Shown here one piece after another: positions 1-64,000 of a stretch of 64,000 nt of DNA. The DNA is from Patescibacteria group bacterium (GTDB lineage Bacteria; Patescibacteriota; Gracilibacteria; JAHISY01), in NCBI GenBank assembly GCA_043812055.1, contig JBDRMN010000058.1, forward strand, positions 184-64,183, given 5' to 3'. The position numbers were made by a program, and so were the translations under genes. Numbering within the stretch: position 1 is the stretch's first letter; every line of letters begins with the position of its first letter. A model generated the notes under the pieces. The model did not search any database. It was given only the letters and a program-made list of their open reading frames with translations, and was not told the origin of the DNA.

Positions 1-1
1 C

Positions 2-268
2 CCAGATGAAAAAATAAGAATTGTTGTAAGAAAAGGTCATGGGGTAGTCGCGATAAAGGATAATTGGACGAAAAAAGAATTAGCGGCTGGTCGAATACCA
101 TATTTCATGGGAAGAGTTGGCAGACAAGAACCTAAGCTGATAAAAAATGGTAAATGTGTTTTACCCAAAAATCCTATCAAAAAAATAAACCGTTTCTTAA
201 AAAAATTACCTTTATTTATGCGACCAATAGTAATAAAGATATTTTTTAAAAAATATTTAGATCAATGA
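2..268 (+). CDS. 3' end of an unidentified AT-rich gene entering from upstream of the window
   Basis: Hand translation of frame 2 is open for 88 codons (...RIPYFMGRVGRQEPKLIKNGKCVLPKNPIKKINRFLKKLPLFMRPIVIKIFFKKYLDQ*). Its TGA (266-268) overlaps the xth ATG (265) as ATGA. No domain recognised. Confidence 0.35.
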   Translation, partial: PDEKIRIVVRKGHGVVAIKDNWTKKELAAGRIPYFMGRVGRQEPKLIKNGKCVLPKNPIKKINRFLKKLPLFMRPIVIKIFFKKYLDQ

Positions 269-1038
269 AATCCCTCCGCCTCATCTCGTGGAACGTCAAC
301 GGCATCCGAGCTGCTGCGCAGAAGGGTTTTTTGGAATGGCTGGACCGTGGCCCAGCTGATATCGTTGCCATTCAGGAAACCAAAGCCAACCCCGGACAGC
401 TGGGCATGAATCTCATTCAACCCAGCGGTTTTGAAAGTTTCTGGAATTCGGCAATCCGTCCTGGCTACTCGGGAACAGCTACCTATTCCAAAATAAAGCC
501 AATCCAGACTAAAACCGAATTCCCCGCCGCTGTTCTCAATAATGAAGGCCGCATCCTCCTGACTGAGTTTCGGCAATTCTATTTTCTCAATGTTTACTTC
601 CCGAATGGTAAATCAGGTGATACGCGACTGAAATACAAAATGAACTTCTACGCTGAGTTCTTGAAACTGATTGAGAGGCTGAGAAAAAAGAAACCAATCG
701 TCTTCTGCGGAGATGTGAATACCGCTCATACTGAAATAGATCTCTCGCGACCCAGGGAGAACGAAGCAATTTCCGGATTTCTCCCCGAGGAACGCGCCTG
801 GATTGATCAGGTCATCGCGAAGGGTTACATCGACACTTTCCGGGCGAAACATCCGAATGAAATCAATCGCTACTCCTGGTGGAGCCAACGTACGAAAGCA
901 CGCGAGAGAAATGTGGGCTGGCGGATTGATTACTTCTTTGTTAGCTCAGAGCTCGAAAAAAATATTGCGGCAGCGGAAATTCATCCGGAGGTGCCAGGGA
1001 GTGACCATTGTCCGATAGCTTTGGAGCTAAAACTCTAA
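265..1038 (+). CDS. xth: Exodeoxyribonuclease III (AP endonuclease, EEP fold)
   Basis: 257 aa. Shows ISWNVNGIRAA, AIQETKA and C-terminal GSDHCPI motifs typical of the ExoIII/Xth family. Confidence 0.9.
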   Translation: MKSLRLISWNVNGIRAAAQKGFLEWLDRGPADIVAIQETKANPGQLGMNLIQPSGFESFWNSAIRPGYSGTATYSKIKPIQTKTEFPAAVLNNEGRILLTEFRQFYFLNVYFPNGKSGDTRLKYKMNFYAEFLKLIERLRKKKPIVFCGDVNTAHTEIDLSRPRENEAISGFLPEERAWIDQVIAKGYIDTFRAKHPNEINRYSWWSQRTKARERNVGWRIDYFFVSSELEKNIAAAEIHPEVPGSDHCPIALELKL

Positions 1039-1083
1039 TTTTTGCCTTCTTGCTCTCTTTTTTTGTCTTCCCCGCCTCTCTTT

Positions 1084-1143
1084 TGTCTTCCCCGCGAAAG
1101 CGGGGATCCAGATCATTCCCCCGCTTGACGGGGGAATCCAGAC
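1084..1143 (+). repeat. Two GC hairpin units (TGTC-TTCCCCGC-GAAA-GCGGGGA-TCCAG; TTCCCCCG-CTTGA-CGGGGGAA-TCCAGAC)
   Basis: Stems and loops read directly from the sequence. Confidence 0.9.
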
Positions 1144-1233
1144 ACTTCTACCTGTTTAGCAGCAGTTTAGGAATATGAACTTTTATTCATGTAAGTTTTC
1201 GGGTTTTGGCTGATGCGTCTAGAATTGTCAGCT

Positions 1234-1536
1234 ATGTTTGTAGAAAAAATCTACTACGTTTATATTCTGGCCAGTAAAAAGAACGGCACTCTTTATGTCG
1301 GCGTTACAAACGATTTAGGATCAAGAGTTCGAGAACACAGACAAGGAGAAGGTAGTAAGTTTGCCAAGAAGTACAAAGTGAACAAGCTAGTCTACTTCGA
1401 AGATCACGGAGATGTGACTGAAGCAATTGCCCGAGAGAAACAAATTAAGAAGTGGGAACGAAAATGGAAACTGGAGCTAATCGAAAAGAACAATCCCGAA
1501 TGGCAGGATTTGTATTTCAAAGTTTACGAAGGGTAG
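1234..1536 (+). CDS. Small GIY-YIG (URI-domain) nuclease, COG2827/YhbQ-like
   Basis: 100 aa from the internal ATG: MFVEKIYYVYILASKKNGTLYVGVTNDLGSRVREH... with GIY..YVG..R..H/E motifs. 84/100 identical to the copy at 24214-24516. Confidence 0.85.
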   Translation: MFVEKIYYVYILASKKNGTLYVGVTNDLGSRVREHRQGEGSKFAKKYKVNKLVYFEDHGDVTEAIAREKQIKKWERKWKLELIEKNNPEWQDLYFKVYEG

Positions 1537-1540
1537 TTTT

Positions 1541-1597
1541 CTGGAATCCCGCGTACGCGGGATTATTTTCTGGGTTCCCGCTTTCGCGGGAATGACA
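1541..1597 (+). repeat. Two hairpin units in inverse orientation (CTGGA-ATCCCGCG-TA-CGCGGGAT; CTGGG-TTCCCGC-TTTC-GCGGGAA-TGACA)
   Basis: Read directly. 1575-1606 is identical to 24613-24644 (32 nt). Confidence 0.9.
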
Positions 1598-1643
1598 ATG
1601 TTTTTATTTTTTAAAGAGTCTTCTCGCGGGGAAGATAAAAGTA

Positions 1644-3275
1644 CTACATTTTCTTCGGCGCCCCCACCCCCACCAAATCTTCCAACACTATTCGCAAAAC
1701 TTCTTTGGTAACAGCAGTCAGCCGCAAACGGGCGGCAGTCAATTTTTCGTTATTATTATCAATCACCCGACAGTTTTCATAAAATTTATGGAAGAGTTCA
1801 GCGAGTTCGCGCGCGTAAGTCGTGAGCGTATGAATCGCGTAGCTTTCCGAAATTTCTGCCACCAAATCCGGCAGCTCGCTCATCTTTTTGATGAGATCCA
1901 GCTCCTCCGGTTTTTCGATTAATTTGAGATCACTTTTTTTGTAATCAATTTTGCCGGCCTTCGCGAGAATTGAAGCGAGCCGGGTGTGAGCATACTGCAC
2001 GTAGTAAACCGGATTATCATTGCTCTGTTTCTTCGCTAGCTCCAGATCAAAATTCAGATGCGTATTCCAATCACGCATTACAAAAAACCAGCGCGCCGCA
2101 TCAGCTCCAACTTCATCAATCAGATCGTCCATCAGCTCGAAATCCCCCGCCCGCTTACTCATCCGCACTTCTTTGCCTTCGCGAAAGAGTTTGACGAGCT
2201 GGGTAATGATTACCTCCACTTCCCCGAAACCCAGCATTTTCACCCCCGCCTTGAGCCGCGAAATGTAGCCGTGGTGATCCGCCCCCCAGATGTCGATCAG
2301 CTTCGTGAAACCCCGTTCGAATTTATCCTTGTGATACATCAGATCCGGCAAGAGGTAGGTTGCGGTCCCATCACTTTTTACAATCACCCGATCTTTATCA
2401 TCGCCATCTGCACTCGTCTTGAGAAAAAGCGCGCCGTCTTTCTTGTAAGTCAGTTTTTTCTTTTTGAGAAAATCCAAAGTCGCCTCAATCCCCCCGCCTT
2501 CCCGCAAGGTACTCTCGTGAAACCACTCGTCAAACTTGATTTCCATTTTTTTGACCGAGGGTTTGATTTCCTCTTCTAAGAGAATGTCCGCAAAGGCCTT
2601 TCCTGTTTCTCTCGCATCATCCGAAATCTTGTCAGCGTACTTCTTCGCCAGCTTATCTATATATTCCCCCTGATAAAATTCTTCCCCGTCACGTCGTTCG
2701 TGAACGACGTGGCCTGCGGCAGCCTGAATACTCGTTCCTAAAATCTCAACCTGCTTACCAGAGTCATTCAGATAAAACTCCCGCGCCACATCATAACCGG
2801 CTCGCGTAAGCACCCTCGCTAACACATCTCCCCCAAACCCGCCTCGCCCATTTGCAATCGTGAGCGGCCCTGTGGGATTGGCAGAAATAAACTCAAGTAA
2901 AACCTTCTCTTTTCCCTGTCCTGAGCGAGTCCGCCGCGGCGGACGAGTCGAAGTGGCGAACTTTTTGCCCTGCTTCTCAATCTCCGCGAGCACAGCTTGG
3001 AAAATTTCTGGTTTCAGAAAGATATTGATAAAGCCCGGACCGGCAATTTCGGCCTTTTTTATAAACTGCTGGTCGAGCTTCCCGACTATTTCCTCGGCCA
3101 GCTCCCGCGGGTTTTTCTTGAGCTTTTTTGCTAAAATGAGCGCTGCGTTACAGGCAAGATCGCCAAACTTTTTTTCGGGTGGCGTTTCGAGCGTGAAATC
3201 ACACTTTTCAGGATTGCCTTGAGTGTCACAAGGGAGGGCAGCCTGGACGATCTTGGTAACTCGTGCGATTAGCAT
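1644..3275 (-). CDS. argS: Arginyl-tRNA synthetase
   Basis: 543 aa. Shows SANPTGPL at the HIGH region, ADHHGY, RMSKRAGD at the KMSK position, and C-terminal YVQYAHTR (DALR anticodon-binding) signatures. Confidence 0.9.
   Translation of the reverse strand: MLIARVTKIVQAALPCDTQGNPEKCDFTLETPPEKKFGDLACNAALILAKKLKKNPRELAEEIVGKLDQQFIKKAEIAGPGFINIFLKPEIFQAVLAEIEKQGKKFATSTRPPRRTRSGQGKEKVLLEFISANPTGPLTIANGRGGFGGDVLARVLTRAGYDVAREFYLNDSGKQVEILGTSIQAAAGHVVHERRDGEEFYQGEYIDKLAKKYADKISDDARETGKAFADILLEEEIKPSVKKMEIKFDEWFHESTLREGGGIEATLDFLKKKKLTYKKDGALFLKTSADGDDKDRVIVKSDGTATYLLPDLMYHKDKFERGFTKLIDIWGADHHGYISRLKAGVKMLGFGEVEVIITQLVKLFREGKEVRMSKRAGDFELMDDLIDEVGADAARWFFVMRDWNTHLNFDLELAKKQSNDNPVYYVQYAHTRLASILAKAGKIDYKKSDLKLIEKPEELDLIKKMSELPDLVAEISESYAIHTLTTYARELAELFHKFYENCRVIDNNNEKLTAARLRLTAVTKEVLRIVLEDLVGVGAPKKM
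2915..2958. repeat. GC-rich palindromic unit inside the argS coding sequence
   Basis: CCTGTCCTGAGCGAGTCCGCCGCGGCGGACGAGTCGAAGTGGCG. The core GTCCGCCG/CGGCGGAC is a perfect 16-nt palindrome. It encodes ...TSTRPPRRTRSGQGK... on the minus strand. Confidence 0.7.
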
Positions 3276-3281
3276 GGAGGG

Positions 3282-3290
3282 ATTTTAACA
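3282..3290 (-). promoter_or_regulatory. Extended -10-like TGTTAAAAT, 6 nt before the argS ATG
   Basis: The minus strand reads TGTTAAAATCCCTCC-ATG. The same 12-mer TGTTAAAATCCC precedes trmD and gatB. Confidence 0.5.
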
Positions 3291-3385
3291 GGGATTGTAG
3301 TCGAACAAATAAACTGTTCTTAAAGTCAGCCTAAAAAAATGTTCGAGTTCTGTAAAAATCAGTAAAATCCGATATCAATTAAAAA

Positions 3386-5017
3386 ATGGCTCTTAAGAAT
3401 TCACTTCCATTTTTCGATTCACTACCACCTGACGACAAAGTCAGGAGTGAAATAGAGTTTGAATCCACTCTCCGTAGGGCCAAAGATGAGAACATGCCTA
3501 TCGCTACGGTGGCGGGTGGAACTCCAGTCTGCTGCATAGATGGTAAGTTTTCTCATGGTAAAGGTGTAACCGACAGGATAAATGGTCAGAAACGAGTAAT
3601 AGAGCCAGGCAAAGGACCTTCCGAGACAGAGATAGAGAGCTTGGAATTAGGCATGCAACTTATTAAGCATCTAAACCAAGAAGGTATTTCGAACATACTA
3701 GGGATACCCGAGTTTGACACACAGGGAGTTCCTCCAAAAGAGCGTGAAATCCTTCGTAAGCTCGGTTCGGAAGAGCTCGTGAGGATGTTTTTGCCTAAGA
3801 AGTATGAAGAAATAATTGGATCAAATATAGACCACGTAAGAATATTATTCTCTTCCGGCTACAGTCATGCTACTGGCGAACTCCTTAAAGGTGCTAAACG
3901 CAGACTAGATAGTAATCTGAGTAATACCGAAACAGCAGAGGGCAAAATTGCTAAGTTCTTTTATGAAACTACGGCCCTTATGTATAACGCTTATGTAAAG
4001 GCAGCCAAAAGTCCCTTCGTGCATCATGTTTTGCTTACTACCCCTCTTTCGCGCAAAGAACCACGACCGGAAGAAGAAATTAGTCTTGGTCTCGATATAG
4101 TGGATACTCTTCAGGTGTTAGGGTGCATCCTTTTAACTTTTGAAGACAAAATTCATTGCGGATCAGTAACCGCAGGGCGTCTTTCCGCGATAAGACGCTT
4201 ACTTGGAAAAATCTTTGATCAGATTAATAAAAATACTCCCATTATCACCGTAACTTTTCAGGATATTGTTGACGACGGAATGAGTGGTGTTAACTGGATG
4301 CGAGGTGTAGACATGCTTACAACTTTAAGTAAGGTTTTTGACCTACATTTACTTTTTCTTTCTCAGCGGGGAAAAATCGAGCGTTCCTTTTCCTCTCAGA
4401 TAAGTAAAAATGCGAAAGACGCCTATAAAGACGTACTGCACGGCAAAATAAAAACCGGGATCAGGGAATCAAAAATAGCCCTTCCTGAGGATGTACACAA
4501 CGTTATTGAAAATACCGAAAAGAGTGGGGAATTGCTATATCAACACCTACGTGAAGAGATTAAAGAAGTCACTCATACAGACAGATTAAAAATCGTTCCT
4601 CAAATCGGAAGTACATCCCTCAATCTAAGGGGAGATCCCGACGATAGAAATGTTAGAGATAAAATCGAATATGCGGCCGCAAGAGACCGAGCAGCAAAAG
4701 CAGCAGAAGAAGAAAAAACTCAATTAAGAGATACTGTAAGTGGATTTACTGCGGAGGCTCGGGCAACTGTAAACGAAATAGCTAAATCTACGACAGCAAC
4801 GGGACAATCAAAAATTAGGCAATTAAAAAAGTTGATTTTGAACCTGGCTTCAGAGATCAAAGATAGTGCTGAAGATAAAGACAAGGCAATGGCTGAAAGA
4901 ACGAGTCCACCAGACAGAAGAAAAAAACGGCAAGTAGGCAAAATACCTAATGGCACAGATAGGAGAAGTGGATTCAAGGATCGAAAAGATTGTGAATCTA
5001 AATCCTGCACCATATGA
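3386..5017 (+). CDS. Hypothetical protein, 543 aa, no recognisable domain (AT-rich ORFan)
   Basis: Long uninterrupted ORF with a charged, Lys/Arg-rich C-terminus. Composition is visibly AT-richer than the neighbouring genes. Confidence 0.6.
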   Translation: MALKNSLPFFDSLPPDDKVRSEIEFESTLRRAKDENMPIATVAGGTPVCCIDGKFSHGKGVTDRINGQKRVIEPGKGPSETEIESLELGMQLIKHLNQEGISNILGIPEFDTQGVPPKEREILRKLGSEELVRMFLPKKYEEIIGSNIDHVRILFSSGYSHATGELLKGAKRRLDSNLSNTETAEGKIAKFFYETTALMYNAYVKAAKSPFVHHVLLTTPLSRKEPRPEEEISLGLDIVDTLQVLGCILLTFEDKIHCGSVTAGRLSAIRRLLGKIFDQINKNTPIITVTFQDIVDDGMSGVNWMRGVDMLTTLSKVFDLHLLFLSQRGKIERSFSSQISKNAKDAYKDVLHGKIKTGIRESKIALPEDVHNVIENTEKSGELLYQHLREEIKEVTHTDRLKIVPQIGSTSLNLRGDPDDRNVRDKIEYAAARDRAAKAAEEEKTQLRDTVSGFTAEARATVNEIAKSTTATGQSKIRQLKKLILNLASEIKDSAEDKDKAMAERTSPPDRRKKRQVGKIPNGTDRRSGFKDRKDCESKSCTI

Positions 5018-5024
5018 TTTACCA

Positions 5025-7403
5025 ATGAAATCAGCTAAAAACACACAGCTCGGGAAAACAACGAGTGAGATTCTGCGTGATCTCAAAGTCGCGAATGAAA
5101 CTCTCCGTGCCGCCCACAATAAAAATGACGTGATCAATTTTGCGATTCGTTTTTTCCTGAAGCTTGGTTTTGATCGCGTGCGCGTCTGGCTAATAGACCA
5201 AGAGAGAGGCCTCAAGCATGGGGCGAAGTGTAGCTATATGCCCGACAGAAAATTTCAGAAGGCGGCAGTCGAGCTCCGTTTGCAGGACAGTAAAATACTC
5301 CCCATCAACTACATAAAAATAATCAAGCGGAAAAAGCCCTTCGTCAACAGGACCTTCCCGGTACTAAAAAACTTTTTCGGCGAAAAGAAGCTGAAGTATT
5401 CGGTCGAGTTCCCTCTCTTCGCCAGCCAGCACCCTCTCGGCCTCATCTCCGTCGACAACGCTGTCACCGGGCGGCCACTCGACACCAAGCAGACCGATCG
5501 TTTCATGCCTTTCGTCAATCAAATCGCTTTCGCGCTTGATCGAGTCATCCTGAGCGAGAAACTCGCTAAGACCAATATAGCGCTCAAGCAAAAGGTTACC
5601 AGCGCCACTGCTGAGCTAAAAACAAAAAATACCGAGCTGGAACACCTCGCCCACTACGACGAACTGAGTCAGCTACCCAACCGACGTTGCTTCGAAAAAT
5701 ACCTCAGCAAAGAGTTTAAAAAGGCTAGTCCCAGATGCACTCTGACTTTGGCCATGTTGGATATTGATTTCCTCAAGCATGTCAACGACACACACGGGCA
5801 CGATGCCGGCGACAAGTTAATCATCCAAATTGGCGCCATTCTCAAGAAAAACAAAGCTATCACTTTGGCTGCTCGTTTTGCCGGTGATGAATTTGTCTTT
5901 TTGCTCGTCAATAAATCAGCCAAGAAACACAGAGAGATTCTCGAGCGCCTGCTGCGCAGGATCAAGACCGCCACCAAAGAAACTGTCAGCATCGGGGTGG
6001 TGACTTGCCCCGATCCCAAGATTAAATCGGAAATTGATCTCCTGCGGATTGCCGACGATGCGCTTTACCACGCCAAACATACCGGTCGTGATCGTTTCGT
6101 CTGCGCTTTGGGCGAGAACACCGATGTTATTCCACTCGCCCAGAGACGCAAGGACCTGCAGGAAATCGAAAAGCACGGAACTTTCGCCGGCGACTACATT
6201 CGCCAGCTAAAGGCTGTCAATAAAATTTCCGAGCATCTTCGAACCGCTGTCAAAGAACAAACTATCCTCAAAAAAATAACGACAACTATTCGACGTGAGC
6301 TGGACTTCAAAAAAGTCTATCTCTATACGAAAAAAAGAGAGGATGAGGAGAGTAGCGACGAGTTAAGGCTGGCCGCTACCTCCGGGATCAGTAAAAAGGC
6401 TGAGAAAAAAATTCGGCATGGCTCTCGCGTCTTCCGCAAAAGCGGTTCTGTCGAACGCGCAATTCAAAGTCGTCGGGTGATTGATTTACGCGTCCGTAAT
6501 ATATCTCCACAGTTTGTCAAACTTTTTCGCACCAAGACGGCTCTGGTCATTCCCCTGATCGGCCGCTTCCACACTATCGGAGCGATAGTCGCTGAATACG
6601 ATATCGGTCGTCATTTCCGGGAAAGCGACCACCGTTTCTTCCTGACGCTAGGCGATCAGATCGAGAATGGGATTGTCAAAGCTCAGGCAATCAGAAATAT
6701 CGAAAGCTTCAATCGTAAGCTCAAACGGGAAGTCTCCGCCGCCACCCGTAAGCTAAAAGAACACTCGCGCTCACTAGGGCAACAAGTCAAGGACAATCAG
6801 AATCTACGTGGAAAGGAGCGACGTACGAATTTCGAACTGATCTCGGCACTGGCCACCAGTCTTGAAGAAAAAGACATCTACACCCGGGGTCACTCTGTGC
6901 GCGTAGCCAACTACGCCTGCCGGTTGGGAGCCGCTCTTGATTTTACCGAAAAGCAACTGGTCAACTTGCGTTACGCGGGGCTGCTCCACGATGTCGGTAA
7001 GGTGGCGATTGATCAATCCGTGCTCAATAAACGCACTGCTCTGAGTGAAGCCGAGATGAAAGAACTCGCCAAGCACCCTGTCGTGGGAGAAAAAATTGTT
7101 TCTTCCGTACGTTTCCTCCGGGATACCGCCCACATTATTCGCCACCATCACGAGCGCTGGGACGGTGCTGGTTATCCTGATCATGAAAAAGGAACCCGGA
7201 TCCCGGTCGAGTCACGCATCCTGGCTATCGCCGATGCTTACGACGCAATGATCACGCGCCGCAGCTACGGCAAGGCCATGAAAAAGAGTGCCGCAATCAA
7301 CGAGTTGATCACCGGCGGCGGCAAGCAGTTTGATCCTAAGTTAGTCAAGCTTTTCGCAAAATTGATGCGAAAATCACGTTCCCGCCCCAAAAAGAAATCC
7401 TAG
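5025..7403 (+). CDS. GAF-GGDEF-GAF-HD-GYP signalling protein (putative c-di-GMP cyclase/phosphodiesterase)
   Basis: GGDEF domain: LPNRR...DIDFLKHVNDTHGHDAGD...RFAGDEF...ADDALYHAKHTGRDR. HD-GYP domain: HSVRV...LLHDVGK...HHERWDGAGYP...ADAYDAM. Start moved to ATG 5025 to avoid overlap with the upstream ORF. Confidence 0.85.
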   Translation: MKSAKNTQLGKTTSEILRDLKVANETLRAAHNKNDVINFAIRFFLKLGFDRVRVWLIDQERGLKHGAKCSYMPDRKFQKAAVELRLQDSKILPINYIKIIKRKKPFVNRTFPVLKNFFGEKKLKYSVEFPLFASQHPLGLISVDNAVTGRPLDTKQTDRFMPFVNQIAFALDRVILSEKLAKTNIALKQKVTSATAELKTKNTELEHLAHYDELSQLPNRRCFEKYLSKEFKKASPRCTLTLAMLDIDFLKHVNDTHGHDAGDKLIIQIGAILKKNKAITLAARFAGDEFVFLLVNKSAKKHREILERLLRRIKTATKETVSIGVVTCPDPKIKSEIDLLRIADDALYHAKHTGRDRFVCALGENTDVIPLAQRRKDLQEIEKHGTFAGDYIRQLKAVNKISEHLRTAVKEQTILKKITTTIRRELDFKKVYLYTKKREDEESSDELRLAATSGISKKAEKKIRHGSRVFRKSGSVERAIQSRRVIDLRVRNISPQFVKLFRTKTALVIPLIGRFHTIGAIVAEYDIGRHFRESDHRFFLTLGDQIENGIVKAQAIRNIESFNRKLKREVSAATRKLKEHSRSLGQQVKDNQNLRGKERRTNFELISALATSLEEKDIYTRGHSVRVANYACRLGAALDFTEKQLVNLRYAGLLHDVGKVAIDQSVLNKRTALSEAEMKELAKHPVVGEKIVSSVRFLRDTAHIIRHHHERWDGAGYPDHEKGTRIPVESRILAIADAYDAMITRRSYGKAMKKSAAINELITGGGKQFDPKLVKLFAKLMRKSRSRPKKKS

Positions 7404-7405
7404 AT

Positions 7406-8362
7406 TTGATGCCTGCTCTTCTGCTCCATGGCGAAAACAGCTATCTCTTGCGTCGCGAGGTTAGTTTGCTGGTAGCAGATTTCAAGAATGCAGAGGGCGA
7501 TTTAAATCTGGCTATTCTGGACGGTCAGGGAACCGAAGAAGGTGAGATCATTTCTGCCTGTGAGACCCTGCCTTTTTTGGGCAGTTCCCGTCTCACGGTT
7601 GTGAGGGATTTTGATTTCAAGCACTCCGTACCCGGGCTCTCAAAATTTGTTGAAAATCTTCCTGAGCACTGCACCCTCGTCGTGACTACCCGGAAGGCCG
7701 ATGCCCGCACTGTACTTTTCAAAGCCTTCAAGGCTCACGGTGAGATCCGGGAATTTCCTCCTTTGAAGCCAGCAGCTTTCCAGAAGTGGTTGGGAGAAGA
7801 GGCTAGTAGAACAGGAACCCAGATTGACCCAGCTGCAGCAGAACTCTTGGCTACCTTCACTCTCGGCGATTGTGAAGCCGCGGTGAATGAGCTCAGCAAA
7901 TTAAAAACTTATGCAGCCGGATCAATGCTTACCCGATCCGACGTGGATGCGCTCGTTCACCCCAATTTGCATACTTCCGTCTTCCGCCTCACTGACGCGA
8001 TCGGTGAACGTCGAATCGAGAACGCTCTGGCTGATCTCCAGGATATCGTGAACCGTGGTGAAAATCTCATTCAAATCTTCTTCATGATCGTACGCCAGTT
8101 CCGGATCCTCATCACGCTGAGTGCCTTTCTGCCTAAACGTTTGCCGCCCAACGAAATTGCTCGACAACTCAAACTCCACCCCTTCGTCGTCCAAAACTCC
8201 CTTCGCCAGGTGAGGAATTTTTCCCCGGAAGAGCTTCTGCGCTCCTATCAGCAGTTACTCAAAATCGATACTGCAGTGAAGCTCGGCAAGATCGGCTACA
8301 GCTCGGCTAGTCCGGGTGAGTTTGCGCTGGCGCTGGAAAAGTTTATCGTGAGCTTTGGATAG
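7406..8362 (+). CDS. holA: DNA polymerase III delta subunit
   Basis: 318 aa. The N-terminal LLHGENSYLL pattern and the length fit the HolA family. This is a family-level call from motif memory only. Confidence 0.7.
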   Translation: MMPALLLHGENSYLLRREVSLLVADFKNAEGDLNLAILDGQGTEEGEIISACETLPFLGSSRLTVVRDFDFKHSVPGLSKFVENLPEHCTLVVTTRKADARTVLFKAFKAHGEIREFPPLKPAAFQKWLGEEASRTGTQIDPAAAELLATFTLGDCEAAVNELSKLKTYAAGSMLTRSDVDALVHPNLHTSVFRLTDAIGERRIENALADLQDIVNRGENLIQIFFMIVRQFRILITLSAFLPKRLPPNEIARQLKLHPFVVQNSLRQVRNFSPEELLRSYQQLLKIDTAVKLGKIGYSSASPGEFALALEKFIVSFG

Positions 8363-8365
8363 GCA

Positions 8366-8480
8366 GTTACCAGTTGCCAGTTGCCAGTGACTAGTAACTA
8401 TTTTCGCCATAATCCTAATATCTCCCAACATCTCTTAACATCTCCTAATCTCTCCCAGCCCAAAGACCCAAAGACTCGTA
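8366..8480. repeat. Intergenic degenerate word array (GTTACCAGTTGCCAGTTGCCAG...; ...CATCTCTTAACATCTCCTAATCTCTCC...; CCCAAAGACCCAAAGAC)
   Basis: Read directly. The same GTTACCAGTTGC word recurs at 54965-54993. Confidence 0.85.
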
Positions 8481-8557
8481 AATAAAGCATTTTCGTTGCA
8501 AAGTCCCCTGTAACCCAAATTGACAATCTGAGTGAAGGCGGGTAAAATGTGATCATT

Positions 8558-9415
8558 ATGAAGCTAGGAATTTTTTACTCCCACCCACGCACAGAAGAAA
8601 AAGCGCTTTTCGCTGCAGCGGAGGCTGACCCGGATGTTGAGCTTGTCAAAATCAAAGACAGTGAGCTTGAACTCGATCTCCACGAGAGCTCCCCTCTCTT
8701 GGATTGTGATGTAGTCCTGTTGCGAAGTGTTTCCCATACCAAAAATTTCTACGCAGCTAAGTTCCTCGAGGCCCAAGGGAAACGAGCGGTTAACGACTTT
8801 CAAACAATTGCTACCTGTGGCGACAAATTCCTCACCTCGATCCAGCTCGTGGAGCAGAAAGTTCCCACACCCAAAACCAAAGTCTGCTTCAGCGACGAAC
8901 AGGCCCTGAAGACCATCGAAGAGTGGGGCTACCCGGTCGTACTGAAGCCGGTGCTGGGCAGCTGGGGCCGACTGCTGAGCAAGATTGATAATAAAGACGC
9001 TGCTGAAACCGTACTTGAACACAAAAAAGTCCTCGGGGGCATCGCCCATGCTAATATTTTTTATATCCAAGAGTTCATCGACAAAAAAGCCAAGCGGGAC
9101 ATCCGGGCAGCTGTGATCGGTGACGAAGTGGTTGCGGCAATGTACCGGAAATCCGAACACTGGATTACGAACACCGCCCGAGGTGCTGATGTTGAGAATC
9201 TCAAAATTACAAAAGAACTTGAGAAATTAGTTCTCAGCGCCACCAAAGCCGTCAGCGGCAAACCGGCCTTACTTGGTGTTGATTTAATCGAAACAAAAGA
9301 AGGCCTGAAAGTCGTGGAGGTAAATTCCGGTGTCGAATTTCATGGACTTGCCGAGGCAACAGATGTCGATATTCCGACGAAGATTATTGAGTTTTGCAAG
9401 AAACTCGCGGGCTAA
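8558..9415 (+). CDS. ATP-grasp ligase of the RimK/LysX family
   Basis: About 285 aa. YPVVLKPVLGSWGRLL, IFYIQEFI and VDLIETKEGLKVVEVN are typical of RimK-type ATP-grasp enzymes. GGGTAAAAT lies 9 nt upstream of the ATG. Confidence 0.75.
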   Translation: MKLGIFYSHPRTEEKALFAAAEADPDVELVKIKDSELELDLHESSPLLDCDVVLLRSVSHTKNFYAAKFLEAQGKRAVNDFQTIATCGDKFLTSIQLVEQKVPTPKTKVCFSDEQALKTIEEWGYPVVLKPVLGSWGRLLSKIDNKDAAETVLEHKKVLGGIAHANIFYIQEFIDKKAKRDIRAAVIGDEVVAAMYRKSEHWITNTARGADVENLKITKELEKLVLSATKAVSGKPALLGVDLIETKEGLKVVEVNSGVEFHGLAEATDVDIPTKIIEFCKKLAG

Positions 9416-9708
9416 GCAAGATGCCTGCAGTCGAAAGGAGAACAACGCGGAGAGATCTCACCCATGAAAAGCTCTCTTAATTCTTGCACCTGAGCAAAAT
9501 CTTTAACTGTTACGACAACTTTCAAAACGTCCGGCAACCAGACTGTTTCTCCTGACCGATCCAAAAGATGAAGTTGTTCAATCTTTATATGATTACTACC
9601 TGCAATCTTTTTGACTGCTCTTCTGATTTCAAGTTTTAAGCGCCTCCATATTTCAAAAGTTACTTCCCACCTCTGAAAATTGAGTTCGGCAAATTTTTCA
9701 GATTCCAT
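9412..9708 (-). CDS. Hypothetical small protein (98 aa from the internal ATG), AT-rich
   Basis: This ORF fills the rimK-like/gatB spacer. No domain recognised. Coding status is uncertain. Confidence 0.3.
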   Translation of the reverse strand: MESEKFAELNFQRWEVTFEIWRRLKLEIRRAVKKIAGSNHIKIEQLHLLDRSGETVWLPDVLKVVVTVKDFAQVQELRELFMGEISPRCSPFDCRHLA

Positions 9709-9761
9709 TTGAAGTTTAAAGTACTGAAATCTAGCAAATCGCCCTTTGCTTCTCAAGTTTT

Positions 9762-9770
9762 TGTTAAAAT
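9762..9770 (+). promoter_or_regulatory. Extended -10-like TGTTAAAAT, 8 nt before the gatB ATG
   Basis: TGTTAAAATCCCTCGGT-ATG read directly. Confidence 0.5.
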
Positions 9771-9778
9771 CCCTCGGT

Positions 9779-11209
9779 ATGGAGCTTGAGGCAATCATTG
9801 GTCTCGAAATTCACGCGCAGGTCGCGACGAAGACGAAGATGTTCTGCAGTTGTGACAACGAAGCGTTTGGTGCGGAACCGAACTCGCGAATCTGCCCCAT
9901 CTGCACCGGCCACCCCGGTGTGCTGCCTGTGCCGAACAAGAAAGCGCTTGAGCTTGGCGTCAAAGCAGCTCTGGCACTCGGCTGCGAAATTCCCGAACAT
10001 TCCAAGTTCGACCGAAAGAATTATTTTTACCCCGATCTTCCTTACGGCTACCAGATTTCCCAGTTCGACGAGCCGATTTCAAAGAATGGCAACATCGAAA
10101 TCGAGGTGAATGGTGAACAAAAACAAATTGGGATCACCCGTCTGCACCTGGAAAATGACGCCGGGAAGTTAACACATGCTGGCAATTTTTCTTTCTGTGA
10201 TTACAATCGCGCCGGTACCCCTTTGATGGAAATCGTGAGTGAGCCGGATTTGCGCAGTGCGGAAGAGGCCAGAATTTTTGCGGAAGAAATTCAGCGCATC
10301 CTGCAGTTTGTCGGTTCCAGTAACGCCGACATGTACCGCGGCGAGATGCGTTTCGATGCTTCGGTAAGTCTGCGGGAAAAAGGTTCGACTGAGCTAAACG
10401 CGCGAGCGGAAGTCAAAAACCTGAACTCCTTCAAAGCTCTCGAATCCGCAATCACACATGAGATTGAACGCCAACAGAAACTCTGGGAAGCCGGGCAGCA
10501 ACCGGAAAAAGATTCCACCGTCGGCTGGGACGACGATGCGCAGGAGACTTACCTCATGCGCGAAAAAGAATCCGCCAGCGATTACCGTTACTTCCCTGAA
10601 CCCGATATTCCCCCGCTAGAGATTCCGAAGAAACAAGTCGAGCGGTGGAGGAAAGAGTTACCCGAACTTCCGATCGCCACCCGGGAGAGATTGATCCGAG
10701 AGCATGGTGTGAGTGAACAGGATTCCCAGACTCTCACGAGCTCGAAGGCACTACTTAGTTACTTCGAAAAGGTTGTCGAGGTTTCGGGAGACGCGAAGAA
10801 GTCAGCTGGCTGGGTTTTGTCTGAACTCCTCGCTCGAGTCAAAGAAAATGAAACCTCCATTACAGAACAAAAAATCTCAGCGGAAAATCTGGGTAAACTC
10901 GTGAAACTTATCGCGAGCAACAAAATTTCCGGCAAGATCGGTAAAGAGATTTTCCCGGAGATGTGGGAAACGAATGCGGATCCGGAGAAGATTATTGAAA
11001 GTAAGGGACTGAAACAAATTTCCGACACGGGTGAGATCGAGAAGTTTGTGGAACAAGCCATCGCCAACAATGCCTCCGCAGTTGAAGATTTCAAGAACGG
11101 CAAAGAGAAGGCGCTGGGGCGCATCGTGGGAGAAGTGATGCAGCTCTCGAAGGGCCAGGCGAATCCGGGAATGGTGAATGAGTTGTTGAAGAAAAAACTA
11201 GACAAATGA
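9779..11209 (+). CDS. gatB: Asp/Glu-tRNA amidotransferase subunit B
   Basis: MELEAIIGLEIHAQV..., GYQISQFDEPI, HLENDAGK and a C-terminal GatB/YqeY domain. Confidence 0.92.
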   Translation: MELEAIIGLEIHAQVATKTKMFCSCDNEAFGAEPNSRICPICTGHPGVLPVPNKKALELGVKAALALGCEIPEHSKFDRKNYFYPDLPYGYQISQFDEPISKNGNIEIEVNGEQKQIGITRLHLENDAGKLTHAGNFSFCDYNRAGTPLMEIVSEPDLRSAEEARIFAEEIQRILQFVGSSNADMYRGEMRFDASVSLREKGSTELNARAEVKNLNSFKALESAITHEIERQQKLWEAGQQPEKDSTVGWDDDAQETYLMREKESASDYRYFPEPDIPPLEIPKKQVERWRKELPELPIATRERLIREHGVSEQDSQTLTSSKALLSYFEKVVEVSGDAKKSAGWVLSELLARVKENETSITEQKISAENLGKLVKLIASNKISGKIGKEIFPEMWETNADPEKIIESKGLKQISDTGEIEKFVEQAIANNASAVEDFKNGKEKALGRIVGEVMQLSKGQANPGMVNELLKKKLDK

Positions 11210-11364
11210 AAGTAGCCCATGATGCAACCGCCAACGCCTCTTATCTTCATTTAAGCAAAAAACCGATAGTCAAAACTATAGGTTTTTCAGAATATTGCTT
11301 CATAGATTTAGATAAAGAAAAAGAGGTGGTAGGAATAGAAATACTTTTTTCAAAAAAGGGCTAA
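11206..11364 (+). CDS. DUF2283-family small protein (52 aa; below the ORF-track cutoff)
   Basis: Hand translation: MKVAHDATANASYLHLSKKPIVKTIGFSEYCFIDLDKEKEVVGIEILFSKKG*. It matches the DUF2283 pattern (MK..YD..AdAlYi.l......D.D..g.vVGIEIL). Its ATG overlaps the gatB TGA as ATGA. Confidence 0.6.
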   Translation: MKVAHDATANASYLHLSKKPIVKTIGFSEYCFIDLDKEKEVVGIEILFSKKG

Positions 11365-11395
11365 TTAAGTTTAGGATTTGGAATTTAGAATTTAT

Positions 11396-11443
11396 TTGCT
11401 TGCCCGCCGTAGCTCGAGTGAAACGAAAAGTGAAGGTGGGGGA
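11396..11443 (+). repeat. GC hairpin unit, type B (TTGCCCGCC-GTAG...GAAG-GTGGGGGA)
   Basis: TTGCTTGCCCGCCGTAGCTCGAGTGAAACGAAAAGTGAAGGTGGGGGA. A C-rich arm and a G-rich arm with GTAG/GAAG shoulders. Confidence 0.75.
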
Positions 11444-11532
11444 TTTGGAAATTAAAGCCCTGGCAATATTGCAAAATCTCAACCCCAAAACAAACTTGCC
11501 AGCAGCTCCCTTTTGAATTAAATTTGTATTCG

Positions 11533-11796
11533 ATGTTTGAAACCTCCAAAGACATTCTCAATATTGTCCTCGCCGTTGGCTTCGGTCTAATCGCGGTTTT
11601 CCTTTCGATTGCGCTCTTTTACGCAATCTTCGTCCTCCGTGATATCGGCGAAACGACAAAGGCAATGCGCAAGCTCGCCAGGCAAGCCAACAACATGATC
11701 ATTCAGCCGGCGAAATTTATGACCTTCCTCTTTGGCAAAGCACGGGTAATCGCCGATTTGGTTGAAAAGAGTGTTAGTAAAAAGATAAAAAAATAG
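11533..11796 (+). CDS. Small membrane protein (one hydrophobic helix), unknown function
   Basis: MFETSKDILNIVLAVGFGLIAVFLSIALFYAIFVL..., followed by an amphipathic tail. Confidence 0.4.
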   Translation: MFETSKDILNIVLAVGFGLIAVFLSIALFYAIFVLRDIGETTKAMRKLARQANNMIIQPAKFMTFLFGKARVIADLVEKSVSKKIKK

Positions 11797-11811
11797 TGAT
11801 TCTCAGAGCAG

Positions 11812-11975
11812 GCAGAATATAGGATTAAGGATATAGAATTAAGGATTAAGAGCCCCTCTTCGCCAAGACTACGAAGATCAAGCCAGGAACCTAAAGACGA
11901 AATAACGAAGTAACGAGGTAACGGAACCAAGAACCAAGAACTGGGAACCAGAGACCACACTAGGTAACCAAATAA
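11812..11975. repeat. Composite intergenic element: GGATTAAG heptamer words, a reverse-oriented type-B hairpin (11853-11881), then AACGAAG/AACCAAG heptamer words
   Basis: Read directly. The same layout occurs at 34725-34925. Confidence 0.8.
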
Positions 11976-12806
11976 CTAATTAACTAATCCCCGGTAAGCC
12001 GTCAGAATTTTTCGCCAGTCCTCAATCTCCAAGTCTTCTGGCCGTTTTTCGAGATTGATTCCAGCGTCTTCCAAGATCTGTTCGGCAACTTCCTTTTTTT
12101 GAGGCAAGCCAGAAGCGAAACTGCCGCGAATCTTTTTGCGAGGAGAATGAAAACCTGCATGCATGATCTGAAAAAAATCAGGTAAATCTTTTTCCGAAAC
12201 GGCAGCTTGTTGCCTGGACACAATCTTGAGAATCGCCGAATCAACTTTCGGTGACGGCAGGAAACTCTCCGCTTTCACAATCTCGACAATCTCAGGATCT
12301 GCGAAGATCTTCACTTCGAGCGCCAGCACGGAAAGTTTCTGGGGATCACAGATTTTCTCCGCTACTTCCCTCTGAACGAGTAGCACAGCCAAGCTGGGTC
12401 GGATCATCGTCTCTACAAAAAACTGGCGCAAGATCGGCGAGGTCAGATAGTACGGAATATTCGCTACCAGCTTGTAGTCTCTTGCAGGGGGTGTGAACTT
12501 GCGCACATCCAGATTCTGCAAATCAACATTCGTGAGCCCTTTTAAGTTTTCCTGAAGAACCGGAAAAATATTGCGGTCGAATTCGAGAGCCGTAACTGCT
12601 CGTGAACGCCCCGCCAATTCACGGGTGAGCGTCCCCACCCCCGCCCCGATCTCGATAACTTCGTCTGAATCTTTCAGCTCAGCAGCATCGACAATCTTCT
12701 GCAAGATTTCCTCGTCAACCAAGAAGTTCTGTCCCAAAGCGTGATCCGGCTTGAGGCTATGCTTTCGCAGAAAGCTTTCGAGCTCTAGAGAGTCACAAAG
12801 TTTCAT
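11976..12806 (-). CDS. rsmA: 16S rRNA (adenine1518/1519-N6)-dimethyltransferase
   Basis: GQNFLVDEEILQKIV and the SAM motif VIEIGAGVGTLT. Confidence 0.9.
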   Translation of the reverse strand: MKLCDSLELESFLRKHSLKPDHALGQNFLVDEEILQKIVDAAELKDSDEVIEIGAGVGTLTRELAGRSRAVTALEFDRNIFPVLQENLKGLTNVDLQNLDVRKFTPPARDYKLVANIPYYLTSPILRQFFVETMIRPSLAVLLVQREVAEKICDPQKLSVLALEVKIFADPEIVEIVKAESFLPSPKVDSAILKIVSRQQAAVSEKDLPDFFQIMHAGFHSPRKKIRGSFASGLPQKKEVAEQILEDAGINLEKRPEDLEIEDWRKILTAYRGLVN

Positions 12807-12846
12807 AAAAAAATCCTTACAAGCTTTAGCAACCTTACACCCTTTA

Positions 12847-13125
12847 TTAACCTTCTTTGAGGATACGAATCAGCTTGAGAGGATCAGTTGCCCCAGAAAT
12901 AATTTCCACATTCTCCTTAGCTACTTCAAATTCTTCCGCCAGGAAGCTCTTTAATTCTTTGTTGGCTCGGCCTTTCTCCGGAACTGCCGCCACCCGAATC
13001 TTCAAAGTCTCTTCATCGAGAAATCCGACAATCGCATTCCCCGCTGAGCGTGGAATTACCTTCACGCGCAAAGTGAGCCTGCCTGTCTTTTCGAATTCGG
13101 CAAAAAGATCATTGAGTGTTTTCAT
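12847..13125 (-). CDS. DUF167 (YggU-like) protein
   Basis: MKTLNDLF...LRVKVIPRSAGNAIVG...LKIRVAAVPEKGRANKELKSFL. Start set at the internal ATG; the longer ORF would read through upstream repeats. Confidence 0.7.
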   Translation of the reverse strand: MKTLNDLFAEFEKTGRLTLRVKVIPRSAGNAIVGFLDEETLKIRVAAVPEKGRANKELKSFLAEEFEVAKENVEIISGATDPLKLIRILKEG

Positions 13126-13192
13126 ACCCGCGAGCTTACAAAATTTATCTCTCTTGTGCCACACCATTGGCGAATTAACGAAACACCGTACA

Positions 13193-13210
13193 GGCAATTC
13201 ACGAATTGCC
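13193..13210. promoter_or_regulatory. 18-bp palindrome GGCAATTCACGAATTGCC (copy 1), operator-like
   Basis: Near-perfect inverted repeat GGCAATTC-AC-GAATTGCC, upstream of the yggU-like gene. Confidence 0.45.
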
Positions 13211-13246
13211 TCTCTGGATATAATTGCCTCTACAGATATCAGTACG

Positions 13247-13264
13247 GGCAATTCACGAATTGCC
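13247..13264. promoter_or_regulatory. 18-bp palindrome GGCAATTCACGAATTGCC (copy 2)
   Basis: Identical copy 54 bp from copy 1. The 26-bp context GTAC(A/G)GGCAATTCACGAATTGCCTCT is repeated. Confidence 0.45.
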
Positions 13265-13314
13265 TCTTCGAATAGAATCGCCCCTCCTAAATTTTCTCAA
13301 TAATCCTAATCATC

Positions 13315-13971
13315 CTAACCCAAGCGTTTCCTCCGCCACTCCCGAATCTTCGCATGATTTCCTTCCAATAAAACTTTCGGCACTTTCAGCCCCCGGAAGT
13401 CTTCCGGTCGCGTGTAGTGTGGGTATTCTTTTTTACGATCCAGCTTTTTCGAAAAACTCTCCTCTTCGACACTTTCATTTTTACCGACCACTCCGGGGAT
13501 CAGTCGAGCAAGCACATCGATGAAAACCATTGCCGGCAGTTCGCCGCCGGTGAGAACGTAATCCCCTAGCGAGATCTCATAATCCACGAGTGAGTCAATG
13601 AAACGTTGATCCACCCCCTCGTAGTGTCCGCAAACAAGGATCACGCGTTTCAGCCTCTTGGCAAAGTCTTCCGCCAACGGTTGCGTTAACCGCTTACCGC
13701 GGGGTGAAAAGTAAATCACTGGAATCTTCTTTTTACTCCGACCCTTAATACGCTTCACCGCATCAAAAAGCGGCTGACACTGCAGCACCATTCCCGCACC
13801 ACCGCCAAAAGGCTTATCGTCCACCTTCCGCCACTTGTTCTGGGCAAAGTCCCGCAGCTGGTGCAACTTGATCTGGACTTTCCTGAGCTTCTGTCCCCGT
13901 GCGAGAATGCTCGAACTGAGAACCGAGCTGAAACTCTCCGGAAAAAGCGTGATGACGTCAATTTGCAGCAT
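13315..13971 (-). CDS. trmD: tRNA (guanine37-N1)-methyltransferase
   Basis: MLQIDVITLFPESF... and GGELPAMVFIDVLARLIPGV; typical TrmD. Confidence 0.92.
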   Translation of the reverse strand: MLQIDVITLFPESFSSVLSSSILARGQKLRKVQIKLHQLRDFAQNKWRKVDDKPFGGGAGMVLQCQPLFDAVKRIKGRSKKKIPVIYFSPRGKRLTQPLAEDFAKRLKRVILVCGHYEGVDQRFIDSLVDYEISLGDYVLTGGELPAMVFIDVLARLIPGVVGKNESVEEESFSKKLDRKKEYPHYTRPEDFRGLKVPKVLLEGNHAKIREWRRKRLG

Positions 13972-13977
13972 GCGGGG

Positions 13978-13986
13978 ATTTTAACA
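13978..13986 (-). promoter_or_regulatory. Extended -10-like TGTTAAAAT, 6 nt before the trmD ATG
   Basis: The minus strand reads TGTTAAAATCCCCGC-ATG. Confidence 0.5.
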
Positions 13987-14042
13987 AAAAAGGATTTTAT
14001 TAATTTAATTCTAGTACTAAAATTAAACCTTATCCTAAAACC

Positions 14043-14543
14043 ATGGACGTTGATACACTTCCAGCTAATAGTAAAAAAGAGGCTGAACCGTTTAACCAAC
14101 TCAAAAAACTAATCCGTTTGCTTGAGGAAATCAGCAGACTCCAAGAAAAGTTACTATCAGCAGCAGGACAACACAGTAACGAGAAATGCAGGATTAGAGA
14201 TATAGTCTTCCAGCTATGGCGAGAGATTTGGAATTGGAAGACGACTTTTCAGGATTCAGATCGTAATGATCGTCTGGCACTTTGGAACACGACTAATCAG
14301 CTCTTCCCCCTACAAAGAGTAATGCCAGATGTCCTATTGATTCCGATATGGGACAAAGATCAAGTCGAGAAAATAAAAAGGGTGTTGGAGTTAATCAACG
14401 AGAGTTTAATAGAAGCAACTCGTTGTGGTGCAGATACTCGAAAAGAGATATCTGAAGCACTCCCAATTTTAAAAGAAGCCGAGAGTGAACAATCACCCAA
14501 AGACCCAAAACCCATTTTACCCCCGTCAGAGTTTCCACAGTAA
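14043..14543 (+). CDS. Hypothetical protein, 166 aa, AT-rich ORFan
   Basis: ORF only; predicted helical and charged. No domain recognised. Confidence 0.45.
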   Translation: MDVDTLPANSKKEAEPFNQLKKLIRLLEEISRLQEKLLSAAGQHSNEKCRIRDIVFQLWREIWNWKTTFQDSDRNDRLALWNTTNQLFPLQRVMPDVLLIPIWDKDQVEKIKRVLELINESLIEATRCGADTRKEISEALPILKEAESEQSPKDPKPILPPSEFPQ

Positions 14544-14699
14544 CTCTGATGCTCAGGATCCAGAACTAGGAGCGGCAGAGTCCACTTCATGAGACTTTGC
14601 CAGAGAGTAAAGGCATGTCCGCAATTTTTCACCTTGTAAAATAAAAGCAGAGCTCTCGCCCCACCTTTTATTAACACCAACACTATCCACTAACACTAA

Positions 14700-15854
14700 T
14701 TACTTTTTCATCTTCTTCCTGATAAACGCCGGGATCTCCAGCTCCTCATCTGCGGCCTCGGGGGAACGCATCGAACCAGCCGGACGGCCCGCCATAAGGT
14801 TGCGCTTGGCTTGTGCAGCAATGGCGGATTCTTTGCTGAAGCCTGTGGCGATCACGGTAATCTTGATCTCGCCCGTGTAGCTATCGTCGATCACTGCACC
14901 GAAGATGATATTGGCTCCCGGATCAGCGGCGGCAGTAATGACTTTCGCGGCTTCATCCACTTCGAACATCGACAGATCATTACCGCCGGTAATATTGAAA
15001 AGTAAGCCTTTCGCCCCATCAATCTCCTGCTCGAGTAACGGTGAATCAATCGCCGCCCGGGCTGCTTCCACCGCCCGATTCTCGCCGGTACCGTAACCGA
15101 TGCCCATCAGGGCTGAACCGGCATTTTGCATGATATTTCGTACATCCGCGAAGTCGACATTGATCATCCCGTGGACAGTAATCAGATCCGAGATACCCTG
15201 CACACCCTGGCGCAGTACGTCATCGACAACAGTGAAGGCATCGTGGATTGGAGTCTTTTTGTCGATGATCGAAAGAATCTTGTCATTGGGAATCGTGATG
15301 AGAGTATCCACTTTGTCCTTCAGCTCTTCGATCCCCATGTCCGCCCGCTCCCGACGCTTCTCTCCTTCGAAAGCAAACGGTCGCGTTACGACCGCCACAG
15401 TGAGGGCTCCGCTTTCTTTCGCCGCCTCGGCAATCACCGGCGACGCACCCGTACCGGTACCACCACCCATACCACAAGTGATGAAAACCATATCCGCATT
15501 CTCGAAATGAGAACGGATTTCCTCCGAACTCTCTTCGGCCGCCTTTTTGCCCAGAGTCGCGTCCGAGCCAGCCCCCAGTCCCTTCGTCGTACCTTTACCG
15601 ATATTAATCTTTGTCGGAGCGTTATTGTGATAAAGCGCCTGAGCGTCGGTATTGATCGCCACGAAATCAACTCCACTGACCTGAGCCTTGATCATTCGGT
15701 TGATGGCATTGCTGCCCGAACCACCGAGACCAAACACTTTGATCTTGGCCACCGGCGAGATGCCCGGACTCACTTCCTGAGCCGAGGAATCATCGGATTT
15801 CGAGGCTGGCCTGCCACCGAAAAGGTTTTTGAGACTATCAGAAGACATTTGCAT
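14700..15854 (-). CDS. ftsZ: Cell division GTPase FtsZ
   Basis: [20 protein letters not shown] and the C-terminal peptide [10 protein letters not shown]. Confidence 0.95.
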
Positions 15855-15933
15855 GGGGGGTTATGGTTTAGATTTTAGAGTTAAAGTTTGGGAACAGGAA
15901 ATTTTTGTTGAGTAATTTTTGTGACTGTCAAAA

Positions 15934-17163
15934 TCAGGGCAGTAATTTCTTGAAGAAATTTTTTACTCCAGAAAAGACCTTCCCGAAGTCCACACTCGCC
16001 ATGGTATAAGGCCGGGCGGGTGCCTTGGCACCATAGAGAATCAGTCCGATGGCCGTGGCGTAGGCTGGATCGTCGATCTTGTCGATCACTCCATCGACTT
16101 CCGTAGGGAAACCGATCTGGACCGGTAGCGAGAGTGTTTCGCGCGCCAGTTCGATCAGTCCGGGAACCTTCGCACCACCACCGGTGATCACCGCTCCCGC
16201 CGGCAGCTGCCCGTCCCGCTCACTCTCCGCCAACTTCTCATTGATCATCGTGAGAATCTCGTGGTAGCGTGCGTGAATTATTTCGGCCAGCTGGCGTCGG
16301 TCCACAGTCTGGGACTCGGACTTACTGATCGCCGCCAGATCAATTGTCTCACGCTCGGAAACATCCGTCGGGTTGCAAGTGCCGTATTCGATCTTGAGCT
16401 TTTCGGCCGTGTCCACACTAGTCTTGAGCCCAATTGCTACATCATTCGTCACGGCATCCCCGCCGATCGGCAGGACGGCAGTATCCAGCACCACCCCTTC
16501 TTCGAAAACCGCCATCGAGATAGAGGAAGCGCCAATGTCAATCGCCACGACTCCCAACTCCATCTGTCGGCGCGAGAGCACGGCTTCCGCCGCCGCGAGA
16601 GGAGCCGGTATGAAATCATCCACATCGACTCCGGACTGGTGTACGGCGTTCTCGAGATTTTTCAAAGCTGGCGTCAGTCCTGTGATGATGTGGGCTTCGA
16701 CCTCCAAGCGTACGCCCGTCATGCCGACCGGATTACGAATACCCTCCTGGTCATCCACAGTGTAGCTCTTGGGAATCACTCGCAAAATCTGACGGTTGGG
16801 TTGGATATTGACCGCCTGAGCCGCTTCGAGCACTCGTTCAATGTCAGCCACGCCGATCTCGCCACCGTGCGGAACCGCGATCACCCCTTTTGAATTTTGA
16901 GATTGGAGATGGGCGCCGCCGACAGCGACAGTAGCATGGTGAATTGGGTCGCCGCTCATTCTTTCCGCGTCTTCGAGACTGGTGGTAACTGCCGAGATCG
17001 TTTCATTCACATCTACGATCACCCCTTTTCGAAGGCCTGCCGAAGGAGATACTCCCGCACCCAGAACATTCGGCAAAACTTCTTTTTCGTCAGTACTGGC
17101 AATCACCGTACGGATACGGTGAGTTCCGATATCGAGACCGACGATAGTACTGTCTTTGGGCAC
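15934..17163 (-). CDS. ftsA: Cell division protein FtsA
   Basis: Actin-fold motifs IVGLDIGTHRIR, VVAIDIGASS and ITGGGAK. Lies immediately upstream of ftsZ. GTG start. Confidence 0.9.
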   Translation of the reverse strand: MPKDSTIVGLDIGTHRIRTVIASTDEKEVLPNVLGAGVSPSAGLRKGVIVDVNETISAVTTSLEDAERMSGDPIHHATVAVGGAHLQSQNSKGVIAVPHGGEIGVADIERVLEAAQAVNIQPNRQILRVIPKSYTVDDQEGIRNPVGMTGVRLEVEAHIITGLTPALKNLENAVHQSGVDVDDFIPAPLAAAEAVLSRRQMELGVVAIDIGASSISMAVFEEGVVLDTAVLPIGGDAVTNDVAIGLKTSVDTAEKLKIEYGTCNPTDVSERETIDLAAISKSESQTVDRRQLAEIIHARYHEILTMINEKLAESERDGQLPAGAVITGGGAKVPGLIELARETLSLPVQIGFPTEVDGVIDKIDDPAYATAIGLILYGAKAPARPYTMASVDFGKVFSGVKNFFKKLLP

Positions 17164-17414
17164 GCAAGGAGTTCTAAAATTGTGATCAGTCTAAATTCCA
17201 CGCTTGGCGCTGGCAAATTTGCTTGAACAATTTTTGTTTACAACAACGGTACCCTGAGGCCTTTTTGTGTTCAAGAAAATCCCCATTTAGACGGCTTAAG
17301 CTCGTACGCACAAAGTTCTTTTAAGCTGCGTGGATCGATAGAAAATAATCCGCTCATTTTCATTCGAACATTTTTTCAAAAAACTCTAAAATTCTCCGGC
17401 CTTAATCCTGAACA

Positions 17415-18104
17415 ATGCTTCAAAATACTCAAGCTTCTATCGCCAACAATGTCTCAAGGACTTTCTTCGGGCAGGTGATGGCCTTCTTTGGCCTGGCACT
17501 CGCCGCCGCCGCGGGCGGAGTTTTGGTTGGTTTTTATCTCTTACCTGCTGCTCTGATCTACAACACCGGCTTCATGCTCCTCATGTTCGCGGTAACTTTG
17601 ATCTTGGTATTCACTTCACGGCGCTGGAGCCGGGGACGTTTGGGTTATTTCTTTCTAATTGTTTTCGCAGCAATTTTTGGCCTGACTTTTGTCCCCCTGC
17701 TGGCAATCACCGCCCTCACTGCCGGCGCTCCTCTGATCGGCAAAGCCTTGCTGGCCACAGTCACTATGTTCGGCGGAATGGCTCTCTACGGCATCACGAC
17801 CAAGCGCGACCTCAGCGGCCTGGGTGGGGCATTGATCGCGAGTCTCATCGGTATGATCGTCGTCAGCTTGCTGACTTTCGTCCTGTATTTGTTCGGAATT
17901 AGTGTCTGGAGCAATGCTACCGAACTGGTTTTCTCCGGATTTGGCATCCTCGTTTTTGCCGGCTTTACAATGTATGATTTTCAGAAAATTCGGAGCCTTT
18001 CCGGTCAAATCACCCCTATTGAGGGTGCTATTAAGATTTTTCTCGATTTCATCCTGCTTTTCCAGTATATCCTGCGTTTTATGACTGCTCTAGGACGAGA
18101 TTGA
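17415..18104 (+). CDS. Bax-inhibitor-1/YccA family membrane protein
   Basis: 229 aa with seven hydrophobic segments and a C-terminal IKIFLDFILLFQYILRF pattern. Confidence 0.8.
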   Translation: MLQNTQASIANNVSRTFFGQVMAFFGLALAAAAGGVLVGFYLLPAALIYNTGFMLLMFAVTLILVFTSRRWSRGRLGYFFLIVFAAIFGLTFVPLLAITALTAGAPLIGKALLATVTMFGGMALYGITTKRDLSGLGGALIASLIGMIVVSLLTFVLYLFGISVWSNATELVFSGFGILVFAGFTMYDFQKIRSLSGQITPIEGAIKIFLDFILLFQYILRFMTALGRD

Positions 18105-18181
18105 AAAACTTTGCATTTGCTTTTGTTTTTCGTCTAAACTTTTGCTAACTTTATAGTAACTCTTCACTAACCCTCCCCGCC

Positions 18182-18574
18182 ATGTCCTCCAAAATCAAAG
18201 CTTTGGCCATCGGTTTGGTTGCCGTCGTCGGCGTTTCTGCACTAGCCATGGCGATAGAGCCTGTCTTCGCCGCAGATGACATCAGCAAGACCTGTACCGT
18301 GTGGCAGCAGCAGCAAGGTCTTTGTACCGCGGGCCTACGGACTCTCGTCCTAAACATCGTTAACTGGTTTCTCCTCTTTCTCGGCCTGGTTGCCACCGGC
18401 TTCCTGGTCTATGGTGGTTTTCTCTATGTCACCTCAGCCGGCAATGACGAGAACATCAACAAAGCCAAGAAGATTATCATCTACGCAGCAGTTGGCATCC
18501 TTATAATCGTGTTAGCTGCAGTACTTGTGAATGCGCTTGTCGATATTGTTGCCTCCGGACGCGTCGACCAGTAA
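18182..18574 (+). CDS. TrbC/VirB2-like type IV secretion pilin-like protein
   Basis: Signal peptide ending AMA, then two TM helices flanking YGGFLYVTSAGNDENINKAKKII. This layout is typical of T4SS pilin-like proteins common in CPR genomes. Confidence 0.6.
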   Translation: MSSKIKALAIGLVAVVGVSALAMAIEPVFAADDISKTCTVWQQQQGLCTAGLRTLVLNIVNWFLLFLGLVATGFLVYGGFLYVTSAGNDENINKAKKIIIYAAVGILIIVLAAVLVNALVDIVASGRVDQ

Positions 18575-18605
18575 TAAGCGCCATTATCTAAAATCTAAAA
18601 CAAAG

Positions 18606-18632
18606 AGCCTCCCGCTTAGCAGGAGGCTTTTT
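18606..18632 (+). terminator. Rho-independent terminator after the pilin-like gene
   Basis: AGCCTCC-9 nt loop-GGAGGCT followed by TTTTT. Confidence 0.75.
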
Positions 18633-18683
18633 GCTTGCTTGCTTGAGTGCAGAAAGAAAGAATTGTGCTACAATTTCCGCACT

Positions 18684-19634
18684 ATGAAAAGCGATTTCCA
18701 GTATCTCAAGATTTTCTTCGGCGGGAACAGCGAGGCGCTTGGGGAGAAAATTTGCCGAAAAATCGGAATTAAGCCTGGAAAGATAGAGACCAAGAAGTTC
18801 TCCTGCGGGGAGAACTACGTCCAAATCGGCGAGAGTGTGCGAGGCCGCAACTGCTTCGTGATAGCCACTGCTACGCAAAATGTGAATGAAGATTTGATGG
18901 AGCTTTTCTTGATCATCGATGCGCTGAAACGCAGTCTGGCGAAGTACATTCACGTTGTCATTCCTCACTTCGGTTACGCCCGCCAGGACAAGATCACCGA
19001 TCCCCGAGAACCGATCTCGGCCAAGCTGGTCGCAAACTTGATCGAGACCGCCGGAGCGAAGCACATTATCACGCTCGACCTGCACTCGGACCAGGCTCAG
19101 GCTTTCTTCGAAAAGCCCGTGGACAATCTAACCGCCAAATTACTTTTCTTTGATTATTTCAAAAAGAAACGGCTGACGAATCCAGTTATCGTCAGTCCGG
19201 ATGCCGGGGGAGCGAAAAATGCCGAGAAATTTGCCAAGCTTTTAAATGCCTCGCTGGCCATCCTGCACAAGACCCGCCCCGCCCATAACCGTGCCGAAGT
19301 GCAGCACATCATCGGTGAAGTAAAGGGTCGATCCGCAATTCTCTTTGATGATCTGGTCGATACCGCCGGTAGCGTTAGTGCGGCGATACAGGCTTTGCGC
19401 AAGCAAGGTGCCAAGGAGATTTACCTGGCCGCCACTCACGCAGTGCTCTCCGGTCCTGCTCAGGAACGTTTGAATAAAGCCAAGTTTAAGGAAATCGTCT
19501 TCACCGATTCAATCCCCCAGAACTTTGAAAAGCTAAAAAATGTAAAAGTGATCTCGATTGCTGAAATGCTCGCGAACACCATCAGAGGCGTCCACCTCGG
19601 CCGCAGTGTGAGTAAGTTCTGGGAGAGCCACTAA
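18684..19634 (+). CDS. prs: Ribose-phosphate pyrophosphokinase
   Basis: HFGYARQDK, VSPDAGGAK and DDLVDTAGS. Start set at the internal ATG (MKSDFQYLKIF). Confidence 0.9.
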   Translation: MKSDFQYLKIFFGGNSEALGEKICRKIGIKPGKIETKKFSCGENYVQIGESVRGRNCFVIATATQNVNEDLMELFLIIDALKRSLAKYIHVVIPHFGYARQDKITDPREPISAKLVANLIETAGAKHIITLDLHSDQAQAFFEKPVDNLTAKLLFFDYFKKKRLTNPVIVSPDAGGAKNAEKFAKLLNASLAILHKTRPAHNRAEVQHIIGEVKGRSAILFDDLVDTAGSVSAAIQALRKQGAKEIYLAATHAVLSGPAQERLNKAKFKEIVFTDSIPQNFEKLKNVKVISIAEMLANTIRGVHLGRSVSKFWESH

Positions 19635-19714
19635 GTGACCACTTTGTGGCGTGAGAGGTTAAATAATTTGCCAAACGTGAAAAGAATTAGGTAAGTTTGT
19701 TTATCAAACTTTTT

Positions 19715-20485
19715 ATGAATCCCGAAAAAGACGATGGATTTATCGAGAAAACTTACAATAAGATTTTTTATGGAGTACGCAGCTTGATTGATAAAGTCTC
19801 CCAGAAACCACTCAAAGCACTAAGCAAAAAAGTCCATCCTGACTCAATCACACTTAGTAGAATTCCGATTGGAGTCCTCGTCTTGCTCGCCTATCTTATC
19901 GATCAAAAAGAGATCGCTGCAGCGCTTTATTTTTTTAACTATTTCCTTGATGTTCTTGATGGTATGGTAGCTCGTGTTAGCGGGCAGGAAACAGGTAATG
20001 GGGCAAGACTGGATCCTTTTGTAGACAAGCTAACAAACTACCCTTTGCTCGCGATAGTAACGGGAAAAGCATTGGTGGGTTCTTTTTCAGAAATATCATT
20101 CAATTCTCTCGAGACGGCTATTCCCTTTTTCCGTGCACTTATTTTAACGTCACTCATGTTCAAGGCTGCTCAAAACGACGATGAATCTATGCAATTGCGA
20201 GGAGGGTTCCCGGCAGGCTTCGAAAGCATAGCAATAGCCCTGAGCAGATTAAAAGGCCAAACAATCACCAATCCCAAGCCGAATCCTGAAGAAATCCCTG
20301 TGGCTTTCGGAAAAACAAAATTTGTCTTTCAGTCGGGTGCAATTCTCAACTCAATGCTAAACGGTGCTAGCCTGACAACACTAGGACTGCTAGGTACCTC
20401 AATCATCTTGGGCAGGGGGAGTGTCCGCAAAAGAAGCGCACTCAAAGATACCCCTTCTCCACACATTCGTCCAGATCCTTCTTAA
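19715..20485 (+). CDS. CDP-alcohol phosphatidyltransferase family protein
   Basis: DVLDGMVARVSGQETGNGARLDPFVDK fits the D-x2-DG-x2-AR-x8-G-x3-D-x3-D motif. Confidence 0.7.
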   Translation: MNPEKDDGFIEKTYNKIFYGVRSLIDKVSQKPLKALSKKVHPDSITLSRIPIGVLVLLAYLIDQKEIAAALYFFNYFLDVLDGMVARVSGQETGNGARLDPFVDKLTNYPLLAIVTGKALVGSFSEISFNSLETAIPFFRALILTSLMFKAAQNDDESMQLRGGFPAGFESIAIALSRLKGQTITNPKPNPEEIPVAFGKTKFVFQSGAILNSMLNGASLTTLGLLGTSIILGRGSVRKRSALKDTPSPHIRPDPS

Positions 20486-20840
20486 ACATATCCTCAAGTG
20501 GAATCTTGTTTTTGGCATGCAGCTTGACGAGCTTATCCAGATCTTTCGCAAAATCTTTTTCGAATTCAGCGAAGCTTTTACCATCCACTATCGCGGCCAG
20601 CGAAAGCCAGTAAAAAAATTGGGAACTCTCCAGGAGAAAATCTTTCTTGAAATCATCCGAGTGGCGATGCTCTTCGTCAGTCAATTCCTTCCACTCTTCT
20701 TTCGCCCGGCCTTGGAAAAATTTCGTGTCTTTCTCCTGCAGCATTTTGGCCGTGCCCGATCCCGGGAACTTTTTGGGTTTCCTGAATTGATCTAGAACAC
20801 CATAAAGCTTTTCGGCGAGTTCACGTTCAGTGTCATTCAT
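20442..20840 (-). CDS. hisE: HisE-like phosphoribosyl-ATP pyrophosphatase (MazG-fold) with an insertion
   Basis: LYGVLDQFRK..PGSGTAKML...EEWKEL...FFYWLSLAA...IPLEDMF follows the HisE pattern. Adjacent to hisI. Its 3' end overlaps the convergent gene by 44 nt. Confidence 0.55.
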   Translation of the reverse strand: MNDTERELAEKLYGVLDQFRKPKKFPGSGTAKMLQEKDTKFFQGRAKEEWKELTDEEHRHSDDFKKDFLLESSQFFYWLSLAAIVDGKSFAEFEKDFAKDLDKLVKLHAKNKIPLEDMFKKDLDECVEKGYL

Positions 20841-21163
20841 TTGATCTTTTTAAAGAAACAAGTTCGTTCCCCTGTGTGACAAGCCTGGAGATTCTCGTCG
20901 TGCTCGACCTTGATCAGCACAGAATCTTCGTCACAATCTGTGATGATTTCGACAACCTTCAAAACGTTTCCGCTTGTCTCTCCCTTTTTCCAGAGCTTTT
21001 GCTTACTGCGGGAAAAGAAATAGACCTCGCCGGTCTCTACAGTTTTCTCATAAGCCTCTTCATTCTGAAAAGCCAGCATGAGAATTTCATTCGTCTCGAT
21101 ATCCTGGACGACTGCCGGAATTAGTCCATTCATTTTTTCGAAATCTAGTTTGATCTCACTCAT
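20837..21163 (-). CDS. hisI: Phosphoribosyl-AMP cyclohydrolase
   Basis: GLIPAVVQD...FFSRSKQKLWKKGETSGN...DCDEDSVLIKV...CHTGERTCFF. Confidence 0.85.
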   Translation of the reverse strand: MSEIKLDFEKMNGLIPAVVQDIETNEILMLAFQNEEAYEKTVETGEVYFFSRSKQKLWKKGETSGNVLKVVEIITDCDEDSVLIKVEHDENLQACHTGERTCFFKKIK

Positions 21164-21255
21164 GCAAATATTTTACACGCATAATCTTTGGATTTTGGAA
21201 TTTATTTGGGATTTGGGATTTGGGATTTGGAAATTTGGGAGCTCACCCACACAGA

Positions 21256-22032
21256 TCAAACCTCTCTAACGAGCACCCCTTTTTTAGCAAGAAAACTTTT
21301 AATCAATCCAATAGAAGTCTCCTTGAAGTGAAAGATGCTCGCCGCCAACGCCGCCTCTGCGCCCGTCTTCTCAAAAACCTCGACAAAATCCTCCGCCTTC
21401 CCCGCTCCACCACTCGCAATCACCGGAACATTCACCGCTTCGGCAACTGCCTGCGTCAAAGCAATGTCGAAGCCATTCTTCATCCCGTCCGTATCCATCG
21501 ACGTCAGGAGAATTTCCCCGGCACCAAGTTCAACGCCTTTTTTCGCCCACTCCACCGCATCCATCCCGGTCTCCTTCCTTCCTCCGTAAGTCACCACCTC
21601 CCAATTGTTCCCTGTTCCCTGTTCCCTGTTCCCTGTTTTGGCATCAATCGCTAGCACTAAGTTCTGACTTCCAATCGCCCCGGCAATCTCTTTGATCAGT
21701 TCGGGCTTCTCAACAGCGGCAGTATTCACCGAAACCTTATCCGCTCCCGCCTGCAAAATCTTTTTCGCATCCGCAACGGAGCGAATCCCACCGCCGACTG
21801 TAAGGGGAATGAAAACTTGCTTGGCAACTGCTTCAACCATCTCGTAAACGGTTTCCCGCGAATCACTGGAAGCAGTGATGTCGAGAAAACAAAGTTCATC
21901 TGCTCCCTCCGCATCATAGAACTTCGCCAGCTCTACCGGATCACCCGCATCACGAATATTCACAAACTTCTCGCCTTTCACGACACGACCAGCGTCGACA
22001 TCGAGACACGGGATAATTCTCTTAGTTAGCAT
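21256..22032 (-). CDS. hisF: Imidazole glycerol phosphate synthase cyclase subunit
   Basis: [30 protein letters not shown] and [12 protein letters not shown]. Start at the ATG preceded by TGCTAAAAT. Confidence 0.92.
21607..21637. repeat. (GTTCCCT)x4 heptamer tandem repeat inside hisF
   Basis: GTTCCCT at 21607, 21614, 21621 and 21628, plus a partial copy. Encodes [10 protein letters not shown] on the minus strand. Confidence 0.9.
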
Positions 22033-22056
22033 AGGCGACAATTTTAGCATTTTAAC

Positions 22057-22065
22057 TGGTAAAAT
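22057..22065 (+). promoter_or_regulatory. Extended -10-like TGGTAAAAT, 6 nt before the ATG at 22072
   Basis: TGGTAAAATAGCCGT-ATG. An identical TGGTAAAAT lies at 40816-40824. Confidence 0.5.
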
Positions 22066-22071
22066 AGCCGT

Positions 22072-23760
22072 ATGGGTTTGAAAAATCTACGCCAGAAAAT
22101 CGATACACTCGACACGGAGCTACTGAAATTGCTCGCTCAGCGGCAAGAAGTAGCGGCGGAAATCGCTGCGGCCAAGAAGGCCTCGGGGAAGAAAGTATTC
22201 GATCCGAAACGGGAAAGACAATTGCTCAAGGAAAAGAAAAAGTTGGCCGAGAGTCTGGGCCTGCCCGTTGCCTACGTGGACAAAATCTTCCAAGTGCTCT
22301 TCCAAAGTTCCCGGGGAGCGCAAACGAGCTACTTCGAATTGGCCGAAAAGCTGAAGCCGCGAAAACTGAGTTATCGTAAAAAAAAAATTAAAACAGGTCT
22401 CAGTCTCCTCGAAATCTTCGCGAGACTAAAGCAAAACTTCGAAACTTGCTTCCTGCTCGAGTCTCTCGGTGAATACGACGACTTCTCCCGCAAAAGTTAC
22501 CTAGGCTTCTCTCCCTACTCCATCATCCAGGCCGAACCGGGAAAATTAATTGTTGATCAGAAAAAATTCGCAACACCGAATCCCTACGAAGCACTCAAAC
22601 TTTTTCTTCCCCGCTTTCCCAAAGGCCCGGGTTTCCGGGGCGGGCTGTTTGGTTACCTGAGTTACGAAGCTACGCGTTACTTCGAGCCCAGTCTGAACTT
22701 CGGGAAGCATCCAGCTTTCCCCGACTTCGAGTTCGGGCTCTACTACGATGGTTTGATCTTCGATAAGAAAACTAAAGAGCTAACTTATTTCTATCTAAGC
22801 AAAGACCGCAGCAAGCTGCTCCAGAAGGTTCTCCGGCAACCACTGAAGAAAGAAAAAGCATTTAAGGCCAAGGCCGCCGGCAATAACCACAGCCAGGCCT
22901 ACTTCGAGAAGGCTGTTCGCGAGGGTAAAAAGGAAATCTTCGCGGGGAACACTTTTCAGTTCGTCATCGGCCGCAAGTATTTCTATAAGCTCTCCGGTGA
23001 CCGTCTAAAATTCTACGAGAAACTCCGCGAGGTGAATCCCAGTCCGCACATGTTCTACCTGCAGTTTGGAAAGAAACTTGCCAAACGACCTGTCCCCCGT
23101 AGTCTTGACGAAGGGGGAAGCTCGCAGAGCGCAGTTCGGGAGCTGATCGGCAGTTCCCCTGAGCTAATTGTCAGAGTCGAGAACGGAGTCGTGGAAAACT
23201 ATCCCCTTGCCGGCACACGGAAAATCACCGGAGATCGTAAAAAAGATCAGCAGCTCGCGAAAGAGTTGCTAGCGGATGAGAAAGAAAAAGCTGAACACAT
23301 GATGCTCGTAGACCTCGGAAGAAATGATGTGGGTAGAGTTTGTAAATTCGGTAGCGTAAAAGTCAGCAAACTCATGGTGATTAAGAAGTTTTCTCACGTC
23401 CAGCACATCGCCAGTGAAATCATCGGCAAGTTACGGAACGACAAAACCGCTTTCGACGCGCTGGCCGCCCAGATGCCGATGGGCACCGTTTCAGGCGCTC
23501 CGAAGATCGAAACAATGAAGATTATCAAACGGCTTGAGCGCGACCCACGGGGTCCCTACGCTGGCGCGGTCGGCTTCTTTAGTCTCGCCGGGGATTGTGT
23601 TTTCGCCGTGAATCTGCGCAGCCTCTTCGCGGCCAACGGCAAAGCGACCATCCAGGCGGGCGCCGGAGTAGTCGCCGATTCGGTTCCGCGGAATGAATTT
23701 AAGGAGGTGGAAAAAAAGGTTCGCGGGGTTATAACCGCACTTAAACAAGCTAGCCACTAG
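22072..23760 (+). CDS. Fusion of AroQ-type chorismate mutase domain with a TrpE/PabB-type chorismate-binding enzyme
   Basis: The N-terminus [30 protein letters not shown]...KRERQLL is AroQ-type chorismate mutase. The C-terminus carries [41 protein letters not shown] and GPYAGAVG. Confidence 0.8.
23091..23118 (+). repeat. Type-B hairpin unit in frame inside the TrpE-like gene
   Basis: TGTCCCCC-GTAG-TCTTGA-CGAA-GGGGGA, translated as [10 protein letters not shown]. Confidence 0.8.
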
Positions 23761-23762
23761 CA

Positions 23763-24098
23763 CTACTTCACCAAGCGAATGTGTTTGAGCCCGTAAATAA
23801 ATAACGCCAGCGCAATTATTATCAAAACAATCTGCCCTGCGCGCAGTACCATCAGATTTTCCACGATCTTATCTAGGCCAACGAAAACGCCCTGCTCCTG
23901 CAAAACCACTGCCAAAACCAGAGAGACTCCTCCTACAAGGTAAATAATTCCTCGCACTACTTCGGCAAAACGCAAAGCAGTTGAGGCTTTTTCTTCGGGC
24001 GCAATAACTTTTGACTGCTGCGCTTCCGCCTTTGCCTGCGCCTTCGCGAGCTTGATCTCCGCTTTGAGGCGTTTCTTGGCGGCCTTGTCTGATCCCAT
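23763..24098 (-). CDS. Small membrane protein, unknown function
   Basis: 111 aa with a Lys/Ala-rich N-terminus and two hydrophobic helices. Confidence 0.45.
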   Translation of the reverse strand: MGSDKAAKKRLKAEIKLAKAQAKAEAQQSKVIAPEEKASTALRFAEVVRGIIYLVGGVSLVLAVVLQEQGVFVGLDKIVENLMVLRAGQIVLIIIALALFIYGLKHIRLVK

Positions 24099-24130
24099 GC
24101 GTAGATTTTACTTCAAATTCTCAAAAAACT

Positions 24131-24644
24131 TGTCATCCCGGCCGATCCCGAGCCTGTCGAGGGAGAGAGCCGGGACCCAGACAAAATTTCCGCGCAAGCG
24201 GAAATCCAAACAATCAACCCTCGTAAAACTTAAAATACAAATCCTTCCATTCGGGGTTATTCTTTTCTATTAATTCTAGTTTCCACTTTCGCCTCCACTT
24301 CTTAATTTGTTTCTCTCGGGCAATTGCCTCAACTATATCTCCGTGTTCTTCGTAATAAACAAGCTTATTTATCTTATATTTCTTCGCAAATTTACTACCC
24401 TTTCCTTCCCTGTGTTCTCGAACTCTCAAGCCTGGATCATTGGTAACACCAATGTAAAGGGTGCCATTCTTCCTGCTCGCCAAGATATAGACGTAATAGA
24501 TTTTTTCTGTCCACATAGCTGGTAATTCTAAATGTATTAACTAAAACTCAAAAACTTACATGAACTAAAGTTCATGTTTCTGGACCCCTGCTTTCGCAGG
24601 GGATAATCTGGTTTCCCGCTTTCGCGGGAATGACAATGTTTTTA
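24131..24644. mobile_element. Candidate GIY-YIG cassette copy 2 (gene inverted relative to copy 1)
   Basis: Left units at 24131-24182 and 24186-24210. Right units at 24580-24602 and 24608-24635. 24613-24644 is identical to 1575-1606. Confidence 0.55.
24214..24516 (-). CDS. Small GIY-YIG (URI-domain) nuclease, second copy
   Basis: MWTEKIYYVYILASRKNGTLYIGVTNDPGLRVREH...; 84/100 identical to the protein at 1234-1536. Confidence 0.85.
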   Translation of the reverse strand: MWTEKIYYVYILASRKNGTLYIGVTNDPGLRVREHREGKGSKFAKKYKINKLVYYEEHGDIVEAIAREKQIKKWRRKWKLELIEKNNPEWKDLYFKFYEG

Positions 24645-24715
24645 GTTTTTTATTCAAATTATTTTTACCGTGAAAGTATGACAATTTCCCGCGTTACTTC
24701 TAAACTCATCAAAGT

Positions 24716-26434
24716 ATGGCCAAAGCAAAAGCTGAGCTCGATCTGGAATCTTTGAAGCATTCCACCAGCCACGTGCTCGCGGCTGCTGTACTCGAAATGT
24801 TTCCCGACGCGAAACTGGGAATTGGCCCGGCGATTGAGGACGGTTTTTATTATGACTTTCTGCTGCCGAGGACGTTAATTCCAGAAGACCTTCCGCTGAT
24901 CGAAAAAAAGATGAAGCATCTGATCAAGCAGAATCTAAAGTTCGAGCAACACGAAGAAGCAATCGATAAAGCGGAAGAATCTCTCAAAGAATCCGGGCAG
25001 AATTTCAAAGTCGAGCTCATCGCCGAACTGAAACAAATGGGTGAAACGAAGGCGAGCTTTTATAAATGTGGAGAATTCGTCGATCTCTGCAAAGGACCCC
25101 ATGTCGAGTCCACCGGAAAAATCAAAGCCTTCAGGCTTACCAAGATCGCCGGTAGTTACTGGCGTGGCGATAGCGAACGACCGCAGTTGCAACGAATTTA
25201 CGGTGTAGCCTTCACGGATCCCAAAGAACTGCAGGAATGGGAAGAGCGGATAAAAGAAGCTGCCAAACGCGACCATCGCGAGCTGGGGAAAAAACTAGAT
25301 CTTTTCTCTTTCCACCCCGAAGCCCCCGGCGCGGCCTTCTGGCATCCCCGGGGCAAATTCGTCTACGACCAGCTGATTAACTTTATGCGAGCCGAGAATG
25401 CAAAACGGGGCTACGTCGAAATCAAAACTCCAATTGTGCTCAGTAGTGAGCTTTGGAAGCAGTCGGGTCACTACAACAATTTCAAAGAACACATGTACTT
25501 TACCGAGTTCGAGGAAAGAGAGTTCGCCGTGAAGCCAATGAACTGTCCGGGAGGTTGTTTGCTTTTCGCTGAACGCGTTCCTAGTTACCGAGAACTGCCG
25601 CTGAAAGTGGCGGAATTTGGGATCGTCCACCGTATGGAGCTCTCGGGAGTATTGCACGGACTTTTGCGCGTGCGGGAATTCGTCCAAGATGATGCCCACG
25701 TTTACTGCACGCCGGGGCAGCTGGAACAAGAAATCGAAGAAATCATTAAATACACTATCGACGTTTACGAAAAGTTTGGATTCAAGGATTACGAGCTCAT
25801 GATCGCGACCAAGCCGCCCCAGAAAGCCATCGGTGATGACGCGGTGTGGGACAAGGCCACCAAGGCCCTCGAGAACGCCATGCAGAAATTAAAGCTTGAA
25901 TGGGGCGTGAAAGAGGGTGAGGGCGCTTTCTATGGTCCGAAGATTGAATTCAATGTAAAAGACGCGATTGGCCGCAATTGGCAGCTCGGCACTTGCCAGA
26001 TTGATTTCAACCTGCCGGAACGCTTCGAACTGAATTACACCGGACCTGACGGTGAGAAGCACAGACCCGTAATGATCCACCGGGCGATCATCGGAGCAGT
26101 GGAGCGTTTCCTCGGTGTCTATCTCGAACACACTGCCGGAGAACTGCCGGATTGGCTCGCGCCGGAGCAGGCCCGCTTAATTCCGGTTGCTGCTGAATTT
26201 GTCAAAGACTGTGAAAAGTTTGCGGAAGAACTCCAGAAGAAGGGCGGACGAGTCGGAATCGATAAATCAAATGAATCGCTTAGTAAAAAGATTCGCAACG
26301 GCGAGCTTATGAAGATCCCCTATCTACTCGTGGTCGGCGAGAAAGAAGCCAAAGCGAAGAAGGTTACTATTCGCGAGCGAGGCAAGAAAGAACAAGAGAC
26401 TGTCGCACTCGCAGCATTCGCTAAAAATTTCTAA
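24716..26434 (+). CDS. thrS: Threonyl-tRNA synthetase (no N-terminal TGS domain)
   Basis: The HSTSHVL editing-domain motif, class II motifs (FRHPEAP-like FHPEAPGAAFWHPRG, MNCPG, RVREFVQDDAHV) and a C-terminal anticodon-binding domain. Confidence 0.93.
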   Translation: MAKAKAELDLESLKHSTSHVLAAAVLEMFPDAKLGIGPAIEDGFYYDFLLPRTLIPEDLPLIEKKMKHLIKQNLKFEQHEEAIDKAEESLKESGQNFKVELIAELKQMGETKASFYKCGEFVDLCKGPHVESTGKIKAFRLTKIAGSYWRGDSERPQLQRIYGVAFTDPKELQEWEERIKEAAKRDHRELGKKLDLFSFHPEAPGAAFWHPRGKFVYDQLINFMRAENAKRGYVEIKTPIVLSSELWKQSGHYNNFKEHMYFTEFEEREFAVKPMNCPGGCLLFAERVPSYRELPLKVAEFGIVHRMELSGVLHGLLRVREFVQDDAHVYCTPGQLEQEIEEIIKYTIDVYEKFGFKDYELMIATKPPQKAIGDDAVWDKATKALENAMQKLKLEWGVKEGEGAFYGPKIEFNVKDAIGRNWQLGTCQIDFNLPERFELNYTGPDGEKHRPVMIHRAIIGAVERFLGVYLEHTAGELPDWLAPEQARLIPVAAEFVKDCEKFAEELQKKGGRVGIDKSNESLSKKIRNGELMKIPYLLVVGEKEAKAKKVTIRERGKKEQETVALAAFAKNF

Positions 26435-26587
26435 TTTTCAATTTTCAATTTCTAAACGATTTTTAATTAACCAATTTCTAAATTTTTAAACCCCAAACTA
26501 GTCATCTTGAGATGATCTTTAGTTTGAAAATTAGAATATTGAAACATTGGAAATCGTTTAGAAATTAGAAATTAGAAATTGAAAATT
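26433..26587. repeat. About 155-nt imperfect palindrome built from AATTTCT/AGAAATT words
   Basis: The arm AATTTTCAATTTTCAATTTCTAAACGATTT (26433-26462) pairs with AAATCGTTTAGAAATTAGAAATTAGAAATTGAAAATT (26551-26587). An inner hairpin lies at 26495-26526. Confidence 0.85.
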
Positions 26588-26591
26588 AACC

Positions 26592-27632
26592 TTGCCCTTC
26601 AGTAAAATTCGTAACGAAAAGACAACGCCCAAAATTGTTCTAGTAGGCAATTTTGGTGCAGGCAATGTTGGCGATGAATTAATTCTCGCGGGCTTCCTCA
26701 AAAAACTCACGCATGAGCTCAGTCGAGACCGCCACACTCGCAAGGCGCGGGTAACCGTGCTCGCTGCCAATCCCCAGAGCGTGCGCCGCTGGCACGGAGT
26801 CACCGCTTTGCCGACGCTTCCCTGTGGTTTACGAAGCTTCTTTCGCTGGAACTGGTGGCGCAGTATTCAGGAAATTAAGCATGCCGACCTGGTAATTTTT
26901 CCCGGAGGCGGATTATTCACCGACGAAGAAAGTTGGTTAGCTGTGTTGCTCTGGGGTCTCCATATCCTAGTCGCCCGTTACTTTTGGAAACCGGTTTACC
27001 TGCTCGGCCAATCCGTAGGGCCGCTAACTGGCGACCGGGCGAAACAATTCACCCGTTTTTGTCTGAAAAAAGTTGAATGGATCGCTCTGCGAGACAAGGC
27101 TAGCGAAACCGAGTTCAAGCAGCTTGGAGTCCCGGCCAAAAAAATTAAACAGGGCAAAGATTCGGCTTTTTGGTTAGCCGGCAAGCTGCCCAAAGTAAAA
27201 GCGCTGGAAAAACAGGGTAGATTGAAAATTTTGGTCTCAGTAAGAGACTATCCGAAAATCGAGGAAGAATTTTTTACGGAGCTTCAGCAAGCACTTGACC
27301 AGATTTCCGAGAAACTCCCGGCCCGAATTTACTTCGCTGAGTTCGGCCGGGGTGATGCGGCAAGCTGGAGGAGGGTCTGTCGCCAAGCCAAGCACACCAA
27401 GCTCTGGAGAGAAATTCCCCTGCGCGAAAGCGCCGAAAAAGTTTTGGCTGAAGTCAAAAAGTTCGATCTCGTGATTGGCATGCGTCTCCATTCTCTGATC
27501 GCCGCCGAGCTCACAGGCGTTCCCAGCATCGGGCTTAGCTACTCCCGCAAGATCACCGGCCTGCGAAAAGAAAGCCTGGCAATCGAAGGATTCAAAGCTG
27601 AGCAACTCCTAAAAATTCTGAACTTATTCTAA
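26592..27632 (+). CDS. Polysaccharide pyruvyl transferase family protein
   Basis: The N-terminal VGNFGAGNVGDELIL motif and the length fit the CsaB/WcaK-type family. TTG start. Confidence 0.65.
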   Translation: MPFSKIRNEKTTPKIVLVGNFGAGNVGDELILAGFLKKLTHELSRDRHTRKARVTVLAANPQSVRRWHGVTALPTLPCGLRSFFRWNWWRSIQEIKHADLVIFPGGGLFTDEESWLAVLLWGLHILVARYFWKPVYLLGQSVGPLTGDRAKQFTRFCLKKVEWIALRDKASETEFKQLGVPAKKIKQGKDSAFWLAGKLPKVKALEKQGRLKILVSVRDYPKIEEEFFTELQQALDQISEKLPARIYFAEFGRGDAASWRRVCRQAKHTKLWREIPLRESAEKVLAEVKKFDLVIGMRLHSLIAAELTGVPSIGLSYSRKITGLRKESLAIEGFKAEQLLKILNLF

Positions 27633-27661
27633 GCTCCGAACAAAAATTTCTGCACCAATAA

Positions 27662-27690
27662 GTAGGAACGCCCCGGCGGGGCGTTCCTAC
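27662..27690. terminator. Perfect 13-bp stem, 3-nt loop hairpin between convergent genes
   Basis: GTAGGAACGCCCC-GGC-GGGGCGTTCCTAC. There is no clean U-tract on either side, so a terminator role is inferred only from its position. Confidence 0.5.
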
Positions 27691-27700
27691 CTGTTCCCTG

Positions 27701-28105
27701 TCACTTCCACCACCAAAAAACCCGACCAATCCCACGCAGTTTATTTTTCTGATAAAACTTTTTGCTCCGAGCCAATGACCAGAGGAAAAAGCCCAACGCT
27801 TTGCGCCGGATCGAGAAGCCTTTGATCTTGCGCAGCAGCAACGAACCCACTCCCTTGCCCCGCAAACTTCGATCCACCGCGAGCTTCCGAACGTAAAGCA
27901 TTGATAAGATCCCCGCAATTCCCAGCAGCGCAAAGGAAAACGCTCCTGCGATTTTTTTGCGGCGGTGAAAGACCACAACCTTTTTCTCCCGAATCAGGTC
28001 TTTGATCTCACGGGGATCAAGCTTTTCATCAATTTCCCGAAAAAGTCGGGCAACCTTCTTTGTGTCGCGCTTCCGCGCAAAACGCATTTTAAACTTACGG
28101 AACAC
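27701..28105 (-). CDS. GNAT-family N-acetyltransferase
   Basis: The LAVDRSLRGKGVGSLLL motif (acetyl-CoA-binding Q/RxxGxG/A). Confidence 0.6.
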   Translation of the reverse strand: MFRKFKMRFARKRDTKKVARLFREIDEKLDPREIKDLIREKKVVVFHRRKKIAGAFSFALLGIAGILSMLYVRKLAVDRSLRGKGVGSLLLRKIKGFSIRRKALGFFLWSLARSKKFYQKNKLRGIGRVFWWWK

Positions 28106-28207
28106 ATCATCATTTTATACTCAATCTCAGCACTCCCAACAATCCCAACCAGATTCAACAACGCAAAGGCGTAAAAAACCCAAAGACCCAGAAACCTAAA
28201 AACCCAT

Positions 28208-29137
28208 CTATTTCTTATCTGCGATTTTTTCGAGTGCTCGTAACGCCTCAACCGGCAACATCCAGACTGTCGTATTCGACTGATCCGAACTTAGGTCATT
28301 CACTGACTGTAATGTACGCAGATGTAGGGCGCCCGGAGCCGCGGAAAGTGTGTTGGCCGCTTTGGCCATATTGTCCGCGGCAGAGACTTCACCCTGCGCC
28401 TTGATAATTACTGCTCGTTTCTCCCGCTCCGCCTCAGCCTCCTTACCCATTACGCGCTTCATTTCATCGTTGAGGACGATATCTTTGAGCTCCACGTTAC
28501 TCACATCAATCCCCCATGGATTGGTGGCTTCATCTACGATTGTCTTAATTTTTTTGGAGATCGCATCACGCTGCCCCAGCACATCATCGAGTGGGACTTC
28601 GCCAACTACGTTCCGCATCGTGGTTTGAGCAAGTTGTGCCGTCGCGTTGCGAAAATTCTCAACTTCGATCAATGCTTTGGCTGCGTCTTTCACTTTGTAA
28701 TAAATTACCGCATTGATCCGTACCGAAACATTATCTTTGGTCATCGCTTCCTGGTCCGGCACATCTACCGCCTTTACGCGAATATCGACTTTTGTCAGCG
28801 ATTGGAAAATTGGAATCACAATCCGCCAGCCCGGATCAACCGTCTTAGAATATTTTCCCAACGTAAAGAGAATCCCCCGCTCGTATTGATTGACCTGCCG
28901 GATAAAGATCACCAGCAGGATGATGATCAGCGGCAGGAGGCCGATGCCAGTGAAAAAAGGTGGTAGTTCAGACATATCAGAGAGGTTAATGGATTCTAAA
29001 AGTGGAGGGACTACATTTATGAGAATGATCGCCGCGATAAACCATTTGATTCCTTTACGGAACTTCTGACTACCCTCGGAGTCCTTATCCTTGAGACCAC
29101 GGAAAAACTTTTCGAGATCAGGTGCTTCGTTGGCCAT
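28208..29137 (-). CDS. SPFH/band-7 (stomatin/HflK-C-like) membrane protein
   Basis: An N-terminal TM segment followed by an SPFH domain (VNQYERGILFTLGKY...VDIRVKAVDVP...). Confidence 0.85.
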   Translation of the reverse strand: MANEAPDLEKFFRGLKDKDSEGSQKFRKGIKWFIAAIILINVVPPLLESINLSDMSELPPFFTGIGLLPLIIILLVIFIRQVNQYERGILFTLGKYSKTVDPGWRIVIPIFQSLTKVDIRVKAVDVPDQEAMTKDNVSVRINAVIYYKVKDAAKALIEVENFRNATAQLAQTTMRNVVGEVPLDDVLGQRDAISKKIKTIVDEATNPWGIDVSNVELKDIVLNDEMKRVMGKEAEAEREKRAVIIKAQGEVSAADNMAKAANTLSAAPGALHLRTLQSVNDLSSDQSNTTVWMLPVEALRALEKIADKK

Positions 29138-29143
29138 TGACGC

Positions 29144-29458
29144 TTAGAGTGCTTTATCCAACTCTTCAACTATTTTATCCTTGCCCACGGCCCCGGTGAG
29201 TGAGCCAACCTCTTGGCCGTCTTTGAGAATCTTGAAAGTCGGAATGCTCATCACGCCAAACTTCTGAGCAGTCTCCGGATTCTCATCAATATTGAGCTTG
29301 CCGACTTTGGCCTTACTTTTGTAATCCTTAGTAATTTCCTCGACCACCGGCATCATCGCCAGACAGGGCCCGCACCACGGTGCCCAAAAATCAACGAGGA
29401 CAACTCCGGAGGAGGTTTCGGCTTTGAAATTGTCATTATTCAGAGTGACTTCAGCCAT
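29144..29458 (-). CDS. trxA: Thioredoxin
   Basis: 104 aa with the FWAPWCGPC active site. Confidence 0.9.
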   Translation of the reverse strand: MAEVTLNNDNFKAETSSGVVLVDFWAPWCGPCLAMMPVVEEITKDYKSKAKVGKLNIDENPETAQKFGVMSIPTFKILKDGQEVGSLTGAVGKDKIVEELDKAL

Positions 29459-29542
29459 TGTCAGAAAGTTAAAGAGATTTTGATTTTAGGTACTCCTAAT
29501 CGGATTTTCAAACAGAGCCAAGATTAAGGATTAAGAAAATAG

Positions 29543-29591
29543 CATACTACAAAATGGCGTAAGTTTGCGCTATTTTGTAGTATGAATTTGG
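29543..29591. repeat. Conserved AT-rich hairpin element (copy 1)
   Basis: CATACTACAAAATGGCGTAAGTTTGCGCTATTTTGTAGTATGAATTTGG. About 41/49 identical to 48594-48643. Confidence 0.85.
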
Positions 29592-29597
29592 AGTGTG

Positions 29598-29638
29598 TTT
29601 GTCCGCCGTAGTTCCGAACACGCAGAACGAAGGTGGGA
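29598..29638 (+). repeat. Type-B hairpin unit
   Basis: TTTGTCCGCCGTAGTTCCGAACACGCAGAACGAAGGTGGGA. Shares the exact 15-mer TTGTCCGCCGTAGTT with 50359-50373 inside dnaX. Confidence 0.85.
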
Positions 29639-29647
29639 TGATTGGAT

Positions 29648-29675
29648 GTAGAAACGTTGCGCGCAACGTTTCTAC
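29648..29675. repeat. Perfect 28-nt palindrome
   Basis: GTAGAAACGTTGCG/CGCAACGTTTCTAC. Confidence 0.9.
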
Positions 29676-29733
29676 GCACACCTGTCCCCTAATTTCTGAA
29701 AACTCCTGTTCCCTGAAACCTGTTCCCTGTCCC

Positions 29734-30591
29734 CTAATTTCTAGCCTTATAAAAAATCTTCCCCCGTACCCGCAAATCAATATACTCATAACGCTGACTG
29801 CCAATCCGCAAAACATCCGCCGCTTCGACAAGTTTATTCAGCTGAACCCGGTAGTCCTGAGTAAAATCGAGCCAGACATCGAAATTCTTCTCACTTTTCA
29901 GGTGCAGCTCTCGCGCGACCGGGAAATACTTCACATTGAGCACCCGGAAGTCCGTGAGCGATTCGAAGTAAAACACGGCATCGCGGATAAAGCTCAAGTG
30001 CGTCACTGAAATCACCGGGCGGGTCGGATCCTCCAAATCAACTGTCTCACCCTCGCCGAGATGCAAACGTAAGGTATCCCGATCCGGAGTATCCCCGACG
30101 ACCTGGTGACCGTTTTCGTTGATAAAGACCGACTCCGTACCAATCCGCAGCTCCGCCACAATCGGGAATTTAAAAACCTCCACGGCGATTTCCCGGGGAT
30201 ACTTCTTGCGAATGCGAACGTGTGCGATATCCGGTCGCATCTCTCGTACTGCTGTATCCACCTCCAAGCGGTCGATTGAAAAAATATTTTTACCCAAGAC
30301 CCGCTCACGCACAGCCAGCTCAATTTCCTTGAGGGGTAGATCGAGACTACTACGGGCCACCGAAACTTTCGTAACGTCGAAAAACCCGGAGAAGTGGGTG
30401 AAGCCAATGAGGGCACCCCCCGATATCACGACAATCACGAGAAGGATTTTTTGACGCAGAGTGAGCAAATCCTTTAAGCGTTTCTGTCCCCGAAAAATAC
30501 GCGCTTCGAGATGAGCCTGGCGACGCCGGCGAAAAACCCGTGCCCAGAGCCGCTTAACTCTGCGCTGCCGAAAAGAAGGGACTGGACTCAC
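29734..30591 (-). CDS. ftsQ: FtsQ-like cell division protein (TM plus POTRA)
   Basis: A basic N-terminus, one TM helix, then FFDVTKVSVARSS...LGKNIFSIDRLEV (POTRA_FtsQ pattern). Confidence 0.65.
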   Translation of the reverse strand: MSPVPSFRQRRVKRLWARVFRRRRQAHLEARIFRGQKRLKDLLTLRQKILLVIVVISGGALIGFTHFSGFFDVTKVSVARSSLDLPLKEIELAVRERVLGKNIFSIDRLEVDTAVREMRPDIAHVRIRKKYPREIAVEVFKFPIVAELRIGTESVFINENGHQVVGDTPDRDTLRLHLGEGETVDLEDPTRPVISVTHLSFIRDAVFYFESLTDFRVLNVKYFPVARELHLKSEKNFDVWLDFTQDYRVQLNKLVEAADVLRIGSQRYEYIDLRVRGKIFYKARN

Positions 30592-30634
30592 CTGCGCATT
30601 TTATACTACCCTCAGCCGAAAAAGTGACTGCGCC

Positions 30635-32734
30635 CTAACAGGACAGCGTCTCGAACTTTTGCGGAATTGCCAAGATAAAACCTTTACCGTAGTCCCGGGG
30701 TGAGTCGAGCAGACGGGGATCCAGGGAAATGAATTTCCTCGCTTCAGGCAGAGTGGCGAAATCCGCCCACATTTTTTTGAAACGCAGCATCGTGACGGGC
30801 AGAGTCTCACTGCCGAAATCAGCACCATCCCGAACGAAGAACGGCAGTTTTACCAACACAAAGTTGTGCGTGGCAATCGGCAGTAAGCGGCTACCCGGCG
30901 TGAGCAGCACGACCGCCCTGTCAAATTCAGCTAATTGTTCATTACTTGGAATCTTGCGGAAGAAAACGGGCAGCCCGGTCTCAGCAGCCGCTCGCTCAGC
31001 AAAGGTGCCAGCCTCCAGTCGATTTGGAAAGACAACGACCGTGAGGCCATCAAGATCAATCAAGAGTTTTAGCAAAGTTTTGGTAGCCGCTGGTATGAAC
31101 TTAGGAGTGTTGGCCTTGGGTAGACCCTCCCCTACGATAAACTGAGGCAACTCCCCCTCCGTTGGTAGTTTCTCAGCAGGTAGCTCTTCGGGAATCCGGA
31201 GGGTTTTGCGAACAAACGCAAAATTATCATTCGCATCGAGAGCGGCATCGAGCAGGATTGCGTTTGTGAGATCCGGCATTTCAGAAGTCACCGGTTCAAG
31301 CACAAGTGTGATCTCATTCAAGGCGTTAATGCGCAGTGTGCGTTGAAAGTCCGGGCTATCTCCCAGGAAGTTCTCCAAAGCCTGGCTCAGTCGGGGCGGC
31401 AAATCTGCTCGCGCGGCAGCCAGAAAACTGCGACCGGCCTCGATTGCTTTTTGGTAACTTGCCTGTCCTTGCAATTCTGCGAGATTCAAACGACCAAACT
31501 GTGGAGCAGCTTCGCGAATCAAGAGCCCCAGCAAACCCCACCAGATTGAAACTTTCTCAGCATGCTGTGAGACAAGAGTTTCGAGAGTGATCAAGTCGAG
31601 TATGAGTGTTTGAGCTCGGGTAAGGTTCTCGGGCAACGTAGCAGCGTCGGCAATAATCGTCAGCCGTGTAGAATCTAATAATTTCGGCAAGCTGGCGTGG
31701 TCGGAAGTCAGTACCTTGCTCTCTGGAAGCTGAACCTCCCCTCTTCGACCCACCCAGTCAAAGAGCAGCCCCTCCGGGCGTGTCAGGTTAAGCTCATGTG
31801 AGTTCGCACCAGTATGCAAGATTAGTTTTGCCGCCAAGGATGTTTCGGCCGAGCTGAGCTCTTGAGCTAGGAACTTGGTCAATTTCTCAGGATCAACTTG
31901 AGCTGTTGCCGAGAAAATTTGTTCTCCGGGAGCAGCCCGGGCAGAGAAATTACTGCCGAAAAAAATTGTGGCTGGCTGCTCCAACGCCTCCACCGTTGTG
32001 ACCAACTCTGGGGCTGATACCATCACCTCAAGCAGGGCGGGAGTGTGCACCGAAAGCGCCTTCAGTTTTTCAAGTAGTTTTGGGTTAGAAACAGCCTGCT
32101 CAGTCTTGACGGGAGCCGGAAAATCCTTTTTCTCGAAATTAGGATTAGCGAGAACTAATCTGGCGAAGCTTTGCACCCAGCTCTCTTCCGTAGATTTCAA
32201 ATCAGCAATTTGTTGCCAGCCTGCTTGCGAAAAGTTCTGGGCCAGCCCCAGGAAGGCCCGCAACAAATCTCTGGTTGCCTCGGCATCGGCCAGGGCCCGG
32301 TGAGCTTCGCTATGCGCAACACCGAATCGTGCTGCCAAGTTCATCAACGAGAGACCTTCCCCGCGCGGGAGCAGGAGACCGGCCAGCTGAAAGGTGTCGA
32401 GCTGTGGCTGACTGCTCAGATCCAGCCCGGCGCTGGCCAGAAAATCAATATCGAACTGCAGATTGTGGCCAACAAGAATCGCGTCACGACAGAATTCAGC
32501 AAATTCCGTCTGCTTTCCCGAGAACTTCGGAGCGTTCTCGAGATCCGCATTGGAGATCCCTGTGAGCTGCTCGACGAACTGCGGGATGCGCGTGGGTGAG
32601 TGAAAGAGCGAGTCGAAGGAAGCCTCGTCGGTTAAGATCGAAAACTTGACGGCACCCAGCTCAATCAGGTTATCCTTTTCCGAGTTGAGGCCGGTTGTTT
32701 CGCAATCTAAAGCCACAAAATTGATCCGCTGCAT
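30635..32734 (-). CDS. DnaQ-type 3'-5' exonuclease fused to a DinG-like helicase-derived domain lacking Walker A
   Basis: The N-terminus carries FVALDCETTGL, VGHNLQFDIDFL and HRALADAEAT (DEDDh). The C-terminus resembles the DinG C-terminal lobe (VVLLTPGS...VLVKLPFF). There is no GxxxxGK[ST] anywhere in the 699 aa. Confidence 0.7.
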   Translation of the reverse strand: MQRINFVALDCETTGLNSEKDNLIELGAVKFSILTDEASFDSLFHSPTRIPQFVEQLTGISNADLENAPKFSGKQTEFAEFCRDAILVGHNLQFDIDFLASAGLDLSSQPQLDTFQLAGLLLPRGEGLSLMNLAARFGVAHSEAHRALADAEATRDLLRAFLGLAQNFSQAGWQQIADLKSTEESWVQSFARLVLANPNFEKKDFPAPVKTEQAVSNPKLLEKLKALSVHTPALLEVMVSAPELVTTVEALEQPATIFFGSNFSARAAPGEQIFSATAQVDPEKLTKFLAQELSSAETSLAAKLILHTGANSHELNLTRPEGLLFDWVGRRGEVQLPESKVLTSDHASLPKLLDSTRLTIIADAATLPENLTRAQTLILDLITLETLVSQHAEKVSIWWGLLGLLIREAAPQFGRLNLAELQGQASYQKAIEAGRSFLAAARADLPPRLSQALENFLGDSPDFQRTLRINALNEITLVLEPVTSEMPDLTNAILLDAALDANDNFAFVRKTLRIPEELPAEKLPTEGELPQFIVGEGLPKANTPKFIPAATKTLLKLLIDLDGLTVVVFPNRLEAGTFAERAAAETGLPVFFRKIPSNEQLAEFDRAVVLLTPGSRLLPIATHNFVLVKLPFFVRDGADFGSETLPVTMLRFKKMWADFATLPEARKFISLDPRLLDSPRDYGKGFILAIPQKFETLSC

Positions 32735-32911
32735 AAAATTTTTATTAGTCTATAGAAATAATTTTGAAGTCAATCGGCAAGCCGGTTTTGTCTATTTTGC
32801 GACTCCAAAAGGGGGGGGTCAATGGCAATCCGAGAAATTCTTTTGTAAGTTGAAGTTCCCAAGCGAGTTCTCTCACTCAACCCAAAATCTCAGATCCTTA
32901 ATCTCCCTGAC

Positions 32912-34330
32912 TTGGATTGTAAAAATCTCTGGATTTCGATTCTCCGCCGTCTGGAACCGACCATTGCTCGGGCTAAATTTTTGACTTGGTTTCAAAACAC
33001 CACCATCCTCGACATCGCGGGAGAGACACTCGTGGTCGGTGCTCCGACTACTTTCGCCCGTGACTGGATTGCCAACAAATACGCTCTCAAAATTCTCCAA
33101 GCCGCCGAAGAGGAAAATCCTCAGATCAAAGAAGTTGAGTTCGCAGTCGATGCCGCACTCGGTGACGGCATCGACCCTCGCACGATTGATATCAAGGCTG
33201 TCTTTGCCAAGCCCGGAGACAAAAAAATCTACAAAGTTCGCGGTCGCGAGGAAGTTTTCGTCACCAATTCTGGGATCCTCTCCGCCAAGCTCAACCCACG
33301 CTACACGCTGGCCAACTTCGTACCTGGTGAAGAAAACCGCCTCGCTCACGCCGCAGCACTTTCTGTTTCCCGGACTCCCGGGATGACTTACAATCCCCTC
33401 GTGATTTACGGCGGAGTGGGGCTGGGCAAGACCCACCTCCTCTCCGCAATCGGACACGAGGTCCTCGCCAACAACCCCAACAAGGTTATCGCACTCACGA
33501 CTGCCGAGATTTTTACCCGTGAGTTTGTCGCTGCTGCCAAGGCATTGCGGGCAGATGAATTCAAAAAGAAGTATCGCGACATCGATGTTTTCCTCTTCGA
33601 CGACGTCCAATTTCTCGAAAACCGAGATAAGACTCAGGCTGAACTCTTCAATATCTTCAACGAGCTGCACAATAGCGGCAAACAAATCGTCCTCAGCTCT
33701 GACCGCCCTCCCAGTGAGCTGACCGAAATCATGGACCGTCTGCGTAACCGCCTTACCTGGGGTCTGGTTGCCGAGATCGAGCAGCCCAGCTTCCAGTCCC
33801 GTTTGGAAATTCTCAAAAACAAAACTCAGGAGCGTCGGGTAATCCTCGATCCCGAGCTTCTGGAATTTATCGCGATGAATGTCACTGAATCCGTACGCGA
33901 GCTCGAAAGCGCTCTCCATTGGTCCATCGCCCAAACCGAGCTCCTCCACACTCAACCAACCATCCGTGAGCTGGGCCGCATGCTTGGGAAAATCAATAAA
34001 AAGGAACGCATACTTGGTCTCCCTGAGTCCGCTACGGAGGTTTCAGTCAGGACTCCTGCTGAATTGGTTGAGCTTGTTTCTAAATACTTTCAATTGCCCG
34101 TAGCGGAAATCTGTGGAGCCTCCCGCAAAAAAGAATTCCGCACCGCCCGTCAGATCGTCATGTATCTTTCCCGCGAAGTGCTCGGTTGTGGCTTGGCCGA
34201 AATCGCCCAGAACTTCGACCGCGATCACAGCACCGTCCTGCATTCCTGCCGTCGCATCACTGCCGCGCTCCAAAAAGACGAGGCTCTCGTCCGGCATGTG
34301 AATGCGGTCAAGAAAGAGATGGGACTGTAA
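32912..34330 (+). CDS. dnaA: Chromosomal replication initiator DnaA
   Basis: NPLVIYGGVGLGKTHLL, FLFDDVQFL and a C-terminal DNA-binding domain (RQIVMYLSRE...DHSTVLH). TTG start. Confidence 0.93.
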   Translation: MDCKNLWISILRRLEPTIARAKFLTWFQNTTILDIAGETLVVGAPTTFARDWIANKYALKILQAAEEENPQIKEVEFAVDAALGDGIDPRTIDIKAVFAKPGDKKIYKVRGREEVFVTNSGILSAKLNPRYTLANFVPGEENRLAHAAALSVSRTPGMTYNPLVIYGGVGLGKTHLLSAIGHEVLANNPNKVIALTTAEIFTREFVAAAKALRADEFKKKYRDIDVFLFDDVQFLENRDKTQAELFNIFNELHNSGKQIVLSSDRPPSELTEIMDRLRNRLTWGLVAEIEQPSFQSRLEILKNKTQERRVILDPELLEFIAMNVTESVRELESALHWSIAQTELLHTQPTIRELGRMLGKINKKERILGLPESATEVSVRTPAELVELVSKYFQLPVAEICGASRKKEFRTARQIVMYLSREVLGCGLAEIAQNFDRDHSTVLHSCRRITAALQKDEALVRHVNAVKKEMGL

Positions 34331-34354
34331 AATACAGTTGCAACTAAAAGCATA

Positions 34355-34594
34355 TTGATAAAGACTTTCGTTCTTGACTATGTAATTATGAAACCACCAA
34401 AAGAAAATATCACTAGAGCACACAGTTTGATTCCTGAAGATTCTAATCGCCTAGAAGAAATCTTTAAATCTACTCGCAGAGGAGTGCAGCCAGTACTAAA
34501 TCCAGAGATAAATGGAACTGGTGCTGTAGTTGACCGAATCTGGAAGCTTAGAGGGACGGCTAAGAGAAATGGACCAACATTGCTGCCAAAATAA
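34355..34594 (+). CDS. Possible small ORF (79 aa), AT-rich, unknown
   Basis: ORF only. No domain recognised, and the start codon is uncertain. Confidence 0.25.
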   Translation: MIKTFVLDYVIMKPPKENITRAHSLIPEDSNRLEEIFKSTRRGVQPVLNPEINGTGAVVDRIWKLRGTAKRNGPTLLPK

Positions 34595-34724
34595 TAGGAT
34601 AAATCATTGTTTTTTCTCCTGCATCCGTTTAAAATCCTCCGGCTATTTAGCTAGGGGTTGTTTCCCTTAAGCACTTGAAGGCTAGTCCCTAGAACCTGGT
34701 AGGAATAGTAGAACAAGAGAATAA

Positions 34725-34925
34725 TAGGATTAAGGATACAGGATTAAGAATTAAGAACCCTTCATTGTCGACGCTCCTCAGAGCAAGTAGCTCAGTTCCG
34801 GCGAAAACGAGATAACGATTCGCCAACTAACCAATTAACTAAATAACCAAGTAACCGAACATCCGAACCAGGAACTTAAAGACCAAATCCTAACCACTAA
34901 CTACTAATTACTAACTACTCCCTAC
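34725..34925. repeat. Composite intergenic word element, homologous in layout to 11812-11975
   Basis: GGATTAAGGATACAGGATTAAGAATTAAG (34727-34755), then a hairpin-like segment (34764-34810), then TAACCAA/TAACTAA words. Confidence 0.8.
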
Positions 34926-34938
34926 CCCCTTACCCTAA

Positions 34939-35691
34939 ATGGTTGCCCCCGTCATCCTCACCGCCACGAAACGCGATCCGAAGGTACGAGCGCGCGATCT
35001 CCGCAAAAAACGTCAGATTCCTGCGGAGTATTACGGCGCGGGTCAAGAGAACGTCCATCTCGTCCTTGACTACCAGACTTTCCGCAAGATCTATCACGAA
35101 GCCGGCGGGAGTTCAATTATTGATCTAAACATCAAAGGTGAGGCTGAACCCCACAAGATTCTCATCCACGAGATAAGTCACGATCCAGTCACTGATGAGT
35201 TTCAGCACGTAGATCTGATGCGGGTGGATATGCAGAAGAAAATCACCACCAATGTGCCGATCCACCTGGAGGGTGAGAGCCTCGCTGTTAAGAATCTCGG
35301 CGGCATCCTGACTCAGAATAAAAACGATCTCAGTATTCGCTGTCTGCCGGAGAACTTGATCAAAGAAATCACCGTCGACATTGGCAAGCTTGAGGAAATC
35401 GGTGATTCGGTCCGAGTAGCCGATCTGAAGCTTGACGCGGCGAAATACGAGCTTGGTGAAGAAGCTGATGCGATCGTCTGCGCTATCCTCGCTCCAAAAA
35501 CCGAGGAGGAGATTGAGGAGGAACTGGCTGAAGACGTGGGTGGAGCGGTTAGCGAAGAAGTGGCGGAAGAGGCTGAGGCGGAGAAAGCCGAAGCTGAGGC
35601 CCGCAAGGAAGGCGACGCCGAGAAAAAGGGTAGCGAGAAGGACGAGAAGAAAGAAACCAAAAAGAAAGAGTCCCCTGGGCATGAGGACTAA
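34939..35691 (+). CDS. rplY: Ribosomal protein L25/Ctc with acidic-lysine-rich tail
   Basis: LTATKRD...LRKKRQIPAEYYG...IDL, followed by the Ctc beta-domain and a long E/K/A tail. Confidence 0.85.
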   Translation: MVAPVILTATKRDPKVRARDLRKKRQIPAEYYGAGQENVHLVLDYQTFRKIYHEAGGSSIIDLNIKGEAEPHKILIHEISHDPVTDEFQHVDLMRVDMQKKITTNVPIHLEGESLAVKNLGGILTQNKNDLSIRCLPENLIKEITVDIGKLEEIGDSVRVADLKLDAAKYELGEEADAIVCAILAPKTEEEIEEELAEDVGGAVSEEVAEEAEAEKAEAEARKEGDAEKKGSEKDEKKETKKKESPGHED

Positions 35692-35709
35692 TCTCCGCAA
35701 ACACACAGT

Positions 35710-36834
35710 ATGGATTTTTCATTTTTTTGGAAACGGAAGGTGCTCTGGCTATCGATCGCCGGTGCGCTTGTTTTTTTAATTTTGTTGATCTTGGGTGGAC
35801 GGATTTATTTCGAGTACCGCGCGAGCCTTGAGCAACCCGCGACGGAAAACGAGAAGGAGATTTGGAAGGCCATCGAGGAGCTAACCACTCCCGAATCCGA
35901 GCGGCTGCGTGAGCTCGATTCCGAACCGGAAAAAGTCTCCTGGCTCGACGGACAGCCACTCCCGGACGACACCGAACGAAGCGTAGTCTCTGTCGTTGTC
36001 GAGAACCATCCCACCTCCCGGGCTCAGATGCGCGGACTGCATGAAGCCGGTCTCGTGATCGAGGCCCTCACCGAAGGGGGGATCACTCGCTTTCTGGCTG
36101 TCTTCGACACTTCCGAGCGTAAGAAGATCGGCCCGGTTAGATCCGCCCGGCCCTACTTCGTGGATTGGGCCGAGGAACTGGGAGGAGCTTTCGTTCACGC
36201 CGGTGGTAGTACCGCGGCCCTGGAGCAACTGCAGACAAGCAATCTGCTCGATTTCGACGAAGACGGTGAAACCCTTTATCGCGATTTCCGCTACCTCAAA
36301 CCGCACAACCTGTTTGTAAATCTCGCGGCGGTACGTGAGTCTCTCGAAAAACTTGAGTGGAACAACAATCTCACGGAGCCCTGGTTTGATTTCTCAGGAG
36401 AAATTCCGGCAGCGGCGAGCTCTGTGAAAGAGTTTTCACTGGATTTCAGCCTGCCCAGCTATTACGTCGATTATGTCTACGATCCAGCAAGTGGTGCTTA
36501 TCGTCGCTCAATCGGAGGAGTCGAACATACGTCGAACGGTGATGAAATCCGCCCCCGTAATATCATCGTACAATTTACCGAGTACTGGCCGATTGATGAC
36601 GTGGGTCGGTTGGACCTGAGAACGACTGGAGAAGATGTTGCTTGGTATTTTTCCGGCGGCAAGCATTGGCAAGGTACCTGGCGCAAGAGTGGTAGCCGTA
36701 CTCATTTCTTCGGGCAAACCGGTCAACCAGTCAGCCTTCAGCCGGGCCAAAGCTTCATCGAGATTCTCGACAGCTCGACCCGGGTGAAGCTCCCAGAGCC
36801 AAAGATAGTCATCGAACAAACAACTGAACCATAA
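35710..36834 (+). CDS. DUF3048-domain protein (YerB-like), N-terminal TM anchor
   Basis: VVVENHPTSRAQMRGL...GITRFLAVF...VRSARPYFVDWAEE...HAGGS pattern. Confidence 0.7.
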   Translation: MDFSFFWKRKVLWLSIAGALVFLILLILGGRIYFEYRASLEQPATENEKEIWKAIEELTTPESERLRELDSEPEKVSWLDGQPLPDDTERSVVSVVVENHPTSRAQMRGLHEAGLVIEALTEGGITRFLAVFDTSERKKIGPVRSARPYFVDWAEELGGAFVHAGGSTAALEQLQTSNLLDFDEDGETLYRDFRYLKPHNLFVNLAAVRESLEKLEWNNNLTEPWFDFSGEIPAAASSVKEFSLDFSLPSYYVDYVYDPASGAYRRSIGGVEHTSNGDEIRPRNIIVQFTEYWPIDDVGRLDLRTTGEDVAWYFSGGKHWQGTWRKSGSRTHFFGQTGQPVSLQPGQSFIEILDSSTRVKLPEPKIVIEQTTEP

Positions 36835-37002
36835 TTTCCAATTTCCAAGCACCAAATTTTAAGTACTGCAGTGTGATCTCGAAGAACGAACCGTGAAGTT
36901 TGGAGAGGATGTAATTGCTTTCTTACGAACGGCAGTGCCAAACTGTCAGGGAGTGCGAAAGGTAAGTTAGTGCTTGGTGTTTATTTAGAAATTGGAATTT
37001 GG
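36834..37002. repeat. Imperfect long inverted repeat of TTCCAAT words flanking about 110 nt
   Basis: AATTTCCAATTTCCAAGCACC (36834-36855) pairs with GTGCTTGG...GAAATTGGAATTTGG (36970-37002). Confidence 0.75.
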
Positions 37003-37130
37003 TAATTGTAAAACTTAAAACCTAAAAGCAAACCGGTCTTGTTGCCCGATCAAATCTCTAAGTAAACTCACAAAAACATTGCTGTCCTCCGGAGAATTCG
37101 TTAATCTTCTCTTCGAATTAAACGTTCCCG

Positions 37131-38336
37131 ATGATTGACAATTTCTCTCACCTTTTTAATAAGGCTCGCCGGATGATTAAGTCCCTCCGGACGGAAGCTG
37201 AACATAACCGAGCCGAAGGCAGCCGCCTACTTGCTTTGGAAAGAAAAATGGCTTCCCACACCGAGAAGAGCGGTGGTCGGGCGGTTGTGGATATTTCGAC
37301 AGGCTCGGTCACTCGGGCAACCCTGGCAATTTTGGGCATTATCGCCCTGGCCTGGTTTTTGTTGGAAATTAAAAATGTTTTAGCGCTTTTCTTCATCGCC
37401 ACCTTCCTGGCCCTCTCTCTCGATCCTTTCGTCGACAAGATGCAGGAACGGAAAATCCCCCGTGCTGTCGGGATTCTCTTGATCTACACCATCTTTATCG
37501 GTATCACCGGAATTGTAATTTCTTCTTTTGTTCCGATCCTCGCTACGGAAATCCCGAATCTTGCCAAAGCCGTGCTCGGTTGGGTGGCTGGTTTTGGGAT
37601 CGATACTTCGATAATCCAGGAACAGGTCAGCGACCTGCAAAACTACCTTGCTAACCTCCAGAGTAACCTTAGTCGTGAGAATATTGAAGCCGGTTTGGAT
37701 GTGCTCAGTGTGGTTGGCCAAAATGCTTTCGCCGTCCTGAAGTCCATCGCTGGCGGAGTCTTTAGCTTCGTCATGGCGCTGGTAATCGCCTTTTTCATGA
37801 TTATCGATGAAGATGGTATCAAGAGCTTCTTGATCGCCCTATTCCCCCGTCGCTACCACCGCTACATCTTCGAGAAGGGTTCAGCTGTCGAAGATAAATT
37901 CGGAGCCTGGGTCCGTGGAATGGTGATCCTAATGATTTCAGTCGGACTCCTCACCTACATCGCTCTCAAAATCGCTGGCGTCAATTACGCCGCCACTTTG
38001 GCAATTTTAGCCGGTCTCACCGAGATTCTCCCCTACGTCGGTCCCCTGATCGCCTTCATTCCCGCGGTAATCCTGGCGCTCAGCCAGGGCGGGCTTGTCT
38101 TCGCCTTGATCGTAGCTGCCATCTACATCGGAATCCAACAGATCGAAGGAAACGTGCTGGTGCCGCTCGTAATGAGAAAGGCTGTCGGACTCTCGCCGGT
38201 GATTGTCATGTTTGCCATGCTGGTCGGCGCGAGTTTCCCCGAGACAATCAACCCGATCGTGGGTATTATTATCTCAGTGCCGCTGGCTACTGCTATCTCG
38301 GTCTTTGTTCGGGACTACGTGATTAAGGAGAAGTAG
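37131..38336 (+). CDS. AI-2E/PerM (UPF0118) family transporter
   Basis: 401 aa, about 8 TM segments, and the conserved C-terminal half (ILPYVGPLIAFIP...EGNVLVPLVM). Confidence 0.8.
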   Translation: MIDNFSHLFNKARRMIKSLRTEAEHNRAEGSRLLALERKMASHTEKSGGRAVVDISTGSVTRATLAILGIIALAWFLLEIKNVLALFFIATFLALSLDPFVDKMQERKIPRAVGILLIYTIFIGITGIVISSFVPILATEIPNLAKAVLGWVAGFGIDTSIIQEQVSDLQNYLANLQSNLSRENIEAGLDVLSVVGQNAFAVLKSIAGGVFSFVMALVIAFFMIIDEDGIKSFLIALFPRRYHRYIFEKGSAVEDKFGAWVRGMVILMISVGLLTYIALKIAGVNYAATLAILAGLTEILPYVGPLIAFIPAVILALSQGGLVFALIVAAIYIGIQQIEGNVLVPLVMRKAVGLSPVIVMFAMLVGASFPETINPIVGIIISVPLATAISVFVRDYVIKEK

Positions 38337-38435
38337 TATTAGTGGATAGTGTTAGTGTTAGTAATTAGTGTTAAGTTTTATTAAGCAGCTCTTTTTCTGT
38401 AACCTGTTCCCTGAAACCTATAACCTATAAAAAAA

Positions 38436-39065
38436 ATGCTCAACGATGAAATCGCCAAACTCCTCCTTGACAAGGGCGCGGTGAAGATAAATCCCACTGA
38501 ACCCTTCACCTGGACGAGCGGGATCAAGTCCCCTATCTACTGCGACAACCGGGCGCTGCTAAGTTTCGTCGACGCTCGCAAGCAGATCCTGGATGGCTAC
38601 TTGAAAGTAATTGCCGAAAACAAACTTGAGTTTGATGCCATTGCCGGAGTCGCCACTGGCGCAATTGCCTGGGGAGCACTCGTCGCCGACCGTTTGGAAA
38701 AACCGTACTGCTATATCCGCCCCGAGAAAAAAGAGCACGGGACTGGCAAACAGGTCGAGGGGCTGATCGAAAAAGGCTCGAAGTTGTTGGTAATCGAGGA
38801 TCTCTTTTCAACGGCCGGATCGACCGTGAAAGCCGTCGCCGGTGCTAGGTCCGAGCTGGAGGCGGGGATCATCGGCGTAATCGCCATCTCTACTTACGAA
38901 TTCGAAAAAGCTCAGACCCGACTGGAAGAAGCCGGGCTCAAGTGGTGGACCCTCACCAACTTCTCCGCCCTCGTGAGGCAACTCGAGATTCCCGAGGAGC
39001 AGAAAAAAACAGTCCTCGACTTTGCGAACGACCCGACCGGTTGGGCGAAACGTGCTGGCGTCTAA
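38436..39065 (+). CDS. pyrE: Orotate phosphoribosyltransferase
   Basis: FTWTSGIKSPIYCDNR and the PRPP motif LLVIEDLFSTAGS. Confidence 0.85.
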   Translation: MLNDEIAKLLLDKGAVKINPTEPFTWTSGIKSPIYCDNRALLSFVDARKQILDGYLKVIAENKLEFDAIAGVATGAIAWGALVADRLEKPYCYIRPEKKEHGTGKQVEGLIEKGSKLLVIEDLFSTAGSTVKAVAGARSELEAGIIGVIAISTYEFEKAQTRLEEAGLKWWTLTNFSALVRQLEIPEEQKKTVLDFANDPTGWAKRAGV

Positions 39066-39110
39066 CAAGCTCAAATACCTAGAGACCCAAAAAACCTAAG
39101 AGCCCAAAGA

Positions 39111-39839
39111 CTAGACCCTAAACTTCGTCAAAATCTTCTTCGCCCGTGCCAACATTGGTTCCGGTGTGTTCGCATTGTTATGCAAAACAATATCCGCCAC
39201 ATCAGTCAGTGGAGCGATGTACTTTTTGTAATTCGGTTTCACGTATTCGAAGTAATACTTGAACTCCCCCTCCAAACCTCCTTCACCAACCGCGCCTCGA
39301 TTTCCTTTCACGAAGTCCCGGATAATTCTGCGAGAGAGTCGCACGTCGTCGTCCACGTGAATGAAAACTGAAAGATCAGCGAGTTCCCGAATCTCCGGAA
39401 CGGCTAAAGTCAAAATCCCTTCGATAATCACAACTTTCTTTGGCTCGACACGGAGAGTTTTTTCCAAACGATCCTTGGTCTGGAAATCGTAAATTGGCGT
39501 ATCAACCGCCTCTCCGTTCTTCAGCTTAATCAGATGTTCAGCCAAAAGTTCATTGTCCAAGCTTTCGGGTGAGTCGTAGTCCACGCGGTAATCCGGATCA
39601 AATTTGTCCTTGTCGATGTAATACATATCATGGCTCAGCACTTCACAGTCACCGCCGTAAATATTCTCCGCAATGAAGTTGGCGAGTAAGGTCTTGCCGC
39701 TGCCACTACCCCCCGTAATCACGACAATCCGCGAGCCCTCCCGTCCGTCTTCCTGCGGAAGCTCATGAAACACCCCGGAAGCGGCTGCGGACTTCTTCCG
39801 GAATTGCATCTCCGATGGTTTGGTTTTTGCTATTTTCAT
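39111..39839 (-). CDS. udk: Uridine kinase family protein
   Basis: P-loop ITGGSGSGKT, DMYY and IIEGIL motifs. Confidence 0.8.
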   Translation of the reverse strand: MKIAKTKPSEMQFRKKSAAASGVFHELPQEDGREGSRIVVITGGSGSGKTLLANFIAENIYGGDCEVLSHDMYYIDKDKFDPDYRVDYDSPESLDNELLAEHLIKLKNGEAVDTPIYDFQTKDRLEKTLRVEPKKVVIIEGILTLAVPEIRELADLSVFIHVDDDVRLSRRIIRDFVKGNRGAVGEGGLEGEFKYYFEYVKPNYKKYIAPLTDVADIVLHNNANTPEPMLARAKKILTKFRV

Positions 39840-39864
39840 TTTTATTTTTGAGAAAACCTAGAAC

Positions 39865-40314
39865 CTAGATCGTTACCAAAATTCCCCCCGCCACCACCAG
39901 TACCGCTCCGACAATTACTTTCACAATCCCAATACCGGTGAGAGTAGCAAACTCTTTGAGGATAATCAGACCCAGGACAGTGGCCACCAGTGTATTCGTA
40001 TTGAAAAGCGCCACGAACTGGCTCGCATTCGCGCCACTACGATACCCCAGCGCGATGCAGACCGACCCCGCGACAAAAAGCAGGGCGGCGAGTAGCGCAA
40101 AGCTCCACTCCTTTTTCGCAAAAAACTGGAAGTTGTCTTTGAAGTAAAGTAGTAGGGCGATATTCACGAGGATCATCACGATCCCGGCCATGATCCCGTA
40201 AGCAAATGGCGAAAGCGTGTGTTCACCCAGGCCCCCCAGCGCAAATTTCTGAGGGATATTGGCCGCCCCGAGCATGAGCGCCGCCCCGATTCCGAAGAGT
40301 ATCCACGCAGGCAA
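39865..40314 (-). CDS. Small DMT/EamA-like membrane protein (149 aa, about 5 TM)
   Basis: Hydrophobic throughout. This is an EamA half-size pattern, so the call is family-level only. Confidence 0.5.
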   Translation of the reverse strand: MPAWILFGIGAALMLGAANIPQKFALGGLGEHTLSPFAYGIMAGIVMILVNIALLLYFKDNFQFFAKKEWSFALLAALLFVAGSVCIALGYRSGANASQFVALFNTNTLVATVLGLIILKEFATLTGIGIVKVIVGAVLVVAGGILVTI

Positions 40315-40443
40315 ATTAATTTTAGATTTTAGATTTATGATTTTTTAAGCTTATAAATCCCTTTAATTTTAACAAAAAATTCAATTTTTAGCAAGGATGC
40401 CCTCACCCAAAGACTTAAAGACCCAGAGACCTAAAGACCTAAC

Positions 40444-40647
40444 CTACTTGTTGCGAGCCAACCCCAGAGATCCGGATTTCTCCGCCTTAGTCGCCTGCTT
40501 CGTGTGTTTCCGACATTTCGCACAGAAACGCTTGCGGTTCTCAATCTTCGAATTGTTCGCCTTATTGAGATAAGTCTGACCAGTCTGCACGCCACATTCG
40601 CTGCAAATCCAGACTGAGGCGGTGATTTTAGTTCCTCCACGAGGCAT
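40444..40647 (-). CDS. rpmG: Ribosomal protein L33 (zinc-ribbon type) with C-terminal extension
   Basis: MPRGGTKITASVWICSECGVQTGQTYLNKANNSKIENRKRFCAKCRKHT. The CxxC...CxxC and KN..N pattern fit L33. Start at the internal ATG. Confidence 0.7.
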   Translation of the reverse strand: MPRGGTKITASVWICSECGVQTGQTYLNKANNSKIENRKRFCAKCRKHTKQATKAEKSGSLGLARNK

Positions 40648-40795
40648 TGTTACGAATTTTAAATTATAAGTTTTAATTTCCTTATAATCCTTAAGGCTCC
40701 TTACTAACGTTACTAACCTTATAAACCTTATCAACCTTACTAACCTTCCAACCGGACGCGCAGTTTAAACGAAAAGTCCTTTTTTGGGAAGAAAC

Positions 40796-40824
40796 TTGAT
40801 TAGAAAGCTGTTTTATGGTAAAAT
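40796..40824 (+). promoter_or_regulatory. Sigma70-like promoter (TTGATT-17 nt-TAAAAT with TGG extension)
   Basis: TTGATT at 40796-40801 and TAAAAT at 40819-40824. The ATG of the downstream ORF is at 40839. Confidence 0.55.
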
Positions 40825-40838
40825 GAAATGATCTAAAA

Positions 40839-41084
40839 ATGCAAACTGGCTCTACTTATCGAGGGGCCTTCGACACCCTGCGTAGAACGAAACTACGCAG
40901 CGAAAAGCTCAAGGTAGCCCTGAAAAAGATTAAAGAGCAGCTCAAACAAAAGCCCAATCTTCCTAAGCTCAAAAACTTTATCAGAGAACGAGCCCACAAG
41001 GCTCAGCTCACGAACCTCCGCCTCGTCATTAAACTCCGAAAAAAGATGGATGCGGTGAAGCAAAATATTCGTAAAACTGATTAA
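40839..41084 (+). CDS. Small basic coiled-coil protein (81 aa), unknown
   Basis: ORF directly behind the promoter and 7 nt before the 945-aa ORF. Lys/Arg-rich and helical. Confidence 0.4.
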   Translation: MQTGSTYRGAFDTLRRTKLRSEKLKVALKKIKEQLKQKPNLPKLKNFIRERAHKAQLTNLRLVIKLRKKMDAVKQNIRKTD

Positions 41085-41091
41085 AACAAAT

Positions 41092-43929
41092 ATGGCCTCC
41101 CCTATCGAAACTCTCAACCGAAGACGTCAAGAGCTAGCCAAGAAGCTCGAGTTTTTGGAGAATGATCCGGATAGCAAACAGTTGAAAGAAAAATTAAAAA
41201 TCGAAGCAAGGCTGAGCCGTCTTGATGGAAAAATCGAAACTGTGCGTAAATCCCGCCAAGCAAGTGCTGAACTACTCCAGGAAATTAATAAAGAGATTGA
41301 AGCACTCGAAGCGCAGATCGAGACTCCCGAATTTGTGCAGAAATTTGCAGTAAGCGAAAAAATCATCATGCATCTCCTGGAGAACCCGAAAGCTAAACTG
41401 GAAAACCTGAAGCCAGCCGACTTCACTGAAAACCCCGCATTACAAGAAGTGACTGCTTGGAAAAATATCTTAGAGGATGCTAAGAAAGGACTTCCCTATG
41501 CTCAAGTTTTAACCGCAAAAGAATTTGACTGGAAAAATCCAAAAGATTCCATTGATAAGATCATGAAAAAGGGTACTAAAGTTGGTAAAGAGATTATCGA
41601 CCAAATCCAAAAGCATCCCTACATTGCAGCTGGCTGTCTAATCGCCGGAGCTTACGCTCTATACCAATTTTTCAAAAAGGACAGCAAGCTTTGGGACAAA
41701 GCTAAGGGAGCGATTGCGGGAGGAATAGCGATATGGCTAGGGTTGTCCGCTGCCGGCAGCAATATGCCCCAAAAAATTGCCGAGCGTGGAGCGAGAGCAC
41801 TGTTTGGAGATGATCTTGTTGATAAGTTTTTTGGAATAAAAAAGGATGTTTCTGAAAAGACGAAGAATGCCGCTGAAACAGTCAAGGCAGGAGCCGAGAA
41901 AACTTTGGAAGGTTTGGGGAAACGTGCTCCTGAGACAGTCAAATCAATCAAAAAACTCTGGAAAGATTTTGAGATAGATAATGTCTCCGGGTCTAAAGAG
42001 AACCTTGCGGAGCTACTCAAAAACATCAAAGCTGAGGGTGGTCAGGCAGTTCTGGAAATTACGAAAGATGGCTCTTTTAAGTTGCTTTTCCTTGGCCTCA
42101 AGGGCGCCAAAGAGGCTTACTGTTTTAGCTACAAGATCACCCAAAAAATGGTTCATCGGCTTGGCGAAATGCTTGCAGATCCTGACAAGCCTTGGTGGAC
42201 AGATCCCGCAACAATTATCAAAATCGATTCTTACATCGCAGGAGTCGGAGGGGCTTATGGTTTCACCAAAGCGCTTTTTACTACCGACATAGAGTTCAAG
42301 CATCCCCTCAAAACAATTAGAAGGGTGGTCGGCAATACTACCGTCGAAACTTTCAAAGGGGCCACCTGGGGTCAAGTCAAAGCCGGCCACCGTATTTTTC
42401 AAACGATCCATTATCGCAAGGAAATTATGAATTTTTATAAGTCTCAAATTAAATTAGGCAAAATTACAGTTACCGAAAATTTGGGAAAGAGGCAAGTAAG
42501 ATGGTTTGCTGAACACCTCACCGACAGGGCCAATAGGCATAGTCACGAATACCAAAAAGGTATTTACCACGCGAGGAGAGCGGCTTTTTGGGACCAAATG
42601 TCAAATGAGGTCTGGATGAGTAAAGGAGAATCAGAACATTTTTCTGACAAAGCTAAGACCGAAGCAAGAGAGGCAAGAAGGTACATGCAGAGACTCGATA
42701 AGCGTTTTGAACACGCTTCCGAGAGCGAAATTATCAAAGAGGGCGCAAAAATAAATGAGGACATGAAAAAAACTCCGAAACCCAAACCAGCTAAAGCCGC
42801 AAATCCTAAACCACAAAAACCCAAAACAGGGTCCTCTCCTGAGCCTAACGCAAACGTAATAGATCTCGAGAAGATAAAAAGGCAAAAAGTGGGTCTGGGG
42901 CCCGGGCCAGAGCTCAGAACAACTGAACAAAAAGTTCCCGAGCTAGCCCCAATGGCAAAACCACACCTCAGAGTTGTTGAAAAACCAAAGCCAGCTCCAG
43001 AGATTCTTTCCGAAGCCGAAATCAGGCAATACGCGGACTGGTGTGAGCAAAAAGGCGTGAAGCCGATTGCTAAAAAAATTCTCCGAGAGAGGTTAGCGAC
43101 TTTCGGGACAGAGGCTCTCAAACTGGGTGCCACCCCCTTAATGATTTTCCTGACTATTCACAACATCGAGTCCGCACCGCCCAGCCAACGCAATGAAGCA
43201 ATCGCAGAAAACGGTGCTGCACTCACTGCTTTCTATATCGCTCTCAAGGCTGGATCTGCTACCTTCAAGGCCGCCCCAGGACCATTCCTACACAAAACAG
43301 TTGGAGCAATCTCTATCGCCATGCTGTCTTTTTTCATCGGAGAGAAGGGGGTCGAGAAAATTTCCAATGCTATTCTCAAAAAACTAAATCTCGATTTTTC
43401 CGAAGGCGGCATTGTGGATAATGTCCTTTTATCAAGTGAGATCATTTTTGGATTCGGTGGTTTGTTTGGACTTCTCAAAAACAAACTTCACACGGGAGAA
43501 AATGCTCGCGAATTCCTGGAAAGAAATATGCCCAGCATATCTTTGAGTAAGGGGATTTCCCGTTTTCGTTACAACAGCGTGAACGGTTGGAATAAACGTA
43601 TTCAAAAAAAGATTTTTGCTTCTCGATTAGGGGTTGAGAAAAATTTCTTAAAAACACTTCTGATCAATGAAGACTGGCGAAAAATAGAAGCTGCCAAACT
43701 GGCAGATTTGGAATTTCGAAAAGAACTAGCCAAGGGTAAAACAAAAGAGCAGCTTGAACAGGCAATTGCTGAACACAAAAAGTTCCTGGGAGGCATCGGC
43801 CAATTCAATAAGAAAGACTTTTCCAACAAAGAGTTCATTCAAGCAGGTGTTTTGAGGTTGCTCGAACAGCAAACCTTAGCCCTGGAAAGAAAGAAACGGA
43901 AAAAAACAACAGCACGAAGAAGCCGATAG
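41092..43929 (+). CDS. Large (945 aa) coiled-coil and polytopic membrane protein, unknown function
   Basis: An N-terminal coiled coil, hydrophobic helix pairs (around aa 185-225 and 700-800), a central Pro/Lys-rich linker (KPKPAKAANPKPQKPK) and a basic C-terminus. No domain recognised. Confidence 0.65.
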   Translation: MASPIETLNRRRQELAKKLEFLENDPDSKQLKEKLKIEARLSRLDGKIETVRKSRQASAELLQEINKEIEALEAQIETPEFVQKFAVSEKIIMHLLENPKAKLENLKPADFTENPALQEVTAWKNILEDAKKGLPYAQVLTAKEFDWKNPKDSIDKIMKKGTKVGKEIIDQIQKHPYIAAGCLIAGAYALYQFFKKDSKLWDKAKGAIAGGIAIWLGLSAAGSNMPQKIAERGARALFGDDLVDKFFGIKKDVSEKTKNAAETVKAGAEKTLEGLGKRAPETVKSIKKLWKDFEIDNVSGSKENLAELLKNIKAEGGQAVLEITKDGSFKLLFLGLKGAKEAYCFSYKITQKMVHRLGEMLADPDKPWWTDPATIIKIDSYIAGVGGAYGFTKALFTTDIEFKHPLKTIRRVVGNTTVETFKGATWGQVKAGHRIFQTIHYRKEIMNFYKSQIKLGKITVTENLGKRQVRWFAEHLTDRANRHSHEYQKGIYHARRAAFWDQMSNEVWMSKGESEHFSDKAKTEAREARRYMQRLDKRFEHASESEIIKEGAKINEDMKKTPKPKPAKAANPKPQKPKTGSSPEPNANVIDLEKIKRQKVGLGPGPELRTTEQKVPELAPMAKPHLRVVEKPKPAPEILSEAEIRQYADWCEQKGVKPIAKKILRERLATFGTEALKLGATPLMIFLTIHNIESAPPSQRNEAIAENGAALTAFYIALKAGSATFKAAPGPFLHKTVGAISIAMLSFFIGEKGVEKISNAILKKLNLDFSEGGIVDNVLLSSEIIFGFGGLFGLLKNKLHTGENAREFLERNMPSISLSKGISRFRYNSVNGWNKRIQKKIFASRLGVEKNFLKTLLINEDWRKIEAAKLADLEFRKELAKGKTKEQLEQAIAEHKKFLGGIGQFNKKDFSNKEFIQAGVLRLLEQQTLALERKKRKKTTARRSR

Positions 43930-43971
43930 GGCTGCCGACCTAGGTAGTCTGTAGGATTTAGATTAGAGCAG

Positions 43972-45051
43972 CTACTTCAAATACCCCTTCTTCGCCAGCA
44001 ACTCCGCAACCAAGATTGCTCCTCCCGCCGCCCCGCGGACGGTATTGTGCGAGAGACAGACAAAACGGTAATCCAGCACAAGGCATTTTCGCAAACGGCC
44101 GATAGTTGCCGCCATGCCCTTCCCCGCGTCACGATCGAGTCTGGTTTGCGGGCGGAAGTCGTCCTTGAGATAGATTAACGGTGGCTTCGGAGCACTGGGT
44201 AGATTCAACTTTTGCGGAACGCCCTGGAAACTTTTCCACGCCGCGAGAATCTGCTTCTCAGTCGGTTTCTTCGCGAACTCAATCGAAACCGTCGCCATAT
44301 GGCCGTCAGTCGCCGCTACCCGATTGCAGTGGGCGGAGATTTTGAGCTTTTTTTCTTCAATAATCCTGCCGTTTTTTAGTTTTCCCAAAATCTTCATCGG
44401 TTCACGCTCGGATTTCTCTTCCTCTCCACCAATATTGGGAATTACGTTGTCGATAATCTCCGGAAAAGTGTCGAAAGTCTTACCGGCTCCGGAAATCGCC
44501 TGCATCGTCGTGATGATTAGCTTCGTCGGCTTAAACTTCCGCAGTGCGTGAACAGCGAGGAGGTAGCTCTGCAGGCTGCAATTAGGTTTCACTGCTATTA
44601 AACCTTTTTTCCAGCCCCTCTTCTTACGTTGGGTTTTGATCAGCTCGATGTGTTCCGGATTTACTTCCGGCATGATCATCGGCACATCCGGAGTCCAGCG
44701 GTGGGCGGAGTTATTGGAAACGACGGGAACGTCGGCCTTCGCATAAGCATCCTCAAGATCTCGGATCTTGTCCTTGGGCATATCCAGCGCGGAGAAAACG
44801 AAGTCAACCTGGCCTTTAATCTTTTCAATCTCGTTAACGTTTAAGACTACAAGATTTTTGACAGCAGCGGGAACCTTTTTACCCGGAACGGCCCAACGGG
44901 CTTTGACAACCGTACCATACTTTTTACCCGCCGAACGCGGGCTCGCTGCCACTGCAACAACCCGGAACCACGGATGGCCGTCAAGCAGAGAAACGAAACG
45001 TTGGCCGACCATGCCGGTAGCACCGAGCACGCCGACTTTGAACTTGGGCAT
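43972..45051 (-). CDS. asd: Aspartate-semialdehyde dehydrogenase
   Basis: VGVLGATGMVGQRF, the active-site region KPNCSLQ and HNTVRGAAGG. Confidence 0.9.
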   Translation of the reverse strand: MPKFKVGVLGATGMVGQRFVSLLDGHPWFRVVAVAASPRSAGKKYGTVVKARWAVPGKKVPAAVKNLVVLNVNEIEKIKGQVDFVFSALDMPKDKIRDLEDAYAKADVPVVSNNSAHRWTPDVPMIMPEVNPEHIELIKTQRKKRGWKKGLIAVKPNCSLQSYLLAVHALRKFKPTKLIITTMQAISGAGKTFDTFPEIIDNVIPNIGGEEEKSEREPMKILGKLKNGRIIEEKKLKISAHCNRVAATDGHMATVSIEFAKKPTEKQILAAWKSFQGVPQKLNLPSAPKPPLIYLKDDFRPQTRLDRDAGKGMAATIGRLRKCLVLDYRFVCLSHNTVRGAAGGAILVAELLAKKGYLK

Positions 45052-45094
45052 TTGAAGAAAATTAAAAAAAATCAGTCCCTAAGGAAATAAGGAG

Positions 45095-45451
45095 CTATTT
45101 TTTGAATAAAATAAAAGTTGCCATCAAAACCAGAAGGGCGGCAAAAAAGTAGCGGAAGGTTTTTTCGTCGAGGTGGGGTTGGATGAAGGTATTAGCCAAC
45201 CAAACCCCGACTATCGAGCCCGTTCCTAAAAAAATACCCGCCCTCCAGTCGACCTGACCTTTGGAACCGTAAAGCAAAAGGGCGGTGAGCGCCACGATGA
45301 TAACGTTTACAAAGCTCGTCCCCACTGCCAGATTTTTGGAAAAACCCAACCAGAGCAAAATTGGCACCAGTAAAAACGCCCCACCAACTCCAGCCGTACC
45401 GCCGAGCAAGCCGACCAGTAAACCCGCTAGTGGCAGATAAAAATAATTCAT
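45095..45451 (-). CDS. Half-size TauE/SafE-family membrane protein (118 aa, 4 TM)
   Basis: GLLGGTAGVGGAFLLVPIL and AVGTSF patterns. Its start overlaps the lysC stop as TAATG. Confidence 0.55.
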   Translation of the reverse strand: MNYFYLPLAGLLVGLLGGTAGVGGAFLLVPILLWLGFSKNLAVGTSFVNVIIVALTALLLYGSKGQVDWRAGIFLGTGSIVGVWLANTFIQPHLDEKTFRYFFAALLVLMATFILFKK

Positions 45452-46815
45452 TATCTTTTACCGTTTTCAAAAAACTTTTTATGCAAAACCTGAACAGCTT
45501 TATCCGCATCTTTTTCATCTACGACAAAGGTAATGTTGATTTCGCTCGCTCCCTGAGAAATCTGATCCACGCTGATACCGACTTTTCCCAGCGTGGCGAA
45601 AACTTCACCCGCTACTCCCTTGCGCTTGTAAATTCCCATACCAACTAAGCAAATGATCGCTTTATTGTGTTGAACGGAAATTTTCGCGTAAGGCTGCAGC
45701 TCCTTCACAATTTCCTTCAGATGGGTAGGATCCTCGATCGTCACTGAAACCGAAACTTCAGAAGTGGAGACTACATCGATAGAAGTTTCGTATTTAGCAA
45801 ATACTTCGAAAACCTTTGCCAAAAAGCCGTACTGGAGCAACATCCGAAAGCTCGCGATACTCACCACCGTAACATCCTTCTTGCTTGTGACCGAGGTCAT
45901 AATTTGCTTCGGCTTCTTCACCTGGAAAAGAATCTCGGTGCCGCGATCGCGTGGTGCGAAGGTGTTTTTGATCCAGACGGGAACACGGGCGCGGATTGCC
46001 GGATGAATTGATTGCGGGTGGATTACTTTGGCCCCGAAGTGGGCCAACTCCGCCGCTGCCTCTGAAGAGATTACATCCAGGATTTTTGCCTTCGGGACTT
46101 TACGGGGATCGGCAGTGAAAATGCCAGAAACATCGGTCCAAATCTCAAGTTCTTGGGCTTTCGCCCCGGCAGCGATGAGAGCCGCACAGTAGTCAGAGTA
46201 ACCCCGCCCGACCGAGTCGAGCATACCGCCCGGTACCCAGCCGAAGTAACCAGTCGCTACTGGAATCTTTTTCTTCGCCAGAATTTTCCTAACTTTTTGA
46301 GCAAAGATCTTTTCGGTGGCCACATAAAAATCGTGATCAGCCCGTTTAAATTTCGGTGGAATAACTTTCTCGAGATCAAGCTGCTCAGCCGGCCAACCCT
46401 GATCGGTCAAAATCCCCGCCAGCATCTTCGCGGCCAAACGCTCCCCGATCGCTATAATCTTATTCCGGGAGCGAGTCGAAAGTTTTCCGAGCTTTTCGAT
46501 TGCCTTCAAAAAAACAGAGAGTTTGCCAAGCACATTGCCAAAATAGCCTATCACTTCGGTCTGGATCTTCTCACTTTTAACAACATTTTCCACCATCTCG
46601 GTGTGGCGGGCCAGTAGGTCAGCGATGGTTTTCTTGGCTGTTGCCCGTTTTCCGGCCAGAGCTGCCTGCGTGGCTGCCAGCAAAGAATCGGTCACTCCGC
46701 TCATCGCACTGACAACCACCACCTGTTTGCCACGGCATGACTCGATGATGCCTGTAACAGCTCGGAGACTCTTGATGGAACCCATTGAGCTGCCACCAAA
46801 TTTCCGGACAAGCAT
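45451..46815 (-). CDS. lysC: Aspartate kinase
   Basis: MLVRKFGGSS, the kinase core and C-terminal ACT repeats (ISVDQISQGASEINITFVV). Confidence 0.9.
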   Translation of the reverse strand: MLVRKFGGSSMGSIKSLRAVTGIIESCRGKQVVVVSAMSGVTDSLLAATQAALAGKRATAKKTIADLLARHTEMVENVVKSEKIQTEVIGYFGNVLGKLSVFLKAIEKLGKLSTRSRNKIIAIGERLAAKMLAGILTDQGWPAEQLDLEKVIPPKFKRADHDFYVATEKIFAQKVRKILAKKKIPVATGYFGWVPGGMLDSVGRGYSDYCAALIAAGAKAQELEIWTDVSGIFTADPRKVPKAKILDVISSEAAAELAHFGAKVIHPQSIHPAIRARVPVWIKNTFAPRDRGTEILFQVKKPKQIMTSVTSKKDVTVVSIASFRMLLQYGFLAKVFEVFAKYETSIDVVSTSEVSVSVTIEDPTHLKEIVKELQPYAKISVQHNKAIICLVGMGIYKRKGVAGEVFATLGKVGISVDQISQGASEINITFVVDEKDADKAVQVLHKKFFENGKR

Positions 46816-46872
46816 AAAAAAAAATTAAGTTGCTGTTCCACATTATCCCTTTTAGAGGCTAAAATCAAGTCC

Positions 46873-48213
46873 GTGCTCACCAGAAACAAGACCGCGCTCA
46901 GTTTGCTGGCGCTGACCATTGCGACAGTTGCCGTCTTTGCTCCTGTTCTTACTCTCAGCCTAATCGCAGCGATTCTTTTTTTGGGAGCAACTTTTCGTTG
47001 GCCTGTTCTGGGAATTATTGTCGCCCTGTTGGTAACCGTGCTCGGTGAATTTGGCCGGGGGGAAATTCTCGGTATTTCACTGCTCGCAATTGACCTCGTT
47101 GCCCCGGCTGTTTTGGTAACCTGGTTTGTCCGCAAATTGGTCCGCAAGGAACAGATCACTCTCGATCGCGTAAACGGAACGCTGTTGCTTTTTTGGGGAA
47201 TCGTTATTGTCAGTTTGTTTTTGGGATCCCCTGAACTGGCCAGTGCTGAACTGAAGTTTGCCGCGCTGCACTCTGTGCGTTTTATCACGATCAGTGGGTT
47301 CCTCTTTGTGGCTCGCGACCTGAGCAAAAAGGACATCTCAAAAGTTACGGGTTTCTTGCTAGCTACGGGAATCCTGCTCGCCGCCAGCGGATTTATCCTA
47401 TTGAAGCTGATTCCCGATTTCGCCGAGGCCGGCCTCGTCGCTAGCGGCTGGGATCCGCACATTGGCCGTTTAGCTGGCACCTGGCTTGATCCGAATTTCG
47501 CAGCCGGAGCCTTTGCCTTTTTGCTTCCCTTGGCTGGGGCGTATTTTTTCAGTTCGAAAAAAATATCCCGGCAGGTCGGCTCCCTAATCATCGCCGGAGT
47601 ACTGCTGGCAGCCCTACTGCTAACTTATTCCCGCGGCGGTTTACTGGCTCTCGGTGTGGGGGGAATCATCCTGGGACTGATTAAAAGTCGTCGCTTGTTG
47701 ATCGCTGTGTTGATCGTGGGTGTGGTCGGCATTGCCAGCATTCCACGTCTCGGTGAACGCGTGATGGAACTCGGCCGTTCCGCTACTTCGCTGGCAGGAG
47801 AGAGCCAACAGGTCCTCGATCCGACGGCGCAGCTACGAGTTGATTCGTGGCAGGAGGGCCTCCGAGTCTGGCAAGCTAGTCCGATCCTGGGAACAGGCTT
47901 TGGCGCCTACAAGTTTCATCAAACTTTTACATCAGAGGATTCCCACGCCGCCACGGGAACCGACGCCTCCCTGTTAAACGTTGCCGCCAGTACCGGAACC
48001 GTTGGTCTTTTATTCTTTTTACTATTTTTACTCAACCTCGGTAGAAGCGCCTGGATCCGCCGAGCTGACCCCGCCGCTCTCTCCTTCCTTGCTGCCGGGG
48101 CGGCCCTACTTACTCATTCGGTATTCGTAAATTCACTCTTCTTCCCCCCACTGGCACTCTACTTCTTCGTGAGTGCGGGAATCGCGACACGATTTGAAAG
48201 CACCAAGGAGTAA
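46873..48213 (+). CDS. O-antigen ligase/polymerase-like (Wzy_C) membrane protein
   Basis: About 12 TM segments and the LLLTYSRGGLLAL motif. GTG start 7 nt after TAAAAT. Confidence 0.7.
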   Translation: MLTRNKTALSLLALTIATVAVFAPVLTLSLIAAILFLGATFRWPVLGIIVALLVTVLGEFGRGEILGISLLAIDLVAPAVLVTWFVRKLVRKEQITLDRVNGTLLLFWGIVIVSLFLGSPELASAELKFAALHSVRFITISGFLFVARDLSKKDISKVTGFLLATGILLAASGFILLKLIPDFAEAGLVASGWDPHIGRLAGTWLDPNFAAGAFAFLLPLAGAYFFSSKKISRQVGSLIIAGVLLAALLLTYSRGGLLALGVGGIILGLIKSRRLLIAVLIVGVVGIASIPRLGERVMELGRSATSLAGESQQVLDPTAQLRVDSWQEGLRVWQASPILGTGFGAYKFHQTFTSEDSHAATGTDASLLNVAASTGTVGLLFFLLFLLNLGRSAWIRRADPAALSFLAAGAALLTHSVFVNSLFFPPLALYFFVSAGIATRFESTKE

Positions 48214-48245
48214 CGCTAAAATTTTCCGGCTCTTTAAATCTATGT

Positions 48246-48332
48246 GCTCGGGTGGCGGAATTGGTAGACGCGTACGCTTGAGGGGCGTATGGGCATTAGC
48301 CCGTGGAGGTTCAAGTCCTCTCCCGAGCACCA
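48246..48332 (+). tRNA. tRNA-Leu (anticodon GAG), long variable arm, CCA encoded
   Basis: Acceptor GCTCGGG/CCCGAGC. Anticodon stem TACGC/GCGTA with loop TTGAGGG. Variable arm TGGGCATTAGCCCGT. T-arm GGAGG-TTCAAGT-CCTCT, then ACCA. Confidence 0.9.
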
Positions 48333-48434
48333 AAAAGGTTCTTAGTCTGAGCGAAGCGAGGACCAAGGTTCTTTTTGGTGTAGGTGGAGGTGGTGAGAAT
48401 CTCCCCGTAGAGGAAAAGCGGTTAGTATTTTAAA

Positions 48435-48563
48435 GCCGGAGCGCACTTGTAGTGCGCTTCGTAACGTTTAATGATCAGCTAACGGGTGATATGCGGAACT
48501 TAGTTGGACAATCTACAAGATTGCCCGGAAACGTTACGAAACGGAGCGTAGCTCCGTTCCGGC
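48435..48563. other. Nested palindrome cluster (candidate structured RNA or REP-like DNA element)
   Basis: Outer pairing GCCGGA/TCCGGC. Hairpin GCGCACT-TGT-AGTGCGC. 12-bp long-range stem TTCGTAACGTTT/AAACGTTACGAA. Hairpins CAATCT-ACA-AGATTG and ACGGAGC-GTA-GCTCCGT. Confidence 0.45.
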
Positions 48564-48593
48564 GTAACTTCCTAACTACTCACACTATAACGT

Positions 48594-48643
48594 CATACTA
48601 CAAAACAGCATAAATTTACGCTATTTTGTAGTACGATATTTGG
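48594..48643. repeat. Conserved AT-rich hairpin element (copy 2)
   Basis: CATACTACAAAACAGCATAAATTTACGCTATTTTGTAGTACGATATTTGG. Confidence 0.85.
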
Positions 48644-48654
48644 TCAATCTTAAA

Positions 48655-49890
48655 TTACTCGCCTTCCTCTTCCGTACCTTCAACCGCAGTAACCTTACCA
48701 GTCTTTAGAAACTCCACCGCCGCGTCGAGCTGCGGATCTTTCTTGGCGAAGTAGTCTTCCGGAGAAAGCTCTACTTCGATATCCGGCGTGATCCCCTCTT
48801 CGTTCACATCCCGTCCGCTTGGCGTGAACCATTTCGCAATCGTGATTCGCAGCATTGAACCGTCCTCGAAATTATTCACGAGCTCTTGAACCGTACCCTT
48901 ACCAAAACTCTGCTCGCCAATCACTGTAGCCCGCCCGTTGTCCTGCAAGGCTCCCGCCATGATCTCACTCGAGCTGGCTGAGCCTGCGTTGATCAAAACC
49001 ACCAGAGGTGTCTCGGGCAACAGCGCCGCTCCCGAAACGACAATCGTTTTGTCTGAGCTTTGCCTTTCGTGGATCGTCACGATGTTGCCAGTGGCCAGCA
49101 ACTTCGAAGTCATCTCTACCGCCGCATCGAGGAAGCCTCCGCCATTGAAACGCAAATCCAAAATCAAACCTTGAGGATTTTTTAAGGCCAGGTCGGCCAG
49201 TGCCTTCGTAAATTCCTCAGCCGTATCATCCGCGAAAGTCGCCACAGTCACGACTGCCAGACCGTCCGGTCGTAGCTCGGTAACCACACTTTCGATGTCA
49301 ATGAAGTCGCGAGTAATCGTGATCTCTTGAGACTTGGGGTTACCGTTACGGAAAATTGTCAGCGTAACCTGCGTACCCGGTTCGCCCCGGATCCGCTTCA
49401 CCGCTTCAAACAGCGAGTAGTCGGCTGAGAATTCATCGTTAATCTTAAAAATATGGTCACCCGGCAGCAATCCGGCTGCTTCAGCTGGTGAGCCCCGCAA
49501 GGGGCTGATCACCACCAACTTGTTGTCCCGGGTGCCAACTTCCGCCCCAATCCCGGTGAGATCGCCCTCCAACGAATCAAGGAATTCTTCGCTTTCCGTC
49601 GGGTCCAGAAACTCCGAGTTGGGATCACCCAAGCTGTCCACAACCCCCTTTATCGCCCCGTAAAGCATTTTGGTTGGATCAAGTGCCTCCACGTCGACAA
49701 ACTTCTCTTTGGTTTTGCGCCACACGTCCCAAAAAAGACCCAGCTCCACACCGTCCTCGGATGATCCGGAGCGCACTGCTCCACTATCTGTTTCCGCCGG
49801 GAACTGCAGCTGTGTGCCAACAAAGTAACCGGCCCCAAAAGTCAGGACGATGATAGCTGAAGCTAGAATTTTTTTCTTCACTTTTTTCAT
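48655..49890 (-). CDS. Carboxy-terminal processing protease (S41)
   Basis: Signal/TM segment, PDZ domain (GSPAEAAGLLPGDHI), catalytic region LINAGSASSSEI...GEQSFGKGTVQ. Start set at MKKVKKKIL. Confidence 0.85.
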   Translation of the reverse strand: MKKVKKKILASAIIVLTFGAGYFVGTQLQFPAETDSGAVRSGSSEDGVELGLFWDVWRKTKEKFVDVEALDPTKMLYGAIKGVVDSLGDPNSEFLDPTESEEFLDSLEGDLTGIGAEVGTRDNKLVVISPLRGSPAEAAGLLPGDHIFKINDEFSADYSLFEAVKRIRGEPGTQVTLTIFRNGNPKSQEITITRDFIDIESVVTELRPDGLAVVTVATFADDTAEEFTKALADLALKNPQGLILDLRFNGGGFLDAAVEMTSKLLATGNIVTIHERQSSDKTIVVSGAALLPETPLVVLINAGSASSSEIMAGALQDNGRATVIGEQSFGKGTVQELVNNFEDGSMLRITIAKWFTPSGRDVNEEGITPDIEVELSPEDYFAKKDPQLDAAVEFLKTGKVTAVEGTEEEGE

Positions 49891-49919
49891 TTTAGAAAAA
49901 TTTAAAACGACACAGGAGT

Positions 49920-51506
49920 TTACCATCCCTCCTCAAAAAGTTCTTCGGCGGTTTCGACCAGACTCTTTTTCGCCAGTGCCGGACTGCTGGCTGCCGGATC
50001 CGGTGCACTTGATTTTAGTCCGATTTCTGCTCGTTCGACGTCTACCTGGACCGACGTTCCCAATAGTTCTGAAAAAATCTCAGCCAGCCCCGCTCGGGCT
50101 TCTTTACTTTCGAGCTTACCCATCAAAAAATCCGAACCAACCCCTAGCACCACTTTGTCATCTTCGGTACGCAAAACGATACACTCTTTCAAAGCTAGTT
50201 TGATCGCCGACTTCTTGACCTTGGTAATCACCTCAGGCAACGCCGCCTTGGCCGCCTCCAGGCTCAGCCCTTTGGGGGCTTTAACTTCTTTAGCTGGCTG
50301 CGTTTTTGATTTAGCAGGGCTCTTCTTTTCTGAGGTCTCACTCTTTTTACTAGCACCCTTGTCCGCCGTAGTTTCGCCTTGCGGAGCGGAGGCGGATGAA
50401 ACCTGCTTGCCCTGAGCTTGCCGAAGGGTTCCCTGCTTGCCCGCCGAAGCCTTGGCGAAGGCGGGGAACCTGGAACCTGTCACGTCGCTCGCGAGCGACG
50501 TGACCTGAATTACAGCCATCTCCAGCGGCAACTGTGGAATAATCGCATTCTTCAGTTCCTCCCCTGTCCGAGTAAAAACCTCGACAATGGTGAGAACTTC
50601 TTTGGCTTCCGCCAGGCAGTTTTCAGCCACCTTCTCGAGCATGATCTCTCGCAAACGCATCAGGAGATTTTTATTGAATTGAATCAGATTTACCCCCTCG
50701 GCGACCAAACCGTTGATCGTCTCGAGAGCTTCGGGAAGTTTCTGAAAGAGCAGGGCAAAGACAAAATCCTCCACCGCCTGTGGACGGGTCAGCCCGAGAT
50801 TTTGGGCAACTGCCGCTGTGTTAATTTCTCCGGTCTGCCCGAACTGTTCGAGCATCCCCACAGCATCCCGCATGCCTCCGGCCGACTGCTTAGCAATTAG
50901 CTCCAAAGCTTCGGGCTCAGCCTTGATCCCCTCTTTTTCCGCAATCTCCGCCAGGTGTTTGGTGATCTTGGCATTCTCAATCCGGTGAAAATCAAAACGC
51001 TGGGTGCGAGAGAGAACCGTCTCGGGAACTTTGTGAGGTTCGGTGGTAGCAAGGATAAAGTAAGCGTGTCCCGGTGGTTCTTCCAGAGTTTTCAGCAAAG
51101 CGTTGAAGGCTTCCTTGGTCAGCATGTGCGCTTCATCAATCACGTAAACTTTGACCCGCGCCCGCGAAGGGGTGAATTGAATCTTTTCTTTAAGCTCGCG
51201 AATTTCATCGATACCCCGATTGCTCGCTGCATCGATTTCGATCAAATCAACTAAGCGACCATTCAGGGCGTCCACGCAAATCTCACACTCGTTGCAAGGC
51301 TCACCATCCTCGTCTGGATTGAGACAGTTGAGCGAACGGGCGATTATCCGAGCCAGGGAAGTCTTGCCTGTTCCGCGGGTTCCCGCGAAGAGGTAAGCAT
51401 GCGTGAGCCCCTTGTTTTTGAGAGCATTACGAAAAGTCTGTTTGACATGATCTTGCCCTACAATTTCGGCTAATTTCTGCGGTCGGTATTTGCGGTAGAA
51501 ACTCAA
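49920..51506 (-). CDS. dnaX: DNA polymerase III gamma/tau subunit
   Basis: YRPQKLAEIVGQDHV, GTRGTGKTS, a Zn module CxxC...CNECEIC, and VIDEAHML. TTG start. Confidence 0.92.
   Translation of the reverse strand: MSFYRKYRPQKLAEIVGQDHVKQTFRNALKNKGLTHAYLFAGTRGTGKTSLARIIARSLNCLNPDEDGEPCNECEICVDALNGRLVDLIEIDAASNRGIDEIRELKEKIQFTPSRARVKVYVIDEAHMLTKEAFNALLKTLEEPPGHAYFILATTEPHKVPETVLSRTQRFDFHRIENAKITKHLAEIAEKEGIKAEPEALELIAKQSAGGMRDAVGMLEQFGQTGEINTAAVAQNLGLTRPQAVEDFVFALLFQKLPEALETINGLVAEGVNLIQFNKNLLMRLREIMLEKVAENCLAEAKEVLTIVEVFTRTGEELKNAIIPQLPLEMAVIQVTSLASDVTGSRFPAFAKASAGKQGTLRQAQGKQVSSASAPQGETTADKGASKKSETSEKKSPAKSKTQPAKEVKAPKGLSLEAAKAALPEVITKVKKSAIKLALKECIVLRTEDDKVVLGVGSDFLMGKLESKEARAGLAEIFSELLGTSVQVDVERAEIGLKSSAPDPAASSPALAKKSLVETAEELFEEGW
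50358..50504. repeat. Cluster of four GC hairpin units in frame within dnaX
   Basis: Units at 50358-50400 and 50406-50433, a near-palindrome at 50433-50473 (CCCGCCGAAGCCTTGGCGAAGGCGGG) and a perfect 26-nt palindrome at 50479-50504 (GTCACGTCGCTCG/CGAGCGACGTGAC). Confidence 0.85.
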
Positions 51507-51613
51507 ATTAGTAGAAGTTGGAAATTAGAGATTGGAAGAACCTGCGACCCAGACTGGGATTTTATCTTGTGGGAGCTAACGAGTAAACTGGCTCGGTACT
51601 TAATTTCGAAAAA

Positions 51614-52192
51614 ATGCTCAAAGCAATCTTTAGAACCAGCTTGGTTTTTACCTTGCTGCTGCTTACCGGCTGTGGAGGCAGTCAGTTCCTCACGCGCGAC
51701 ACCCCGCCCGCCAATACAAAAGTGGTAGTCGTAGAATTTTCCGACTTCAATTGTCCCGCCTGTGCGAGTGCTTCCGAGTTGGCAAAAAAAATCAAAGCTA
51801 TTCCCGGCCTTTATTTCGAATTCCGTCATCTCCCCCTCCCGATCCGCGGCCATGAAACAAGTAGCGCTGCTGCAAACGCTTTCGAGTGTGCCCGTGAACA
51901 AGGTCAGGGTGACGAAATGGAAAGTGCCCTTTTTGATAACCAGGGCCGCTTGGACGCAGAGCTGTTCGCGAAGCTTCCCTCGCTTTACGATTTCGGAGAA
52001 AACTTTGACGGGGAAGATTACGAGCAGTGTTTGAAAGAAGACCGCTACGGAGGACTGGTCGGCAAAGACAAACGGACCGCTGCTGTGAATGGAGTCAATT
52101 CAACGCCAACGTTTTTCGTAAACGGAGAAAAAACTTCCGGCAGCAATTTACTCGAAGTGGTGAAGCAGGCTTTCGAAGAAGCAACCGAATAA
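51614..52192 (+). CDS. DsbA-like thiol:disulfide oxidoreductase lipoprotein
   Basis: Lipobox LLLTGC and CPAC active site (FSDFNCPACA). Confidence 0.75.
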   Translation: MLKAIFRTSLVFTLLLLTGCGGSQFLTRDTPPANTKVVVVEFSDFNCPACASASELAKKIKAIPGLYFEFRHLPLPIRGHETSSAAANAFECAREQGQGDEMESALFDNQGRLDAELFAKLPSLYDFGENFDGEDYEQCLKEDRYGGLVGKDKRTAAVNGVNSTPTFFVNGEKTSGSNLLEVVKQAFEEATE

Positions 52193-52198
52193 ATCCTC

Positions 52199-52897
52199 AT
52201 GCAAGTTCGGTTAAATAAACATCTCGCTGATCTCGGCATTGCTTCCCGTCGCAAAGCGGACGAGTTAATTGCGGACGGACAAGTCAAAGTAAACGGAAAA
52301 ATCGTGCAGGAGCTGGGAACAAAAGTCGATCCGGAGAAAGACAAGGTCACAGTTTCGGAAAAAGTTCTGGCAGAACAAAAAGAGCTCACTTATTATTTAC
52401 TGAATAAACCCCTTGGGTTTGTCACTTCCAGCGCTCCTACTAAAACAGAAAAACAAATCGTGGTGGATTTGCTTCCGCAGAATCCTCGGATCTTTCCCGT
52501 AGGCCGCCTCGACAAAGACACGACCGGCCTGCTCATCCTCACGAATGACGGCGTGCTGGCCTACCGCCTCACCCATCCGAAATTCGAATGTGAGAAAGAG
52601 TACGAAGTAACCGTTGATGCTCCCTTGACCCATGAACGGATCAGAAAAATTGAAGTTGGTGTGAAACTCGAAAGAAAACCGACTCAGACGACCCAGGTAA
52701 AAACCCTCGGTGAGCATAAAGCCCGGATCATTCTTACCGAAGGTAAAAATCGACAGGTGCGTAAAGTTTTTGGCAAAGTCGGCTGCGAGGTCCTGAGTCT
52801 CAAAAGAGTACGGGTGAAAAAACTACTGCTTGGAGATTTACTACCCGGAAAATTTCGCAAACTTACAGATAAAGAAGTTTCTGATCTTAATTCTTAA
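52199..52897 (+). CDS. Pseudouridine synthase, RsuA/RluB family
   Basis: S4 domain (RLNKHLADLGIASRRKADELI) and catalytic GRLDKDTTGLLILTNDG. Confidence 0.85.
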   Translation: MQVRLNKHLADLGIASRRKADELIADGQVKVNGKIVQELGTKVDPEKDKVTVSEKVLAEQKELTYYLLNKPLGFVTSSAPTKTEKQIVVDLLPQNPRIFPVGRLDKDTTGLLILTNDGVLAYRLTHPKFECEKEYEVTVDAPLTHERIRKIEVGVKLERKPTQTTQVKTLGEHKARIILTEGKNRQVRKVFGKVGCEVLSLKRVRVKKLLLGDLLPGKFRKLTDKEVSDLNS

Positions 52898-52922
52898 TCC
52901 TGTATCCTTAATCCTGTATCCT
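52886..52922. repeat. GGATTAAG word array, reverse orientation, overlapping the stop codon of the pseudouridine synthase gene
   Basis: 52886-52914 is the exact reverse complement of 34727-34755 (29 nt). Confidence 0.9.
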
Positions 52923-52927
52923 CACAG

Positions 52928-53776
52928 ATGCTAGAAAGTCTCTTCCTCCTTCTCGGACTCAGCGCTGAACCTGCCTTCGCACCCCCTGCACTCGAGCATT
53001 TGATGATCCATCCAGTTCCTCAGCTGACCGAGCTCCGCCCGGCCCCGATCGTTGATGCCGCTTCGGCACTCGTACTTGATCTCGGCTCCGGCAAAATTCT
53101 GTTTGAAAAAAACTCTCAGGATGCGCGCGCAATCGCCTCGCTGACGAAACTCATGACCGCTGTCGTTGCTCGGGAGAATTTCGACCTCACTGAAGTCGTG
53201 ACTGTCAGCAAGGACGCGGCTGCTCAGCCACCCGCGAAGATCTGGTTGCGGGCGGGTGAAAAAATCACGGTTGAGAACCTACTCAAAGCGACCTTGATGG
53301 AATCCGGTAACGATGCGGCGCTATCTCTGGCTGAACATAAGTACGGAGTCGCTGAATTCGTTGAAAAAATGAACCGTAAAGTCGCCGCCCTGGGACTACA
53401 ACAAACTCATTTCACCAATCCGATCGGTTATGACGATCCGGAAAATTACGGAACTGCTTATGATCTCGCGCTACTGTCTGGCTATGTCCTGCGTGACCCA
53501 CTCCTGAAGGAGATTGCCGCCACCCAGCGGGACATCATCACCGATACCCAGCAAACCAACACCCACCACCTGCTCTCTACCAATATTCTTTTCAATACTT
53601 ATCTCGATATTCGTGGACTCAAGACTGGCTCCACCGACGCAGCTGGAGAATGCCTCGCGGCAATCGCCCAAAACGAAAACGGCAATAATGTTTTGGCCAT
53701 TGTGCTGGATTCACCGAACCGTTTCCAGGAAGCCAAGATTATGCTCAACTGGGCAATCGAAAATTTCCGGTGGTAG
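52928..53776 (+). CDS. D-alanyl-D-alanine carboxypeptidase (S11 PBP)
   Basis: The SLTK (SxxK), SGN and KTG motifs occur in order. Confidence 0.85.
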   Translation: MLESLFLLLGLSAEPAFAPPALEHLMIHPVPQLTELRPAPIVDAASALVLDLGSGKILFEKNSQDARAIASLTKLMTAVVARENFDLTEVVTVSKDAAAQPPAKIWLRAGEKITVENLLKATLMESGNDAALSLAEHKYGVAEFVEKMNRKVAALGLQQTHFTNPIGYDDPENYGTAYDLALLSGYVLRDPLLKEIAATQRDIITDTQQTNTHHLLSTNILFNTYLDIRGLKTGSTDAAGECLAAIAQNENGNNVLAIVLDSPNRFQEAKIMLNWAIENFRW

Positions 53777-53903
53777 CCCGCCACAACCCCGGGGTTACAG
53801 ATCCCGAAAAACAGCCTTTTAACGCCCTTAACTTTATACTTTTCACTTTTGAATTTAGGCTTTCCGCTTTATACTTTTCACTTTCAACTTTATACTTTCA
53901 CTT

Positions 53904-54965
53904 GTGCTTGAAAACCTAGCCTTCATTATCTCCTTCGGTGCGCTCTCCTTCACGGTAGCGATGCTATTCGCCCCGGCTTTTATCAAATTCCTGCGCGACA
54001 ATCGTTTCGGCCAGCAAATCCGTGATACTTCGGTAGATGGGAAGGATTCCCCGGTCTTTCGTTCTCTACACCTCGGCAAATCCGGCACCCCTACGATGGG
54101 CGGAGTTCTGATCTGGGGCACGGTGATCACGATGGTACTGATTTCTTTTATTCCGCAAAAACTGGGCTTCACTACGCACTCACTCTGGAACCGCGCCGAA
54201 ACCTACATCCCTCTCTTTACCCTGGTCGCGGCCGGGCTCCTCGGAATGCTGGATGACTGGTTCAATATCCGCGGAGTCGGTAAACAAAAAGGTTTACGGG
54301 TTCGTCCAAAATTGATTTGGCTGACTGCTTTTGCTGCGGTAGGGGCTTGGTGGTTTTTCGCTAAACTCGGCTGTCTCGATGGCATTGCCGACGCTTGTTT
54401 TATTCACCTACCCCGCCTTGGTGATTTCGACATCGGACTTTGGTATCTTCCGCTCTTTGTCCTGGTAATTCTCTCTTCGGCCAACGCCGTGAATATTACT
54501 GACGGTCTGGATGGACTGGCGGGAGGCTTGCTGGCAATTGCTTTCGGCTCATTTGCCGTGATTGCTTTTTTCAAGGGGCTCTTTTTGCTCGCAACCCTCT
54601 GTGTCGCCATTGTCGGCGCGCTGATCGCTTTCCTCTGGTGGAATGTGCCCCCCGCCAAATTCTTCATGGGTGACACCGGCAGCTATTCTCTGGGAGCCAC
54701 ACTCGGTGTGATTGCGATGCTTACAGATTCCGTCGTGCCCTTTTTCTTCATCGCTGCGGTTTTCATCTTTGAAACTCTCTCCGTGATTATTCAACTCGCT
54801 AGCAAAAAATTCTTCGGCCGCAAAGTTTTCCGTATCGCCCCCCTGCACCACCACTTCGAAAAACTCGGCTGGCCCGAGCATCAGATTGTCATGCGTTTCT
54901 GGCTCATCGGTGGAGTCTTTGCCAGTCTGGGACTAGTGCTAGGAATTGTAGGGATGGGCAATTAG
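53904..54965 (+). CDS. mraY: Phospho-N-acetylmuramoyl-pentapeptide transferase
   Basis: MLDDWFNI, NAVNITDGLDGLAGG and APLHHHFE. GTG start. Confidence 0.92.
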   Translation: MLENLAFIISFGALSFTVAMLFAPAFIKFLRDNRFGQQIRDTSVDGKDSPVFRSLHLGKSGTPTMGGVLIWGTVITMVLISFIPQKLGFTTHSLWNRAETYIPLFTLVAAGLLGMLDDWFNIRGVGKQKGLRVRPKLIWLTAFAAVGAWWFFAKLGCLDGIADACFIHLPRLGDFDIGLWYLPLFVLVILSSANAVNITDGLDGLAGGLLAIAFGSFAVIAFFKGLFLLATLCVAIVGALIAFLWWNVPPAKFFMGDTGSYSLGATLGVIAMLTDSVVPFFFIAAVFIFETLSVIIQLASKKFFGRKVFRIAPLHHHFEKLGWPEHQIVMRFWLIGGVFASLGLVLGIVGMGN

Positions 54966-55075
54966 TTACCAGTTGCGAGTTGCGAGTTACCAGCATCAAG
55001 AACTAGGCCAACTAGATCAGCTCCTGGTAACTGGGATCTGGTAACCCCGAAGGGGCCCCTTAGGGGCTGGCAACT
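54965..55075. repeat. Inverted word arrays (GTTACCAGTTGCGAG... / ...CTGGTAACTGGGATCTGGTAAC ... CTGGCAACTC) plus the mini-hairpins CCCCGAAGGGG and CCCCTTAGGGG
   Basis: Read directly. Lies between the convergent genes mraY and virB4. Confidence 0.8.
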
Positions 55076-55204
55076 CAATCCTAAACAGAAATCCTCTTCT
55101 GAATTCGGCTATAACGCGCAAGCATCTTTTTATAGTTTTCCCGCAGAGTTTTTTCGTGCTCCGCAATCTGCTTCTTGAGTTGGCGCGCGATAGGTGTGTA
55201 GTCC

Positions 55205-58033
55205 TTATTCACTTTTGTTCTTAAAACCCTTGGTCTGCGCTTCTCGCTGGGCGAGCACTTCCTCAGGGTTGGTAGTGACAATTTGATTTTCCGAATAGCT
55301 CGCAATTACCTGAATCGCCACGTGCTTGTTGTCCGCGAAGAAAAGTCCCTGCCCCATTCCGGAATTCAGCAACATGTATTTCTCTCCGTCAGTGAGGTTG
55401 AAGGTTTTTTGCAGAACATCCATCGAGCTCGGCGCCTGTTTGAGCAGCAGTTGCATCGAGGAGTTGGTCACGATCGGACGACCGTAAGAGCTACCGAGGA
55501 AGTCCTCCACGTCTTGCGTGATTGCCGTAATCCCAAGGTAATACTTGCGAGCCCGCTTTACCAGACCAAAAAGGAATTTGGCAGCATCCTCGTGCTGCAT
55601 CAAAATCCAGGCCTCGTCGACCACGAGCAGGCGTTTCTTCATTTCGCTGCGGACCCGATTCCAGATGTAGTTCAGAATGATGAACATTGCGGTTGGTCGC
55701 AATTCGTCTTCGAGATCACGGATGCAGAAGACCACGACTCCCGAATTCAGATCCACGTTTGTTTCCTTGTTAAAAATTCCCCCAAAAGTTCCGCTCGTGT
55801 ATTTCTGCAAACGTTGGGCAAGATCTTCCGCCCCTTTCGTCGAGCTGAGTACCGAGTGGAAGTCTTCCATCGTCGGCATCGCGACTGAGTTGGGATCCTC
55901 TACTTTCATCGTAATTCCCTTGACCGCGTAAGTATCGATCAAGGCTTTATCGATCAGCGCTTCTTCAGTTGAAGTCATCTTCCCGAGCATCAGCTTCATC
56001 AGGGCAGTGAGGGTAATGACGTTCTCGCGCAAGAGGTCTCCTGGTTTGAGATCATCACCCTCGAAAGGTTTGGGCAAGTCGAAAGGATTGATACGCTGAT
56101 TTGAGTTGAGGGAGACTTGCAAATAGGTTCCGCCCATGGTTTCACAAAGCGCTTCATATTCGTTCTCCGGATCGATCACAATCATGTCCGTGCCAAACAT
56201 CGCTTGGCGTAAAATCTCGAGCTTCACTGCATACGACTTTCCTGCTCCCGAACTCGCAAACACACAGGAATTGGCATTCGGCAAAGCAAAACGGTCAAAG
56301 ATGATGAGTGAATTATTGTGACGATTGAGCCCGTAGAGAATTCCTTCATCCGTTGCCAGTGTCGAGCTCACGAACGGGAAGGTCGTCGAAAGTGGTGAGG
56401 TATTCATATTGCGGTGCACCTCCAGCTCATCCACGCAGATTGGCAGAGTGGAATTAAACGCATGCTCACCCTGGATGTCAGCCCGTTTCGTGAGGACAAG
56501 CTTCCCACCCAGCTGATTCTCGAGCATCTTGGTCGTTGCTTCGAGCTTTTTGAGATCGTCCGCGTAAACCGTGAAATAAAAACCAAACTGGAAGAACTTC
56601 TCCTGACCACGCTGGAGATCAGTCCGTAGTTGTTCCGCGTCCTCAAGTGCAGTCTCGAGCACCGGATCACGCACATTCCCCTTTTCGCGCTGCATGGTGA
56701 TAGAGCTCTGGATCTGCGCTACTTTCTTTTTCAGTATGTGCATAATTTCATCCGAGGAAATCGGATAGATAAATTGCGCCATGTCAACCGTCGCGTCGAA
56801 ATTAATCACCGGACTAAGCCAGTTGGTCTCGAGGAAACGCGGATAGGCGTAAACAAAGAAGCTCCGCATGTAGACACCCGAGAGATTGAGATGATCGTAG
56901 TGAATCTCGAGTGAACTCGGTGAAATCAGGTCCTTCACGCTAGCCAGACCTTGCTGATAAATTCGTTCCGCTTCCACAAACTTTTTCTGTTCAGGGTTCT
57001 TGGTGACTGACTGGCCTGGAGTCGGATAGACAGTTTGCTTAGCCTTTTCGAAGATTTTTCTCAAAAAAGAACCAGTCGCTTTTTGGTTGTGATTGAGATA
57101 CTGCTCAGTAGCAGTTTGGTCTCCGGTCACTTGTGGCTTTCCGGGATTGGCCGGTACTGGTTTCGCAGACACAGCTTTGGTGGCTGCGAAAGTTGGCAGT
57201 TCCTTCGCGCCTGGATTGGCAGCTGAGATTTGTCTGATCGAGACCGCCTGCTTGGACTGAGTAGTTGTGGCAGTGACAGGAGACCCGCTTCGTGGGGCCC
57301 CTTTTGCGGCAACTGCTTGCTGTTTCCGCACTGCGATTGCCGGGCTCTGGGCCGCCAGTTTCGACACAGGCTGCGCATTGCTGGCTGCCTCAATTTCAGC
57401 TGCGGTTTTATTGCGAATGGTTTTTGTGACTACTTTGGCTGCTGTTTGCTTGGGCACCTGAGCCACTTCGGTAACTTCGTTAGGAAGCGGTTTGAAAACT
57501 GTTCCGATTGGGGTCGTTTTTATCTGTTTCTGTTTGCTGGCTGCCTCAATTTCTGCCACAGTTTTGGTCTTAATTACAGTTGCATCTGCAGATTTTAAAT
57601 TCGCTGCAGCCTGTTTTTGGGGAACTGGCGAAAAGCCCTGCTTAGGAGCAGAGACAGCTGCCGGGCTCTGGGCTGCCAGTTTCGACGCAGACTGCGCATT
57701 GCTGGCTGCCTCAATTTCAGCCGTGGTTTTATTGCGAATGGTTTTTGTGACTGCTGCTGCTTGCTTGGGCACCTGAGCCACCTTGGCAACTTCGTTGGGA
57801 AGCGGCTTGAAAGTTACTTCAACTGTGGCCGTTCTTGTCTGCTTCTGTTTGCTCGCTGCCTCGATTTCCGCCGCAGTTTTAACCTTGATTGCGTTTGCGT
57901 TTACAGATTTCACACTTGCTGCAGTCTGTTTTTGAGGAACTGGCGAAGAGCCCTGCTTGGAAGCAGGTACAACTGCCGGAGATGCAGACTGGGCAGTATT
58001 GCGCGGATCGGTCACGGGAGAGTTTTCCGCCAT
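55205..58033 (-). CDS. virB4: VirB4/TrbE-family type IV secretion ATPase with a repetitive N-terminal extension
   Basis: Walker A region CVFASSGAGKSYAV, Walker B LLVVDEAW and ITQDVEDF. The first ~320 aa are Ala/Lys/Gln-rich repeats. Confidence 0.8.
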   Translation of the reverse strand: MAENSPVTDPRNTAQSASPAVVPASKQGSSPVPQKQTAASVKSVNANAIKVKTAAEIEAASKQKQTRTATVEVTFKPLPNEVAKVAQVPKQAAAVTKTIRNKTTAEIEAASNAQSASKLAAQSPAAVSAPKQGFSPVPQKQAAANLKSADATVIKTKTVAEIEAASKQKQIKTTPIGTVFKPLPNEVTEVAQVPKQTAAKVVTKTIRNKTAAEIEAASNAQPVSKLAAQSPAIAVRKQQAVAAKGAPRSGSPVTATTTQSKQAVSIRQISAANPGAKELPTFAATKAVSAKPVPANPGKPQVTGDQTATEQYLNHNQKATGSFLRKIFEKAKQTVYPTPGQSVTKNPEQKKFVEAERIYQQGLASVKDLISPSSLEIHYDHLNLSGVYMRSFFVYAYPRFLETNWLSPVINFDATVDMAQFIYPISSDEIMHILKKKVAQIQSSITMQREKGNVRDPVLETALEDAEQLRTDLQRGQEKFFQFGFYFTVYADDLKKLEATTKMLENQLGGKLVLTKRADIQGEHAFNSTLPICVDELEVHRNMNTSPLSTTFPFVSSTLATDEGILYGLNRHNNSLIIFDRFALPNANSCVFASSGAGKSYAVKLEILRQAMFGTDMIVIDPENEYEALCETMGGTYLQVSLNSNQRINPFDLPKPFEGDDLKPGDLLRENVITLTALMKLMLGKMTSTEEALIDKALIDTYAVKGITMKVEDPNSVAMPTMEDFHSVLSSTKGAEDLAQRLQKYTSGTFGGIFNKETNVDLNSGVVVFCIRDLEDELRPTAMFIILNYIWNRVRSEMKKRLLVVDEAWILMQHEDAAKFLFGLVKRARKYYLGITAITQDVEDFLGSSYGRPIVTNSSMQLLLKQAPSSMDVLQKTFNLTDGEKYMLLNSGMGQGLFFADNKHVAIQVIASYSENQIVTTNPEEVLAQREAQTKGFKNKSE
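57329..57994 (-). repeat. Tandem coding repeat, about 2.1 copies of about 318 bp (105-107 aa)
   Basis: Residues 14-112 and 113-219 align (KQG.SPVPQKQ...KT.AEIEAASKQKQ...FKPLPNEV..VAQVPKQ...TKTIRNKT.AEIEAASNAQ). Confidence 0.85.
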
Positions 58034-58138
58034 TAAATAATTTGGTATTTGGATTTAATTTATCGTCTTATTTTAACAAAAAAGGGCTTAAAAAGCAAGC
58101 ATTCTCCCTTTAAAAATGTTAGAATTTGCGTCGATTTT

Positions 58139-59044
58139 ATGACCAAGACTATTACAGTTCGTTGGCATTCCCGCGCCGGTCAAGGTGCGATAACAGCTGC
58201 CACGGCCCTGGCCGAAATACTGGGAAAACACGGAAAACAAGTGCAGAGTTTTCCTGATTTTGGAGCGGAAAAACGCGGTGCTCCCGTGGTAGTTTTTAAC
58301 CGAATCTCTGAAGAAAGAGTCGCGGACGTGAGTCACCCGCGGGAAGTTGATGCGGTTGTTTTGCTAGATCCAACTCTCGTAACCAGCTGTGAAATTGCCA
58401 GTAGTGAACTGCTCGCTGGTCTCTCGGCACAAGGAAAGTTGCTGGTAAACACTGCTCAGAAGTCGCTAAAACTTCCTACCAAGGCAGAAGTCTTTTCGGT
58501 TGACGCGAGCGCAATCACGGTCAAAGAAATTGGCAAAGACATCCCGAATGTGCCGATTTTGGGAGCGCTGGTAAACATCTTGAAACTGGCGAGTGCTGCT
58601 GGCTTTGCAAAAGATCTCGAACAATACCTTGCCGCTCATCTGCCTCCGGGAATTGTAAAAGGAAACTTGCACGCGTTTCAGCGTGGCTTTCAAGAAGTCC
58701 GGAAGATCACGACAGCGCAGTCAGCTAAGAACGAAAAAGTTTGCCAAAAGCTTCCTGGCTGGCAGCAAACCCCGCTCGCAGGAACGATCAAAGATTCTGG
58801 TAATTCGAAAGAATATGACACCGGGAACTGGAGCCAGCAAACCTGCGAGTGGAACCAACAAACCTGCATCAACTGCAACCTCTGCTGGCCGGTCTGTCCC
58901 CACGATGCGATTAAGATTGACCCGCAGGGAGAGATGAACGGTGTGGCTGCGGACAAATGCACCGCCTGCGCACTCTGTGTCGGCGCCTGCCCCACCAAGC
59001 CAAACAGTCTGAAAATTGTTTCTAAGAAAAACTCGGAAATCTGA
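58139..59044 (+). CDS. Pyruvate:ferredoxin oxidoreductase gamma-delta fusion subunit
   Basis: The gamma part shows RWHSRAGQGAITAA. The delta part has two 4Fe-4S motifs, CINCNLCWPVCP and CTACALCVGACP. Start at the internal ATG. Confidence 0.8.
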   Translation: MTKTITVRWHSRAGQGAITAATALAEILGKHGKQVQSFPDFGAEKRGAPVVVFNRISEERVADVSHPREVDAVVLLDPTLVTSCEIASSELLAGLSAQGKLLVNTAQKSLKLPTKAEVFSVDASAITVKEIGKDIPNVPILGALVNILKLASAAGFAKDLEQYLAAHLPPGIVKGNLHAFQRGFQEVRKITTAQSAKNEKVCQKLPGWQQTPLAGTIKDSGNSKEYDTGNWSQQTCEWNQQTCINCNLCWPVCPHDAIKIDPQGEMNGVAADKCTACALCVGACPTKPNSLKIVSKKNSEI

Positions 59045-59229
59045 CGATTTCAATTTCCAATTTCTAAACAATTTCCAATTTACCAATTTATTAATTTTCC
59101 AAACTCGCCTATTTAAAAATAAATCTACATCTATAGCTGGTTTAAAAAATTAAAGCATTGAAATATTAAAAATTGTTTTAAAACTTAAAACTTAAAATTT
59201 AAAATTACATCGCCTTAAGTAAATAAGTC

Positions 59230-60408
59230 GTGTCACCAAACACCACACATCGCGTCCTAACGGGTAATGAAGCCGTCGCCCATGCGATGAAGCAGATCAA
59301 TCCTGATGTAGTCGCGGCGTATCCGATCACACCGTCGACGACGATTCCGGAGAAGTTCTCGGAATTTGTCGCCAACGGTGAAGTTGAGACTGAATTCGTC
59401 CCTGTCGAGAGCGAACACTCGGCGCTGTCCGCCTGTATCGGCACAGCTGCTAGTGGCGCCCGCGCAATGACTGCCACCGCCAGCCAAGGTTTGGCTTTAA
59501 TGCACGAAGTGCTTTTCAACGCGAGTGGCTTGCGTTTACCAATCGTGTTAGCAAACGCGAATCGCGCGCTTTCTTCTCCGCTTTCGATTCACGGCGATCA
59601 CGGGGATAGCATGAGTGAGCGTGATACTGGCTGGATTCAGCTCTTCGCGGACTCCCCCCAGGAGGTCTATGACCTGATGGTCCAAAGTTTTCCGATTGCG
59701 GAGAATGAAAAAGTACGCACACCCGTGATGGTCTGTTTCGACGGTTTCGAAACGAGTCATCTAACGACCAACGTGGAAATTTTGAAAGATACGGACGTGC
59801 AGAAATTCATCGGTAAACCAAAAGCTGCTGATTCCCTTTTTGATTTTGAGAATCCGAAAACTTTTGGCGCTTATGCCAATCCCGAATACTTTTTCGAAAT
59901 TCGCCGCGGTCAGCATGAAGGCCTGGAGAATTCACGGAAGACAATCACCGCTGTCGGTAAACAATTCGAGAAAATTTCGAAACGTGACTATGGTAGCCAT
60001 CTGGAAGAGTTCGAAACGCAAGGTGCGGAAATCATCGTCGTGATCATAGGCTCGGCAGTTGGAGCTGTAAAGAAGGCTGTGCAGAAACTGCGGAACCAGG
60101 GCAAAAAAGTTGGGCTGGTCCGCGTCCGAACCTTCCGCCCCTTCCCGGCCGAGGAGATTGGGAAAGCCCTGAAGGGTGCCAAAAATGTTGCCATTCTTGA
60201 CCGCACGATGCCGAGCGGTGCCTTCGGTGGTCCGCTTTTCAACGAGATTAATTCAGCTCTCCATTCTGGAAACTGGAAACTGGAAACTCGCAACTTCGTT
60301 TACGGAATTGGTCAGCGACAGTTCTCCCCGGCCGACGCCGAAGCAGTTTTCCAAAAAACGGCGAGCGGCAAGGCGGAAAAAATTAACTTCGTAAATTTGA
60401 GAGCATGA
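59230..60408 (+). CDS. porA: Pyruvate:ferredoxin oxidoreductase alpha subunit
   Basis: LTGNEAVAHAM...VAAYPITPST...ESEHSA. GTG start. Confidence 0.88.
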   Translation: MSPNTTHRVLTGNEAVAHAMKQINPDVVAAYPITPSTTIPEKFSEFVANGEVETEFVPVESEHSALSACIGTAASGARAMTATASQGLALMHEVLFNASGLRLPIVLANANRALSSPLSIHGDHGDSMSERDTGWIQLFADSPQEVYDLMVQSFPIAENEKVRTPVMVCFDGFETSHLTTNVEILKDTDVQKFIGKPKAADSLFDFENPKTFGAYANPEYFFEIRRGQHEGLENSRKTITAVGKQFEKISKRDYGSHLEEFETQGAEIIVVIIGSAVGAVKKAVQKLRNQGKKVGLVRVRTFRPFPAEEIGKALKGAKNVAILDRTMPSGAFGGPLFNEINSALHSGNWKLETRNFVYGIGQRQFSPADAEAVFQKTASGKAEKINFVNLRA

Positions 60409-60737
60409 TCGCTTACTTAAACATTTTCGCCGCCACCACACTTTTCGTTATTGGTAATTTTCTTTTCAAATCGTGGGCTCTGCGCGACAAGTTGTGGTTG
60501 CTCCTGCTGGGCATCGCCCTCTTCGCGATTGGCAACGCCATCCGCGCCTTCGCGATCAAACAAACCTCACTCTCTGTCGTAATTCCACTCGTGCTTCTCG
60601 TTAACATGGTTGCCGGATTGCTCATCGCCTACTTTTACTTCCACGAGAAACTCAGCACCGTGCAGTACGTCGGCGTCGCCTTCGCCATTGTGTCCATCAT
60701 CCTGATCGCCTTCCCTTTTTCTGCCCTGGCAAAATGA
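60405..60737 (+). CDS. Small 4-TM membrane protein (SMR/EamA-like) embedded in the por operon
   Basis: 110 aa and hydrophobic. There is no Glu in TM1, so it is not a classical EmrE. Its ATG overlaps the porA TGA as ATGA. Confidence 0.5.
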   Translation: MIAYLNIFAATTLFVIGNFLFKSWALRDKLWLLLLGIALFAIGNAIRAFAIKQTSLSVVIPLVLLVNMVAGLLIAYFYFHEKLSTVQYVGVAFAIVSIILIAFPFSALAK

Positions 60738-60937
60738 ATTTCATTGCCAAAATCAAATCTGTAAACCTATGTGAACAATTCTTTAAATCATTGAAAATTA
60801 AAACATTTCCGCCAGAGGCGGATGAGCCTATGGCTCAAAAAATTATTTACTTGTCCTCCGTAGCCCGGAGGGCGAAGGATGGAGAAATTAGAAATTTAAA
60901 ATTAGAAATTCCAACCAAGCATTATTTCAAAAACTGA
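60734..60937 (+). CDS. Doubtful 67-codon ORF spanning repeat filler between the membrane-protein gene and porB
   Basis: It has start/stop overlaps on both sides (ATGA, TGATG). However, its sequence consists of hairpin units (60808-60822, 60824-60836, 60851-60884) and AGAAATT words. Confidence 0.2.
   Translation: MNFIAKIKSVNLCEQFFKSLKIKTFPPEADEPMAQKIIYLSSVARRAKDGEIRNLKLEIPTKHYFKN
60851..60884 (+). repeat. Type-B hairpin unit
   Basis: TTGTCCTCCGTAGCCCGGAGGGCGAAGGATGGAG. Confidence 0.75.
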
Positions 60938-61881
60938 TGACCAACTTTGTTCCAAATCTCAAAACTATAACTAAGAACCCACAAAGGTTGGCGGGGGGCC
61001 ATCGTCTGTGCCCCGGTTGCGGGATTGGATCAATCGTGAAGCAAGTCCTGACTGTCACCACAGACCCAATCGTCGTAGTAACTGCGACTGGATGCCTGGA
61101 GATCTGTACCAGTCCTTATCCCCAGACTAGCTGGCGCACTCCGTGGATTCATTCGCTTTTCGAAAACACTGCTGCTGTTGCGAGTGGTATCGATGCGGCC
61201 CGCAAATCCCTAGAACGCAAGGGTCGGCTTTCTGCCAAACAGGAGAAACTAAAGATTGTCGCTTTCGCCGGTGACGGTGGAACCTACGATATCGGCCTGC
61301 AGGCTCTGAGTGGTGCCATCGAACGTGGCCATGACTTTACTTTCGTGTGTTTAGACAACGAGGGCTACATGAATACCGGCTACCAGCGTTCGAGCGCCTC
61401 ACCGTTCGGAGCGGCTACCACGACTTCGCCGGTAGGGAAGTGCATCCCCGGCAAACAGACTCAGCGCAAAGACATCACTGCCATCGTTGCCGCGCATCGG
61501 ATTCCCTACGTCGCACAAGCTACCCCGGCAAACCACACCGACCTGATGCAAAAGGCTCATAAAGCGATCAATACTCCTGGGCCGGCCTTTTTGAATGTCT
61601 TCTCCCCCTGCCCGACCAACTGGAAATCGGCTCCTGCAGCGGGAATGGAAATCTGCAAGGCTGCTGTCGAGACCAATTTCTGGCCACTTATTGAGGTCGA
61701 GAATGGTAAATGGAAGCTTAACTATCAGCCCAAAGAGCGACAGCTCATTGAAGAATTCTTGAAAGGCCAGAAGCGCTTCCGCCACTTGTTAAAACCAGAA
61801 AACGCCGAACTAAAAGCCGCCTTGCAGAAAGAGGTGGACGAACGCTGGGCTGAGCTTTGTAAACTAGCCGAAATTAGTTAA
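60937..61881 (+). CDS. porB: Pyruvate:ferredoxin oxidoreductase beta subunit (TPP-binding)
   Basis: CPGCG and GDGGTYDIG motifs. Confidence 0.88.
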   Translation: MTNFVPNLKTITKNPQRLAGGHRLCPGCGIGSIVKQVLTVTTDPIVVVTATGCLEICTSPYPQTSWRTPWIHSLFENTAAVASGIDAARKSLERKGRLSAKQEKLKIVAFAGDGGTYDIGLQALSGAIERGHDFTFVCLDNEGYMNTGYQRSSASPFGAATTTSPVGKCIPGKQTQRKDITAIVAAHRIPYVAQATPANHTDLMQKAHKAINTPGPAFLNVFSPCPTNWKSAPAAGMEICKAAVETNFWPLIEVENGKWKLNYQPKERQLIEEFLKGQKRFRHLLKPENAELKAALQKEVDERWAELCKLAEIS

Positions 61882-61939
61882 AATCCCCCAATCGCCTGTA
61901 TGTTCCTATGCCTTATACCCTATTCCCTAATCTCTAGAC

Positions 61940-62557
61940 ATGCCTAACGAAAAAAATTCCAAAGACGAACTTACCGAGGAAGATCTGACCCTGACTGGCG
62001 CCAGCACGCTCGGTGACGACGATGCTTCCCCGCAAGGCGGAGGGGGTGATGAAGACGATGACGAGGACGGCAGCGGGACTGGCGACGGTCAGCAAACCTT
62101 CGTCACTCGAGAGGGTTTGCGCAGGTTAAAAGAAGAACTCGAGCAGCTCGAAACTATAAAGCGCAAGGAAGTCGCCCAGCGTCTGAAGGAGGCGATTAGT
62201 TTCGGTGACCTGAGTGAAAACAGCGAATACGAAGACGCGAAGAATGAGCAGGCCCTGGTCGAGAATAGAATTGCCGAACTCAGGAGGAAGATCAAAACAG
62301 CCAAGATCATTACCGAAAAGAAAAGCAGTGGCAAGCTGGTGAAAATTGGCTCCACGGTGAAAATTCAAAACCTTACCGACAGAGACGAAGCGGCGACTTA
62401 CACGATCGTGGGAGCGACTGAGGCCAACCCAGCTGAGGCCAAAATTTCCAACGAAAGTCCCATCGGCGCTGCGATCATCGACCAAGAACAGGGCGCCGAA
62501 GTGACGGTACAAGCTCCAGCCGGAGAGTTGAAGTACAAGATCGTAAAAATCAGCTAG
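61940..62557 (+). CDS. greA: Transcription elongation factor GreA with about 50-aa acidic N-terminal extension
   Basis: FVTREGLRRLKEELEQL...SFGDLSENSEYEDAK, followed by the C-terminal FKBP-like domain. Confidence 0.85.
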   Translation: MPNEKNSKDELTEEDLTLTGASTLGDDDASPQGGGGDEDDDEDGSGTGDGQQTFVTREGLRRLKEELEQLETIKRKEVAQRLKEAISFGDLSENSEYEDAKNEQALVENRIAELRRKIKTAKIITEKKSSGKLVKIGSTVKIQNLTDRDEAATYTIVGATEANPAEAKISNESPIGAAIIDQEQGAEVTVQAPAGELKYKIVKIS

Positions 62558-62562
62558 GTGTT

Positions 62563-62685
62563 GTTCTAATTGTTCGAGATGTTCTAAGTGTTCTAATGCA
62601 CCGCTTCTCTTATTTGCGGAATTCAGCAACCTGCCAAAAAACAATTAGAACAAGCGAGTGGAGCGAGTGGTAGAACAATTCGAAC
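62563..62685. repeat. Inverted GTTCTAA word arrays around the central hairpin CCGC-N11-GCGG
   Basis: GTTCTAATTGTTCGAG (62563-62578) pairs with ACAATTAGAAC (62641-62651) and TAGAACAATTCGAAC (62671-62685). Confidence 0.8.
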
Positions 62686-62699
62686 GCGAGCAGCCAACC

Positions 62700-63158
62700 T
62701 CAGCTAGCTGCGAACGCTATTGCCAGCGCGTCCGCTGCATCGTCTGGTTTCGGAATTTTGTCGAGTCCGTAAATTTCCTTAACCATTTGCTGAATCTGCT
62801 TTTTGTCTGCCCGACCATAACCGGTGACTGCTTGCTTCACCTGCAAAGGGGTGAGCTCCACTATCGGCAGCTTGTAGCGAGCAACCGTAAGTAGCACCGC
62901 TCCCCGGGCCTGGGCTACCGCAAATGCGGTTTTTTGGTTTTTAAAAAAGAAGAGCGATTCGATTGCCACCAAGTCCGGCTCATGTAGAACAATTAACTCA
63001 CTCAAATTGTCCGCGATCTCGACCAGGCGAGAGTCCAGAGAAGTCTTGGCCCGGGTTGTAATCGCTCCAAAATCAATTGCCTGCAATTCTCCGTTTACTT
63101 TTTCCACCACGGCAAAACCAGTCGTCGCCGTACCGGGATCGAGACCAAGTATTTTCAT
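62700..63158 (-). CDS. ruvC: Holliday junction resolvase RuvC
   Basis: MKILGLDPGTATTGFAVV and the catalytic-acid pattern including C-terminal DDAADALAIA. Confidence 0.9.
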   Translation of the reverse strand: MKILGLDPGTATTGFAVVEKVNGELQAIDFGAITTRAKTSLDSRLVEIADNLSELIVLHEPDLVAIESLFFFKNQKTAFAVAQARGAVLLTVARYKLPIVELTPLQVKQAVTGYGRADKKQIQQMVKEIYGLDKIPKPDDAADALAIAFAAS

Positions 63159-63291
63159 TTAGGGGGTTGGGCAAATCGAGTTAATAATTTGAATTGTAGA
63201 AAACTCAAATCTAAGAACTAAAGTCAAAAAGAAGTTTGTTTTATTCTATCCCACCCTTCAGGGGGTTGGATAAGATAGTCTATCCCACCAC

Positions 63292-64000
63292 CTAAACGAT
63301 TTTACGAATGAGTGAAACAGAGTTCCACTTTTTGGAGCCTTTCGTTGGCCGCAAAACTTGATCGAACTCAACCGGAAAGCGCGCGGCAATTTCAGAGGCT
63401 CCCTCGTTGCGATAACCAAACTCACGAGTAGCAGGCAAGACGAGGATTTTCTGTGCCCGGGATTGCTTAAACGCCGCGGTAAAGCCGGCCACCGCGAAAT
63501 GCACCAGCAAGCTCCCAAACAAGCTTCCCGGTCCCAGCACAATTTTGTCAGCCTGTTTTAATAACTTCTTAATCTGCGGATTCAGTTTCGCTCCAGGTTG
63601 AAGTGAGATTCCTACGATTTTTTCATTCTTAAATTTCTGTGGCGGATGATCGAATTTATTCTCGCCTCGGATTTTTGCACCGCTCTCAAGCTTCCCAACC
63701 AGTTGCGAATTCGAAAATGAAACTGGCAACACCGCTGCTTCCGCAAACTTGCTGAAAATCTGAGTAGCTTTTTCGAAACCCAGCTCGCGCACCAATTCTA
63801 CCAGCGCCAGATTCCCCAGCGCGTGACCAATTGGTAAACGTTTCTCGAAAAACTTACTAATCGGTCCGGCAGTCGCTGACACACACCGGCGGAAGTCCCC
63901 TACTGCGGGAATACCGAATTTCTTTCGCAGCACCCCGCTCGAACCACCGTTGTCAAAAACAGTTGTCACCGCGACAACTTCGCTACTACGAACTTTCCGG
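63292..64000 (-). CDS. YvcK/CofD-like (UPF0052) protein, 5' end outside the window
   Basis: VTTVFDNGGSSGVLR...GDFRRC pattern. The frame stays open to position 64000 (hand check: ...RKVRSSEVVAVTTVFD), so the GTG shown in the ORF track is internal. Confidence 0.7.
   Translation of the reverse strand, partial: RKVRSSEVVAVTTVFDNGGSSGVLRKKFGIPAVGDFRRCVSATAGPISKFFEKRLPIGHALGNLALVELVRELGFEKATQIFSKFAEAAVLPVSFSNSQLVGKLESGAKIRGENKFDHPPQKFKNEKIVGISLQPGAKLNPQIKKLLKQADKIVLGPGSLFGSLLVHFAVAGFTAAFKQSRAQKILVLPATREFGYRNEGASEIAARFPVEFDQVLRPTKGSKKWNSVSLIRKIV

Follow-up and report, generated by a model that had tools for sequence, protein, structure and literature searches.

Introduction

Ssn enzymes are single-domain GIY-YIG proteins (CDD cd10448, GIY-YIG_unchar_3) that act as site-specific endonucleases of single-stranded DNA (ssDNA) (Chenal 2025, Nat Commun 16:2388, PMC11893778). 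SsnA of Neisseria meningitidis and three homologues bind an oriented hairpin, the NTS (CGTCATTCCCGCGMAVGCGGGAATCYRG), solely as ssDNA; members from Neisseria and Wolbachia cleave a few nucleotides 5' of this hairpin, and are inactive on dsDNA, RNA and the reverse strand (Chenal 2025, PMC11893778). The target comprises a 5'-(C/T)GTC tag, an 8-bp stem starting with AT, a loop of 4-5 nt and a CCA tail. According to mutagenesis, the tag bases determine cleavage and the stem together with the first C of the tail determines binding; loop identity is non-essential, the hairpin tolerates added length at the loop position, and specificity varies among homologues (Chenal 2025, PMC11893778). The NTS motif has been generalised to the Ssn-related motif (SRM), which is found near 71% of the homologues and on both sides of 42%, and the NTS-ssnA-NTS arrangement has been likened to an insertion sequence. 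For N. meningitidis SsnA, a role in modulating recombination/transformation has been demonstrated (Chenal 2025, PMC11893778).

The same hairpins have been catalogued as CGTC-tagged repetitive extragenic palindromes (REPs), defined by an unpaired (C/T)GTC, a stem of 8-9 bp starting from AT, a loop of 4-5 nt and CCA (Di Nocera 2013). Family CGTC-1 takes in the Neisseria dRS3 and Rickettsia RPE-4/6 repeats, no dedicated transposase was found for CGTC-tagged REPs, and a role as RNA elements has often been proposed for REPs (Di Nocera 2013).

Here we analysed a 64-kb stretch of DNA (the window) from a Patescibacteria (CPR) MAG, a host group unmentioned in Chenal 2025, which carries a small GIY-YIG gene twice. 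It is very probable that the region of the second copy constitutes an SRM-ssn-SRM cassette, in which a small GIY-YIG Ssn enzyme is framed by copies of its own recognition hairpin. The locus shares with the Ssn/NTS system the single-domain GIY-YIG protein of ~95-100 aa with matching catalytic residues, the hairpin consensus GTCATTCCCGCGAAAGCGGGAATCCAG and the inverted NTS-gene-NTS layout. It differs in that it holds two cassettes, old paralogues separated by 23 kb, whose ends are doublets of a tagged outer and a tag-less inner unit, in a leader of ~90 nt with its own palindrome that separates the upstream units from the ATG, and in the lack of solo units throughout the 64 kb.

The ssn gene copies and their product

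The second GIY-YIG gene (copy 2), described in the earlier note, is an open reading frame at 24214-24516 on the minus strand. It encodes a single-domain GIY-YIG nuclease of the Ssn family, 100 aa long and identical at 84/100 aa to the 100-aa product of copy 1 (1234-1536, plus strand). The copy-2 protein matches Pfam GIY-YIG PF01541 over residues 7-80 (E 1.7e-17) and has no other domain; with 100 aa it lies below the 150-aa limit applied to single-domain GIY-YIG proteins of the Ssn family (Chenal 2025, PMC11893778). For the published similarity thresholds (BLASTP E<1e-10 and >=75% coverage to Neisseria SsnA), a Neisseria gonorrhoeae homologue served as a stand-in, namely the translation of NZ_CP119142.1 1881719-1881988 instead of N. 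meningitidis CAX49033.1, drawn from two N. gonorrhoeae chromosomes listed as plasmids in PLSDB. It is identical to the window protein at 48/89 positions (54%; E 6e-35; 89 of ~94 residues), which lies within both thresholds. The gonococcal gene is the single match in its record and lies amid 11 NTS units within 3.3 kb, two observations on the strength of which it is probably the ssnA orthologue.

Residues Y10, Y21 and E68 are the counterparts of Y6, Y17 and E64 of the N. meningitidis enzyme and are invariant in 24 homologues (alignment A2); their spacings of 11 and 47 residues equal those in the published SsnA numbering. A structure model (pLDDT 87.5) displays one compact GIY-YIG fold. Its PDB matches are all GIY-YIG proteins, the best being UPF0213, Slx1 and HIGLE, and no Ssn structure is deposited in the PDB. 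UPF0213 proteins are the nearest solved relatives by sequence, yet they match at E ~1e-6 only, which fits a separate subfamily.

The GIY-YIG core is also shared with homing endonucleases such as I-TevI, UPF0213/YhbQ and Slx1, and the protein has weak PHROG, PADLOC and TIGR01453 matches. Unlike these proteins, Ssn has no DNA-binding extension and no intron or intein context, and its target is an ssDNA hairpin, whereas homing endonucleases target a double-stranded homing site. NCBIfam returned group I intron endonuclease matches below threshold only. A reading as a defence system was unsupported, the PADLOC and PHROGs matches being weak and confined to homing-endonuclease GIY-YIG entries.

A search of 5.8 billion proteins returned >8,000 homologues of ~95 aa, 55-73% identical and spread over very many phyla; no relative more than 73% identical was found in the metagenome scan. 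The ssn protein had 23 matches in viral contigs and no homologue in the phage collection. dN/dS between the two window paralogues is 0.026 (range 0.02-0.06 across comparisons), indicating strong purifying selection. Judged by its sequence, copy 2 is an Ssn-family nuclease gene, that is, a gene of an already described kind in a new host group.

Hairpin units framing the two genes

All four hairpin units that had been named around copy 2 (24131-24182, 24186-24210, 24580-24602 and 24608-24635) are present, and ssDNA folding recovers two hairpins on each side of the gene (z = -3.7 and -5.8 vs shuffles). Units were scored with the published SRM regular expression and with R1, a covariance model built from 44 units that derive solely from other organisms/phyla; genuine gonococcal NTS score 30-46 bits under R1 (11 units).

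Downstream of copy 2, the outer unit (24131-24182, plus strand), found by hairpin scan and DNA folding, reads TGTC-ATCCCGGC, a 24-nt loop insert and GCCGGGA-CCCAGAC, with the TGTC tag at its 5' end facing away from the gene. This unit carries every SRM element and escapes the published expression and R1 solely through the 24-nt loop insert; similar loop insertions occur elsewhere (L016, L012 and the right end of L001). The inner unit on the same side (24186-24210, plus strand) reads ATTTCCGC-GCAA-GCGGAAAT-CCA and has no 5' GTC tag; R1 matches it at 24186-24208 through model positions 7-29 only (18.3 bits, E 0.0077), in agreement with the DNA fold. Upstream of copy 2, the inner unit (24578-24603, minus strand) reads CCCCTGC-GAAA-GCAGGGG-TCCAGAA, again without a GTC tag (R1 16.9 bits, E 0.019, model positions 7-32; DNA fold in agreement), and the outer unit (24606-24637, minus strand) is a full SRM, ATTGTCATTCCCGCGAAAGCGGGAAACCAGAT, with an R1 score of 36.1 bits (E 4.6e-8) and a match to the published expression at 24608-24635.

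Between the upstream units and the gene lies the leader (24517-24577, minus strand), composed of a terminator-like palindrome, ACATGAACTTTAGTTCATGT, with a T-run (24577-24558), followed by TAGAAT 8 nt before the ATG. The upstream leader sequence ACATGAACTTTnnTTCATGTAAGTTTT, previously noted as common to both cassettes, is present in both, and the leader is conserved in the two window copies and in both copies of a relative from an ENA metagenome (ThrRS 92% identical). TAGAAT may serve as a promoter.

Copy 1 is framed in the same manner. Its upstream outer unit (1082-1113, plus strand) is a full SRM (R1 38.0 bits, E 1.3e-8; regular-expression match 1084-1111), and the upstream inner unit (1114-1143, plus strand), seen in the DNA fold, carries ATC in place of GTC (R1 12 bits, E 0.53). 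The downstream inner unit (1539-1564, minus strand; R1 20.9 bits, E 0.0014) includes a terminator-like match at 1545-1564, and the downstream outer unit (1568-1599, minus strand) is a full SRM (R1 38.2 bits, E 1.1e-8; regular-expression match 1570-1597). Directly outside the left end of copy 1, at 1064-1083 on the plus strand, lies a half-unit, TGTCTTCCCCGC, with a pyrimidine spacer, CTCTCTTT; it is absent from the relative (a 41-bp insertion vs L001, alignment A5). Arrays of half-units were found elsewhere in 26/626 units vs 2 in the downstream control.

The outer units read TGTC-ATTCCCGC-GAAA-GCGGGAA(c/a)-CCA and fit the definition of CGTC-tagged REPs in tag, stem, loop and CCA tail. Deviations are limited to a mismatched last stem base in two of them and, in the left unit of copy 1, a T instead of A as the opening base of the stem. 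The inner units carry ATC, ATA, TTA or AAA where the outer units carry GTC. Over the whole window, the published expression matched exactly three times, each time at an outer unit, against 0.28 matches expected from dinucleotide shuffles; R1 gave 36-38 bits (E ~1e-8) for the same three outer units, weaker scores for the inner units (E 0.001-0.5) and nothing at E<1 beyond the flanking units in the 64 kb. When an SRM within 500 bp is sought on both sides, as in the published analysis, copy 1 has matches to the expression on both sides and copy 2 on the upstream side only; on the downstream side of copy 2, the outer unit falls outside the strict expression and the inner unit is detected by R1 (E 0.008). 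No RNA family of Rfam matches either cassette, and the sole Rfam match in the window is a tRNA at 48246-48329.

We propose that the flanking units represent copies of the recognition site arranged as inverted repeats, with the GTC tags of the outer units facing outwards. Given this orientation and the published cleavage 5' of the hairpin, the predicted cut sites would be placed just outside each cassette end, on opposite strands. The inner units keep the stem and CCA tail used for binding and lack the GTC tag used for cleavage, so that they would probably be bound but poorly cut. As specificity differs among the published homologues, the assignment of bound and cut units to either paralogue is a prediction.

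All eight units of the 64-kb window flank the two ssn genes, and no solo units were seen there, a distribution which slightly favours a self-contained, largely quiescent element over a role of the Neisseria type. A domesticated host function as in Neisseria, that is, the trimming of hairpin-bearing incoming or exposed ssDNA and a modulation of recombination or transformation, is by analogy conceivable but unlikely: such a role has been demonstrated for N. meningitidis SsnA, and purifying selection on the window genes is strong, with retention in two lineages, but the window would offer little substrate apart from the gene flanks when compared with the 11 units in 3.3 kb at the gonococcal gene. 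Within the 64-kb window, we therefore slightly favour self-contained, anciently mobile modules over a regulator of genome-wide repeats.

Cassette architecture across the homologue family

For inspection of the flanks, 80 loci were taken from species-representative genomes. The sequence TGTCATTCCCGCGAAAGCGGGAATCCAG precedes the gene almost everywhere among them, and its reverse complement follows it; this flank sequence resembles the Neisseria dRS3 repeat. Since the strict published expression misses many visible units and found only 18/81 loci flanked on both sides, the covariance model and a stricter custom finder (GTC tag, stem of at least 7 bp, CC/CT tail) were used. Among 167 homologues with both flanks available, the custom finder located a forward unit upstream of 79%, a reverse unit downstream of 82% and both at 71%. 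Close to the gene there are 4.7 units per kb and farther off 0.22 per kb, a 22-fold enrichment. With the strict expression, the median gap between unit and gene in the family is 9 nt upstream and 5.5 nt downstream; a unit abuts the gene in most homologues, unlike in the window, where the leader intervenes.

The stems vary among taxa (CCCGC, CCTGC, CCCGG, CCAGC, CCCGA and others) and the unpaired GTC and CCA tags are constant. The stems in alignment A3 were chosen for perfect pairing, which renders its 100% pairing circular and leaves the variety of the stems alone as informative.

These features bear on an alternative in which the hairpins would serve as common terminators or stabilisers of mRNA and would lie beside a GIY-YIG repair gene by chance. 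Two of the units and the leader palindrome do score as terminator-like, as would suit the RNA-element role often proposed for REPs. However, the hairpins also stand upstream of the genes in mirror orientation, their unpaired GTC and CCA tags are conserved over phyla, they are 22-fold enriched beside the ssn family, and binding and cleavage as published are specific to ssDNA with no activity on RNA. This explanation is contradicted by the published biochemistry and the association statistics, and we regard it as extremely improbable.

Conservation of the cassette ends and age of the two copies

The earlier note had drawn attention to a 32-mer, TTCCCGCTTTCGCGGGAATGACAATGTTTTTA, as a conserved end of the cassette. 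Its two occurrences, 1575-1606 and 24613-24644, are indeed letter for letter the same and form part of a 44-nt alignment of 95% identity, but the 32-mer does not mark the same end twice, as it lies at the downstream end of copy 1 and the upstream end of copy 2. Aligned in gene orientation, the cassettes are homologous over ~515 bp, and their ends are terminal inverted repeats, with TTGTC(A/T)T-stem-loop-stem-CCAGA on the left and its reverse complement (TCTGG-stem-loop-stem-ATGACAA) on the right. The 32-mer is common to opposite ends because the genes lie on opposite strands and the cassettes end in inverted repeats. Its two occurrences overlap the outer units at 1568-1599 and 24606-24637, and 23/32 of its bases belong to the Ssn recognition hairpin, which is near-identical from Neisseria to Chloroflexi. 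The remaining 9 nt past the hairpin, ATGTTTTTA, are partly retained at the orthologous ends of the relative. They are not family-wide: the family as a whole shows only a 5' flank poor in G and a T or C at position -1.

The view that conservation is higher at the ends than in the genes was borne out against synonymous sites. Synonymous sites of the paralogues are saturated (pS 0.74), and the doublet of hairpins on the left of copy 1 matches that of the relative at 64/65 positions, a degree of identity which, set against neighbouring synonymous sites that differ by 44-66%, places the ends under selection. As far as can be read from these comparisons, the exact 32-mer is conserved as the target hairpin of the enzyme and does not owe its identity to youth of the copies.

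In the relative, both cassettes lie on one 86.8-kb contig and occupy the same two sites as in the window, xth|argS and DUF1206|thrS. The genes neighbouring the cassettes differ between the window and the relative at pS 0.43-0.66 (dS 0.65-1.6). As a separate observation, pS between the ssn2 "orthologues" is 0.73 over 100 codons vs 0.43-0.66 for their neighbours, which is only suggestive of a replacement of the cassette.

A recent transposition, or an ongoing homogenisation by gene conversion, would also yield identical ends, and the exact 32-mer that runs 9 nt past the hairpin (ATGTTTTTA), together with the presence of two copies within 23 kb, could be read in this manner. Saturated synonymous sites and shared sites in the relative leave recent transposition or gene conversion unsupported: each copy has a same-site counterpart at dS ~0.65-1.6. 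Furthermore, the 32-mer connects opposite cassette ends, its 23-nt core equals the consensus of many phyla, and the remaining units of the two cassettes have different stem sequences. Recent origin of the identical ends is thus largely refuted by the sequence comparisons and appears highly unlikely.

The inference of mobility or gene conversion that had been drawn from the conserved ends does not hold in its recent form, given a pS of 0.74 and the occupation of the same sites at dS ~1, and is plausible as ancient mobility. The insertion-sequence-like layout is genuine, with oriented hairpin units on either side of a gene and conserved ends, and Chenal 2025 remarks likewise. What had been offered as speaking against mobility, namely two copies only, fixed in all relatives, with the shared repeat explained by function, is found in part: the window holds two copies only and the repeat has a functional explanation, but some relatives lack a copy or carry it elsewhere.

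Site occupancy and possible mobility

The site of copy 2 is empty in relatives whose ThrRS is 75-79% identical, copy 2 being absent from L089 and L087. In L089, synteny is fully conserved, only 10 bp separate the pabB-like gene from thrS, and the DUF1206 gene is also absent. The site of copy 1 lacks an ssn gene in L199 and in L194 (ArgRS 73%), where the 76-bp argS-xth spacer contains two decayed hairpins in inverted orientation. In L197/L198 (ArgRS 72%), ssn lies on the opposite side of xth, and its reading frame contains a full unit (R1 E 4e-10) as an in-frame insertion of 15 aa. Around copy 2, the number and identity of the flanking units differ between the window and its close relative.

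Unrelated metagenome contigs carry cassettes that are 85-94% identical in differing contexts. Between L146 and L157, which are 87% identical over 365 bp, homology starts exactly at CGTCATT... and stops exactly at ...AATGACGG; in the pairs L141/L170 and L108/L129, it is likewise bounded at the hairpin tags. Where the cassette boundaries were clean, they showed no consistent target-site duplication; some loci, L014 and L038 among them, have long direct repeats flanking the cassette. These comparisons support the view that the cassette is a discrete module that was probably moved during evolution, whatever the mode of movement, and make mobility over long evolutionary time plausible.

Such a module may be, or may have been, an autonomous mobile element. 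By analogy with RAYT/REPIN systems, the Ssn nuclease would act on the outer hairpins as its ends, and solo hairpins or pairs would be non-autonomous derivatives. Occupancy varies across syntenic relatives (L089, L194 and L197), homology in unrelated contexts is bounded exactly by the hairpin tags, a full unit sits within the ssn reading frame of L197/L198, and orthologous cassettes differ in the number and identity of their units; in addition, 55-73% identity over many phyla and the many tiny contigs suggest horizontal spread and repeat-induced assembly breaks. On the other hand, no excision or insertion event was observed, target-site duplications are not consistent, the gain at the copy-2 site includes the DUF1206 gene and leaves the boundaries there undefined, strand transfer is not a known activity of hydrolytic GIY-YIG nucleases, and the two copies of the window have stayed in place since its divergence from the relative. 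We regard this analogy as a real possibility, albeit one that falls somewhat short of probable.

REPIN-RAYT systems resemble the cassettes in that a small gene lies between inverted hairpin repeats recognised as ssDNA, and in that the repeats may exist without the gene. Their enzyme, however, is an HUH/Y1 protein (IS200/IS605-like) that forms a covalent tyrosine intermediate, whereas Ssn is a hydrolytic GIY-YIG enzyme of unrelated fold; by Pfam, the window gene is GIY-YIG and not the HUH/Y1 transposase by which a REPIN-RAYT gene is recognised. The tag there is GTAG, and the cuts predicted for the window fall on opposite strands. With the CGTC-1 REPs (Di Nocera 2013), the units share the (C/T)GTC tag, the 8-bp stem starting with AT, the 4-nt loop and the CCA tail, as well as head-to-head pairing and occasional intragenic copies; the differences are that the repeats here frame a nuclease gene, as in Chenal 2025, and that their copy number in the window is tiny.

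We tentatively put forward a more specific scheme, itself somewhat doubtful, in which SRM-ssn-SRM would be a compact autonomous mobile element of ~0.4-0.5 kb whose nuclease nicks ssDNA immediately beyond the outward-facing hairpin at either end. On this scheme, Ssn would supply the mobilising enzyme that the whole CGTC-type REP superfamily has so far lacked, the tag-less inner units would act as non-cleavable binding sites, and the arrays of half-units and long flanking duplications would represent footprints of cutting and repair.

Biological implications

Two annotations as "GIY-YIG nuclease family protein" and a set of palindromes can now be replaced by a named enzyme-target pair with a published activity, which is a gain in annotation rather than a discovery. 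The system itself was published in 2025, and what deserves to be pursued are the additional findings on mobility. They touch on a question left open in both source papers, as Di Nocera 2013 found no transposase for the CGTC repeats and Chenal 2025 remarked on the insertion-sequence look of the locus. That homology ends at the tags, that occupancy varies, that a unit lies within an ssn reading frame and that a gene-less inverted pair occupies a cassette site together suggest that the cassette and its hairpins may move. A minimal CPR genome with two cassettes and no solo repeats visible in 64 kb might lend itself well to a clean test of this mobility.

Direct repeats and partial units around the cassettes

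In several unrelated genomes, the cassettes, each an ssn gene (encoding a GIY-YIG single-strand-DNA nuclease) framed by hairpin units, lie between long direct repeats made up of flanking DNA, 49–203 bp in length and 92–98% identical, a feature of which the paper describing Ssn makes no mention (Chenal 2025, PMC11893778). At the homologue locus L014, the two repeats lie on either side of the cassette (2746–2930 and 3327–3510) and consist of the 3′-terminal 75 bp of the host ORF that lies upstream, together with the terminator of that ORF and the intergenic DNA. The L014 repeat looks like a target duplication of ~200 bp. Bracketing direct repeats were also identified at L038, L021, L036, L004, L010 and L017.

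Tandem half-units, each consisting of GTCATTCCCGC and a pyrimidine-rich spacer of ~10 nt, were observed directly 5′ of full units. These arrays, with a period of ~20–22 nt and one to three repeats, accompany 26 of 626 units, compared with 2 in the downstream control; they occur at 1064–1083 in the window, at 5497–5560 in the relative L197, and at the loci L106, L119, L122, L144, L061, L080 and L021. Such arrays could be a footprint of cutting and repair. The loops of hairpin units frequently carry inserts of 20–26 nt, which in some cases form small hairpins of their own, as exemplified by window 24131–24182, by 6340–6385 in L001, a close relative with both cassettes, and by L016 and L012. The loop appears to tolerate insertions or to be a favoured site for them.

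Ssn homologues in gonococcus and viral contigs

Ssn homologues with 48–62% identity are encoded at 23 viral-contig loci from IMG/VR (L171–L193), which may represent phages or host fragments, and none was found in the curated phage genome collection. NZ_CP119142.1, a 2.17-Mb Neisseria gonorrhoeae chromosome entered in PLSDB as a plasmid, contains an ssnA homologue (L200, 1881712–1881988) that lacks an in-frame ATG; an ATG close by lies in another frame, in which translation would meet a stop codon. From its reading frame, this homologue may be a pseudogene in that strain.

Other repeats in the window

A near-perfect palindrome of ~43 nt (CATACTACAAAATGGCGTAAGTTTGCGCTATTTTGTAGTATGA) is present in two copies with 79–86% identity (29523–29597 and 48581–48655), one of them ~265 nt downstream of the window's sole tRNA gene (48246–48329), and is unrelated to the oriented hairpin repeats recognised by Ssn (SRM units). 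A different hairpin occurs in two adjacent copies at 13188–13285 (GGCAATTCACGAATTGCC, followed by TCT..GGA), and this pair did not match the SRM covariance model. Additionally, a repeat of ~315–320 bp forms two tandem copies with 81–94% identity at 57338–57979, probably a repetitive coding region, with a shorter motif recurring at 51220 as well.

Cassette sites and units in relatives

In the Patescibacteria relatives L197 (5245–5276) and L198, the ssn ORF itself contains a full hairpin unit, which lengthens the loop connecting helices 1 and 2 by 15 residues without a frameshift; this was seen in two assemblies produced independently, one from JGI and one from ENA. The argS/xth spacer of L194 (3780–3855) contains no ssn gene and carries two decayed hairpin units that are inverted relative to each other, ~13 nt apart; they form a gene-less, REPIN-like pair at the position where the window has copy 1.

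At the copy-2 site, thrS of cassette-free relatives begins with ATGACAATTTC (L084, 4939–4970; L087, 4001–4015), a string that the window retains, no longer in frame, as a relic placed 38 nt upstream of where thrS now starts. The 8-mer ATGACAAT is found both in this relic (24678–24685) and in the adjacent hairpin unit, whose outer end it makes up (24629–24636), and this shared occurrence may be either a coincidence or a hint as to target choice.

Follow-up and report, generated by a model that had tools for sequence, protein, structure and literature searches.

How does a gene for a replicative polymerase subunit come to carry a dense cluster of hairpins within its coding sequence? The gene, dnaX (49920-51506, minus strand), encodes a DNA polymerase III tau-like subunit of 528 amino acids, recognized from its open reading frame and from the Pfam domains DNA_pol3_delta2 (3e-44), DNAX_ATPase_lid and DNA_pol3_gamma3, and lies within the 64-kb stretch of DNA that was analysed as a whole and that we refer to as the window. 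A reading made from the sequence alone (the sequence-only reading) had proposed that about 150 bp of dnaX following domain III are a cluster of four hairpin units through which the gene reads in frame, and that the tau linker is thus built from the same repeats that populate the spacers. All four units are where they had been placed, and the reading frame passes through them as residues 335-384 (50355-50504), a segment situated just after domain III that runs from VTSLASDVT to ETTADKG and is translated in full as VTSLASDVTGSRFPAFAKASAGKQGTLRQAQGKQVSSASAPQGETTADKG. The frame stays open from there through to a C-terminal domain that is kept in orthologues. In the AlphaFold model residues 340-412 are predicted to be a disordered linker (pLDDT <50, no secondary structure), flanked by folded domain III, with a helix to residue 337, and by a folded C-terminal domain at 416-525. 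Tryptic peptides expected from the insert are FPAFAK, ASAGKQGTLR and QVSSASAPQGETTADK, with another that spans MAVIQVTSLASDVTGSR. The explanation that we favor, with a probability of roughly 0.8, is that GC-rich palindromic repeats of at least three families, similar to REPs, RPEs and the smallest MITEs, have spread as DNA and have colonised the permissive linker of tau.

The cluster is composed of four units drawn from three families – two type-B hairpins, one type-A word and one type-C palindrome – that are 26-45 nt in length with stems of 6-13 bp. Type B is defined by the pattern CTTGYCCGCCGWAG..GRAGGYGG and the type-A word by CCCTTCG.CAAGCTCAGGGCAAGC. The first type-B unit (50358-50400, plus strand, antisense to dnaX), CTTGTCCGCCGTAG..GGAGGCGGATGAA or in full CTTGTCCGCCGTAGTTTCGCCTTGCGGAGCGGAGGCGGATGAA, encodes ..APQGETTADK and matches the pattern in the form used for scanning GTDB genomes, CTTGYCCGCCGWAG N(4-30) GRAGGYGG. 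The unit beside it, previously described as a weaker one, is real, and proves to be a short form of the type-A word, CCTGCTTGCCCTGAGCTTGCCGAAGGGTTCCCTG (CAGGGAACCCTTCGGCAAGCTCAGGGCAAGCAGG on the coding strand), occupying 50402-50435 on the plus strand and encoding GTLRQAQGKQ. The second type-B unit, CTTGCCCGCCGAAGCCTTGGCGAAGGCGGGGA (50436-50467, plus strand), encodes PAFAKASAGK. A near-palindrome had been reported at this position, and it is present, but the coordinates assigned to it, 50433-50473, are those of an outer imperfect stem; the sequence that had been quoted, CCCGCCGAAGCCTTGGCGAAGGCGGG, is at 50440-50465, within a larger imperfect hairpin at 50427-50470. Two GGAACCT heptamers follow (50465-50478, plus strand); these are simple repeats of the kind found in spacers, and a related heptamer run is present in spacers and in hisF. 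Finally, the type-C unit is the perfect 26-nt palindrome GTCACGTCGCTCGCGAGCGACGTGAC at 50479-50504, with 13-nt arms that are 100% complementary and a 22-nt core at 50481-50502; it has no orientation and encodes VTSLASDVT. It stands between what are apparently two copies of a duplicated target, ACCTGT on the left (50475-50480, plus strand), the last two bases of which are also the outer bases of the palindrome, and ACCTGA on the right (50503-50508, plus strand).

Several measures place this structure beyond chance. The 15-mer TTGTCCGCCGTAGTT of the first type-B unit recurs exactly at 29599-29613, as had been claimed, and the reservation that the match might prove non-significant is not borne out: with two or fewer mismatches allowed, the count is 3 where 0.11 would be expected, and 0 of 100 shuffles gave 3. 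By our own arithmetic about 0.001 perfect 26-nt palindromes are expected per 64 kb of random sequence. The cluster has a fold z-score of -3.1 as DNA and of -2.0 as RNA of the coding strand, and the 150-nt window from 50358 ranks first of 1,277 in the 64 kb for GC-corrected folding energy, with the tRNA-Leu region below it.

The same families are found elsewhere in the 64 kb, in spacers and in genes, which agrees with the proposal that the linker was assembled from spacer repeats. Type B has six copies, three in spacers and three in genes (starting at 11399, 23088, 29598, 50358, 50436 and 60850), and all six are on the plus strand. The intergenic units are at 11399-11442, at 29598-29640, where the identical 15-mer resides, and at 60850-60885, the last being a variant, TCCTCC..GGATGGA, in a 206-nt spacer segment without a counterpart in the closest relative; the second dnaX unit shares a 17-mer with one mismatch with the spacer unit at 11397. 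A further variant with a compensatory change, TCCCCC..GGGGGA, is in frame at 23088-23121 (plus strand) in a TrpE-like gene (22072-23760, plus strand). Types A and C have two copies each, all genic, and the copies outside dnaX are both in argS (1644-3275, minus strand), so the in-frame copies that had been attributed to argS and to the TrpE-like gene are likewise present. The argS type-A unit (2915-2952, plus strand) has a nested 16-nt palindrome, GTCCGCCGCGGCGGAC, and encodes STRPPRRTRSGQG; it adds eight residues relative to most close ArgRS orthologues, of which one (P0124) has a form without the nested hairpin. The argS type-C copy (2688-2713, without orientation; peptide GHVVHERRD) is identical to that of dnaX at 25 of 29 positions, with a compensated change in the arms, and is probably the older of the two; it too adds residues relative to close orthologues. 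Other lineages bear other hairpin inserts at this site, and at both argS sites the hairpin-derived insert varies from one lineage of ArgRS orthologues to another. A comparison of ArgRS with the solved structure 3fnr gave no net length difference, seemingly against insertion, but the alignment of close orthologues identifies both argS units as lineage-specific additions.

Comparison with relatives shows that the set of units differs between genomes. The closest relative (L001/L002) is syntenic with the window at about 80% nucleotide identity, but its dnaX linker differs, being without both type-B units and without the 26-nt palindrome; heptamers of the same kind are more numerous there. The type-A word is the only part of the cluster that is also in dnaX of L001, where it falls in a different frame and encloses a nested hairpin, and the only linker DNA common to the two genes, CAGGGAACCCTTCG and CTCAGGGCAAGCAGG, is read in different frames; the shared piece is thus conserved as DNA and not as protein. 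In orthologues at about 60% identity the dnaX linkers are shorter and unrelated, and all of the cluster is missing. Conservation of the segment as protein in relatives would have told against a repeat origin, and an alignment of DnaX orthologues finds that relatives do not keep it. We note that the DnaX protein cluster (P0001) has one member on one contig, such that the comparison is one between genomes, with a single assembly of the source. The differences are not confined to dnaX. The type-A family has a 34-nt unit in an L001 spacer (L001:8490-8530) that is missing from the matching spacer of the window, L001 has an in-frame 21-nt palindrome in a POR-like gene (with no clear target duplication in its flanks), and the presence or absence of hairpins differs elsewhere too.

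The relative also provides an empty site for the palindrome. On the coding strand L001 has AT-TCAGGT-TCTAGG where the window has AT-TCAGGT-(22-nt core)-ACAGGT-TCCAGG, and TCAGGT-palindrome-ACAGGT in place of the single TCAGGT looks like a target-site duplication. This alignment shows the 26-nt palindrome to be a discrete insertion, with 6 nt of apparent target duplicated. This point, together with the finding that types B and C are common to many lineages, goes beyond what the sequence-only reading had proposed.

Scanning GTDB genomes for type B yields at least 120 loci in many phyla. The consensus of these loci runs past the search pattern and is nearly identical across many phyla; the internal loop (GTA or GAA facing GAA) is conserved, and the stems are variable or compensated. 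Such conservation could mean that the units are REP-like RNA or DNA structures that serve the host, acting in mRNA stability, in transcription-replication conflicts or as a protein binding site, with the genic copies being by-products or themselves useful. The G-T stem pairs of the spacer copies (CCGCC/GGTGG, 11404 and 29603) fit an RNA hairpin of the plus strand, the six copies of the window share one strand, and type-B units are often the apical part of a longer hairpin: inverted repeats of at least 6 nt flank 11 sites, against 0.8 expected, and the outer stems vary by site. The excess of both direct and inverted repeats over the control in type-B flanks arises in part from the placement of units in tandem heptamers or larger hairpins, and for type-A and type-B units there is no clear target duplication, the signal being weak or mixed. 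Against a service to the host, orientation relative to transcription is mixed (dnaX and 29598 have antisense units, while those at 11399, at 60850 and in the TrpE-like gene are sense); an Rfam 15 scan of the whole window at the gathering score matches only the tRNA-Leu, and the units match no described RNA family; close relatives differ in the presence or absence of units at the same sites; and copies occupy arbitrary permissive loops of unrelated proteins. Type B is in frame in GyrB, ThyA, RlmN, an S1-like protein (rpsA) and an oxidoreductase, the last belonging to another Patescibacteria genome (L020) and having as its insert the PAFAKASAGK peptide of the second dnaX unit; the type-A family, too, is found in unrelated metagenome loci in addition to argS and the L001 spacer. 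We therefore regard a primary host function as unlikely. As a separate observation, the restriction of type B to one strand (6/6) and the coincidence of the cluster with the strongest structure in the window could hint at function rather than pure parasitism. A replication-strand cause of the bias was considered, with dnaA at 32912-34330, yet GC skew is negative throughout the window without a switch, and nothing was concluded.

A more specific role within dnaX itself has also to be weighed. In E. coli, a programmed -1 frameshift in dnaX yields the gamma protein, which ends in the region after domain III, and the cluster could be a cis-acting signal of this sort, causing a pause, frameshift or stop that generates a short gamma-like product beside tau. 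It begins directly after domain III, no other predicted structure in the window is as stable, and just downstream on the coding strand is AGT AAA AAG AGT GAG (50337-50351), containing AAAAAGAGTGA, which we take to be the E. coli slippery site with its -1 frame stop (K-K-E-stop). The likeness to the E. coli signal thus extends to the gene, the region, a strong hairpin and the AAAAAG run, but the order is wrong: the hairpins lie 5' of the slippery-like run, whereas known stimulators are found 3' of it, and the 75 nt downstream are without significant structure (z = -1.0). Moreover, the heptamer is T AAA AAG and not A AAA AAG, the run and the hairpins are not conserved in L001, the 81%-identical relative (GGT TCT AGT GAG AAG AGT), or in other orthologues, and these units are also found between genes and within numerous unrelated genes. 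A programmed dnaX frameshift site was rejected on the missing downstream structure, the missing first A and the absence of the run from L001, and we think it quite improbable that the cluster is a signal of any such kind.

The type-C family is present in more than 120 metagenome contigs that range in GC content from 31 to 72%, and it exists as two arm variants linked by compensatory change, represented by 57 and 56 copies, with hybrids being rare. A direct repeat of at least 5 nt abuts 55 of 115 sites, against 1.1 expected from random 22-nt windows at the same loci, and the counts by repeat-length class fit a duplication of 6 (5-7) nt. Immediately outside the core the flanks are complementary at -1/+1 in 107 and at -2/+2 in 93 of the 115 sites, but at -3/+3 in only 13. 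Type C is in frame in PurD, a glycosyltransferase, a sulfatase and PrmC. A BLAST comparison of the palindrome with PLSDB plasmids gave only imperfect matches at chance level, and a literature search by exact DNA and peptide strings returned nothing relevant, GCGAAGGCGG leading only to papers that print 16S rRNA sequences.

These distributions also bear on whether the segment, or at least its palindrome, is an artefact of library construction or assembly in a metagenome-assembled genome. The exact protein is known from one assembly only, with no contig for it in the contig index, and chimeric reads can create perfect palindromes; but the frame is held through the segment to the conserved C-terminal domain, more than 100 independent assemblies, produced by different projects, contain this palindrome together with a flanking duplication of the same type, and argS on the same contig as dnaX has a diverged copy in which the arm change is compensated, all of which makes an artefact very improbable. 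That there is no repeat element at all, and that this is an ordinary Ala/Gly/Lys-rich linker with palindromes arising from composition or chance, is hardly credible: tau linkers are variable and of low complexity in all orthologues and the RNA-fold score of the coding strand is modest, but the perfect palindrome and the exact spacer 15-mer are far beyond chance, the cluster ranks first after GC correction, the same DNA words recur in other genes, spacers and phyla, and the DNA shared by two relatives is read in different frames.

The interpretation that mobile palindromic repeats have colonised the linker invites comparison with described elements. Bacterial MITEs such as Correia/NEMIS, RUP and ERIC have terminal inverted repeats and target-site duplications, lack coding capacity, and occasionally become fused in frame to genes. 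Type C has two abutted inverted arms of 11-13 nt and a flanking duplication of about 6 bp, and thus shares both the inverted repeats and the duplication. However, it measures 22-26 nt in all, as compared with 70-300 bp and inverted repeats of 15-30 bp in MITEs (PMC3733652), and no parent IS was found among the 20 window ORFs scanned.

Insertion within genes is, in turn, a property of REPs and RPEs, which are known notably from genes of replication, repair and tRNA synthetases and in which clusters encode 43-82 residues (PMC3733652); an RPE is present in dnaE, the replicative polymerase gene of Rickettsia conorii (Ogata et al. 2000, as cited in the part of PMC3733652 covered here). Like RPEs, the units described here are palindromic, are located both between genes and in frame in conserved genes, and contribute extra residues at tolerated places, as seen in dnaX, in argS and in genes of other genomes. 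They are not members of the RPE families, as the peptides and sequences of RPE-4/RPE-6 (CGTC-4/CGTC-1) differ and the organism is a member of the Patescibacteria. In the same part of PMC3733652, RPE-1 is described as a longer insertion confined to Rickettsia, whereas those of the window measure 26-45 nt, have no sequence relation to it and, in two families, are cross-phylum; and no target duplication such as that of type C is reported for RPEs in that portion of the text.

The REPs that make up the super-families with GTAG or CGTC tags, for which RAYT transposases are the presumed mobilising enzymes (Di Nocera et al. 2013, PMC3733652), are mostly extragenic. They are comparable in being GC-rich imperfect palindromes of 20-40 bp that have G-T pairs in their stems, form sub-families by complementary change, and occur as dimers, clusters and nestings within loops (PMC3733652). 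The units here, at 26-45 nt, are likewise GC-rich stem-loop palindromes, but none of types A, B and C has the unpaired terminal GTAG or CGTC tag; types A and C are without a terminal tag, and the GTAG or GAAG of type B is an internal loop between two stem segments. Nor is there a RAYT or any other transposase among the 20 window ORFs scanned with Pfam, which include two small GIY-YIG genes and housekeeping genes. The intragenic REP peptides given in PMC3733652 differ from those found here, and neither dnaX nor a Patescibacteria genome is included there. Two other spacer hairpins of the window, at 1569-1612 and 24607-24650, consist of TGTC, an 8-bp stem starting AT, a GAAA loop and a CCA tail, and fit the written description of CGTC-1 (PMC3733652). 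A more distant parallel is offered by the repetitive hairpin-forming elements of sponge mitochondria, which, in the part of PMC2800124 covered here, are also very short and invade repeatedly; these are organellar and without sequence relation, and serve as an analogy only. Taken against this background, in-frame palindromic repeats within genes are already known, and the dnaX cluster is an unusually dense and recent case of a known phenomenon, selfish DNA within genes; the type families and the duplication signature appear to be undescribed.

A plausible course of events can be outlined. Insertion would proceed through a staggered cut, giving rise to a duplication of about 6 bp, and the palindrome may afterwards be kept perfect, or extended, through hairpin-templated correction. 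To survive, an insertion or set of insertions would have to preserve the reading frame and introduce no stop codon, and the units would then be translated as extra linker residues with little functional effect. Because the type-C insertion and its duplication together add 28 nt, a length not divisible by three, further indels in the linker are needed to account for the present frame; such compensating indels are plausible, given the variable number of heptamer copies. A bolder proposal, which we regard as possible though rather doubtful, is that the 26-nt palindrome (core CACGTCGYTCGCGARCGACGTG) is an ultra-small mobile element in its own right, made of two abutted 11-nt arms, duplicating about 6 bp of N-Y-N-N-R-N targets (frequently at the very ends of tRNA genes), with its outermost pairs made complementary, and distributed over many uncultured lineages; taken with the CCTGCCTGCCGGCAGGCAGG palindrome and the words of types A and B, which are nested and cross-phylum, it might then reflect a widespread but unrecognised machinery that writes short hairpins into genomes, essential genes included.

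If the type-C duplication signature holds, this would be the smallest transposon-like element of which we are aware. For annotation, the occurrence of FAKASAGK, LRQAQGK, TSLASDV and similar peptides in metagenomic proteins is to be taken as a sign of repeat origin and not of a homologous domain. The dnaX gene offers a concrete and datable example of linker growth by the capture of non-coding repeats: judged from the alignment, the window and its closest relative share one presumably old unit, and each has apparently gained new ones since their divergence. Landing pads for the units are provided by the tau linker and by certain ArgRS surface loops, and a very small, streamlined Patescibacteria genome still bears active short palindromic DNA that reshapes its essential genes of replication and translation.

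The dnaX gene of the window (49920-51506, minus strand), whose source genome is of the Peregrinibacteria/Peribacteria kind judging from the source names of the best protein matches, encodes a clamp-loader ATPase module, a lid and domain III, and a repeat-derived stretch of 150 nt (50355-50504, residues 335-384) immediately follows domain III, whose last residues are ..LPLEMAVIQ. The sequence-only reading had described about 150 bp of this gene as four hairpin units, and all four are found here: two hairpins of one family, type B (50358-50400 and 50436-50467), a weaker unit that is a short form of the type-A word (50402-50435), and a perfect 26-nt palindrome, type C (50479-50504), with two GGAACCT heptamers between the second type-B hairpin and the palindrome. 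The region has a GC content of 65%, against 49% in the window, and ranks first among 1,277 windows for GC-corrected predicted folding energy, with a tRNA gene ranking behind it; shuffle tests give z = -3.1 for DNA and z = -2.0 for RNA. The reading frame stays intact through the insert into the conserved C-terminal domain.

Among 5.8 billion database proteins the nearest DnaX, P0002, is 81% identical, and its contigs, L001 and L002, share synteny with the window at ~80% nucleotide identity. Outside the linker between domain III and the C-terminal domain, dnaX of the window and dnaX of the relative can be aligned base by base; the linkers have only CAGGGAACCCTTCG and CTCAGGGCAAGCAGG in common, framed as GGA ACC CTT CGG in the window and GGG AAC CCT TCG in the relative, and since these frames differ it is the DNA of the common pieces that is conserved, not the protein. 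Alignment of orthologues, proposed earlier as a check, shows that the units do vary: in the relative, both type-B units and the palindrome are missing, heptamers are more numerous and a hairpin is nested in the type-A word, and the linkers of 16 further orthologues (57-66% identity) are shorter and unrelated, with spacer-like DNA of another kind at this junction in two of them. Comparing the window with L001 for every indel of 12 nt or more reveals hairpin units gained or lost beyond dnaX too. L001 alone has a 34-nt type-A unit in one spacer and an in-frame 21-nt palindrome, CCTGCCTGCCGGCAGGCAGGG (also quoted as the perfect palindrome CCTGCCTGCCGGCAGGCAGG), in a POR/ferredoxin-like gene (L001:3122-3142, matching a window site near 58229); the window alone has a 206-nt spacer segment with two hairpins.

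At the palindrome the coding strand reads AT TCAGGT TCTAGG in the relative and AT TCAGGT [CACGTCGCTCGCGAGCGACGTG] ACAGGT TCCAGG in the window so that, as read from these two sequences, the 26-nt palindrome of dnaX is an insertion in its own right, flanked by a duplication of its target. A second copy, in argS (2688-2713), is identical to the dnaX copy at 25 of 29 positions including flanks, and where one arm has changed, the opposite arm has changed so as to stay complementary. Public metagenome contigs, which carry no taxonomy, were scanned with both arm variants of the 22-nt core, and at least 120 of them contain type C. Among the contigs listed, GC content spans 31 to 72%, and the fully compensated arm variants are nearly equal in number (57 versus 56 copies), with hybrids rare. 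At 55 of the 115 distinct sites in these contigs the core directly adjoins an exact direct repeat of 5 nt or longer, compared with 1.1 for random 22-nt windows from the same loci and ~4 for re-paired flanks. The flanking bases are complementary at 107 of 115 sites for the first pair, 93 for the second and 13 for the third; as two pairs are complementary and the third is not, the full palindrome is 26 nt long, as in dnaX. Where the repeat copies differ at one core-adjacent base, a complementary pair results (39/39 sites), and by class 11 repeats are perfect, 21 have the right copy altered, 18 the left, and few both. We infer that type C would be a 22-nt core with a duplication of 6 nt (5-7), of which the innermost base is then corrected; a longer element with a shorter duplication does not, in our reading, fit the class counts. 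In-frame copies in the contigs listed occur in PurD, a glycosyltransferase, a sulfatase and PrmC, and their peptides, TSLASDV and HVARERR, are those of dnaX and argS. Some listed copies lie flush against a tRNA gene, at its 3' or its 5' end; there the first two bases of the core overlap the predicted tRNA end and the final acceptor-stem bases recur on the far side. We note that type C is often found at tRNA gene ends (Ser, Asp, Gln, Trp, Ile, Met, Phe, Val) in the metagenome loci, with exact abutment at L129, L139, L142, L144, L173, L187-L190, L199, L201, L210, L211, L219, L220, L231, L245 and others.

Type B follows the pattern CTTGYCCGCCGWAG, loop, GRAGGYGG. Relatives of the dnaX units lie in window spacers at 11399, 29598 and 60850, and a further type-A copy lies in a spacer of the relative, which bears out the proposal that the tau linker is built from spacer-type repeats. 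The 15-mer common to dnaX and 29599 proved significant (3 matches with at most 2 mismatches, 0.11 expected), and the in-frame copy ascribed to the TrpE-like gene is a type-B variant at 23088 with a compensated stem change. Scanning one genome per species in GTDB gave at least 120 loci; by our own arithmetic ~30 chance matches are expected for the whole collection. The matches listed include Acidobacteriota, Verrucomicrobiota, Planctomycetota, Bradyrhizobium, Bacteroidota, Nitrospirota and several Patescibacteria lineages, concur past the search pattern (consensus CTTGTCCGCCGTAGC-loop-GCGAAGGCGGA) and are frequently nested in other hairpins, one Verrucomicrobiota copy having the CCTGCCTGCCGGCAGGCAGG palindrome in its loop (L069:5446-5465). 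In moderate-GC genomes, where long ORFs are informative, listed matches are in frame in GyrB, ThyA, RlmN, an S1-like ribosomal protein, a DUF255 protein and a pyridine-nucleotide oxidoreductase, the last yielding the peptide PAFAKASAGK as in the window DnaX. String searches with the 3' arm, GGCGAAGGCGG (e.g. 50453-50464), mostly find papers printing 16S sequences; we take this arm to be identical to a stretch of 16S rRNA conserved throughout bacteria, probably by coincidence. The type-A word reads CCCTTCG.CAAGCTCAGGGCAAGC on the coding strand; the argS copy (2915-2952) has a nested 16-nt palindrome, the copy in the relative's dnaX has a different hairpin inside, and fetched loci of other genomes also carry the word, at times with nested hairpins.

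In an AlphaFold model based on the alignment of orthologues, DnaX domain III is confident and its final helix ends at residue 337, residues 340-412 have no structure (pLDDT below 50), and the C-terminal domain (416-525) is folded. On this model, dnaX would tolerate the units because the cluster sits in a structureless linker, and ArgRS would follow the same logic. The in-frame copies claimed for argS are indeed type-A and type-C DNA, and the orthologue alignment shows the extra residues they encode at two surface sites. Other lineages have at these sites the plain type-A word (TRSGQG), a type-B-like peptide (LRQGYGRQAPF) or another insert. The sites look like two insertion hot spots at which Peribacteria-like lineages differ in hairpin-derived peptides (TRSGQG, LRQGYGRQAPFTKGG, SPFDKGG and SIGSGRR in orthologues P0124, P0126, P0130 and P0132). 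At 21606-21639, hisF (21256-22050, minus strand) carries the heptamer CAGGGAA four times in tandem and in frame, a simple repeat of the kind seen in many spacers. Almost all window spacers consist of short tandem repeats with a period of 7-9 nt (GGATTAA, CAGTTGC, AACCTTA, AATTTCC etc.), often in both orientations, one per spacer side; examples are 8363-8395, 11819-11975, 12807-12856, 26435-26591, 34720-34938, 40699-40747, 53832-53903 and 59045-59229.

Several other features of the window were recorded. A DnaA-like ORF (32912-34330, plus strand), judged from its translation (..GGVGLGKTHLL..), contains, in the variable linker region near its N terminus, a hairpin whose 10-bp stem is perfect (33146-33175); no origin signal is seen, the GC skew being negative throughout the window. 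Of two large genes for TraG/VirD4-like P-loop proteins (942 and 945 aa; identified from Pfam on the L001 counterpart), one (55205-58033, minus strand) has an internal tandem duplication of ~320 nt (57338-57979, 81-94% identity), and the other (41092-43929, plus strand) is replaced in the relative by a different 694-aa gene. Two stand-alone small GIY-YIG nuclease genes (1213-1536, plus strand, Pfam 8e-19; 24214-24516, minus strand, 2e-17) share a 44-nt hairpin that comes after each of them (1569-1612 and 24607-24650, 95% identical), and further hairpins flank both genes.

Conserved genes are known to carry palindromic repeats in frame, as the RPE of Rickettsia and as GTAG- and CGTC-tagged REPs; intragenic REPs are often in replication, repair and tRNA-synthetase genes, and REP clusters can encode 43-82 residues (Di Nocera et al., PMC3733652). 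The dnaX case is of the same kind, but its host is a member of the Patescibacteria, its sequence families differ, with no listed REP peptide matching the window units, and four units of three families share one linker. The dnaX units also lack the terminal tag that defines the GTAG and CGTC super-families, whereas the 44-nt GIY-YIG hairpin, on the opposite strand TGTC ATTCCCGC GAAA GCGGGAA. CCA, fits the published description of CGTC-1 REPs. Perfect long palindromes in two spacers, GTAGGAACGCCCCGgCGGGGCGTTCCTAC (27662-27690) and GTAGAAACGTTGCGCGCAACGTTTCTAC (29648-29675), start with GTAG and end with CTAC, with no obvious flanking duplication. Type C has a clear target-site duplication and is far smaller in total size than MITEs. 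A string search of open-access literature found no paper containing the repeat sequences or peptides.

A role of the units in serving the host is conceivable, as type B is conserved across phyla, has G-T pairs and keeps a single-strand orientation in the window, but such a role leaves the presence/absence pattern and the arbitrary protein sites unexplained. A regulatory reading, in which the cluster yields a gamma-like short product, was attractive for the position of the cluster and for the nearby E. coli-like run AAAAAGAGTGA (50337-50351, AGT AAA AAG AGT GAG on the coding strand), just downstream of the cluster, which we take to correspond to the slippery run of E. coli dnaX with its -1 frame stop (K-K-E-stop). 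The hairpins, however, are on the wrong side of the run; the run itself is missing its first A and is followed by no structure, and neither hairpins nor run are kept in the relative; the resemblance is probably due to chance. Chance or an assembly artefact as the source of the cluster is contradicted by the perfect palindrome, the significant 15-mer, the comparison with the relative and the type-C family with its duplications in metagenomes. We therefore favor, with a confidence of roughly four in five, the passive colonisation of a permissive dnaX linker by short mobile palindromes, with selection acting only on reading frame and stop codons; the insert would then be translated, and the palindromes would presumably be moved by a mobilising enzyme.
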